Shown: positions 1 through 64,000 of the stretch, in pieces
How the letters are laid out: each line of letters opens with the position of its first letter
Numbering within the stretch: position 1 is the first letter of the stretch
DNA from: Pocillopora damicornis
Taxonomy: Eukaryota
Assembly (NCBI RefSeq): GCF_003704095.1
Contig: NW_020846447.1
Location: forward strand, 186,001-250,000
Direction: 5' to 3'
Length of the DNA stretch: 64,000 bases
Notes under the pieces: generated by a model
What the model was told of the DNA's origin: nothing
What the model saw: only the letters and a program-made list of their open reading frames with translations
Database searches by the model: none
Program-made: the position numbers and the translations under genes

Positions 1-476
1 AGGGCCTCAATTATGGATCACGACTTTTCGACACTGTGCATACATTTAGTGTGGTAGTGGTTATTAAAATTTACGAATCACTACTAAAGTTATGTATTAT
101 AGTACACTTGCGCTCAAGCACCTTGGTTTTTTTTCATCATGGGAGAATATAGACATGAACTGTATTTTATCAGAGGCGTAAAGAGGGGGGGGGTTCACAC
201 CGTGACAAACAGAGGGTACTTTCCTGATTGTAATGTCGATCCTCACGCCTTGTTTTACTTAATGTGACCAAAAAAAGGCTTACAAAGAGGGGGTCACGGC
301 CACCCCAGGACCCCCCACCCCGTAGCTACATCCTTGGTTGTATTTTGCTTTTTACAGTTGAACTACCAAATCTTTTACTGAACGCTAACATTTACATGAT
401 TTTGTAAATGTAAACGAAATAAGGTAACAAAAGCTCCTGTATAATTTTTAGTTCGTATCGTTATTTCTGTAGTTGA

Positions 477-940
477 TAAGCTAATACATCAAGTTACATA
501 TCGTCACAGGAAAAACTTTAACTCCTTGAAAAGAAATAAAAAAACCCTTACTTTGTGTAACCATTTAAAACTATTCAAAAAGTTAAGTAATCTGTATAGT
601 TTGTAAGCTAATACATCAAGTTATATATTAGTTACAAGAAAAACTCGAACTTCTCGCAAAGCAACCACTGCGTTGGAAATAGTTAAAACTTATCATATAG
701 ACTAGTATTCTATATATTTGGTAAGCTAATATATCAACTTATACTTCGGTTACTAGAAAAAGTTGAACTTCTTCTACAGAAACTAAGAAACTGGTGTTGA
801 ACGAGTTAAAACTATTACATAAGTGAGAATTTTATATAGCTAGTAAGCTAATAAATCATGGTATATTTCATTTACTGAAAAAAAGTTTAAGTTCTTGGAT
901 AGAAATAAAAGAGCTATTAGGTGGAACAAGTCAAATTTTC
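477..940. repeat. ~120-bp tandem repeat, 4 diverged units (also at ~9919-10395)
   Basis: TAAG(C)TAATA-A(T)CAA unit starts recur at ~477, 604, 722, 844 and at ~9919, 10044, 10171, 10292. Confidence 0.85.
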
Positions 941-982
941 ATGTGGCGTTTTGGCAAAATCCCTCGAAAAGTCAACAGTCAA

Positions 983-1163
983 TTAAGCTTCCGCTGGCAC
1001 TCCTTCGGCTATCACGGTGGTAGTTTCCTTGGTAACTATCTGGGCTGCTATTTTGCTGGCCTCTGTAGTTTTAGCGATCTTTTCATTATTTGGGTTGAGG
1101 TGTTGTTTAAGAGCTTCTGGTAGAGCTTCTGTGTGCTCGTTGCATCAGTCGCTGTAGATGTGC
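983..1163 (-). pseudogene. Frameshifted copy of the MMP-like terminal exon
   Basis: Acceptor ttcag|GCACATCTAC as in 10439-10620, but a 1-nt deletion (ACAGAAGCTCTACC vs ACAGGGGATTCTACC) shifts the frame to an early stop; upstream catalytic exons are absent. Confidence 0.75.
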
Positions 1164-1610
1164 CTGAAATTATCATTGAACTGTAGTATCCATAAAAATA
1201 CGTTATTGAGCATAAATTTGCAATTAAAAGGTTCTTCTATCTACCCTCATAACTGATCAATAGGCAATTTAACTATCGTTGCCTCCGTTATTTTTATCCA
1301 GCGGAATAGTTAAGAGAACGAGGGCTCCAGAAGCGAGATTGAGTTATTGTCGTGTTCCATCCTCTGGCAACGTGACCATGAATTGGTAAAATTCCCTCCA
1401 AAAGAGCATGAATGCACAAAAAAAAAAGGGTTATTTTTAATATTTTGTCAGAATGAAAAGTTTAAATAAAAGCCACTAATAATCGAGAGTTCATAAACAT
1501 TAAAAAGCTCGAGATTTCAGCACTTTCGTAAACAAACGTCATGTGTGTCTCCTCCATTGAAATAAACCACTGCCCTTTTCGATTTAGTGTCACGAAATAA
1601 AAAAAACATT

Positions 1611-1830
1611 GTAACCATGACGGCCAATCACAGTAAAGTACCCTAAAGAACCAATGAGAACTCAAAAACCTACAAATTGACAAAAACGCGGGAAAACGCG
1701 AATGACTAAGGCGTGATTGGCTTACGTTTGCATCTGATTGGTTAAGAGAGTGGCGAGAGTTTTTTTTTGGACCAATCATAAAGCGAAGCAAAGCAAGGAT
1801 AATTCAGTCCCAAATTAGGTTTGGCACTCA
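1611..1830. mobile_element. CCAAT/ATTGG-rich interspersed repeat (MITE-like); second copy ~11051-11275
   Basis: Multiple CCAAT/ATTGG boxes and an aaacgcgggaaaacg core; resembles a common coral repeat as recalled, not database-checked. Confidence 0.5.
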
Positions 1831-2033
1831 AAGGGTCAAAGGGAGGGTAAACAACGATGGTAAGAGAACGTAATTATACTAACAGATACATGTTGGTTTA
1901 GTGAAAATCTAGGAAGTTTTGAGGAAAGAAATATTTCTAAGAAAACATTGAATCAGGAATGAAATTACGCACTTAAGGTTATTGCTGTTTTATTTTGCTT
2001 TTCTTTCCTTACGCTCATTTCCGGATACTTCGC

Positions 2034-2144
2034 CTGAGCCTCAGATTTTACCCGACCCCTCCCACGTCAGGGCTGATTTGCAACGTCTTTCGACCGACAC
2101 ATCATACACTGACGTGGGGAGGGTCGGGTGAAATCTGAGCTCAG
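2034..2144. repeat. Short foldback/MITE with ~36-bp inverted arms
   Basis: ctgagcctcagattttacccgacccctcccacgtcag (2034-2070) versus ctgacgtggggagggtcgggtgaaatctgagctcag (2109-2144). Confidence 0.85.
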
Positions 2145-2768
2145 TTAGTGATTAATTTGAAATTTAATACGGTTAATCGAAGGATTGTAATCGACCTCTT
2201 CGGTCCACATCATGTGTCGACTGTAGATGATGAGCAAATGTGGGAAATCGAGCAGGCTTTTGAGGTGGTTAGAGGCCGGTGATTGCACTGATTTTTGTCT
2301 TGGCTCTTATTCGTTTATCGAATTTTAACGTGCTCGAAGCTGGGAGGTGAGCGACATTTGGAAGCAGAAGAAATTCGGCGAAGTTCTGGAGGCTTTCGGC
2401 CCAGACGGTCCCAGGAAATGGCACGCCTTGTGTTTTTCCTTTGCCTTTGGAGAGGCGTCAGTGCAAAGTGGCGAATTAACCGTCCCCAAACCCCGCAAAG
2501 CTACTCGAGACAACACAGAAAAACGAAGGTAAGTGAACTTTATTTATCTGACTGTCATTAAGCGGATTTTGGGGATGAAATGTTACGATTTGCGGAATTT
2601 ATGAAACATTTCTTGGGATCACTTGCGTCTTGCCGAGATCGACCGTCGCAAATTACAAACAATGTACGTGTTCAACTAGCGTATCAAATAACTGACGTCA
2701 CACGGCCTCAAACCTGCAGGATTGTCTGCCTGTGGTGTACTTCATCGAGAGTGAAACATCGAGCCCTT

Positions 2769-3068
2769 TTAAGATGTTTAAAAGCATTCTTGTTTAGTTT
2801 GGTCAACCTACAGGGCCTGGAACCAACTAAAATGCCAATTACTTTTGGCCAAAAGTACGGCATCTGCAGTTACAGTGAATATAGACCAACACTCGGTAGA
2901 GGTCTTTATGGTGGGTATGCTTTAAAAATTTCAGACCATGAAAATATGTGCACCAGTGACTTTGGTATCAGTGACTCCTATGATTTTCATCAAGACTTCC
3001 GTACTTTCTTTACAAGGAAAACATAGTTTCTTGTTGATGATTATGAAGTCTTTTTGCTCATGAACTAG
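2769..3068 (+). pseudogene. Orphan TLDc-domain exon 2 paralog with in-frame stop
   Basis: AFLFSLVNLQGLEPTKMP...FFTRKT*FLVDDYEVFLLMN* aligns to AFLFSMVNPHGHEPTKIP...FFTGNSRFVVTDYEVFSLN* at 7874-8190; TAG at 3024-3026; no BTB exon upstream. Confidence 0.85.
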
Positions 3069-3098
3069 CATGTAACAACTGATGGCTGGGGTATATCT

Positions 3099-3323
3099 TT
3101 TAATCTTTTGACCCCTAAGGGTGATAAGCATTTAATTTCGCCTTACAATATCACCCCCTGAATCACACATTATTAATGTGTGAGGTTATGAGATTAAAGG
3201 AAATGATCACCAAATAAAGAAGCTCTAAATTTTTTGGAGAAATTCTCCTTGTCAGCACCTTAGGAAATGTTTAGAGAACAGTATGGAGAATTTGTACACT
3301 GATATTAGGGTGTAAAGGGTTAA
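3099..3323. mobile_element. TTAA-flanked (piggyBac-like) MITE, subfamily B; relatives at ~21659-21851, 57370-57553, 60550-60670
   Basis: Ends ...aaagggttaa; shared core aaattctccttgtcagcac...ggaaatgt...gagaacagtatggagaat. Confidence 0.7.
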
Positions 3324-3847
3324 TGAGTTGCTTTTCCTTTATCTAGTGCTTTTTTAGGCTCTAGGTTGATAAAAGGGAAAAGAAGGGTTGAGTTATGGGT
3401 CGAAAGGGGTATAGAAAATTATAAGTAGATAAATATTATGCTAAGGTTTTTTTTTTCTTCATCATGACAATAATCAAGTATTTGACTTTTCAACTTATAG
3501 CATACTGGTATTCTACTTCATGCAATAACATTGGCAAGTCTGTTATAGACAAGGACCACGTTGTTTGAAGCTGGGTTGAGATAAACCAGGGTTAGTTTGA
3601 AATTGGATTTCACATCTAAAAGCTGTAAAAGAAAATTCAGTTTGAATTTTTTTGTCTGCTGTTTGATGATTGAATGCTCTAAAAATGGTAGTGAAAATTA
3701 TCCAATAGAGGCTTTTGAACAAAGGAGTAAAGATGCTGGGATTAAAATTCAACCTTGGATTAGCACTAATTGGCCTTCGAACAACTGGGCTCTGGAGTCC
3801 ATTTGAAACACCTTATGTTGCTACAAGGTCGTAGTTTGCTGAATCCA

Positions 3848-4059
3848 TTCACCCTTTAACTTGCACAAGTGATCAAGACTGAATTTCTCCTTACAATATC
3901 AATACAATATCAAACAGACTAGTGATGAGAAATAAGAAAAATATTACAGGGGGATTATTAGTTGATCCAATACCAAATTTTCTGAACTAACATCATTAGA
4001 ATTGTATGGCAGACAGTAAGGAGAATTAGTAAATGGGATCTTGGGCGTGAAAGGGTGAA
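3848..4059. mobile_element. TTAA-flanked MITE, subfamily A; copies at ~18216-18400, 26063-26219 (reverse), 55228-55461
   Basis: accctttaac...gaatttctccttacaatatcaatacaatatc...gttgatccaataccaaatt...gacagtaaggagaatt...aaagggt shared among the copies. Confidence 0.85.
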
Positions 4060-4924
4060 AGGATACATAATGGGCAAAGAAGGGAAGGGGATGGCTGAGA
4101 TCATCCCTTATCCCTGATTGGAGTTTGAAGAGGAATAAGAAAAGGCTCATTAATCTATGTACTTTGTTTGGCAGTGGTCATTATAAATTTAGTTTCATGC
4201 TCTGGTGTTTAGAATTTGGAAAAAGAAAACTTTCAGAATCCATTCAAAGCATGATGATGTCACTATTTTTCAAATTTATTACAGTCCACTTACTGCCATA
4301 ATTCCTTCAAGTTGTAGGTTCCAATCTTCATGAAAATTAACATGTTAAAGGAGACATTTATTGCTTTTCATCCTGTAACCTTATATGCATGGACGTGAGC
4401 ACCACTTGTGCCTAGACTTCAAGTCTCAGTTAGTGGTCCTTTGTGTTTTTCACGTTGTATGTCAAAGGCAATCAAAGTCAAAGGTTAAGCATTTCTGAGA
4501 GCACTAGTAACTTCAGGACACAGTTGTTGACTCTCCCTTATGAAATTCCTGTGATAAGTCATATCATTTGTCTGGTCTTTATCAAGTGCTAACAGGGACA
4601 CATCATTTTTTCCCCTTTCTTACTGGAAACATCACCAATATTATGTGATGTGCTTCTGAATTACAAACAAGGGAAATTGTAACAGAGACAGTCTCAACTT
4701 ATTATAAGTTACTTGTAGGAAGTGAGCCTGCAGCTCACTTAGTACAAGTAATTCACCATCAGCAGACTCAATTGTGTATATTTGGGCTGCTAGTTGGTAT
4801 TCCCTTTGTTTGTAACATTAGTGTCTCGCTAGGCACTTAAGAGATTGCTAAGGGATTTAAGTTCCTACCCTCTCTCCGATGCTTTACCACTAAGCCACAG
4901 AGACTCTTTGGGGCTATGAATAGA

Positions 4925-5412
4925 GGGGGTAGGTTTCTAAAGAAATTGTGGTGCTGAGTCAGTGGGAGAGTATAACATGCTAATTTTGTATTATCAACTG
5001 TGTTGATAACATGAATTGGCCACCATAAAGAGTTTAAAAGCTGATGTTTCAAGGCTAGGGTTAGCCCTTTGTCTGAGTGATTAGAGAAATTGTGGGTTGT
5101 GTGTGGGTTTATATGTGGAAAATGGAGCTATGAATTTGGTGATTAAAAAACAAAAATAAATTAGTTGAATTAAAAGAGCTTGTTGATGCTGTGGGGATTA
5201 GGGTGCCAATTTGAAAGATAAATTTTTGTTCTCTTATTTTGCGGCTTTCGGAAGTGTCTAACTGTAGGGAAAGGCTGGAAACTTCCATGTGCTATTTAGA
5301 ATGATTAGGGAGATTAAAGTGTCTAGCGACTGGGTTGGATGTGCCCTTGTCATTAATTTCTATGTCGCAGAGGTGTTCTTGCACCACAGTTTCTTTAAAA
5401 AGTTACCCCTTT
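4925..5412 (-). mobile_element. Penelope-like retroelement 3' remnant (GIY-YIG C-terminus plus pLTR) with inverted terminal piece
   Basis: Minus strand reads EHLCDIEINDKGTSNPVARHFNLPNHSK*HMEVSSLSLQLDTSESRKIREQKFIFQIGTL; the caccacagtttct..agaaac.taccc terminus occurs in opposite orientations at ~4925-4955 and ~5382-5411. Confidence 0.8.
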
Positions 5413-6944
5413 TGTTGTCAATAGTATGTTTGTTTATTATCTGATTTTTAGGTTATATATTTAAATAGGAGTTTTATTTGTTACTGTAATTTAATAATAA
5501 AGGCTACTTTTCTCCAAAACTTTGCTTGTAGTCATGTTATGTGGTTTATATGCAGTGAAAACTATGATGTATTAGATGCATCACAGTCTTTAAAATTTAA
5601 TAGGGTTCTCTTGCGTGCTACACGGCAAAGAAATCAAATCCAATTGGCTGCAGGAAGTACTCAAGTTGCCAAGAGTTCCTTTTACAATCATGGCTGTACT
5701 GTTTATAATAATTTTTGTTCACATTAATTATCTTAATTGTATTTTTCCCATTTTTCCTATATATGTTTTAAATGTTTCTAAAGATGCTTTTTATGCATTT
5801 GTAATCAGAGTATATTTAAACTCAGGGGTCCTGTTGATAGCAGGGTAGTGTACTTTTGGGCTGCTGACAGGACTATTGGTTAATTTTTTAAATAAAGGTG
5901 CCCATCTGTCTATCTTTCTACTTGCAACTTTAAGTAAATTATTTGATTTTAAACTTGAGTTTTTTAAAAATAAATTTAGAGTCGTATTCATTCAATGTGG
6001 ATCAATAGTGTTCTTTTGATTTTCAAGAAGCCATATCATGTTTGCTGATTCGTAAAATGTCTTGTAAAAAAAGGGAAAAAATATTACTTGAGGCATGGTA
6101 AGGGAGCTTAATGCAAATAAAATGATTTTATCTTCCTTTAAGGCCCGTTCGTCCTCCAAGGCCTAAGTGCGGGTAGAAACTGAATTTACTCCATTGGTCT
6201 TCGCTGTCACAATCGGTTTGGGTATTCCCGCATTTTGGGTAATTTTCATTGCTCCACCCACTCAAGGATGGCAGCTATAATGTTCACCTACACATTACTG
6301 ACTTCTCGCCCGCCAAAATTACGTTTGCCTCGTAAGTTAGGAAAAATCAAGATGGCGAAAATCGATAAAATTTTTTTAACAGCTCTTCTCTCCAACTTCA
6401 CGACCTGACATTTGAAGAGTGCGCAACGGAAACGATCCCGTCGAACTCTCATCGATTATTTGATCTGATAAGAAAGCTTACATCCAAAACAAAGCTCAGG
6501 CTTACCTTTTAAGTGTATTTATTAGAGTGTGCTTCTCTAGTCACCGTTATGAGTGCCCGCGTTTTTAGAATACCTATTTTTCTTGTCTAGTCCAGTTCAG
6601 TACAGTTTGATTCAGTCTTCGATTCGAGCGTTCGGCATAATTTTAAGTGCAGAATCCTTTCTAAGAACTGGGTTAATTCATGAACTCTGGTAAAATCAGA
6701 CCAAATGACAGTTTCTTTTTGTCTTTTAGACCAATTTTTTTAGCATAAATGTAAACATTACCTCACGTGACCATGATAATTTTATTCATTCGACGAAGCT
6801 CGCCCACGCTGCATTTTCAGTTCTTCCTAGTTTGGTTAGCAAACAGTGAGGAGTGATTTCAAGCCTTGCTAAGGAAACGAATTACTTTTTAGCTTAAGAA
6901 AATCAAATTTTAGCGGCGATATACAGATACAGAAAGCAAGCAAC

Positions 6945-8190
6945 ATGCAGCAGGGTCAAAGAATATTTAGTTTTCCCTCGATTGTGAAACTAAATGTCGG
7001 CGGTCATTACTTCACCACAAGTCTTCAAACATTGACCAGAGATCCAAACTCAAAGCTAGCCGGCATGTTTTCAGGGAAGTTTGGGATGAACCGTCTTGAA
7101 GACGGCGCTTTCTTTATCGACCGGGATGGAACTCACTTCCGGTTTATACTCAATTATCTGCGGAACGGAGAGCTAGTTTTACCGGATGGTGCAAAATTTC
7201 TCAAAGAACTTGAAACTGAAGCGCAGTTCTACCAGATTGAAGGGATACTAATTAGGTTGAGCCTTTTTTCGGAGATACTCACGAATGAGGAACATATCAA
7301 CGTGCTGCTAGGTTGGCTGCCTTTCCATGACGCGAGGATGAGGCGACGTCGCCTCGGTCTTCTGTACCGTGCTTCTCGAGATGGCTTCGCAGCCGAATGC
7401 TTTCACTCCAGATGTGACAACAACGGGCCTACTGTTACTATTGTGAAGAGTGGAGAATATATATTTGGAGGTTTTACGGAGCAGTCTTGGACGAGTAAGT
7501 AGTAAATTAACTCAATCGGGTAGAAAATAATGGCTGATGATTTGAGTAGAAACGAAAGTTAAGTTAAAATTTTGGCGTGAAACAACGAAAAAGTCGGGTT
7601 CACTTCTTCGTGACTATAACACCGTTTTGCTAATCTCCCTTTCTTCTCTTAACGGCCTCAGGCCAAAAGTAATTTCGTAAGAAAACGCTTCAAACGGCCC
7701 ACGAAGGCGAACAAAAAAAACCACAAAGCATCGATTAACATTTCATTCAACTTTATTGAGATATTTATACCGAGATGTAATTTAGATATGCAATTTTCAG
7801 AGTCGTGGATTTTGTTTGTCTAATATCAGCAATAATTAACCACGTGATAAAAGGAACATCATCTCATCAACAGGTCAAAACCGTTACTTAAGTTGTACCG
7901 AAGCATTCTTGTTCAGTATGGTCAACCCACATGGCCATGAACCAACTAAAATACCGCTTACTCTTCAAGGCCAAGGGAATTTCATCTCATGTAGAGCTGA
8001 CCTTGGACCAACGTTTGGCGGCGAGTTTTACGGCCAGCATGCCCTAAGTATCTCAGACCATGCAAACATATCACACAGTGAGTCTAATAATAATTATAAC
8101 GTGTATAATTTTCTTCCAGAACGCGAGACTTTCTTCACGGGAAATTCACGTTTTGTTGTGACAGATTACGAAGTGTTTTCACTCAATTGA
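6945..8190 (+). CDS. BTB/POZ (KCTD-type T1) plus TLDc domain protein; exons 6945-7494 and 7874-8190
   Basis: IVKLNVGGHYFTTSLQTL, FFIDRDGTHFRFILNYLR (KCTD BTB); LLYRASRDGF..FHSRCDNNGPTVTIVKSGEYIFGGFT and TDYEVF (TLDc); phase-1 GT..AG intron restores the frame. Confidence 0.93.
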
Positions 8191-8421
8191 AGTAAAACAA
8201 ATGAATTAGGGGAGGAGGGTGGTGTACCTTCTAAAATGGGGATGCTTTGCCCCAATGCCTGGAAAAGGATTAATAAAAGAGAAGAGATTTCATAGATTGA
8301 ACTACAGAAAAGGGTGTAGAAGGGTTGGACTTAAATCAGGTGAATACCGTAGGAGGGTCTCGATAAAGCGAAATGATACTGTGGTATTGCTGTTTGTCTC
8401 CCGTTGTGGTTAGTTTCATTA

Positions 8422-9433
8422 TGAAGCCCTGTTAAAGTACATTTGGCCAGGCGATACGACTCTGAAACGGCGACACAATGGGAGCTGAAATGACCAGGAA
8501 CAACGAACCGCTAACGCGAAATCGACAGCGACATTGGCGTTTTAAAAATTAGACAGCGACTTGCTGCGTATTCGGGCGGAAGAAATAGCGTGTCACACGT
8601 TGTGTGACTTGTTGTTAAGTTGCAAGAGGAACCATTCAGAATACGTTACAAGGAATAGTATGGGGAACGAAAATATGGTCAATTTACAACGATAAATATT
8701 TCGAAATATGAACATTTTACAGGTAAAATCAATCGATCTTACTCAAACCTTGTGTGTCCGTTTTGATGGCAAAACAAGCTTTTAAAAAACGGCAGAAATC
8801 GCCAGAAACCATAACGGACACACAAGTTGTAGGTAAGTTTTGTTGGTTTTACGTGTAAAATGTTCATATTTCGAAATATTTATCATTGTAAATCGACCAT
8901 ATTTCGTTCCTTGTACTATTCCTTATAACGTGTTCAAATTCTCAACGGTTCCCTTCTTAACTTAACACCCTGTCATACAACGCGTGACGCTTTCATGAAT
9001 TAATCGTTTGCTTTTTCTCGAGACGTGAGCCAAGGCAGCCTGTGGTGTGACCTGTGTCGTCTGACTCTCTTGTCATTTTCTCTTCTCATCTTTCATATCA
9101 CGTCACGCTCTATGTCCTTTATGGTCACGCGCTCAAAATGCAGATTTGACCTTTTCTGGGTTTTTTTCTCTCTCTGTCTTCCCACGTCGCAGTTTGTAAG
9201 GCTATTAAGTTTGGTTGATAATTATCCGAAAATGTTTCGGGAACAAAATTACGCGAACGCATCTACGTGAAACATTTTCTACTGTAACATTTCCGATGTC
9301 GATATTAGTGGCTTAGGACGAAATTCCGACAGCGACATGGGAACCTACTGAAACTGCGACGTGAAAAGGTATGAAACTCAGACGGGGCACATAAAGACTC
9401 CCCTCCCCCCTCCCCCCTCCCTAACAGGGCCTC
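8422..9433. mobile_element. Putative non-autonomous DNA transposon with GA(A/G)GCCCTGTTA termini and internal GACAGCGAC motifs
   Basis: gaagccctgtta (~8422) is inverted to taacagggcctc (~9422-9433); gacagcgac recurs at ~8524, 8552, 9328. Confidence 0.45.
8590..8990. repeat. Long imperfect palindrome (foldback element), ~180-bp arms; single arm repeated at ~31320-31545
   Basis: atttacaacgataaatatttcgaaatatgaacattttaca versus tgtaaaatgttcatatttcgaaatatttatcattgtaaat; ttgtgtgtccgtt versus aacggacacacaa. Confidence 0.9.
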
Positions 9434-11511
9434 AATTATGGATCAGGACTTTTCGACTCTGTGCATGCATTTAGTGTGGTAGTGGTTACTAAAAATTTAG
9501 TAATCTCTACTAAAGTTATGTATTATAATCCACCTGCCCTTAAGCACCTTGTTTTTTCATCGTGGGAGAATATAGACATGAGCTGTATTTTATCAGAGGC
9601 GTAGCCGCGATTTTTCAAAGGGGGGTCACACTGTATCAAACAGAGGGTACTCATCAGATTTTCATGTCGATCCCCACGCCTTGTTTTACATAAGACNNNN
9701 NNNNNNGCCCACAAGAGGGGGGGGGGGTGTCACGGCCACCCCGGAACCCCACACCCCCTAGCTAGCTACGCCCTTGGTTGTATTTTGCTTAATACAGCTG
9801 AACTACCAAATATTTTACTGAACACTAACATTTACTTTACATTGTGTAAAGGTAAACGAAATAAGGTAACAAAAGCTCCTGTATAATTTTTAGTTTGTGC
9901 CGATATTTATGTAGTTGATAAGCTAATACATCAAGTTACATATCGTCATAGGAAAAACTTCAACTCCTTGAAAGAATTAAAAGACCCTTACGTTGTATAA
10001 TCTTTTAAAACTATTCAAACAGTTTAGCATTCTGTAGAGTTTGTAAGCTAATACATAAAGTTATATGTTAGTTACAAGAAAAACTTGAACTTCTCGCAAA
10101 GCAAGAGAAATGGCTACCGCGTTGGAAATAGTTAAAACTTAGCATATAGACTAGCATTCTATATGTCTGGTAAGCTAATATATCAACTTACACTTCGGTT
10201 ACTAGAAAAAGCATAACTTCTTGTAAAGAAACAAAAAAACTAGTTTTGAACTAGTTAAAACTATTACATAGTCAAGTATCGTATATAGCTGGTAAGTTAA
10301 TAAATCAATTCACGGTTATATTTCAGTTACAGAAAAAAAGTTAACTTTTTTAATAGAAATAAAAGAGCTATTTGGTTGAACGAGTTAAAACTACTAATCT
10401 GGCGTTTTGGGAACATCCCTCCAAATGTCAACGGCCAATTAGGCTTCCGCTGGTACCCCTTCGGCTGTCACGGTGATAGTTTCCTTGGTAACCAGTTGGG
10501 CCGATGTTTTTCTGGCTTTTGCAGCTTCAGTGATCTTTTCATTGTTTGGGTTGAGTTGTTGTTTTAGAACTTTTGGTAGAATCCCCTGTGCGTTCTTTAC
10601 ATCAGTCGCGGTAGATGTGCCTGAAAATTACATCGAATTGTAGTATCCATAAAAATCATATGTTCTTGAGCATAAATTTGTAATTAAAAGGTTCTTCTAT
10701 CCACCCTCATAACTGATCAATAGGCAATTTAGCTATCGTTGCCTTCGTTATTTTTATCCAGCGGAACACTTAACAGAACGAGGGCTCCAGAACCGAGATT
10801 GATTGGTGGTCGTGTCCCATCCATGAGTTGGTAAACTTCCCGCTAAAGATGCATGAATGCACGAAAAAAAAAGATGATTTTTTCATTTATCAGAATGAAG
10901 AGTTTAATAAATACCACTGACAATCGAGAGTTCAAAATCATTAAAAGGCTCGAGATTTCAGCACTTTCATAAACAAGCGTCACGTGTATCTCTTCCATTG
11001 AAATAAACCACTGCCCTTTTCGATTTAGTGTCACGTAGTACAAAAACTTTGTAACCATGACGGCAAATCACTGTTAGGTAGAGTACCGTAAGGAACCAAT
11101 GATAATTAAAAAACCTTCAAATTGACCAAAACGCGGGAAAACGTGGGTGACTGAGGCGTGATTGGCTTACGTTTGCATCTGATTGGTTAAGAGAGTGGCG
11201 AGAGTTTTTTTGGGACCAATCACAAAGCGAAGTAAAGCAAGACTAATTCAGTCCCAGATTAAGTTCGGCACTCAAAGGGAAAGTAAACGACGATGTTAAG
11301 AAACCGTGATTATACCAACAGATACAAGTTGGATTAGTGAAAATCTAGGAAGTTTTGAGGAAAGAAATATTTCCAATAAAACATTGAATCAGGAATGAAA
11401 TTACGCACTTAAAGATAAATGCTGTTTAATTTATTTCGCTTTTCATTATTTAAAGCCACGGTGCTCGCCTTGCCAACTTTTCCTATTTTCCTTACGCTCA
11501 TTTCCGGATAC
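9426..11511. repeat. Segmental duplication copy B
   Basis: Colinear with 1-2029. Confidence 0.95.
9595..9775. mobile_element. Small hAT-like MITE (AGGCGTAGC...GCTACGCCC); degenerate copy ~171-335
   Basis: cagaggcgtagc ... gctacgcccttg inverted ends. Confidence 0.55.
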
Positions 11512-21800: not shown

Positions 21801-24800
21801 TACTGTTGGGAGAAATTAGATGATTATCACTCTTGGGAGTCAAAGGGTTAAGAACCGGGAAAGTAAGAAAAAGGTGGTATCTTACTTAAATATTTGTTTG
21901 GCGCCGGCGAAGAAGTCTTCTCGTTTTCTTCTCGCTGATTTACTTGGTGGTAGAGGAGGTTTGTTTGGGAAGTACATACAGACTAACAGGAAAAGAAAAA
22001 GAACAACGCCACATTCTGTAAAAAGAAAAAAAATAATATGATGAAATTAGCAAATGTACAAGCTGGCTTGATAAAAAATAATAGACGCTGATTTTGTAAA
22101 CTGAGGCTAACTCACCAACATATAGTAACATCATTATTTCTTTTTTTCCGTCCTTGAGTAGTCGCTGTTTAGCTGGAAATAAGAAGGAACAAAGTAATGA
22201 AACAAACATGTAACAGTAGTGTTCAAAATAAAAGTAATGATGACGATGATCACAACAATTGTAATAATGGTAAAAGTAGTAGAAAAGAAATACGGGATTG
22301 AAACAAACTTAATGACTAATGCCGGTTTTTCCTTTATTTCTGTCGGATATTAAGAACATTACAGTTCATTTCTGACAAAATACATTTTGTGATAACAACG
22401 CGGAAGAGGTTTCCACGAACAGGAGATCAGCACTAAAACGTTTTAGATGGACGAGGACACCGTCCAGCACTAACGCCGAAAACACGAGTCGTGGTCGCTT
22501 AAAATTCCTTGCTATGCAAGACAATTCCTTGCTATGCACCACAGTAATATGCGATGCTAACTTCTGGAAACAAAGGCAAACTTTGACAGGCATCAGCAAA
22601 TTTGCGTGTTTCACAAACCTCTCAAACTTCCGAAACTGATTGACAAGTAACCGTGTGCAATGCCAATACTAAATCGAGAAAACAGGTCGTGGAGCTTAAC
22701 AGACTGGACAGATGAAGGTTATCATATTGATGTAACACAAAACTCTCCTAATGATTTTACAGGGTCATGTATCTGAGCTGGAGGGGAGGGTGACAAATTT
22801 GACCCTTGGAGTCAAAACTACTGATAAGAGTCGAAACACACCTTCCTCTAAATCAGGAGTTATCCCGATGCCTGCAGTTCGTTGATAAATAGCTTCAATT
22901 TCCCTGGGATGAAGCTTTCTTTCCCACACTGCTAACTCGTCATACGCAGCTTTTGAAAAAGCATAGACATTATTTGGTCTTCCGAGAGTGAACATCGTGA
23001 AATAACTCCTCTCGAGTTGGGTGGTTTTCCCCTTTGGGTCCCCACCCACATAAGAACCATTCGAGTAAATCACAAGTCCTTCACGCTCGTCCCACGTGAA
23101 CGTCACGTGCGTCCAATTGCTACGTGGCACGGAGAAGCTTCGTTTCCATAGCACCGTGCCGTTTTCTACTTTAATGGCCAAGTGGTCTTCCTTGTCGTAA
23201 GGAAAATCTTGATAAATTAAAAATCCTTTAAGACCATCTCTGTTTCCGCTGGTCCCCATGAAATACTGCAGACCGTTAGCGTCCAAGATTTCATATTTCA
23301 TCCACAGCGCAACGGTAAAACCATTCGGGCACAGGGACGGGTCACTCACACAAGTGTTTATAAAAGGGCCAAGATTTACCCAAGCGCTTTTACCGTCAGT
23401 CATTAAACTCTGATTGACGACACCTTGTTCAGTGGTGCATTCATTGAATAAAAGTCCCTCCTTGTTCGTTTTAAATTCCCTGAGTCCTTTGTTGATTGTA
23501 ACTCTCCCATACTCTTCGGGATTTCGTAAATTGGTGCTATTTTCCTTCCTCTCTTTTCTGATGGATTGGACATTTTGAATGCTGATGTTCAGATTGTCCA
23601 AAGGCCAATAGTACATAGCATCTCGGTATATAGATTCTAAAAGCCAACAAAATAAAAAAAAAGTTAATTCAAAGAATGCTCCTTCGGGCTACCACTGAGA
23701 AGGATGAAAAAAAGAGTTATTGTCTTTGAGTAATTAGGCTTTATCGTTTGTCACTCGATGTAATGACTTCCAATTAGGATCGCGACGTTCCGACTGCTTA
23801 GTGCAAGTTCCCGGCTTTCAGGCGATGAAGTCGAATGGTTTACATAGGATGACTCTCGACTCTTAAAACCCTGAGAATTACAAGCATCTAATTTCTCTTT
23901 ACTTTAAATCTTCTGATTGTTAACTTTAAACTTGAAAATCAAGTTAGCTCACACAAAGTTTTTAAAACTTTGCAAAAAACCGATTCATGTTTTGTTGATA
24001 ACAACTATCCTGTCTTGCCGTTGAGCAGTTTCGTTTCTTACCTGAATATAAAGTGTTTCCATTGAGGTACAAATCTAAAGTATCACTATAAAAATCAAAC
24101 CAACAAAAAGGATATTAAAGTCTGTTTAAACACAAAAAATACTTCTTAATAAATTTTAAACATGAAGCTATCGATGAATGGCTCTAGAGCTAAGAAAATT
24201 TGGAGACGAAATTTTATTTATCAAAAGCGAGTGAATAGAGGTATGTAGTGAGAATTTTTGGTTTAATTGCGAGCTCTCCTTTAGGTACTCGATGCACAAA
24301 CCAAATAGACAAATGCCTACAAAACATAAAAAAATATTGGCCAAAAATTCTAAGCTATCTCTATCAGTCTATACGCAATAAAGGCTTACAAAGAAAGCTT
24401 TAAAAAATTAANNNNNNNNNNNNNNNNNNNNNNNNNNNNNNNNNNNNNNNNNNNNNNNNNNNNNNNNNNNNNNNNNNNNNNNNNNNNNNNNNNNNNNNNN
24501 NNNNNNNNNNNGGGTGAAAAATGATGTTTCGAGCGTCCAAGGTAAGGGGAATGCCTTATGAGAATCACATTGTTTTGCCCAAGAATGACTCGCAAAAAGA
24601 GCAAAATTCCACGAGTTTCGTTTTTGTGACAAATTATTTAGGTCACGACTCCCAAACTAAAGAAGACCATCTTCTTTTCCTTAAGCTGTGAAAAGAGAAA
24701 GCATGAATATTGCCGTCAAAAACCTTACCAGATAGCGTAGGACGGATCTGACGTCACACATCTTAATGCTGTTCCAACGAACATAAACGCACAAGAAATA

Positions 24801-27194
24801 AGAACACTCCGTCTTAGTCCTGTCAATCAAAAGGAACAATGGCTGTTGACATCAATCAGATAACGCTTTGCGCTGGATAAATCTTTATCCGGTAGATAGT
24901 GCAGTAAGTTTTGTTAACACGTATCTGCTGGATAGCGTTAACTGCTCATTGAGCACCCAGATGTTAAGATGATTAGGTACATTCCCAAAGACTCCAAATT
25001 TTTCTCAAGTTTGACAAAGACGCGAGCTTAGTCGAACCGTTTAACAAGTGTTTCGGTTAAAGGACCCAACAAAAAATCCCTAATAGTAAGTAAAAACTTC
25101 CAAAAGTAAGAATCATTAAGTTAAATCATATTATGATATTCACAATTGGCAATACATGTATACTATCGACTCTCCTGTTTTCCTATCACATTGGCTCAGC
25201 CAAACCTCTCAGTTGAAGCAATATTTTCAAGAGTAAGAAACCAAGGGCAGGCGGAAAGGGAGGGATCCAGGTGTGCAGGTGACCCTCCCCACTCTGAAAT
25301 CAATATGAAATCGCTTTGGCTTGCCCCTCATAACATTCATAGGTTACAAAGAGTACAATAACATCTATCTGCCCTTGCTTCCAACATGTGCATTTAGAAG
25401 CTGCCAGGCACAAGTTCAAACCCCGTTTAATCAATGAATTTACTATAATAATTTTGTTTGCAGTTCGCATACGAGGATCATCCTTTGAGATGCCACGCTA
25501 GGCCATCTTTCCAAAATAAGCGCTGCGTGACAACTTTAACCCTTTAAATTCCAGATACGATTGGCGTTTTATTTCTCCCTAAAACATCCAAACCCTATAT
25601 CATCGTTGAAGAATTACCTTTCTCATCCATCAACCAGGAGAAAAAAAACATTGAACATAAATAAGTGATAGGATCCATGCTAGCCAAGAAGGCAATTTCT
25701 GTGTTCGTCCAATTGAAAACCATTTTAGCGGTAGTAGCGATTGGCCCATACGTGTTCCACGCGCAGTACTGGCTAAAACTTATCACAGAGAATAACAGCA
25801 GGATATAAAAACGTCTTTTGTAGCTTTTAATCTCCACTGGGGGATCATCTGTAAGGTAAGATCCTTTATCGTCCGTAAGGAGCACTGTATCGGATGAAAG
25901 GGAGTCTTCAGCACGTTCAGGTGAGTATCGCTGAAGATCTGCAGAGAGTAAAAGAGAGAGAGAGAATTAAAAGTATTCATATGCATCTGATTCGGTTGAC
26001 GCGAACCTTTGCGGTACGTGAGGAAAGTAGACCCTTTCCAATTCTCCATACTTTCTGCCATATAATTGTTTTGATGTCACTTCAGAGAATTTAGTATTGG
26101 ATCAACTAATAATCTCCTCATAAACATTTTTCGTTATTTTTATCATTTGTCAACTTGATATTGTATTGATATAGTGAGGAGAAATTCTGCCCTGGTCACT
26201 CATTGAAGTTTTAGGGTTAGGCCCACCAACAAAAACATTGTAGCTCAATTGAAGTAAACACTCAAGAGAGACATTTTTCTTCGTCCAACACTCGCTTGTG
26301 ACCTATTTTAAGTCTACATTTTATCGTCAGATTTTCTAACGTTAGTCAAATCAGCCAATTTTTTAAAGGTCATTTATATTTTCTGCACATTTTATATTTC
26401 AAGGTGGCGCCGTAAGTTTGTTTGAGAGAGCAGTTCAAAGCCTTTGATTGTACTTTAGTAATAATTGGAGGGCTGGAGTATATTTTTGCACCAAAACAAC
26501 GGTGAATTATGACGCATGTTTTATTCACAAAATTCTTAGAGTTGACTTAGGCGTAGAATTTGTCAACTCTGGCGGGCAGAGTGCTTTGAGAGCCGTTTCC
26601 CTTGACCAACTAATTCAGCCAGATTGATTATAAAACTGAAAACCAAAACTCCATGACGAATTTTTTGATTACAAGGCACTGCAACAAATTACTTCATTTA
26701 AACAGGAGCTGTAAATAATTAACAGTTTTAACTTTCTCGAAGTGGTGACTGCGCCTGCAATTTTCAGGAGAGATTGGGTAGTTTAGCAACAGGGTTTTTG
26801 CAACAACGAACGTGATTCCTTGACGAAAACCAGACTATTTTCCTTGAAAAATGTCTTCTCACTCTTTGCTACCCAATCAGAATGGCAGGGGTTTTTACAA
26901 AGAAACAGCGATCGAACATTAAACCTCCCTCGAAAGTCTTTCAGTTTTTTCTTCCTCGCGATTTGTCACGCAAAGTTTCGTGACAACCGAAAAAAACTTC
27001 TGACTAATATTTTTGTTTCTTTCTTGTTTTAATTTTAATTTTCCACCACGCGTACCTTGAACGTGAGTACACTTCTTGGGTTTATAATCTTCCCTTCTCA
27101 CCCAGGGATCGTCAAGATCGACTTCCACTAATTCATTCTCTTCTGGATCTAGAAATGACTTGCGGTCCTCAGATTTTGAGCCGTTTGGGTACAT
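18891..27194 (-). CDS. SLC49A4: SLC49A4/DIRC2-like MFS transporter with inserted LamG-like domain. Exons 27194-27056, 25938-25618, 24819-24729, [gap], 24085-24042, 23636-22842, 22172-22116, 22015-21886, 21186-21140, 20778-20717, 20169-19983, 19723-19541, 19144-18891
   Basis: YKRRFYILLLFS, WNTYGPI, WLMDEKGLRRSVL, ALRC, IMMLLYVECG..YFPNKPPLPPS, GVYSGWG, EAGWIGF, IPLFYELTVESTYPVAEGVT, WMNWC, YRRLNLD; all visible introns are GT-AG with matching phases; TM4-5 exons not visible (presumably in the gap at 24412-24511). Confidence 0.9.
19365..19505 (+). mobile_element. Degenerate tRNA-derived SINE (second family)
   Basis: gtaattcagttggtag ... gtgttcaattcccctcgaagcctgatttttttt ... gaagatca. Confidence 0.6.
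22842..23636 (-). CDS. Exon encoding a LamG/concanavalin A-like (pentraxin-fold) domain, 265 codons, phase 1-1
   Basis: YYWPLD, CVSDPSLCPNGFTVALW, WTHVTFTW..EGLVIYSNG, TLGRPN, YDELAVWERKLHPREIEAIY; six N-glycosylation sequons; acceptor tttag|AA, donor G|gtgtgt. Confidence 0.88.
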
Positions 27195-29899
27195 CTTGGA
27201 ACCCCTGTCTGATACCAGCACGGAGCCTGTGAGAGAGATAACAATAAAAGTAAAAATGAAAAATCACCGTTCGGAGGCGCATTGTAAATTTTGTGAGTGA
27301 CAATTGTATCAAAGTAGTTGAAAAGCTAAAAGGAACATTTCCAGAAATCATCAGTAGGCCAGAAAGTCCACTCTTGAAGCTTAAGTTAAGATGCTTTAAA
27401 TGCTTTATTACGGGTACCTGTGAAAAATAAATCACCAAAATAAAACTCCATAAACAAAACTGCCGGGTCTTACATGACCCTACAAGGCCTTTTATCAGGC
27501 ATTTACATGCACAACATATCATCGAAAAAAACTTCAAAAACCGACCTTTCGATTATGACGCGAAACTATGAAAACACCCCATGATTTGTTTGCCACACAA
27601 GCGATAAGATATTTCGTTGGTGTGTTAAGATGCAATTAGTTGCAACAAGCGCTTCCAAGGTAATTGAACTTAATTTTGCATGCACGCAATGCTCAAACAA
27701 AAAATTTATATATATTTATTATATAAAACGATGTTCTTAAGAACAAGGATCATGTGGTGAAGTTTCTGGATCATTCCATGTCTTTCACGGTGAGTTAAAT
27801 ATAAACTGAACAGATGAATAAATTGGACTGATAAAAAATAAACCTTACCAATGAATATTTTTGACTGATATCAAAACTAGATGAAAACAACTCGGATATT
27901 TGCTCAAAGTACTTAAACCAAAAAAGCTCATGAAAGTTTTTCGATCTTTAAAGGAAGCTTACTCGAGCAAATCGACGTACAAAGTTCACTATTTGAAATG
28001 CTAAAATTAATCCATTACACTCTATTCTTGTTCAGAAACATGTATGCTATTATATAATACTTATTACGGCTGTTTTCCCACCGAAGCAAATCTGTATGGA
28101 ATTATATTCTTACCCCTATAGGCAGAAAACCTTCCCTTACAAGCATACTAAAGTTTTTAGGTCAAAAATTTGTTTCAATTCGGTGAAAAGAGTACGAAAC
28201 CGGCATTTTAAAATTTTCTATTTAAAATTACGCAGGCAAAATCGTCGACACGAAAATTGCAAATCTAATGTTTTTCACACAGCTAAACTTAATCTGAGGG
28301 TTTCTTAAGAAAGGAAAAGTTATAATTTCAAATCCAGAATATTTACCCGATGAGAGATTCCGGTTCTTTCACAAAGTACGCCTTCGGGAGATTACAGGAA
28401 ATCCATTGTCAAAAGCAAATCTATTTCTTAGCTTGTCTTTGCCACAACGCTCCAACGCCTCGTATCATCAGTCCTACAAAACTTTGCCCTGTTAATCCGA
28501 TTCAAAAATCCTTTGCATTTATTCCACGACATAATCGTTTGTCCTGACAGTATTCGGCAGATTGTTGTTGCGGAACAAAGGTTTAGGTTATTTTTTACCC
28601 CGAAGTAGATATTGTTCTAAATTTGCATGGAAAGGGCGAAACAAGTTGTGAAAACAGAAGATGATTGACAGCAATAGTAAGGGGAAAGTTTTGATTGGTC
28701 ATTTCAACAAAGAGCGGGCTTTCCACGTGTGACCTGCGTGATGACGCAACCGTTATTTTTGTCACGCATACAATCATTAAAAACGTTCCTAAAAGCGAAC
28801 AATCATCTCACAACTTATATACGGGAATCGTTATGGAGAATCCACCAAAAATCCCACGAAGTGAGTTCCAACGTGATTCTAGAAATGCTAGTTTCTCATT
28901 AAATCGATAATCGACAGATTTCCTTAGGCCTCGGCCTTACAGAGATCAATATCCAAGGACTGTCAAGAATGGCATTAATAAGAATTAAGATTTTGAACTG
29001 TGTTAATTCTTGATCTAACTGAGACGAATTAATGACACTTGCCAGTTTTTAAGAGGAAAGGAGCCTCAGTATTTTGAATTTAATCTCAGTTAAGAATTAT
29101 TTTTGTCTAAATGGTACTCAAGATTAAGAGTGTTTCATGGTAACGGCCGCTTAATCATTTTCAGGGGGCGGCGTCTGTCAGATGTTTTTGTCAGTGCTTT
29201 ATAAATTAAGTGCGGAAAACATTCAGAACGAACTAGATTTGAATGAAAATCTGCATATCATTGATAAACCGCCTGTTGAGTTGAGTACGGACTACTGACT
29301 ATGGAATCGGAGTGAGGGGTAAAGCATTATTTATCAAATACACGGGGAAAGTTATTACAAAGGCTCTCCGATTATCAAGAGAAGACGTAGTGAAATGTCC
29401 GCTTTTCCAAGGTCATACTAACCTAACACAAAAAGCCTCCGACAAAACGTTAAATTGAACGTAAACAAAGCTTTTAACCCCTCTAAGCTTGGTCAACCAT
29501 AACACTTAATCATTGCACAGACATCTTTAAGCGTTTAAGGTCCACTTCGTGTAACTTTTTTCGTTACATTTGACGATGGGTTATGGTACACTATCTGCAC
29601 TATGGTTGTTAGACATCTAATTTACCAAGTAAGCCGGAAAAGTTTGGAAATGTTTTTAAGTTCTTCACTGATATGCTGAACTGACCTTGGAATTAGGACT
29701 CTATTTTTTTAGTTAAATCTTGAATCAAATCAAATATTTCTAGCCTACGGCTAGTGGTTCGGTTGAGTTTTGGACTTTACCAAATTTGCGTAATGCCACT
29801 TCACAATCTGTGAGAGTGTTGAAACTGTTTTTATTTTAGAAAGAGAAGGAAACGTCAGAGAAATTTTCCAGTTTATGGCTGATTTTGTTTCGTAACGTA

Positions 29900-30570
29900 A
29901 GTGAGAAAAACTTGCGCATCTTCAAGGAGCGAAGAATCAAATCATGTGTCCTGCGTTCAGGTCCTTTGCTATTTGTTTGAAATGCTCAATAGTCGAACCA
30001 AAACACGAAAAACAACAGGAAAGTGCGCGACCTTTCAGTTTCATCTACTACTAATGCTACACTAAGTAGAAAATCTCTTTCAATTGACAGTTTTCACTTC
30101 CTCTCCCCGCTTCGTAATCTTTTTGTATTCACGTGCGGAGCGCGTGCTTTCACAAATTAGTTAATCACGTTAACCAAAGAAATCTAACCTTGACATTGGA
30201 GAACTGACGTGGACATTGTTCGTGTACTTTTAGTTCGTTTTCGCGGAGTTTTAGTTAAATGTTTTGGAAATTAGTTAGATTGCTTGGAAATTTACGATGT
30301 TTCGGAGTTTTTTTTTAATCCAAATCTTGTGGTTCATTTAACAAGTTTAATACATATTTTTACGGAGTTTGGACCCTAGTCTCTTTTTTCGGAAATGGAT
30401 ATTTTAAAATTTGAGGGAGAAACTCGTGCGTGTTCAAGGAGCGAAGAATCAATTCGTGTTGCTCGCGTTCAAGGCCTCTGCTCTTTGTTTGAAATACTCA
30501 ACAGCCGAATCAAAACACGAAAAAATGCGCAAGAAAATGAGCCACCTTTCAGTTTCATCAATTACTGACG
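29900..30570. repeat. ~160-bp diverged direct repeat (~29900-30057 and ~30411-30571)
   Basis: ttcaaggagcgaagaatcaa, tttgtttgaaat.ctcaa, aaaacacgaaaaa and acctttcagtttcatc shared in the same order. Confidence 0.85.
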
Positions 30571-31012
30571 CAAGCATTCAGCAATCTCAAGATATCGTTT
30601 TGAACATTTACTTCACTGGTGTATTGAAAACCATCTAAAAATCAGTGTTGCATACAAGATTACATATTTCTGTCACAAAACTCACCCCAAGGCTACTTCG
30701 ATGAAAAAATAAGTGGGACATACAAACCTTTCTTTACAGTAGACACCATCGGTGACAAATCGCATTTGACTTCATTCGCCTCATTTAACGGAGCAACGCT
30801 TGAGCGCATTTTGTAAAAAAAACGACGAAATTGTCCTTAAATTCTCGCAAAAAGAGAGTAGCTCTCATCCATCGAGTTTCATCGCGATACTCGCTTTCGA
30901 AGCCATTCAATCTATGGAAGACCCGACAATAAATATATGACTAATTCAGCTACTAATTTCTTAATTAGTATTCATGATTTTCATTACGTCATAATTATTT
31001 ATATGGCATCAT

Positions 31013-31703
31013 TAAGGGATGTTGACATGGAGGTGGGGACCCCAGGTAGGTGAGGTAACCCGCCTAGGTGGGGTAACCCGCTTGTTCATAGAATTTCTTA
31101 TTTTATCTTGATCACGTTTACATGATAGGTGGGGTGACCCGCCTAGGCGGGTTGCCCGGTCTGCCAGGTTGAGTAATCCTGTCAGCCGGGGTGACAATTT
31201 GCCATGTAAACGTCCCAAGGTGGGGTGACCCGTCTAGCCGGGGACGCTTTCATGGCAAAAAAACCCGAAAGTGAAACACGTATGCTTTAAAACTTTGTAC
31301 ATTTCTTAGCCGTCTCACGCCAGAAATCACCAGAAACCGCAACGGACACACAGAGTGTAAAATGTTCACATTTCGAAATATTTAGCGTTGTAAATCGACC
31401 ATATTTCAAACTATTCCTTATAACGTACCAAGTTAACGGTTCCTCGCGTAACCTAACACCGCGTAACACAACGCGTGACACTTTCATGAATAAATACATA
31501 CGTATCCGGGAATTAATCTTTCGTCTTTCTCGAGACTTGAGCATGGGATGCCTTTGCTCAAACTCCCTAATTGGAAGTGCAACAACAGCCTCAGCACAAC
31601 GGGGTTGTAAGATTGTATGTAGACGCGTTTTGTTTTTCGACCACGGCTAGGCGGGTTACCTCACCTACCTGTGGTCCCCCACCTCCGTGTAAAAAGGCCC
31701 TAA
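31013..31703. mobile_element. MITE with ~55-bp TIRs and GGGGTAACCCGCC internal repeats (PIF/Harbinger-like), with a nested foldback fragment
   Basis: acatggaggtggggaccccaggtaggtgaggtaacccgcctag versus ctaggcgggttacctcacctacctgtggtcccccacctccgtgt; TTA/TAA flanks. Confidence 0.8.
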
Positions 31704-34700
31704 AAAAACGGCCATTGTGTTTAATTTTCGAAAGGCGCCGCGAGGGAATTGTGCACACAACAGGAGATACAGTTTTGTAGGAGGAAATTCTCCTAAGTCT
31801 ACAAGTAAGACATTTCAAGATATCAAAGCCTATTTATTATGTAAATTTTATACATTTTTTAATTGAGAAAAATAAATCTCTTACGAGATAAGTTGGCCTA
31901 GTTTATGCGCTTAAAACACTGTGCTAATATTCAAAATAATTCGAGAGATCTTTGAAGACCTTTCCTCTTCAACAGCGATTTTTTCATTTTAATCGACAGA
32001 GATGAAAAGAAAAAAAAATGGCGAGACTTCCACCTTAGCCCAGCTTGCGCACGGCCATTTTTATTTCGTCTTTATCTGGAACTCATTTCACACAGAGTAC
32101 GTGCTATCATTCGGGATCAAACCTGGCTTATGCTCTTTCCCACATATCAGATCATATAGAGAATATTGAATTTTATGATTATGTCAAGGACTTCCGTTTC
32201 AGTTTAAACTATTTTTAGTCGCTTTGAAAGGCCGCGGTGAGAACAAAAAAGTTCTCGCTCTTAAAACTCTGAATGTCAAAGATTCGAGAACGTTGGATAT
32301 TGGTATTGTTTTTTTTTATTTAACCTTCACCTTCACTTGCCTGCCACGTGCCAAGGTGTGGAATTCTAACTGTATAGACAGGTGATAATTTTCCACTTAA
32401 TATGTTATCAGCCTCAGTTAAATTTACGGAGACTCCTCGCAACGATTTTGAGACATTCTTTTTGATAGTCACCAAATATTGACTGTTCCATGCAGTCAGT
32501 GTATAGGAAATCAGTAAGAACTGGAATTTATTTAAAATATAACTTTATGCCCGATTCATTCTTTTCAGTCATCTCGTAACTGTTAAGGAAAAATCGAGAT
32601 GTTTTGCGAATCTTGACGTTATCTGTGCACCAAAAAAGTCGCGCTGTGTCACAACATTTAATGCTGCAAGTAAGATCTGACAGTGGAGAAAATTATCATA
32701 GATAAGTAGAAACAACCAGTTCGAGCAGTCAGTCACAATTTGTTTGAGAATAAGAACAAAATCAGATTATCTCGCTTGAAATGATGCGAATTTATTGCAG
32801 TATTTTCAAGTTGGTTTTTAGGTCTATGAAATATTAATCCTTGAATTTCAACTAGACTTTATTCACCGATTTCGGAAAGTTGTGACGTGCTCAGACGCAA
32901 AATGAAAATTTTCAGAAAAACGTTTGGCTGAGGAAAGAAAAACACTTTGACCCATGCACAATCAGCCTGTCACGATTACTTGCGTCAGAGGACTTAGTTT
33001 TAAAAAACTTGCCCGGGATCGTGATGTCATTCGAATGACTGTCAATGCCGAGGTCACAGAAGGAAGGCGTCACGGACCAATCAAACACAATCACGTTTTT
33101 GATGGACACTGAGGTCAGTTGTAAAGATTGAGTAACAACCGCTAAGGGCTGCGGCATGATATTAAACTAACATGAATCGTACTAATGTTTTTAACAGGAT
33201 ATGCCAAAGAGGAAACGCTACCCATATAGCTTGTGAACTTTGATCTAAAATCACTTAGGAATTTGCAGAACAGAATTCACAAGTTTTAATTGAGCAAAGG
33301 CGAAGAGTCTGTTTGACCCACTGGAATAGCCCCCTGTTAAAATAAAGGAGCACCTCCCGCGATTTTTCACGTGCACAATATTTCATATTGAATGGAAGGA
33401 ACAGAATATTGCTTTCTTTTAACACCAAATCCTAGGTATTTTCTTCTACTTTCAATTGGATTCTAGACCTTGTACCACACATAACGGATGTCAAAAAATC
33501 AGAGAAAGCGGAAAATCAGAAATTCCGATCTCAAACAAAGACAAATTGTAAAGAACATAAACTTGCGCTCTGTAACATAACAACCACGTGACTTTAAGTA
33601 AGGAAACACTCGCTGACGGTATAGTTTCACGTGGAATTTTTAACCAAAGAACGAGACGGTTTATTTTGACAATTATTTTCAATAAAATTCCTTTTTAACA
33701 GGTTCACGGTTTTAAAGGGCATCGATCAAATAGTTTGAGAACAAAGAATTGATAACAGAAAGATAATGTGACTGGAAACGTGAAGAGTATAACAATTCAA
33801 CGTCATTCCTGGTCACTGCCAAATTGTCTTTGCTGCTTTTCCAAGTGAAAAGAACGTGGAACGAAGTGGGATGTTGTCGAAAGATTATCCGTAATGTTAC
33901 CGCTGCCTAAGAATTCTCTGGTATGTTTTTTCGTCTGAGTAAGGCAATAAGAAAAAGAAAAATTTCCAGCGTTATCGAAGCCAATTTCATATCTCCACAC
34001 CTGACAGGTCAATCAAAAGCCTTTTCAAAAGAAATGACAGCCATTTCGTGCTTTAAAAACACCGACCTCAAATTTTTTCAAGAAACAAGAATCACTGGGG
34101 TTTTCCTTTTTAATGTTGACGCGATCTTTGACCGCATAAGAATAGAATTTTGCGTTTGATGTGAAGTTTAACTCACATTTTGCGCACGCAACATCTGTTT
34201 CGAGTACGTCGCGCCCGGTCAGTCTAAAGTTATTGTAGGAAACAATGTCACATCTCTTACGCCGCGAGTGGTTTTACCTTATGTCTTTCACACATGACAA
34301 ATACATTAACGATTTTTCTCCCAGCCGTTAAATTAAAGAAGGCGTTCTGAGGTGGCTCTGGAAAAGCGAAATATGGAATCCAGTGTTAGATAAAAACAAA
34401 AACGAGAAAAAAAAAACACGAAAAGGGTTTACAGAGAATCCAGAATGGAAATCAAGTGTTGAACCTCAGGGAAACGCTGTGAACAAAGAAAACCCGCGAA
34501 GATGTTTCTAACGACGTTAAGAAAGTGTGGGTGTTTAGGGAAGGAAGGGTATGTGACCTTTAATAATATTATTCTCTCTTACAATACAAATAATCCGCAG
34601 GGTATAGATTAGAGCTATCAACAAATCTTCTCGAGCCTCAACTCGCGTGACGTTGTGAATGCTGACAGGTTTTGTCTGTTTCTTTTTATCTTATAAAAAC

Positions 34701-37353
34701 AAAGATTTTTTTTCTAATTCGTCCATCGATTTCTCCGACTCGTAACAAAGGCTCTCTAATTCTGAAGAAAAGTTAGCCATAAAAATAGCGAATTTAATAC
34801 CAAATAGGTTTTCACAAACACCTGTAATCTTACAAATCGCTGCACAGCAATGATTGTGCAATTTAGAAGACCATTAATAAGCTAAAATACTCACGCTTAA
34901 GACTAAAGTATTTTCAACTTTTATCGGGTATGTTTTCAATGTAAACACAGACTGTCAAGAGCTTTCTTAACAGTAGAGCGCGGTATAAACACTATTCCTG
35001 AATCCGTGATCTAACATTTCCCGTTTCCCTCGACATTTTCCGCTCCCTGGGGAACACAGTAGGACATTAATAGGGTTTTACCGATTAATGACAAAGGTTT
35101 CGAGGTTGATGCCTTTACGTCGCTTTTTGAGGTTGCGTGGAAAGGTTAAATAATTTAAGATAATGCCCTTCGAGTCTGGACGGTGTGCCTTTAATGGATA
35201 CAACAAAAAAACTTATTCCTGACGAACAACGATTAAACGAATATCTTTAATTCACGGCTATGACCATATCCTTGGCAATATTTTGCACTCCAGTTGTTGT
35301 GCCCATGGTGAACATACAGTGAATAATTTTCAGTCATATCTTTCCCATGTAACATAAACAAAGCCTCGACCCAAAGTAAAGTTTTCTTTTAACCAGAGAG
35401 GGAGTAAAAGCTGTTTATTTTCGAGCCATATACGAGATAACTTCAGTACAATCCAAGTATAACAATAAAAACTCGTCCCGTAAGATCTGGGCAAACACAA
35501 ATTATGTGCAATCATCATGCAACAAACATTTTTACATCGCTTTGGTAATAACCTTGTGGCACAATACCCAAAAAGATTTTATAAAATCCGTTCTACGGTT
35601 GGACTAAAAAAATACACCAGCTTGAATAATCCAAAGTCATTTGAGAACTTTCTACATCGTTTTATCACATCATGAGCTTTTAAATTGTACTCAGCATTGC
35701 GTGTAGTCAGGAGTGTATATGCCATCCACGTATTGTTTTTATTCGTCGAGCATAATATTTATTCTCTACAAGAAATGAAAAATTAGTTGAGGTGACTCAC
35801 CGTTTAGGTTTCTCTCTGCTCTCAATCCAGTGAAAAGCCATTGTTTTTTCCTCCGACGGAGAGATTGCCCAGAGAGTCGTTTTAACTTCGCTTCTTTTGA
35901 TCTTATTTCAGGAGCCATTTCCTGGGATCGAAAATGCTTTCAAGTTTACTCAGACCGGCTTCTGTGATTATTTAAAAGAAAAAGATAAACTGTAATAGAA
36001 TCTTGGCGGAATAAGACCATCAACTTATGGAAATTGACAAAAAAATAATTTTGATTGTGTCATTCCGTCAATTCTTTTTTACCAACCGTGTTTTAAGAAA
36101 TTGGCTCTCGACCTTTACCTTCGCGGAATCCATAACAAAACCCAATTTTTCAGTGTTTACCATATTTCATCACGTTACAGTAATTTCCACTGTTTTTATT
36201 CGCCCGTATTTATTCAGGCTCATTGAACGAATGGAATATTTTTCCGGCAATCTTTAGTTTGGGAAATCGAGTTTATTGACGTAATTGGATGACTCAAATC
36301 GATCTCGACTTCTGTTTATGGATGGAAACCTCTACTTCCGACAACTTGCAAGCTCACATCACTTCGCGCACGTAGGGAGTTCGTTGAGCTAAATATAGAT
36401 AGGCTGGGGTATCCCTTGAGCGGAATTTTTTTCAATACCTCCATTCATGAACACAAACGAAAATTGGTCAAAATTTCCCTTCAGGCGCGAGCGAAGCGTA
36501 TTGCACAGACGGTATTCGTGAAGATAAAAATATTGCCGCATCTAAACGTTGTAAGCACTGATCAAAAGTCTCTTGATTCGTTGTGGATTCAAACACATGT
36601 TCTGCTCTTCAATTAACCCAGAGGGAATTTAATTTAAAATTGTATCTAACAAAGAGAAATCTGCGATGGTTACTGGAGCGCTTACCTGAGAATTTCCATG
36701 CAGAGGGAAACTCGGTAAAATTAAGCTGAAAAAGATTTCTGTGCGAAGATCATGCAGCTGATTCTCGCAATCCGACCAGGCCTGCACAACACTGACAAGC
36801 TTTGAGGGTCGCACACCACAAAGTAAATTGATATCAATTTCCAGTTGCCCAATATCCGAGCTGGCCGGACGCGCGCTATGGGGTTAACGCACTTTCAAAC
36901 GACCAACCCTGGCGTTGCAAGATCGATGCTAACAAAACAGCTGATCGAAAATATTACAACAAGCCTGCAAGTGTCGTGAAGTGTAGCATTGGCTGCACGG
37001 ATATTCATGGGTTGAATCAATAATTTATTCCAAGTCAAGGTTGTAACCAAAATTTGCATCTGCTATACAATGATATCGCTTTTTGGGAATGACGCAACAG
37101 TTCTCTAGGAATCGAACGATTTTGAGCTTGACTAATCAAAGATTTCATTTTTTCAACTTTGGCGATTTGTTTTGAGCTTTAGTACTATTTTGAAAACGCA
37201 AATCAACAACAGATGCGCCTGATTGCTTTTATTCCTTGTTAGAGGTAAGTGAAAAGGTTTTTGTCACGCGTCACACCATCTTGTTAGGTAAATTTGGCCC
37301 AGAACAACTCCTCGTACGAGGAGGACTGGACCAATTCTAGAAAAAATTTCAAA

Positions 37354-40300
37354 ATGGCGGACGAAGACGAGGAAGATTATATGTCGGACAAATTTTTGCT
37401 AAGCACGACTGATAACAATCCAGGTTTAGTTCCAGACAAAGTAGCAAAGAAGTATAGGAGAGAGATGAAGCATAAGGAGTTGAATCAGCGAAACAAAATG
37501 AAACCGATGAGAGAAAGGGAGATGGAACATCGTGAACAGGGTCTAGCAAATGCTTTAGACAGCAGTAATAAAGGATTCGCTATGCTACAGAAAATGGGAT
37601 TCAAAAAAGGAATGGGCTTGGGAAAAGAAGGTACGTTAAAGAGTTTCCTGCAGGAATATTGCACCCATGTGAAAGGCATACAGTTTTCGGGATACAAAGT
37701 CTGCAGCGAAAGTTAAGGTATAACTGAATGGTATCTCAGGAGATTTTATATCTTTAGGTATTTTTTAAGTATTCAGTACATAATTGTACCTGTAACTACG
37801 AGATATTTTAAGGGCTGGATATGTAGCAAGCAGTTAAAATTTCATTTAAGACTTAAGATGTGCTTTCTTATTACTGTTTATTTTTATTTTTGTGGAACTG
37901 TATGTACCAGTTTATTATATATATATTTATATATTGTATGTACCAGTCTTTTGAAACCAACTTTTGATAAGAAACCAGATGCAAAAAATTTGATTTTTCT
38001 ATGAAAAATGTACTATTCTCATTTACGATTGACCACACTCATTGGAAGCCTCTAAATAAAAAAAATGGAGTTTACTTTTGATCGCAGAATATTTAATTTC
38101 ATGCAAGTGCACGTTCATTACTTAGTATACATAAACACGTGGAGTGGACTCCTTACACCTTGAACTGACTTGAATCTTCAAGGGAATAAGGTCGATCATC
38201 AAGAGTTTGAGTTTTTAGAATCTTAGATCAAATAAATGGAAATAAAGAGAAAAGCACTGTTCACCCAATTTCTAATTGTGCTGGCAAATGTAAACAAATT
38301 TAGTTACAGTGGAGAGGAATCAAGAAAAATAGAACAGTTTAAAGGAAGAAAGGAAGTGTTGGCAAAGCTTTTTGGTGATAAAATGTAATGTAAACTAGCA
38401 ATACATGAACAGATCTGAGACAATTTGCTCTCTGCAAAGAATAAAAAATAAAGAAGAAAAGAAGAAAAGAGAAAAGGTAAAGTTGGAAAAATTGGAAGTT
38501 TCTTCAAAGTAAATTCCAATTTTGAATCAAAGCACTTTTTTTACTTGCTTGAAGTCGGGAGGCTGTAAGTTACGCAAGTCAACTTTTATGATGTTGAATT
38601 AAATATTCATGTTTGTAATCAATCATGCGTAAATGATATCGCATGTCTAGGTTTTATGCAAATCTAAAATGTGTATTTGATATTTGCTTTGTTTATGAGC
38701 ATCTTAAGATTCCGGACACATCTCTACTGCTAAATCTTGTGTACTGATAGACTTAAGTTGCAAGTTGTGGACATGTCTTCCGTGTTACGATCATGACTCT
38801 GTCTATAAAATGTAGTTCTTCATTCAAAAATATATAAATTCAGACTTATTAGCACCCTTAGTGTTTAAAGTTGTTATGAATACGCAGTTTTAAAACAATC
38901 TGATGAAACTGTCATCCACTGAGTTTGCTTGATGTTTCAAATCTGCCAATTAGTTTAAATGTCATTACCTATTGTGGCTCTGAAATACAGCGACTTGTAT
39001 TTTGTATTTTGCTATTCATTCCACTCTTGTAATCAACCAGAACTCGATTTGCTCTGATTGCAACCATCAAAATAATTTTCTAGTCACTCTGTGTTATCAT
39101 TTTGTTTGAAGAGCTGAACAATGTTTTGGCTGTAGTTTACTGTGTACAAACATACCATGTAACTGGTGTAGTCTGATAGTTAAGCTTCTTATTGCCCACT
39201 TGATCATAAGAAATCAATGTAACGTGAAGAACCTGCAAGGTCAAGAATGTCTTAATTTAGTTTGATTAAGCTTGCTTTGGAGGTGTGATTAGGGAGGGAT
39301 GTGGGAGGTGAAGCCCAAGGGAGACTGGGATAGTATTGTTAAGACTGATCAGTGGTGGATTAGCCTTAGTCCTTTCTCAGGGCTCTCTCTTGGGGGAGTC
39401 CTTGTATACATTAAAGATATTTTGATTCAAGTCTGGTATGATCTTGTCATGAAATTATATTTAATATGAACAAACTATCTTCTCTCAAGATGAACTGAGC
39501 AATTGCTTTCTGTTTCACAACAAGTAGCCATTAACATTATTATCATGACTTTTTCGGCAACAACACATTATCAAGATGAGTGTTCTTTCTCCCTTTTAAA
39601 TTGTTTGTAAGTTTACATTAAGCAAAATGACTCAATGCTTTTTGACACAGTACACATACACTGTATGAAACTTGGTGGACTACTGCACTGAGAATTTGAA
39701 TCAAGCAAAAAATTTGTTATAACTCAGTTATTACAATAAAATTAAGCAATGCAGTTACCATCATGATCACTGTACAAAATTCTCATTATTTCTTATCTTA
39801 GGGACTGGAAGAGCCGAACCTATACCATTGACTGTTAAAGCAGGTTTGAGTACTTTTATTTACTTCTTTGCCTTAGATTGAACCTGGATGGCATGGCTCC
39901 ATGAGACATCGCAGTCGAATCCACACCAAAGAAATAAAAAATGATCGGTTATTCCATCTTTTATAGATCGTGGAGGCCTTGGGCGTGATATGCTCTTAAA
40001 AAGACAGAGAGAGGTGAAAGAGGCATTAAAACATGAAACTGCAAAGAAAAGAGTGAAGATTGAGGAGAAGCAGAGAGACAACTTCAGAAAACACATGAGT
40101 GGCAGGTTTGCCGAGAGGCAAACATCAAGTGATTTATATAAGAGCCAAAAAGCATGTGAACAGCTGGACAAATCAAAGGTGAGGAGCTGTAAGGATGTTA
40201 GAAGCTCACTTATAAATAAGTTTTTGTTTTCTTGTTTAATACTGGGCTAAAACATGGCCTCATCAGATACAGAGAGGCCTAACATATCAAAAGTGTTTTA

Positions 40301-41975
40301 AAGGAATATCTACAGTGTATAATTGCTCAATAATTGCTCTTACGAAGGGTTAATGCTTGAAATGTCAGCCTTTAATCTCTATGGTGGCCAATTTAAGTTT
40401 TCAACTCAGTTGTTAACAGTAAATTACCTGTTATACTCTCCCACTGACGCAGCACCACAGTTTCTCTAGAAACTTACCCCCTTTATTTTACAGCTTGCAT
40501 AGTTTTGAAAATTAGTATTGTGTTATATTTATGATTTATCACTGAATGTTCACTTTTTTCTAATTATTTTGTGTTTTCTTTGATGCTATTTTTTATGAAG
40601 AAATTGAATAAGTGGATTTGAAAGGTTACTAAGCATAGGTGAATTATAATTTTTTGCTATCACTTCTCTAACTTGTAGGACTTACCTTGTGTCGAGAAGT
40701 GGTTTTGGCCACAGGAGGAAACAAAGGAAGATGATGAGAATAAGGAAGAAGATGAAGAAGAAAATGATGAGGAAGAGGAGGAAGAGTTGGAGGTTAGTTG
40801 TCCCTCAGGAGGAAAATATAGAAAGCTTTCTTTGGTGCATGCTTCCACATTCATTGTCAGTTTTAGTTATTGGTATACAATATTTTTGCAATGTCAATGT
40901 CAGTATGTCAAAGCCTTGGACATTTCAATATTGGAGATTGATATGATAAACTCTTTTTGATGGAATATGGTACTGTGAATAAATTATTTGCAGAGTTGTT
41001 GGAGTGAAGAATCATGGAAGGGCTTGCTCTTCAATCTAGTAAGATTTCTCGAAGAATTTTTTTTTCCTGAAACTTCACAATTTCAACCACATTTGCCAAA
41101 ACTACCATGAGAATTTCTATAATAATCTACTCCTGACTCTGAGAAAAGTTCCTTAGTTCCTTTTATATCTGGCGAGTGTTGTTTGCATGTTAAAGAATTA
41201 AACCAGGTTATGTGGTTGTGAAGGTGGTTGTAACATAGGGTTTAGGTTGAAAAAGCTCATTTTGATACTCCAACAAACAGCAAGCAGTTATTAGGGCCAT
41301 CATAGTGATTTGTTTTTCCGTGGGCATACAGTATGTTAGCAGCTTATATGTAGCCCAGTAATTTATGCCTGCATAGTTCCAACACTGTGATGTTTTCTTG
41401 CATGCTGGACAACAGCCATCAGAGAAGCTCATGCACCTAACGATGTACTTGAGAAGAACTCATCAATACTGTATTTGGTGTGGGACCAAGTANNNNNNNN
41501 NNNNNNNNNNNNNNNNNNNNNNNNNNNNNNNNNNNNNNNNNNNNNNNNNNNNNNNNNNNNNNNNNGGGCAAGTGGGGAGGGCTGTCCCAAGAGATCTGAA
41601 GGAGATGGCTTCATCTTGCATTTCCCACACAAGCCTTTGCGTCATTTGACATCTTTATGGGGAATGGGTAGGAACAGTGTATTTTAGTCTAGCATGTGTA
41701 TGGGGGGGGATGGATTTAGCTTGGCGAAGGTCATTCTGTTGTGCTGTGCCGGTCCACCGTGATGTGTTACAGTTTCACGAAGTGAAGGTGAACAAAAAGA
41801 TTTTGTGGCAGAACCATCTCAGAGGTTAAGATAAACATTATGTTCTTTTTAATTTTAAAGCAAAAATGCAGCTGCAATCTTTCAATACTAAAGTAAGGAT
41901 AATTTTGTTTTCTTTTTAGATGATCAGGACATGGCCGACAACTGTCCGGGAGATTCAGCACAAGATCATGAATAA
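37354..41975 (+). CDS. GPATCH11: G-patch domain-containing protein 11 (CCDC75); exons ~37354-37630, 39802-39843, 39967-40178, 40679-40792, 41416-(gap), 41920-41975
   Basis: MADEDEEDYMSD; G-patch SNKGFAMLQKMGFKKGMGLGKEG-TGRAEPI; SQKACEQLD; KWFWP; YLRRTHQYCIWCGTK; DNCPGDSAQDHE*. Confidence 0.93.
40338..40485 (+). mobile_element. Solo Penelope pLTR-like remnant; another at ~63770-63900
   Basis: cgaagggttaatgcttgaaatgtcag...tcaactcagttgttaa...ctcccactgacgcagcaccacagtttctctagaaacttacccc, homologous to 4925-5075 reversed. Confidence 0.75.
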
Positions 41976-42935
41976 CAATCATGAAGGAAGAAGAGAAAAA
42001 ACCAGGTTATTTTATAGAGTCCATCAAATTTGTGTTAAGATTTTCATCACGATGACTTTCGAACGAATACCGGTAGTAATGAATGTTACGACCATACTCG
42101 TCAGAGAAAATACCGATTGTCGTTGTTCACGCCCGAATGGGTATTCACGACCGAAGTCGATCTTAACTGATCACTGGCGATCAGAACTTGATGGCAGGTT
42201 GCGATTATAATTGAGAGAGGCGATTGTTCACGAAAGTAATCGCATGGCTAGCGACAGCTAGACTACGGGGACAAGTGATGGAGAATATAAGGCTGACAGG
42301 GTTCTCATTGACGATGGACAAACTGAAGATGACTTTTTTCCTTAAATGTCAGCTTAACTTTTCTCGGAAACTTAGGGATGGTGAATGAAAGTTAAAAATC
42401 TCTCTCGAAATCTTGCTACCTTTAGCAACGAGTCTCCAAGTCTCGTTAATGGTGCATTTAGTTATATATTCATCTAAAATGATGTCTGGTATATTTTTTC
42501 AAAATCTAAAAGTCTCGGATTTGTTCATACAGCCGACGAGCTTGGTCAAAAGTTCGTTAGGATGGTCGAGATTTATCTTTATTAGCGACAAAATCCTATG
42601 AGCGCGTTGGGCGCTCTATAAAGAGAGGCGAATGCTTATATGCTTTTCTGCCGAGGAGAACATGCGCATCACACACCAAGAGGAAGGATACACCGCATTA
42701 CAACTCAATTAAGAAGAGGAATTCAGCTATTTCCCTTTCGTAGACATTTTAAGCACCCTGTTGAACTAACCGAGGTAACAGTTAAGTGAATTAAACTATT
42801 AAAGTTGAAAATAAAGTAGTACTTTCTCCGGATGAACTGGAAAATGAACATGACAAAATGTCAGGGAAGCTTCTCATGTCCCAAATGCTGTCATGATGTA
42901 TAGGCATGACTAATTACAAGAATTGCAAGAGTACA

Positions 42936-44615
42936 TGGCGAGCGCCTCTCCGGAAAAAAGGAAAAAACAATTCAAGCACAGAAATGTTCGTTTGCGTAAG
43001 TTAAGTATGAATAATTGTGTAACAAATATCCTCACTTTTACTGAACTCTTTGCTTTTGTTGAAATAGGACGCATCTAATTTTATCCTGAATATTTTTTAA
43101 TGCACTTTGCAGGAGGGGACTGAGTTAAATTAAATGCACTCAACACCTCCTTTCTGATCCTCTGATAGGGGAGGAAATTTTCTCACTTTAACACTTGAGA
43201 GCTAAGCCAAAGTACAACATTATAACGAGGAAGGAAGTGGTGACAGGTTTTCAAAACCTTATCCGGGTCACATGCAAGCGTTCCGCTGAGATCGTGGGAA
43301 TGAAATCAAAACGGCACATTGCTCACACAGGGAGTTTCATCAGTAGGAGTCTCATCAATGTTTACACAATAATTAATCCCTGTCACATTATTATTCGATG
43401 TTCGACCGTGGTCTGGTTTGAAAATTGTATTTGAGGAATAAGAGCCAGTTAAGAACCTTGATTCGTTTCGAACCTTTCATGTAAAGTCAAATTTAGCAGA
43501 CATCAAGTTAAATCATGTGACAGGTACTTTGACCTTGTGCACCAAAGAGGCTTACATAACAAAACACAACATGATAGTTTTCCTGGCCACGTTCGCCTCA
43601 AGCTGTAGTTTATGTAAATAATTAAGCACGTAACCCGAAGAACATTTTGAGAACTTTTCCAGGCTCACAAAAAGCGGCATAACACAAAAGAGAGATGAAA
43701 AAAATAACAAAAATTAGAAGGTTCAACCTCGGCTCTAAAATTCTACGCTCTTAAAAAAAAGTACATTGTGTACCCAATGGAAGAGGCAAAAGTTAGCTTC
43801 CATACCTTTCCATGCCTACATGATAGAGATTACATTTTCCTTGCTACGTAATTTACTGAGACCTTACCGGCAATAAAAACAATTTTCCTTTTCTTTCGCT
43901 TGTACCATAGGGTGGGACAACCATGCAGAAAATTGATCATAAGTCACGTACTGTGCAATTGATAGTTCACAGGAAGCTACAGGGAGATGCCGGACGCTTG
44001 TAGTTCTAGGCGATTTCATCAAATAACCATAAACTGTACAGATATCAAAAAATAAAGGCGAAAGAAATACTTACGTTAGTGTAATTTTTGTTTTTTTTCC
44101 AACTCACATCACCTATAACACATTTCATTCGTCAGCACCAAAACATTCACAAGGGAACGAGACGATCAATTTTATGGCAGCTAGAGAGGGTGAACTCTGG
44201 ATCAGCTCCGGTGGTCGACACTCAACCGGAAGAGGTGATGGGNNNNNNNNNNNNNNNNNNNNNNNNNNNNNNNNNNNNNNNNNNNNNNNNNNNNNNNNNN
44301 NNNNNNNNNNNNNNNNNNNNNNNNNNNNNNNNNNNNNNNNNNTTATTTCCTTTGAAAATCCTGGCATCTGAACCTAATTTTCATTATTTATTCTCCACCC
44401 TTTGGTAAAGGAACGCCATTAATCACGTGGTTGACCCAAGTTCATCAGAAATGACGGCATGGGACTCTGCACAGGGGACTGGTACGGTGCAAACAGATAA
44501 TGCACCAACCATACAACGGTACAACAAGTCGACACAAACTGCAGCTCTACTGATGGATCATTTGGTGACACCAGAGAGGCCCTCACAGCGCCTTCCTCCC
44601 ATCACAAGCAAATAA
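42936..44615 (+). CDS. Possible small uncharacterised multi-exon gene
   Basis: ATGGCG start MASASPEKRKKQFKHRNVRL followed by a gtaagt donor; candidate exons ~43202+, 44136-44234, ~44411-44615; full frame not verified and a gap lies inside. Confidence 0.3.
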
Positions 44616-46389
44616 TACTGATATTCATCAGTATCAAGTATTAGTCAACGAATAAAGTGAACACTGATTTGTTTGTCCAGGGTGAATATCACATATTTCT
44701 CTTCGACTTCGGAAGTGGGCTTGATATCTGACATATTATAATTTAAAAGGAACTGGCTAATGAGAACTTTACATTAATTCATGATTGTCACATAGCGAGA
44801 GCACTGAAGACAAAACATTGTGGGAGGTCATGGAGCTCACAACATAAACTGTAGCACCGTTGTTTTCATATGTCAATTCTCTGGCTCTTCTAACCATAAG
44901 TGTTCATTTTTAGCTAATATAACCGGTTCCCATCAACGGGAGCCTCTATATCCGCTAGTTCCTTGAAAACACTCCTTCCCGTTGAGTCCACCGTGAATCG
45001 CAAAAACTGATTTCGCTGCTCAATGCATATGAGCGGATGTTTGACATAAAACAATAGGATTATCATACCTCTGTTTTGATTGCATGGGTCTTAGAACTCA
45101 AAACTTCCTCTGGAAGCCTTTTTATTAATGGATCTATTCAGGAAAGGGTTGACTCCAAGGCTTTACAGAGGAGATGGAGGATCTTAGCGACTGGCTACTG
45201 AAGTTAACCAGTGTGCGTTTAATGCCTTAAAATGTCTTCTCCCTCTGTAATTTCTTTCTGTAATGAACAGCAGGTACCCATTTAAATCAATTTATTTGTG
45301 TGTAGGATTAAAAGAAAAGTTCGCCGCGACAAAAGCGTAATAAAAACAATATGTAATGAACGGTTTGGTGTTTTAAGACTAGCAGTCTTTAATGAAATGT
45401 TGTGGTGAGATCATAAAAGTTTTAGATGCTAATAAAACAAGCTCGGGGTCCCTTTATAATTCATCAACTAATTGCCTGCAAGTCAAAACGAAGTCTTTGA
45501 CGACCTCTGCTCTTCCCATTTGACGTCTTCCCGTGATGACGAGAGTTGAATGAACCATAAAGGTCGTATTCATACACAAAAGTCACTAGAGTTTCACCGT
45601 GATATTGCGACAAGCAGCAAAGTGCGTAAGAAAATGAAGAAGTGAGATCAACGTCTGATACCAAAAAAAAAAAATATATGATGAACAGCTATTCTTGAAT
45701 TGTCTTGGCAAATAGGAGAGGGGAGGAGGGAAGGGGGAGGCAAGCAGCGTTTTACGGATAAAATTTAACCAAGGCTCTCTATTCATGAAACCTGCCAAAT
45801 CCGCAAAAATGTGAGAAAAAAGGACTACACCTACAAGTGCGCCTTTCTAGAAACTTTCAAACCCGCCCTGTCAAAAATACTAGCGTTAGTTCGCTATGTA
45901 GATAGCAACAAGTTAAAGGGTAATGGTTTACAGCCGGAATTTTTTAAACCTTAAATTGAGAGCTTACCGACAGACGATGGTAGTTTCTTTTGGTAACGCT
46001 TCTCACCCACCACCACGGAAAGATATTTCTAAAGAAAATTCCATTCATGTAAATGGTACAGTGCGGCCGTTCATAACTTAGAGGCACTTATGTCCAGGCT
46101 TTAAATACGAAAGACCAGGGATAACTAACCGCACAAATAACAAAGAAAAAATTGAATTCACTTTTTCTCGTTAAAAATTGCTGCGCGAAGAATCCTGATA
46201 ATACATATCACAACTGGTATTTACTATTACAACAATCTCTCTATTGAAAGTTTGGTCACAAAAGACAAATTAAGCTTGTTAATTACCTCATAACTACGCG
46301 GTTAACCCAAAGGTGAATCATTCTGTTATCGCGCACACAGAATATGAGTTGTCTCTTCTGCTTTCATAAAATAACCTTTTGCTTAACTG

Positions 46390-46460
46390 TATTCCACGAG
46401 CGCGCGTTGGACATGAGATTGTTATGACCAATCTCGTATCCAACAAGAACGAATGAAATA
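46390..46460. repeat. Short hairpin repeat
   Basis: gttggacatgagattg...caatctcgtatccaac inverted arms. Confidence 0.6.
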
Positions 46461-47021
46461 ATTGTCTAATCAAATTTCATTACATCCTGAAATTTTGGAT
46501 ATTTGAGGCTTTTTCAGCTCCGCAACAGTTAACGCAGAGCATTTCCAAGTAAGGTGACTCGGAACATAAGCTGATAATCGGAGTTGGAATCAGAACGCCA
46601 GACATGTAATATTCGGAGTTGAAAATTCAATAATGGACAATACTCGTGCCCTGCTTTTCTTATGTTCTGTCACTTGTGTTCTTGCAAGGAGAATACCCTT
46701 GTTTAAATTACCTTGCTCTACTTATTTATATTTAAATGGAGTTCTTGTCCAAAGGTTTGCAACCAGTAAGTCACAGGCCACATCTGTTTTCATCACCGAA
46801 ACAAAGAGCAGTAAATCAGCATTTCATGATTTCATGCAATTCTCGAAGAACAACCTTTTCTGGCGAATTGAAGAGTGGAACTGAAGCCTGTTTCTTAACT
46901 ATGTGTATCTTCAGTACGGGTTTACGTAATGATTGAAAACTACCAGAAGTTATTCAAAAAAGAAAAAAGACAACAACAACAACACTAGAAACAACGAGCC
47001 TTAAGGCGCTTCCAGGTTTAA

Positions 47022-50000
47022 TCACTTTTTCTGTCGACTTCTTGTAACTCTTTTAGTAACAGTCTCTGTTGATTTCATAGGGGCAGTTTTTCTAGAAACC
47101 TTTTTAGGGGACGCTAAAGATTCTTCATCTTCAATGTGTTCCTCGTCTTCAAAATTTTTCGCAGAGTCCTGCAAAAGTGTAGTAGCCTCTGGAAGTGAAG
47201 GCGTGGATTTCTTTCTCTGTGATCGACGAGAAGAAAGTGTGCCCGCCGCCGTGACGGGATCAGGGGACAACTGAACTTCTTTTACATCCAAAGATTTCCG
47301 TGATTTTCGAGTTTTAGGTGTCTTTTCAGCTTCTTCGCCGTTAGACGTATCAGAGTTAGGTGTTTTAACCTTAGGTACCACAGGAGTGTCGTGAGATTTT
47401 GTTTGAAACCTACCAGAGACTTCCTCAGTTGTCAAACTATCGGATTCCCGAGACGAGAGAATGTCTATAACAGTATTAACCAAAGCATCTTCGGTTGATA
47501 CCGAAGATTTCGTCCCTTCGTCTTCACGGGACCTATCTGCTACGACGTTTTTCTGTTCAGCCGATGACTGCTCGTTTGCGGGTGTTTCATCGTCTCCTCG
47601 ACTGTCACGTTCTGACGCTTTATCATTGAAGACAACATACTCGGTATCCGCCAAGTCAGAGTCTTTTGAGGTTAATTGCAAAGAGGTACGTGTTTGTCTC
47701 TTGACGGAAGGTTTATTAGTTCGCTGTGAGATATTTCTTGGGGCTGATCTACGACTTCTTCGGTTGCTGCCAACGTCCATTGCTTCATCCTCTTCCGCTG
47801 TATTGGAAGATGCTTCTACTTGACGAGATGTTATGCTTCCCTGTGGTACCTCTGGTTCTTGTGATTTTTGCGCAGATTTCCGTGTTTGTCGTCTGTTGGT
47901 GAGTATACCAGACTTCCCGTTTCCTTCTATTTCAGGTGAGGTTTCTATCTTAGGACTTTCAGAAACCACTTTTTTTCCCTCCTCCTGGCTAATGACAACA
48001 GGAGTCTCCATGGAAATGTTCTCGTAATCTACATTCTTGCTTCCTTCACTGACCCTTTCCATGAACACTGAACCTTCCGTCTCTGCTGCTTCCCTTCGCG
48101 TCTTCCTCGTTGGTGGCCGAGGGACCACTCCTTCCATTTCAGTGCTTTCCTGTTTTCGTTTTCTTCCCCGTCCCACTTTCCCTTGCCGTGGACCTGCCGG
48201 GGCAGTCTCTGTCTCTGAAGAAGAAACCAAACTTTCACTTAGCCCTTCCTGGGAGTCACTTCCGGTCTCCGGAGCAGCACTGCCCTGACTCAATATATCT
48301 GATGATTCAGCCTTATCAATGTCGCTCACATCCATTCCTCCTCTAGACTCTCTGTCTTGAACATCTTGAATGTCCAGGTTCTCGGCTATTGTGCTTGGTG
48401 CTCCACTCATTCGGGACCTTCTCGCCCTTCCAGTAACTGCTGGAGTTTCTTCCTCGGTTACTGTAGAATCGGTATCCTCCGTTGAAGTAGCTGGTTCGGG
48501 TCTCATGGATCTCCGAGATTGCCGGGTACGTTTGCTTCGAGCGGGTTGCATACCGAGTGACCCATCCTCCCTTTCGGAGAGTACAGAACGTACACCTTCG
48601 GTGGAAACTGTTACTTTAGGGTCTTTCATCGTTTCTGGCAAAACGCTATCAGCATCATGATTGTTGATATCGCTGGTAGAGTTGTGTTCATTCTCGCTAC
48701 TCTCCAACAACTGGCCATTATCTTGGTCATCTTGCTGTCCTACAATTACTGATTCTACGCTATCACTTAAGATCTCTTGTGACGCCACCACGGACTGTTC
48801 AGAGGTAGGGGTGTCTACTTCTTCATGACCAAACAAGTTTTTGTCTTCAGACGCAGTAATGATGACATTAGATTCAAAATCTATTACAAAGGAAAGAAAA
48901 GAAAGAACCAGGGACGTTAAACGAAGGACAAGGCACCAGCGCGCCGAGATGAATAAGTATCACTAAAAGGTTTAATTTCCGAAACCATTAAGTGATTAGC
49001 TATCTATTTTTAAGTACTCCCATAAAACGACACAGACAGAATTTGCACCAAAATTTAATTTCCTCGTTGAGATTGAATAATTGTGACATTTGTTACCTGC
49101 GTCTTCTTCACCAGGAGGCTTTTCATCATAATCGACCATCTGTTGTCCTTCATCGCTGAGTGCATTAGGCTCTGCTATATACTGCTCACTGACTGTTAGA
49201 TGTTCCTTCTGGATCTCTTTCTTCTGGTGTTCTTTCTCATGACGAACACGGGCTTTTGCTCGGTCAATCTGGTTCAAAACCATCTCAAATCGGGCAGCTG
49301 CTACTTTACTATTATCCTCTGCAGTATCCTGCTCGGAACTCGGATCCTGTTGAGCTGGAACTGATGTGGCTGATGTTGCTGCAGTCACTGGAAGCTGCGG
49401 CCAAGGCGCTGGAGGTGTGGCTTGCGTTGGTGCTGAATGATGAGGTCTTGCCGCAGGAATTGGACCATACCTTGAAGATGGGGGAGGTGGGTAACGGGAG
49501 GGAGTATGGTAAGGGTAATTTCCCCATGCACCTGCAGAGGGGACTGGAGTAATGGCTGGTGTGGGATAACCTGGAGGGGGAACTCCAGGGGGTGGAATAG
49601 CACGAAGCACCCCAGGGAGTGGTAAACTTGGAAGTGGTATCCCAGGGGGAAGAATTCCAGGAGGCAGTACCCCTGGGGGTGGGACACCGGGTGGAAATAT
49701 CCCAAGGGGAGAAATACCAGGAGGGGGGATTGTTGACTGTGGTGCAGCAGGTGGGGAGAAAGTATAGGTTCCAACTGGTGGTGGCGGAATGGAAGGTGGG
49801 GGATAGTACGATCCATAATAACTGGGATATGCTGGTGTGTAGCTGAGAAGGAAAAAAGAACACCAAAGTCAAAAAGAAGATCTGCATTTAAAAAACATCA
49901 CAGATCGAAAAGTTGATAAGAATCATCTTTCACTCACCCATGGTAAGGAACTGGTGGAGGAATCCCAATAGGTGGTGGGTACCTTGTTGGAGGAAGCCCC

Positions 50001-53000
50001 ATGGGAGGAGGGTAGGATGGGTATCTAGGAGGTTGTTTGAAGGGTACAGCACTTTGTTTGGTGGATTTGTTTGAGGTAGATTTAGCTGTCGTGGCTGTGG
50101 CGGATGAAGATGTGGTAGGTGGCAGTCCAAAGATGAGTTCAAGGTTTGCAGTGGACCAGTTCAGGTTGAAGCCATACTGACATTTCTGGCACTGAAAAGA
50201 TGGTGGTTCACTTTCACCTAATTTATGTCATGCAGGAGATCATATGAACAAGTTAGTTTATGGGTATAACTTCGTCCCAAATCAAATTCAGCATCAACTT
50301 CATCAAAACAAAGTGGAAAAAAGCGTGGATATAAGACTCGATAAAGGTACAAAATATCACAGAAATAAAACAATAATTCATCTCCAGTTCATTTCAAGCA
50401 ATCCAGTCAAGTATTATTCAGCTATTACTTCATCAACCTGTTGGCCCAAATGCATCATCATTCAGGATCTTTGGATGATGAAGGCATTCCTTTTTTGTTT
50501 TGAAGTCAATCTTTTAATTAATTTGCTTCACTCCTGATACCCCAGCAAAAGACTACCAAGCAAGTAGACTCCCAGTTTGTTCATCAAAATTAAATGAACA
50601 AGGAGCTGGAGAAATATCAACTAACAAAGGATGTACCTGCTTTTGTTTAGCTTTATAGTTGGGTGAATTTGCCTCGACCATTTGTCCTTTAAGATTAGGA
50701 AAGATTTTCTACCAAACCCAACATGAGCTTTGAAGCCCCCATGTAGCCTGACAAGTAGATGTCATTTAGAGATACATTGTATGGTTAGCTTTTATTAACA
50801 GAGTCCATTACAAAACAAAGGCTGTATGTATAGTTGAAATGTCAGAAATTAGAGTCTGACAGGATCATTCCAAAATCAGAACTTTGGAAACTGCACAATT
50901 TCAGGATGCAAAAAAGCATACACAATTTATGAATTTTATTTAAAAATTTATGTAGCCATCCTCCTAGGGCTGGGTGGTACTGTAAAACAAGTGACAATTG
51001 TGATTCAGGGCCCCCATAAGTGAATATCACAAGTCATAGGAAAAGCAAGTGATATGTAATTTTTTTACTGAGTGTTCTGTCAGACCACTTCTCTCCTTGG
51101 AGGCTCTGGATACTTATGTGGGGGAGGGGATAGGGTAAAGAGAGCATTCACAGTAATCTTAATTGTGGGTGTTGGTGGCAATGTCTGGTCTTGGGCTTAA
51201 TATAAATACAATGGTAGGGGGTCAACTCTTGAAATAGTGTTAATTCAAGTTCAATTATTGGAAAATCTGACATATGTTTTGAAATGTACCAGAGTTAGAG
51301 GACATTTTGGAAAATTGTTTTTCATGAAATAGCTTTGTTTATAGTGTCAAGTAAAATTGTATCCTCTTAAAACTATCCCATTGTTTTTCCAACTCCAGCC
51401 ATCATTGCAAACTGGCTTACCCTGCCTGTGACTTTTGTCTGGGTCTTCTTTCACGAAACTTTGTTTCATGATGTAGTGAAAAAATAGATGATAACTCCAA
51501 ATAATCAATTCAACAATAGATTATATGTAAGTGGGGAAGTCCCTCTTCCCAGAATTAAAAATCTATAATTCTTTCTGAACTACTTCAGGACTCTTTCATG
51601 TGCCATCCCTCTTGCGTGGTTATAAACTGTGACATGATGAAGACTGACAGAGAGTAACACTTTAAGGACATGTACTTTAAATAGCTTTAAAACAACACAA
51701 ATAATAATTTGTTATCCTTTCTTGGAAGGAAATAAATTTTATTTCAATTTCACACCATTTGATTCTGCAGTGTTATTTTCAAACTGGTAGAGCTATTCCT
51801 CTACCCGTTGAATTTTCAAGAATTTGAAGCCATTTATGCAGCAATAAGAGGTACTACTGGTGGTACTTCTTACTGGCTACCACCTGAAAAGGAGAACACT
51901 GATTATAGAGCAATAAAAAGTAAATTTTCCATTCCTTACTATCTGTGCTCACCCATTTTACCTCACCTTTAGCCATTTTAAAAGCCTGATTTCTTTTGAG
52001 CAACTGTTGAAGACTTTGAGGTAGATCAGTATCTTTGGTGTTTTCTGACACCATGATGATGTATTTAACATCTGAAGAGTCACAGTAAGGGCAACGTCCA
52101 TTGGATGACACAGGATAGCTGCTAGCTTCTGTTGATGGTGCTTTGTTACTAGTTGTTGTAGCGGATGTTTCAGTGGCTGTTGATGCTGGCACATTGACCA
52201 CTGAGCTTCTTATCAAATTGCTTGATGAGGTACTACATTCTGAAAAATTGTCTGAATCAGACACAACAGAAGAAGCTTCCTTGTGTTTGTCATCATCCTC
52301 ATGATCTGCATGGTCTGCTGCATCTTCATCTTCATCTTCACTGTTGTTCTGCTGAGACAGTTTTAGCTCTTCTTTAGCAAGCATTTGTTTGATGAGTTCT
52401 TCTTCATCAATGTCATCCTCCTCATCCTCATCGTCTTCTTCAGTTTCATCCTCTTTGTCTGATGAACCTGAGAGGGTAGAGATGGAAGGTAAACTCCCTC
52501 ACAACTTTTCCAGTGTCTCTCTATTCTTAAATTACTTTCCAGGACATTAACTTATGAAGATAAACAGAACTCATTAACTAACAGAGTCATCTAACATATA
52601 ATCCAGAATGAATACCACACAAAATTGGATGAATGTGATAACAAGAGGATATACATACTTTGCATTGTTGAGGTTTGAGAGGCATTTCCTTTTTCATGAC
52701 TTTTTTGGCCTCGTAACTCATCCAAAACATATAAAGTGTTATCTGATGATTCACTTTGACTGGAACCTTCATCAGTTGTTTGCATGAAAAGTGAAATCAG
52801 ACATAAACATTCAGTTTGCTTGAAAGACTTGTTGAATACCTAATCTAACCGACCAAAAAGTAAACTTAGATCAACCTGAAGGTTGAAATGTCTTTACCAC
52901 TGATATAGTAACATGATAGAATGACAAGATGGCAACATCAGAAATTTATGATAACCAAAAATGTAAATTGACATTTGTGTTGAAAGTTCAAAATAATATA

Positions 53001-53562
53001 AAAAAAATACTAACCTCGAAAGCGGCTCTCATCTGGGCCTGATACAGGTTTAAATGCCTTCTCGGGGTGAAATTGATGCAAGAAAGATACATGTATGATG
53101 ATTGATCATCTATTCCACAACAGCCACAGATAATCACCTCCATTAGATATCATGCACAGACAGATATCCAATAGTAGTCCAGTTTGAACAAAACTTGCAT
53201 GATTCAAGATAAAATATGTGCACTGCATNNNNNNNNNNNNNNNNNNNNNNNNNNNNNNNNNNNNNNNNNNNNNNNNNNNNNNNNNNNNNNNNNNNNNNNN
53301 NNNNNNNNNNNNNNNNNNNNNNNNNNNNTTTTTCTCACTCCTGATTGGTCTTCTTTTTCAAGGCACATGAGCAGTCTTGAAGCATTTTAGGTATTCATAA
53401 TTTACTAAACTTTTTAGTGGTAAGAAAACATACTTATCCAGTATGACATAGAGCCTGTTTGAATTCCCACAGCGAGGACACAAACCATCCTGAGAAATAG
53501 TATACTTTGACCCTCTCAAGTCAGTTCCCTTAATCCTATCATCCATATCTATAATGTCAACA
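47022..53562 (-). CDS. Large uncharacterised, mostly disordered protein: CxxC motifs, acidic stretch, Pro-rich region, Ser/Glu/Arg-rich 600-aa last exon. Exons include 53562-53438, ~52468-51953, ~50190-49938, 49842-49097, 48880-47022; 5' end probably near 54401
   Basis: 604-aa ORF with acceptor at 48880; in-phase GT-AG junctions at 49938/49842 and 49097/48880; CPRCG and CPYCD motifs; family not recognised. Confidence 0.8.
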
Positions 53563-53788
53563 CTGCAAGAGAAACATAGATTGCAGCTGTTATATACCAT
53601 TATTAAAATACTCCATGGAATTAAAATATTTTGCACAAAGAATTCTCTTGGTGACGTGCAGCAAACTTGGAATCTGCATAATTTTAGTTTAAATAGTCTT
53701 GTGACCATGTATGTCTTTTGTGTTTATCCCTTTACATAGCTTACTTGTTCATTTTTGTACATCACTTTTGTACTTCAATGTATATTTT

Positions 53789-53929
53789 TGGTAAAAAATT
53801 TCCGCACAGCCCCATGCTATTGTAAAACAAATCTGTTTTCCCGATGGCAATGTATTGTTATAGTCATTGTTTTCTCTATTCAAGAACTGAATGCATAATG
53901 AAGTATGGGGCTGTGCGGAAATTTTACCA
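53789..53929. repeat. Small inverted-repeat element
   Basis: ggtaaaaaatttccgcacagccccat versus atggggctgtgcggaaattttacc. Confidence 0.8.
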
Positions 53930-53970
53930 TATTTTTAAACAGGAAACAAGTCATTTGTATGCTTGGGCTA

Positions 53971-54104
53971 AACTTCAGAATACCCGGTCATTTTGGTCCG
54001 CCTCACTTACATGTGTCGGGAGGCTTTGAAGATCGAGGCATAACACAATAGACGTTATTCTTAATCAATGACATGTAAATGAGTGGCCGGGTATTCTGAA
54101 GTTG
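53971..54104. repeat. Small inverted-repeat element
   Basis: aacttcagaatacccggtca versus tggccgggtattctgaagtt. Confidence 0.8.
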
Positions 54105-54401
54105 CTCCCACGTCGTGTATATTTTTTCCCAGTTTTTCCTGTCTCTAATTTTTTTCGGATTTCCTGGGTCACACGCCACCATATAAAAATAAACATACTA
54201 CCAAATCAAAATACATTCATGATTTTGAAAAAATAAAACTAAACAATTATAAAACAAAAAAAAAGGAAAAATAAAAAAAAACACACTTCATCATTTTCCA
54301 GAATGATTCATATGTTGACGGTTCAAAAGCCTGTAGGAAGGCGACAAATATTCAAGCGAAGGCACCAGACTGAAAACTCGATTACTGCTACTTTCCGCCA
54401 T

Positions 54402-54482
54402 GTTGGTACCTATCCCGAAGTGCTTGAGGGCCTTAGCAAATAGCTGCTCATGCGCAGCTTAAAAAGCGCGAAAAAAACAAAA
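54402..54482. promoter_or_regulatory. Putative bidirectional promoter
   Basis: Divergent ATGGCG (YY1-like) starts at 54401 (-) and 54483 (+), 81 bp apart. Confidence 0.55.
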
Positions 54483-56924
54483 ATGGCGGACGATGGAAGA
54501 GTCTCTGTTAATAGCAAACAAACAGTTCTCAGAATTCACGATAAAATTAAAAAGGAAGTGCATGAAATAGCAAGTAAGAAGTCTTGGAATTCGCAACAGA
54601 AAGAGGAATTTGAGAGAAAGCTGCTCGAGGTTGGAGGATTCTCTGATTTTCCTTGCATGAAAGAAATTTAAGCTTGATTTTTAAAATGTACAAGGGTGCC
54701 AAGAACATGTCAGTGTCTTGCAATTTAGCGATTTACGTGTAAATGTTAATTTTGACTGCTTTTCGCTTGATCAAGCTTTACAAGGAATCTGTTGAGGAAA
54801 CTATCAAAGAAAACGTAACCATTGGCGGTCAGGCCTGGGATAATGTAGGCGAGTCAGAAGCTTCAAGTAGTTCTCTTCTTCAGGAAGGTGTGTGCATGCG
54901 TATTAGAAAGTTTATATTTTGTACATTTGAGTGATCTTTATTCTAAGCGTATGTGAGCGATGTAATAAAGCCTAAGACCGAGGGCTCACAAGCTTGGAGC
55001 TTTTCAAGTCGCTGTAATGAATTTTGGCTAACTTGAGCCATAACATGCTCGCTATAACGAAGATTTTGATTTAGTCCCCTGTGAAATGATTTTTTTGCTA
55101 TTTTACGACTTGCTCTACAGCTTGACACACTGCTTGTCACTGAAACAAGCAAATTGGCTGGAAATGATTAATGGAAGTCCATTGCACTTCTTGATAGATC
55201 GTATATCATACAAAATTTTATCTCTCTTTAACCCTTTAACTCTCTTTAACTCTCTTTAACCCTTTAACTGAGTGACTAAGACAGAATTTCTCCTTACAAT
55301 GTCAATACAATATCAACCAGATAAGTGATGAGAATAAGGAAAAATATCAGTGTGAGGAAAATAAGTTGATCCAATACTAAATTCTCTGAACTAACATTTT
55401 AAAAAGTATATGGTTGACAGTAAGGAGAATTACAAATTTGATCTGGGAGTTAAAGGGTTAACTTCCGACCACAATCTCAAGGTAATTCTGGTTGTTAAAT
55501 TTGTGGCAAATTTAGCTGTTAAAATTTTTCTTGACATGGCAACCAAAATGTATTCAGTCCACTTGGAGAACTGAGACCATAGACATGACAAAATTTTTCA
55601 GGTAACATAACACTAAACTTCCAAAGAATCTGCATTATATATAACTCATCTTCTAACTCCTGTTATTCACAATAATAACACAACATTCAATGGAATAGAA
55701 CCCAAAATGCCAGAAAATACTACTGTTAGAGTCTAGACTGTCAAAATTTCTTAGGGATGTTCATACTTTTTGGGAAGAGCAGGCATTGTAGGTTTTCAAA
55801 ACTACCAGCTGCCTGCCATTCTTAACTACCCTTTTGTTGCAAATATTTTGGAGTTCACTCTGCAGTGCTGAAGGACCCTTTAGTTGCAGAAGTTTCAAAC
55901 GTTTTTTGTTATGACCTATTTTGAAAATGTTCTTCAGTCCCCAATGATTACTGGTCCTTAATTTGCAGAAATGGAGCCCCTTAACAGAGACAGAATTACA
56001 GAAGTTCTTCAAATATGTTCTGAACTGGATGATATGATCAGAGATACCACACAGAAACGTAAAAAATATCCTCAGCAAATTGTTGAAGGAGTCAGTAACA
56101 TTCTTCAGAGCCATAAGGAATTTTTGGTGAGATGATCAATAACAGTACATTTACACCAAACCAGAGCCTTATTCACAGACTGACAAACCCTCACATTTCA
56201 AGCAGTATTGAATTTGAGACCTCAGCTTTTATTTTAACTGCCTCTTAAGTAGTGTTCATAAATGCAATGATCACTAATCTGCAAGTCAATTATATGATAT
56301 TCTTATATCCACAACAGAACATTCTCCAGAGCAAATTAAGTATGCATCGTTGTCAGCTCAAGTAGAAAATTATAGACATTTTATTTGTATCTCTGTTCCA
56401 ATCAAAATGCATGGTAAATGGCCATGTACAGAGAGAAAAAACAACTTTATCAATAAATGAATTGCATTAATAAAATAATAGTAATCTTTAATGAGGATGC
56501 TAACGTCACGAAGTGGTTTATAGAAGGGTCCTCAGAAATCTAACGATTTCTTGTGTATTTTTACCTGTAGGAAAACTATCAGCCGGTGATTAAAAGCAAC
56601 TTATTGTCTGGTGGGTCCAATGTCATAACACCAGGTGATACAAAAATTTTTTTTCATTTTCTATCCGTAAAAGCTTTTTTTTAAATTTTATTTAACAACA
56701 TGGGATGTTGTCCATAGAAGAATAATTCAGCAGAAGTCTTAACTTGTAGTGAACTTCTTCATGTGTGTTGGGCAGGTACTTACTCTTTTGAATACTTGTG
56801 GTGGATGTATTGAATGGTCATGAAGTTTTTTTTTAATTGTTTGATTTTCAACTTTTATTTTAGATTTGGAAGAGTGCATACAGAGATTACAAGGAGCAGC
56901 ATCTGATGTTATGCAGCTATCAAA
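54483..56924 (+). CDS. NSL1: Kinetochore MIS12-complex subunit NSL1 homolog; exons 54483-54629, 54776-54887, 55969-56126, 56571-56634, 56864-56924; 3' end unresolved (gap 57036-57135)
   Basis: RVSVNSKQTV, ETIKENVTIGGQAWD and LDDMIRDTTQKRKKYPQQIVEGV parallel human NSL1 RVRCTSKRAV, AVQENISINGQAWQ and FDEIIVDIATKRKQYPRKILECV (recalled); phases consistent. Confidence 0.85.
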
Positions 56925-58209
56925 GGTGTGTTTTTTATTAGAAAAAAATGACAGAGGGGTTTGAGGTACATGTAGTTGTATACAAGAGTACATTGTGGCT
57001 TTTGTTGACTGGCTTAGCATGGTTCTGAAGTTTTTNNNNNNNNNNNNNNNNNNNNNNNNNNNNNNNNNNNNNNNNNNNNNNNNNNNNNNNNNNNNNNNNN
57101 NNNNNNNNNNNNNNNNNNNNNNNNNNNNNNNNNNNCCAGTAAGTCCCATCATGTATTTCAAATATTGATGTCATGTTCATTATCAGACAGAGTTTTTCAT
57201 TAATCATCTTTGTAGTAGTTGTCTGTTTGAAGAGAGAGTGCTGTTTGACTATACAAAACAGTTCCTGCGAGGAAGACTACTCTCCATGTGGGAATTTAGG
57301 ATAAATGTCTGAGCAGTTGAGGGTGGAGGTAGGGAAAGGGTAGAGTTATTTCTTTCCTAAGAGAGACTAGCATCTAAATTCTCTTTATGATATCACCCCC
57401 AAACTGCATAGTAAGGTCACAAGAATAAAAGAACTGATCACTAACTAAAAGAGCTCTTGAATGTTTAACAAATTCTCCCTGTCAACATCTAAGGAAATGT
57501 AAAGAGATAAGTGTGGAGAATACCTACAGTGATGTTAGAGTGTCAGGGGTTAAAGTGAAAGGTGATACTTTGAGCACAACATGTGGACAACTGGATAAAG
57601 AGCAGTTTATAGAAGGGGGGAGGGGGGGAGGAGGAAGAAATCTACCATCGTCTGTATTCCATTCGAGATCGCAAAAACAAAAACGAATAAAGGAACAATT
57701 TGAAATAAGGATGTTTTAAGTAATGTCTCTAAGTTGATAGCTCTCTGGATCCTTAGCAACTGTGAGCTTGACAGAGTATCAAAATCATCAGTTGATCACC
57801 TGAGATTATGCCTGGGATTACGAAGGATAACTTGAGAGCCATTGTAATAATAATGGGAAACAGGATGGGGTGAACATACCTGTAAATATTGTAGTGTTTG
57901 TTTATAGAGTAGATACCTGAATTGATTTAAGAATTACAGATGGTCCTGCCTGTCAGCAATGGGTAGAAAAAAATTGGAAAGAAAAAAAAAATTAAGACAC
58001 TTGTGTAAAACGATTTCAAGTCACAAATAAATCATGGGGTTCCCTTTCATATTTTCCTCCTTGTAAGATAAGTGATGTGTACAGACAAACTGTTATCCAA
58101 TTCCCAAAGGTGCGCGCGGGGATGACAAAACGGGGAGAAACTGGAACAAATAATTTGCGTTGGTATACATTCCATTCACCTTACACAACATGTACCTCTG
58201 ATTTCTAAA

Positions 58210-61200
58210 ATGGCGAACGTTGAGGAGACGGCGACCGAAAACGATAGTGAGAATTATGATATGCCTCCACCTAATCTTCCGACAAAACCTCCAGACCAGG
58301 CAAAACTTACAAAGGAAGAATCAAAATCGAAACCTTTATCGAAAGAAAAGAAGGAATCGGTGCCAGAATTGCCCTACAAGGAACCATCGTGGAGTGGTAT
58401 CCCAGACGAATTCTACAACTTGGAAGTTTTGAAGAATGGATGCATAATAACAAATGTTGATCTCACTAGTAAACCTTTTCATGTGTTCGGAAGGCTTCCT
58501 AGTTGTGATGTTAGCTTAGAACATCCTTCGGTTTCTAGATACCACGCGGTGATTCAGTACAAGACGAGCGATACCTCAAATAGCGAAAAGGGTTTCTACC
58601 TCTATGACCTTGGTAGCACACACGGAACATTCGTCAATAAGTCAAGACTTGAATCTAAACGTTACTACAGACTGCGTGTAGGATATGTGATTAAGTTTGG
58701 GGGAAGCTCCAGATTATTTATTCTCCAGGTAAGCTCGAATCTGAAATGGTGCAGAAAAAAATCTAATTATTATAGTGGTTTGTGTTTGATTGATTCGATC
58801 CATTCATCATGTGAATTATTGTGTAAAGATGCGTGTATTGGTGAAAGCACACACACATACCGTATTAAGAATGTACATTAAAAAGATTACGCGCTTCTGA
58901 TTGGCTGAAAACGAGTGTATTTTCATGTAACACGAGTGTAAAGTTGTAACATGAGTGCAAATTACAACATGATTTCTCGTGCAATTTGGTGTAAATAAGC
59001 ACTTATAAATTTTCCAAAGACTAGGGCTCGTACAATTTTGTTGTCTTTGAAAAATTGACTTGTGCTTATTAACACCAAATTGCACTCAAGATCATGTTGT
59101 TACCTATACTTATAGCATCAAGCACCCAACCTTAAATAAGTGCCCACCTCGAATAAGAGCCCACTTAGAGTAAGTGCCCACCTTGTGGGTAGAAAAAGCT
59201 AAGCACCTAGTCTCTAGTAAGCACCCATTTCAAATCATTGACTGTACTTCCCTCCATAATACTGTGTTATTTTGCTTTTGTCTGCAGGGCCCTGAAGATG
59301 GTGAAGAATCTGATTCAAATGCTGCTATACAAACAGAAAAACAAACAGAAGTCAGGAGCAGTGAAGTAGGCAGAGTTATGACCGAAGAGGAATATGAAGA
59401 ATGGAAGAAAGAAAGAGAGGGAGGAAAACAAAATGAAGAAGATACAGGAATTGATTGGGGAATGGGTAATAATTTATATTGAGTAAAAATTTATTCTGCA
59501 TTAAAAGAGAAGAGAAGTCTTATTTTGGCCATTTGCTAACTTTTCTTCAAATAACTGGCCCACTGAGTTTTTTAACTGTTACATTAGCACTATTGATGTC
59601 ATAAAAGGGGTAAGATTTTCTTGTTTTTGAAAATTGCATCAAGTATGGTATAGCTTGCTTTGCTTCCACTTGTATCTGAGAATTCTGAGTTGTTTATAGC
59701 ATATTAAGTATAATTATAAATTTTGAGCTGTCCAGCAAAATTAAATGGTTTCCCTTTTCAAAAATAAATATATAGCGCATATTACTTGTGACATAAGTGG
59801 TCCCTAGCAATGATCATATCCTTTTACTTAATTCCTTAGGGGAGGATGCTGTTGAAGAGCCTACATATCCACCTGATTTTGGTGAAACTGAGAAGGCTGA
59901 GGAGCATCATTTCAAAGATCCTAAGAAGACTTTGAGAGGATTCTTTGAAAGAGAAGGTTTTTAACATTAATTATGATTGTGGTTCTCTATGAAATTTTTT
60001 GTGTCATTAGTGTATTTTTTCTTTGTTCTATTTTCAGTGACTCTGATTAATTGTGCTGTAATATTTTATTGTTATGGTTGTCAGGGCTGGAGTTAGAGTA
60101 TGATGTAGAAGAGAAAGGTCCAGGTCATGCAAAAGTTTTTCACTGCAGAGTAAAGTAAGTGAAATTTTGAATGTGGAAGTGACATGGCCTTTATGGTAAG
60201 AAGGCTGGATTTGAAAACTGGAGGTCCTGGGTTCAAATTGTCCACTTTTCATCTCAAGAAGATTTGCTGCTCTATAGTTTTGAGTCCTACTCCATTGCTA
60301 TGATTTATGTCTTGTAGAATTTGGGGTATTGGTTTAAATGTTATTTACATTTATGTTTGATTTGCTTTGCTTTGGTTGGTGATTTAATACCATGACCTAT
60401 AAACAAAGTTATTACTATTATAGTTATAACCAATGGTATGAATTATTATTATATTTATTAACTCTCATGATATCATTAAAACTACCGTAACGGTAATCGC
60501 ATTTCAAATAATGACTATAATAATTTTGATATGATATTTTATTAATAACATAACCCTTTAAACCCTAATGGTGACCAGCATTGTTTCTCCTTACATCTGT
60601 TTGATAAACAAATTCTCCTTGTCAGCACAAAAGGAAATGTATATTGAAGAGTGTGGAGAATATGAAGATTGACCATGTTACATTTTTTATAGATTGCCAA
60701 TAGATGGGCCAAGTGGTGATCCTCTTTATGCCGAGGCTGCTATCACAGGAAGGAAGAAGGAAGCAGTATTGGAGTGTGCAAAGGAGGCATGTCGAATGCT
60801 GGATGCTGCTGGCCTCCTGAGACAGTCCTCTCATGGTAGTGGATCACTTTATATATTTGTATCAGTCAGATAAATTCATGGTTGATTTTAATAATCATAA
60901 GAAATTATATGTTTCATTTATCTCTCTTAATTCAATTTCAAGTTGGAGATGGATTCTATTAAATTTGTTAATTCTAGTTCTGTTGTTTCCCATGCAGAGA
61001 GTAGGAAACACAAAGAGAAAAATTGGGAAGAAAATGATTTTTATGACAGTGATGAAGACAATTTCTTGGATAGAACTGGATCAGGTCAGTTGTAATTTGT
61101 TGCTGATAAATATCTGTGTTGAACAAAACATAAATCGTTAATTTACAAGGAAACGTGAAGCAGCCTGAGCAGAGAATTAACAATCAGATCTTGGGGGTTT

Positions 61201-63512
61201 AATTGTTAATAGCTTTGACTCTTTGACCTTATAGTTGAGAAGAAAAGAATACAAAGAATGAAGCGTGCTGGTAAAGATCAGTCCACCACAGAAACTTATG
61301 AATCTTTGGTAAGATATTTAAACACTTTTACAAATTAGATCAATGTTTACATTAAATTATTGCATTGTGACAGTTGGAATCATGCCCATATTTCCCTGTT
61401 CCCTGTTGTCTTTACTTAACGCATTAAATTGCTCTGGGTTTTCTACAAGTTCTCAAACTTATGACCCCTTCCCCCAATATTGCAGCAGAATTCCCCCCCC
61501 CTTACCAGCTAAGCTGCAAAGGACTCTTTGGTGAGCTAGGAAAGGTGGTAGAGTCACATAAAATTATGAGACTGTCTGTATATAACAAATTCTTAACTTT
61601 GTGTTGTTATTGTTCTGAGCAAGACTTCAAAGCTTCAGATGTTGGATGATGAAATTTCAGATTGTGAGAGTCGATTAAAGCAAGATGCAGGGGGTAAGTT
61701 TTTTGTAAAGTGGATTTAATGGTTAAGATAGATGTTCGGAGAAATTCCATTTTACAGTTGTTGGCTGCTATATTTTACTAGCCCTTTGTACTTGCAAATT
61801 CTACATGTGATTTTCAAAGAGGATTAAAATTTGTCAGTGAGCATTTTAACACTAGTTTCCAGTGCAGTTTTTTATTAATTGACATCTCATTTGGTTTGAC
61901 TACTTCATGTTTTTTAGGAAGAAATGGTTCAATGTCTGGAGATGCTGACTCTTTGGATGATTTCATGAGCTCACTTGGAACATCACTAGACAAGACAACA
62001 AGGACTCAGATCAGAAGAAAAATATTTGACCTGAAAAAGGTGAATTTAGTAATAACTTTAAATTTACCATATTAAGTGACTGTTTGATTTGAGACTACAT
62101 TGGTTTTGCTTTATGTTACTTTGTGTTTGATCTAGAAATAGTTCCTCACAAAGCCAAGAACATGTACATGTTTCTCTCTTTGGCTTCTCAGTATGTCTCT
62201 TATATATTTTTGTTACTACTTTCCACTAGTTTTGGTTCACAATACTCAATCAGTAAAATTGCCTTTTATGCATGTAATGTTAAGTGGTAAAGGCACGAGG
62301 AAGGTCATCATGAGAAGATTTGTAAAGGCATAATATCTCTATTATTTTCTAGGAAAGACAAAGACTGGTCAAACTTGTTAATATTGCCAAGCCAGCTAAT
62401 CTTCCACCAGTTACAGAGTAAGAGGAATTTTCAATGGCAAATGTGAAATCTTATTTTAAACAATTTGCGAGAATATTCCACCCTCACATCTGTGTTTTTA
62501 CCATGAGCTGTGACAAAGTAACTTAATTTTAAAATAGGGTATGCAGTTAGACCTAAATTGCTGCATTTCTAAATTTGGTCCACCTAGTATTGTTTGGGTG
62601 TTTTTTTGTTTTGTTTTGAGGTTAATAATTAAAAATTGCCAAAAAAATGTCAATTACTCCAAGGCAAGTTGCTACAAGCTGATACTTGTATTAACACCTT
62701 CATTAGCTATTTCTGACAATTGTTTTGCTTTTCAGGCAAGCACCTGATACTTATCTCAAAAAGTTGAGCACTGAATCTGAAAGTAAAGCTACTGACTCTT
62801 CATCAAATAAGACAGCAGATATAAACACAGATTCTAGACACATATTCCCAGCTACACTAGAGAAAGAAAAAGAAACCAAAAGGTCAGCTGATAAGGAACA
62901 TTTACATGAAAAGGTACTCAGGGACAACAGTCAATCAGATCTTACAGAACAGAAAGAATTTGCTGTTCCTGTTTTGCCTGCTTTGGGTGGAAGGAAAAAA
63001 AATCAACAAAAGAAGGATGTTGTAGTGCCATCAGACAGTGACAAGACTGTAGACATAGAAGAAACAGAAAAGTTTGGGCAAGAAGAAGATGGGGAGAGTG
63101 AACTAGGAAGGAAAAGAGTCAATTCAGATGTAGCGATGGACATGCAGGAAGATGATAAGAACAGAACAGAAGAAAATGTAAGCTGTGAATATTTCCCCTA
63201 AAATATGTATTGTATGTACATTAATTGTCAATGTCAAGTGGGAAGTATGATGGTATAAAATTATGTGATGATAATTAGGAAAATGCTACTTAAGAGAAAG
63301 TAAAATGGTCTACAAATCTCTTCTATTCAAAATGGGTAACTGAAATCTTAAGTTGTAGCAGTTACTTTGACCACCTCATTTTTCTTTGCTTTTTCCCCTA
63401 GAATGAAGATATTCCAAAAAAGAGAAGAAAGATGAAGAAACGGTCATATGGTGTGCCCACACAGTGGCAGGCTGATAGTGACCCTTCATTTACTGCATGG
63501 ATGCCTCCTGAA
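58210..63512 (+). CDS. SLC4A1AP: Kanadaptin (FHA plus dsRBD-like); multi-exon, continues beyond the last visible exon
   Basis: LPYKEPSWSG, LEVLKNG, FGRLPSCDVSLEHPSVSRYHAVIQY, YDLGSTHGTF, IKFGGSSRLFILQ-GPE, GIDWGMGEDA, KDPKKTLRGFFEREG, KKEAVLECAKEACRMLD, WEENDFYDSDEDNFLDRTG, ETYESL, WMPPEG. Confidence 0.95.
58968..59096. repeat. Hairpin MITE in kanadaptin intron 1
   Basis: catgatttctcgtgcaatttggtgtaaataagcac...caaagac versus gtctttg...gtgcttattaacaccaaattgcactcaagatcatg. Confidence 0.8.
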
Positions 63513-64000
63513 GGTTTGTCCACTTGTTGACTGTTGAAAGTGACTGGTTATACAGTTCTTATAACTTAGGGAAGTGTTCCTCCAAAGGACAAGAAAATGT
63601 TTGTGAGGTGCAAACTAAGGAAGTTGAAAGGTGGTATGGTCTAAATGATCAAATAAAAAAAAAACACCAAGGTACATAAACCACCTTTCATGCCATCTGT
63701 TCAGTGATGTTCTCTGATTAAGGGAGACCTACTTAGACATGGCCACAAGTCAAGCTGATGAAGTTGCTTTAATAAAGGGCTAATGCCTGAAACTTGACTA
63801 CAGGGGTGGTAAATTTACAATATCAACTCAGTTGATAAATCCAAATTATCCTGTGCCACCTGCACTGACACAGCATCACAGTCTCTTTAGAAGCTTACCA
63901 CATTTATACAAAGGCTGAGTTTTTGATTAGAATAGTTTCCGCAAGGCTCAAAAACTATGTTGAGATCAAAATAGAAGCCTACCCAACAACTGGAATGGCT

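Follow-up and report, generated by a model that had tools for sequence, protein, structure and literature searches.

The gene LOC113678599 of the coral Pocillopora damicornis almost certainly encodes a 12-helix, SLC49A4/DIRC2-like MFS carrier with a LamG/ConA-like jelly roll of ~260 residues between transmembrane helices TM5 and TM6, a degree of confidence that applies to architecture and orthology alike. The jelly roll is specified by a single exon, which is a constitutive coding exon of the gene and is present in every transcript seen in contig-level data. The reading as a whole, a constitutive LamG exon in a coral SLC49A4-like carrier where it would supply a luminal accessory domain, is given a probability of roughly 0.8. 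Positions refer throughout to the window, the entire 64,000-nt stretch of contig NW_020846447.1 that was analysed. A DIRC2-like MFS protein with LamG in its TM5-TM6 loop had been proposed in the first-pass annotation of this DNA, and transcripts, database proteins, two other genomes and structure prediction all bear this out.

An NCBI model of the gene already exists, and its protein, XP_027051300.1 (P0151; 900 aa), matches the exons of the window with 100% identity by tblastn. The window was searched exon by exon, while predicted folds and database searches used the database proteins P0001 and P0151 in place of a protein joined from the window. P0001 is an 850 aa ORF from a 2954-nt Logan contig, 98% identical, with LamG at residues 281-544; P0161 is a second whole-ORF transcript of 900 aa. 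The orthologues carry an 'uncharacterized' annotation in Pocillopora and Nematostella, and a literature search found no paper on SLC49A4 with laminin G, nor on this gene or its protein accessions.

The LamG exon within the transporter gene

The LamG exon spans 795 nt on the minus strand (22842-23636). Sequence inspection shows canonical AG/GT sites, an open frame and phase 1 at both ends. On the minus strand its acceptor reads ...ttttag/AATCTATA... at 23636 and its donor ...GAGGAAG/gtgtgt at 22842 (slashes mark the splice sites). The chance of a 265-codon open frame in DNA of 40% GC is estimated at ~1e-5 or less. Upstream the exon joins in frame to a 44-nt exon (24042-24085) through ..LYS-E-SIYRD, and downstream to a 57-nt exon (22116-22172) through ..PDLEE-A-KQRLL; the frame is also preserved if the exon is omitted (24042>22172). 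Both inclusion joints, 24042>23636 and 22842>22172, occur in RNA contigs of all four runs searched (X1, X5, X10 and X14, from four studies), and both intervals, 22172<>22842 and 23636<>24042, bear CT..AC on the plus strand. In run X10 a single contig of 3643 nt covers all exons between the last one and the LamG exon, both included, with a further 1338 nt upstream. These contigs were aligned to positions 18800-24411, clear of an N run described below. Sequence and transcripts thus uphold both the open, phase 1-1 exon of the first-pass annotation and its in-frame joining to transporter exons on either side.

All other exons placed in the window lie on the same strand. The true first coding exon is found far upstream of the LamG exon, at 35799-35918 (100% over 40 aa by tblastn); it encodes residues 1-40 of the cytosolic N-terminal tail, and the N-terminus MAPEIRSK... 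is common to Stylophora, Desmophyllum and the transcript ORFs. Coding exon 2 (27057-27236, tblastn, 5' boundary approximate) continues the tail, which ends in the exon at 25616-25939 with a dileucine-like motif, D-T-V-L-L, found by motif scan. This third exon also encodes TM1 and TM2, corresponding to helices 89-153 of the P0001 model, and is followed by the TM3 exon at 24728-24820; both match at 100% by tblastn and have approximate boundaries. At the expected place of the TM4-TM5 exon lies the N run (24412-24511, no strand assigned), and residues 235-314 of XP_027051300.1, which belong there, had no match by tblastn anywhere in the 64-kb window. The 44-nt mini-exon at 24042-24085, with AG at 24087-24086 and GT at 24041-24040, encodes a luminal linker before LamG (D-T-L-D-L-Y-L-N-G-N-T-L-Y-S). 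After the LamG exon, the 57-nt exon at 22116-22172 provides a luminal helical extension and the start of TM6 (A-K-Q-R-L-L-K-D-G-K-K-E-I-M-M-L-L-Y-V); both small exons are placed by splice sites and an RNA joint. The exon at 21886-22015, placed by tblastn and canonical sites, completes TM6 and opens the central cytosolic loop (..YFPNKPPLPPS..). TM7 begins in the exon at 21140-21186, set by RNA contig joints refined to CT..AC, and continues in that at 20717-20778, set by RNA contig joints and splice sites. The final three exons are each defined by RNA contigs, tblastn and splice sites: TM8-TM9 at 19983-20169, TM10-TM11 at 19541-19723, and TM12 with the cytosolic C-terminal tail at 18894-19144, the stop codon occupying 18891-18893. 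The exon lengths from 24085 to 18894 add up to 1756 nt, an exact fit to residues 315-900.

Two other accounts of the LamG exon compete with constitutive use. In one it is a regulated cassette that a sizeable share of transcripts skip, giving a DIRC2-like carrier with a short loop as well. Its symmetric phase does make skipping frame-neutral, as the first-pass annotation had pointed out, and the NCBI annotation of the Stylophora, Nematostella and Dendronephthya loci includes two isoforms, X1 and X2. However, both Stylophora isoform accessions represent one identical protein sequence, the skip joint 24042>22172 is absent from the RNA contigs of the four runs (four studies) that all contain both inclusion joints, and a search over 5.8 billion clusters yielded no LamG-less protein close to P0001 among its matches. 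Regulated skipping is accordingly regarded as highly doubtful; a minor skipped isoform may nonetheless exist, because contigs lose rare variants. In the other account the exon is part of a distinct gene nested here, or an assembly error has produced the locus by a join at the N run. This can virtually be dismissed. Spliced joints connect LamG to both adjoining MFS exons, transcripts crossing the LamG exon already contradict a nested gene, and the ORFs P0001, P0161 and P0178-P0181 each span both sides of the gap together with LamG. All that favours it is the run of 100 Ns where the TM4-TM5 exon is not visible in the window. In the genome of another species (L014) the exon order is the same and no gap interrupts it, with a matching 255-nt exon between the TM3 exon and the mini-exon. 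Since single transcript ORFs and the genome of a second species keep the exon order across the gap, the N run is not a mis-join. No transcript seen in the four runs bypasses the LamG exon, and it is read as a constitutive exon of the carrier gene.

Fold of the insert and its place in the carrier

The exon encodes a whole Laminin_G_3/ConA-like jelly roll, as indicated by Pfam, RNA joints, AlphaFold and VIA. The Laminin_G_3 profile (PF13385) matches it with an E value of 3.1e-18 and 66.8 bits (cut-off 27.6), and the match takes in positions 9-150 of the 151 in the profile. The AlphaFold model of the domain (pLDDT 88.3, pTM 0.87) is a two-sheet jelly roll of ~17 strands, and VIA comparisons give Z scores of 18-20 to a clostridial HCN domain and AbnA domain 4, 14-15 to CBM40 and PAPP-A, and 12-14 to pentraxins. 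Motif scans recover the features listed in the first-pass annotation, namely six N-glycosylation sequons (NIS, NST, NQS, NGT, NWT and NGS) and a CxxDPxxC motif (C-V-S-D-P-S-L-C), whose cysteine pair is predicted to form a disulfide. C95 and C102, the C..P..C with which the core opens, do not vary among the 45 sequences of alignment A3 or among the 12 fusion proteins; 37 LamG positions, both cysteines among them, are invariant across these 12 proteins. In the luminal loop, six sequons are retained in 9-12 of the 12 orthologues.

The fold is common to carbohydrate-binding modules; as a modelled fold, it does not by itself demonstrate lectin activity. Membership of the pentraxin family (PF00354) was considered and rejected, since the match (16.2 bits, E 0.0086) falls below the Pfam cut-off of 25; the likeness lies at the level of fold only. 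Matches to clostridial neurotoxin binding domains (Foldseek, VIA) likewise reflect fold-family resemblance, at 10-16% identity, and a toxin relationship was rejected. The clostridial HCN subdomain is itself a LamG_3-type jelly roll. The sequence relatives of the coral domain lie elsewhere: ADGRD1, the ADGRG4 PTX-like domain (8b55) and cnidarian multi-LamG proteins share PF13385 and the cysteine-pair motif with it. Identity to these adhesion-GPCR and multi-LamG relatives reaches 25-35%, and P0032 (LamG_3 + GPS + 7tm_2) and ADGRD1 (E 1.3e-9) are among the nearest LamG domains outside the fusion proteins. Whereas these domains stand in the ectodomains of receptors or in secreted proteins, the coral domain stands inside a transporter loop.

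In P0001, MFS_1 scores 94.6 bits against a cut-off of 33.4 in three stretches that fall on both insert sides, and Laminin_G_3 scores 62.5 bits (Pfam). The full AlphaFold model of P0001 contains 12 long helices, with a beta-sandwich between TM5 (214-242) and TM6 (540-578). Helix 540-578 runs unbroken from the luminal extension into TM6. The orientation of LamG relative to the MFS core is uncertain in this model, with a full-model pTM of 0.63 and a pLDDT of 50-67 in the N-terminal linker. By MFS topology the TM5-TM6 loop faces the lumen or the outside. It comprises ~300 residues in the coral protein (approximately 243-539 in P0001), including the folded LamG_3 jelly roll, in contrast to ~20-60 residues in bilaterian homologues. 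The loop of vertebrate DIRC2 is reportedly short, with one glycosylation site, and cleaved by cathepsin L. Human DIRC2 and the coral protein are both 12-TM SLC49 MFS carriers, and both have their N-glycosylation sites in this luminal loop.

The best solved relatives of the coral MFS part are FLVCR1 and FLVCR2 (8qcs, 8qcy and 8vzn; TMt 0.84-0.91, phmmer E 1e-27 to 1e-31). Foldseek aligns it to FLVCR2 (8qcy) with a TMt of 0.91 and an rmsd of 2.9, and phmmer finds FLVCR2 and FLVCR1 at E values of 1.5e-31 and 2.2e-29 in two stretches flanking the insert. Unlike the coral protein, FLVCR1/2 have no inserted domain, and identity in the structural alignment is ~14%; according to PDB entry titles they carry choline and ethanolamine.

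The first-pass statement that folded modules are rare in MFS carriers is fair, if not absolute: SLC22 MFS proteins also carry such modules, as do SV2 and PepT1/2. SV2A-C, with a luminal domain in the TM7-8 loop, and PepT1/2, with two Ig-like domains in the TM9-10 loop (PMC4597091), have a folded insert in an outward-facing MFS loop, and these inserts are protein-binding platforms. They differ from the coral protein in loop, in fold (pentapeptide-repeat or Ig-like as opposed to a ConA-like jelly roll) and in MFS family, none of them belonging to SLC49.

Orthology and age of the insert

By sequence comparison, LOC113678599 appears to be the coral's closest relative of bilaterian SLC49A4/DIRC2 within the FLVCR (SLC49) family. 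The best full-length non-fusion hits, at E ~1e-115, are all named SLC49A4/DIRC2. The LamG-bearing proteins form one clade, with an SH-aLRT of 100 for full-length sequences and 97.3 for 223 MFS-only columns, and bilaterian SLC49A4 joins this clade with a support of 98.3, while four coral paralogues without LamG fall outside the group. The trees are unrooted and were built without FLVCR or SLC49A3 sequences, and orthology to SLC49A4 rests on best hits, source names and this unrooted grouping. The insert is absent from the sampled bilaterian SLC49A4 homologues (485-622 aa) and from the four SLC49 paralogues examined in this coral. All cnidarian orthologues located share the MFS_1 + Laminin_G_3 build, which Pfam detects also in Stylophora, Oculina, Desmophyllum, Nematostella and Dendronephthya, in five transcript ORFs and in P0184, a protein of a further lineage.

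The boundaries and phase of the LamG exon are identical in three genomes. In L014 and in a further genome, L004, where the LamG exon is likewise followed by the TM6 exon, the exon has the phase-1 form ag/(A)N...G/gt. LamG was inserted once, before the split between Hexacorallia and Octocorallia, and has since been retained under purifying selection. The insertion is probably older still; in the tree, P0184 branches apart from both of the anthozoan classes included. Searching for homologues with just the LamG region of P0184 recovered nothing beyond the query itself, and the ESM Atlas gave generic MFS clusters only for P0184 (score 0.80), with no MFS+LamG cluster. The related LamG_3 domains of the adhesion-GPCR and multi-LamG kinds in this genome are likewise encoded as single open modules of ~190-290 codons, which fits an origin by exon shuffling. 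No recent LamG donor can be named, since identity to the nearest paralogue found in the genome is only 33%. As an instance of phase 1-1 exon shuffling into a polytopic membrane protein, the insert is clean and can be dated.

Cellular location and possible function

The coral carrier is moderately likely to be endolysosomal. Human DIRC2/SLC49A4 is a lysosomal, H+-driven exporter of pyridoxine (PMC9719028). Its dileucine motif is E10RQPL14L15, and candidate motifs of the acidic dileucine type occur among the coral relatives: a motif scan finds DxxLL or D/ExxxLL 20-25 residues before TM1 in the nine hexacoral orthologues, and ExxPLL in the N-terminal tails of SLC49A4 from Ptychodera and Branchiostoma. 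The same scan found no dileucine-like motif in the tails of Dendronephthya, P0184 and Amphibalanus, and such short motifs also occur by chance. A paper on Tubastraea reports DIRC2-annotated unigenes enriched in the whole colony relative to the oral fraction; no tie to this gene is possible.

A rival reading places the carrier at the cell surface. LamG would there serve outside the cell as a receptor or adhesion module, comparable to those of adhesion GPCRs, and the protein would be a surface transporter-receptor. In its favour, the plasma membrane is where the solved relatives FLVCR1/2 act, the most similar LamG domains outside the fusion proteins stand in ectodomains of adhesion GPCRs (P0032, ADGRD1) and in giant multi-LamG proteins, and two fusion orthologues lack the dileucine-like motif. 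Yet the closest full-length relatives bear the name SLC49A4/DIRC2, and the human protein of that name is lysosomal (PMC9719028); hexacoral orthologues and deuterostome SLC49A4 also conserve a motif of the D/ExxxLL type in their cytosolic tails. A surface carrier is judged rather unlikely. The first-pass annotation had raised the symbiosome, and in its strong form this idea holds that LamG evolved for, and acts chiefly at, the membrane that encloses algal symbionts, where it might, for instance, recognise glycans of the algae. The conservation of the insert in Nematostella, Desmophyllum pertusum and Dendronephthya gigantea, all of which live without algal symbionts, weakens the idea. The LamG fold is indeed shared with carbohydrate-binding modules, and lysosomal machinery is reportedly co-opted by the symbiosome (bioRxiv 10.1101/2025.10.09.679812). 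Against this, the main text of an Aiptasia symbiosome proteome preprint makes no mention of SLC49, DIRC2, FLVCR, MFS or laminin, and the build is older than the hexacoral-octocoral split. With a build that predates coral-algal symbiosis and occurs in symbiont-free cnidarians, the symbiosome suggestion loses ground and is considered very improbable.

In an endolysosomal setting the coral protein would, by analogy with DIRC2, couple protons to the export of a small metabolite out of an acidic compartment, to which the conserved N-terminal acidic-dileucine-type motif may direct it. LamG would then be a luminal accessory domain built in cis. Its likeliest roles would be a glycan-covered shield that also stabilises the luminal face, the part played by GLMP for the lysosomal carrier MFSD1, or a luminal binding site for glycans or proteins; any one specific role is at best tentative. 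In function, the best parallel to a lysosomal MFS carrier with a glycosylated jelly roll on its luminal side is the MFSD1-GLMP pair, in which GLMP, a heavily N-glycosylated beta-sandwich, guards the luminal face of MFSD1 from proteases (PMC11252000). GLMP differs in being a subunit of its own that crosses the membrane once; its beta-sandwich is unrelated and makes contact with the C-domain, whereas the coral LamG is present in cis, in the TM5-6 loop of the N-domain. Because its C-terminal helix is predicted to continue straight into TM6, LamG may also influence gating. The further step, that LamG senses a ligand or glycan in the lumen and has a mechanical link to the transport cycle, with luminal glycoconjugates from prey, microbes or symbionts gating export, is unlikely; if true, it would make this an ancient cnidarian ligand-gated lysosomal/phagosomal carrier (transceptor), a form of regulation undescribed for SLC49 or other lysosomal MFS carriers.

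The practical value of the finding is modest, consisting of improved annotation and a defined construct for work in Nematostella or Aiptasia. Its biological interest lies in the loop itself. SLC49A4/DIRC2 is a recently deorphanised lysosomal exporter of vitamin B6, and the contribution of its luminal loop to function is poorly understood. Cnidarians provide a natural experiment, having carried a complete lectin-fold domain in that very loop since before the hexacoral-octocoral split. A LamG domain that shields its carrier would do in cis what accessory subunits such as GLMP and OSTM1 do as separate proteins; one that binds a ligand would tie luminal content to metabolite export in the digestive/phagosomal system of animals that digest intracellularly.

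Joining of the LamG exon to the transporter gene

The LamG exon (22842-23636, minus strand) runs for 795 nt without an in-frame stop, in phase 1 at both ends, with a 3' splice boundary at 23636 (...ttttag|AATCTATATACCGAG...) and a 5' splice boundary at 22842 (...TTAGAGGAAG|gtgtgt...). A 44-nt exon (24042-24085) joins it upstream as ..N-T-L-Y-S, a split E and S-I-Y-R-D, and a 57-nt exon (22116-22172) follows downstream as ..P-D-L-E-E, a split A and K-Q-R-L-L, exactly as the first-pass annotation had read these joints. RNA contigs from four runs of four studies were aligned to 18800-24411, a stretch chosen clear of the 100-N run at 24412-24511. Both joints, 22172 to 22842 and 23636 to 24042, were found with canonical intron ends in all four runs. 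The LamG exon had also been proposed as a skippable cassette, but the corresponding joint between 22172 and 24042 appears in none of the four runs' contigs over that stretch. In run X10, a single 3643-nt contig contains the last exon, 19540-19715, 19983-20169 and the LamG exon, with a further 1338 nt upstream of it, room for the entire N-terminal half.

An exhaustive HMMER search with the LamG exon alone returned as its top match, at 98% identity, P0001, an 850-residue ORF on a 2954-nt assembled transcript, in which the LamG segment (281-544) is flanked by MFS halves; Pfam finds both MFS_1 (94.6 bits) and Laminin_G_3 there. The 90% cluster of P0001 includes XP_022784399.1 of Stylophora pistillata (902 aa, 'FLVCR2-like' or 'DIRC2-like') and XP_027051300.1 of Pocillopora damicornis (900 aa, 'uncharacterized protein LOC113678599'). 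The latter is 100% identical to every visible exon in the window by tblastn, and the window is therefore the LOC113678599 locus. Database proteins, rather than a splice of window exons, served as the joined protein model in all searches and folds.

The exon set, all on the minus strand, was drawn from tblastn, RNA joints and a splice-site check. Exons at 35799-35918, about 27057-27236, about 25616-25939 (TM1-2) and about 24728-24820 (TM3) come from tblastn; the 44- and 57-nt exons are placed by an RNA joint and splice sites, and the LamG exon by RNA joints on both sides and splice sites. The TM6 exon, 21886-22015, is placed by tblastn and splice sites, 21140-21186 and 20717-20778 by RNA joints and splice sites, and 19983-20169, 19541-19723 and the last coding exon, 18894-19144, by all three kinds of evidence. 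From 24085 to 18894, exon lengths total 1756 nt, an exact fit to residues 315-900 of XP_027051300.1. Its residues 235-314 (TM4-5, about 240 nt) have no match across the whole window, and the N run at 24412-24511 lies exactly where their exon is expected. A mis-join of two loci at this gap is ruled out because single transcript ORFs cross the N run and because L014, a locus in another species' genome that is 56-83% identical per well-aligned exon, has the same order: TM3, a 255-nt TM4-5 exon, a mini-exon, LamG, a second mini-exon and TM6.

Several other features of the locus were observed. Intron 1 (27237-35798) measures about 8.5 kb, against 100-700 nt for the other introns. The intron that separates exon 21140-21186 from exon 21886-22015 seems to hold, at 21432-21807, a transcribed repeat of dispersed type: summed word depth of RNA contigs is about 1000-8000 (20-500 on exons), and each of the four runs has dozens of loose contig ends at 21604, 21664 and 21701. 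At the acceptor end of exon 19541-19723, its first 8 nt (19716-19723) have other letters at equal length in X5 and X10, while X1 and X14 are identical to the window; alleles or sister species probably differ here, and alternative splicing is the less likely reading. Beside another N run (16552-16651), a 118-codon ORF at 16694-17050 on the minus strand (..VVFKRKTLPKDL..VWDSFRAHL..) looks like a DDE transposase fragment, presumably of pogo/Tigger type.

Fold and topology of the insert

The exon translation matches Pfam Laminin_G_3 with an E value of 3.1e-18, its 66.8 bits above the cut-off of 27.6; a Pentaxin match fell under threshold. A scan of the exon recovered the expected six sequons and cysteine motif (C-V-S-D-P-S-L-C). 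Folded from a 45-sequence alignment, it gives a beta sandwich with a terminal helix (mean pLDDT 88.3, pTM 0.87). A fold search independent of Foldseek placed this model closest to LamG_3-type jelly rolls, with Z 18-20 across some 190-210 residues; these are arabinan-binding domain 4 of AbnA and, in clostridial neurotoxin binding fragments, the N-terminal subdomain. Next come the LamG-like module of PAPP-A and CBM40 modules that bind sialic acid (Z 14-15), pentraxins (Z 12-14), and the ADGRG4 PTX-like and neurexin LNS domains (Z about 11). The likeness is one of fold and family (10-19% identity); it has no bearing on toxin function and leaves sugar binding unproven. A profile search of PDB sequences was consistent with these matches.

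The full-length model of P0001 (pLDDT 76.7, pTM 0.63) has 12 long helices and places the beta sandwich between TM5 (214-242) and TM6 (540-578), the position that the first-pass annotation had assigned to it. The linker ahead of the sandwich (254-285) is of low confidence, and on the C-terminal side the sandwich leads to a helix that starts at residue 540 and continues unbroken into TM6. Superposition of the MFS part on FLVCR2/FLVCR1 gives a target-normalised TM of 0.84-0.91, and phmmer matches the same proteins in two stretches, either side of the insert. MFS topology is invariant, with both termini cytosolic, and the TM5-6 loop therefore faces the lumen or the outside. Six sequons of the loop, four of them within the domain and two ahead of it, keep their positions in 9-12 of 12 orthologues, a pattern that fits such exposure.

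Distribution and origin

With P0001 as query, the combination of the two Pfam families, MFS and LamG, was sought beyond Pocillopora and found in hexacorals, in an octocoral and in further transcript ORFs. Identity to P0001 is 81% in Oculina patagonica, 80% in Desmophyllum pertusum ('Solute carrier 49 member 4'), 68-72% in four further transcript ORFs, 57% in Nematostella vectensis (LOC5511917), 50% in the octocoral Dendronephthya gigantea ('SLC49A4-like') and 45% in P0184, an 878-residue transcript ORF. The nearest insert-free proteins, 485-622 residues long, are SLC49A4/DIRC2 homologues of bilaterians: Ptychodera, Branchiostoma, Owenia, several molluscs, Clavelina and Amphibalanus; none of the bilaterian SLC49A4 homologues sampled carries the insert.

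In a quick maximum-likelihood tree all LamG-bearing proteins form one clade (SH-aLRT 100) that branches in species-tree order, with P0184 outside both anthozoan classes sampled. With LamG removed (223 MFS columns), the clade is kept at 97.3 and joins bilaterian SLC49A4 at 98.3, while four SLC49 paralogues of the same coral genome, which lack LamG, stay outside this group. The exon boundaries are alike in Pocillopora, L014 and L004 (a locus in a relative of P0184): at the acceptor, S-I-Y is preceded by two bases of a D or E codon, and at the donor the exon ends after a codon's first base (..K-G or ..E-E, then G|gt). The Pocillopora genome holds 14 or more other LamG_3 modules, each in one open frame of some 190-290 codons; none is more than 35% identical, and no recent donor can be named. 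Taken together, the single clade, the shared boundaries and phase, and the single-frame modules point to a single, ancient event of exon shuffling, in which the TM5-TM6 loop of the cnidarian (or at least the anthozoan) SLC49A4 ancestor received the exon. LamG-core identity is 54% to Nematostella, 41% to Dendronephthya and 32% to P0184, and 37 positions, both cysteines included, are invariant in 12 fusion proteins. From these comparisons, purifying selection on the domain is evident.

Of several LamG-free SLC49-family paralogue loci in genome G000, two lie in tandem on contig C2509 (511514-514933 and 521102-522652) and others on C698, C1267, C2024 and C804; four of the loci examined encode TM4 to TM8 on one exon, and these four group apart from the SLC49A4-like clade. 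An ENA genome contig (L003:10001-12415) carries an intronless SLC49A4-like ORF of 804 residues, with some 340 extra residues at the N-terminus that faintly match DUF5855 and a TM5-6 loop of about 22 residues without LamG.

Possible roles of a carrier with a luminal LamG domain

Hexacoral orthologues keep a DxxLL or D/ExxxLL motif 20-25 residues ahead of TM1, and ExxPLL is kept in the SLC49A4 of Ptychodera and Branchiostoma; no dileucine-type motif was found in the scanned tails of Dendronephthya and P0184. On this basis, an endolysosomal, proton-coupled exporter is the most likely role, with a probability of roughly 0.6. The symbiosome, which had been suggested as a site of action, is a weaker idea because Nematostella, Desmophyllum pertusum and Dendronephthya gigantea, none of them known to host algal symbionts, carry the domain.

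In vertebrate DIRC2 the TM5-6 loop is reportedly the site of cathepsin L cleavage, a result said to be that of Savalas et al. in 2011. The best precedent for the LamG module is GLMP, a beta-sandwich protein with N-glycans that lies over the luminal side of MFSD1, a lysosomal MFS carrier, and keeps proteases away from this carrier (PMC11252000). A glycan-covered jelly roll within the loop could provide the same luminal shielding in cis. On an equal footing, the domain may bind a ligand or glycan, possibly coupled to TM6 movement.

Public databases already have the gene models, some with SLC49A4-like names, and the sequence itself is not new; no paper mentioning the MFS and LamG architecture was found. 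SV2 and PepT1/2 are also MFS proteins with inserted outer domains, but the coral insert differs from theirs in family, loop and fold. The LamG-bearing carrier overturns no concept; as an oddity it is clean, conserved and open to experiment.
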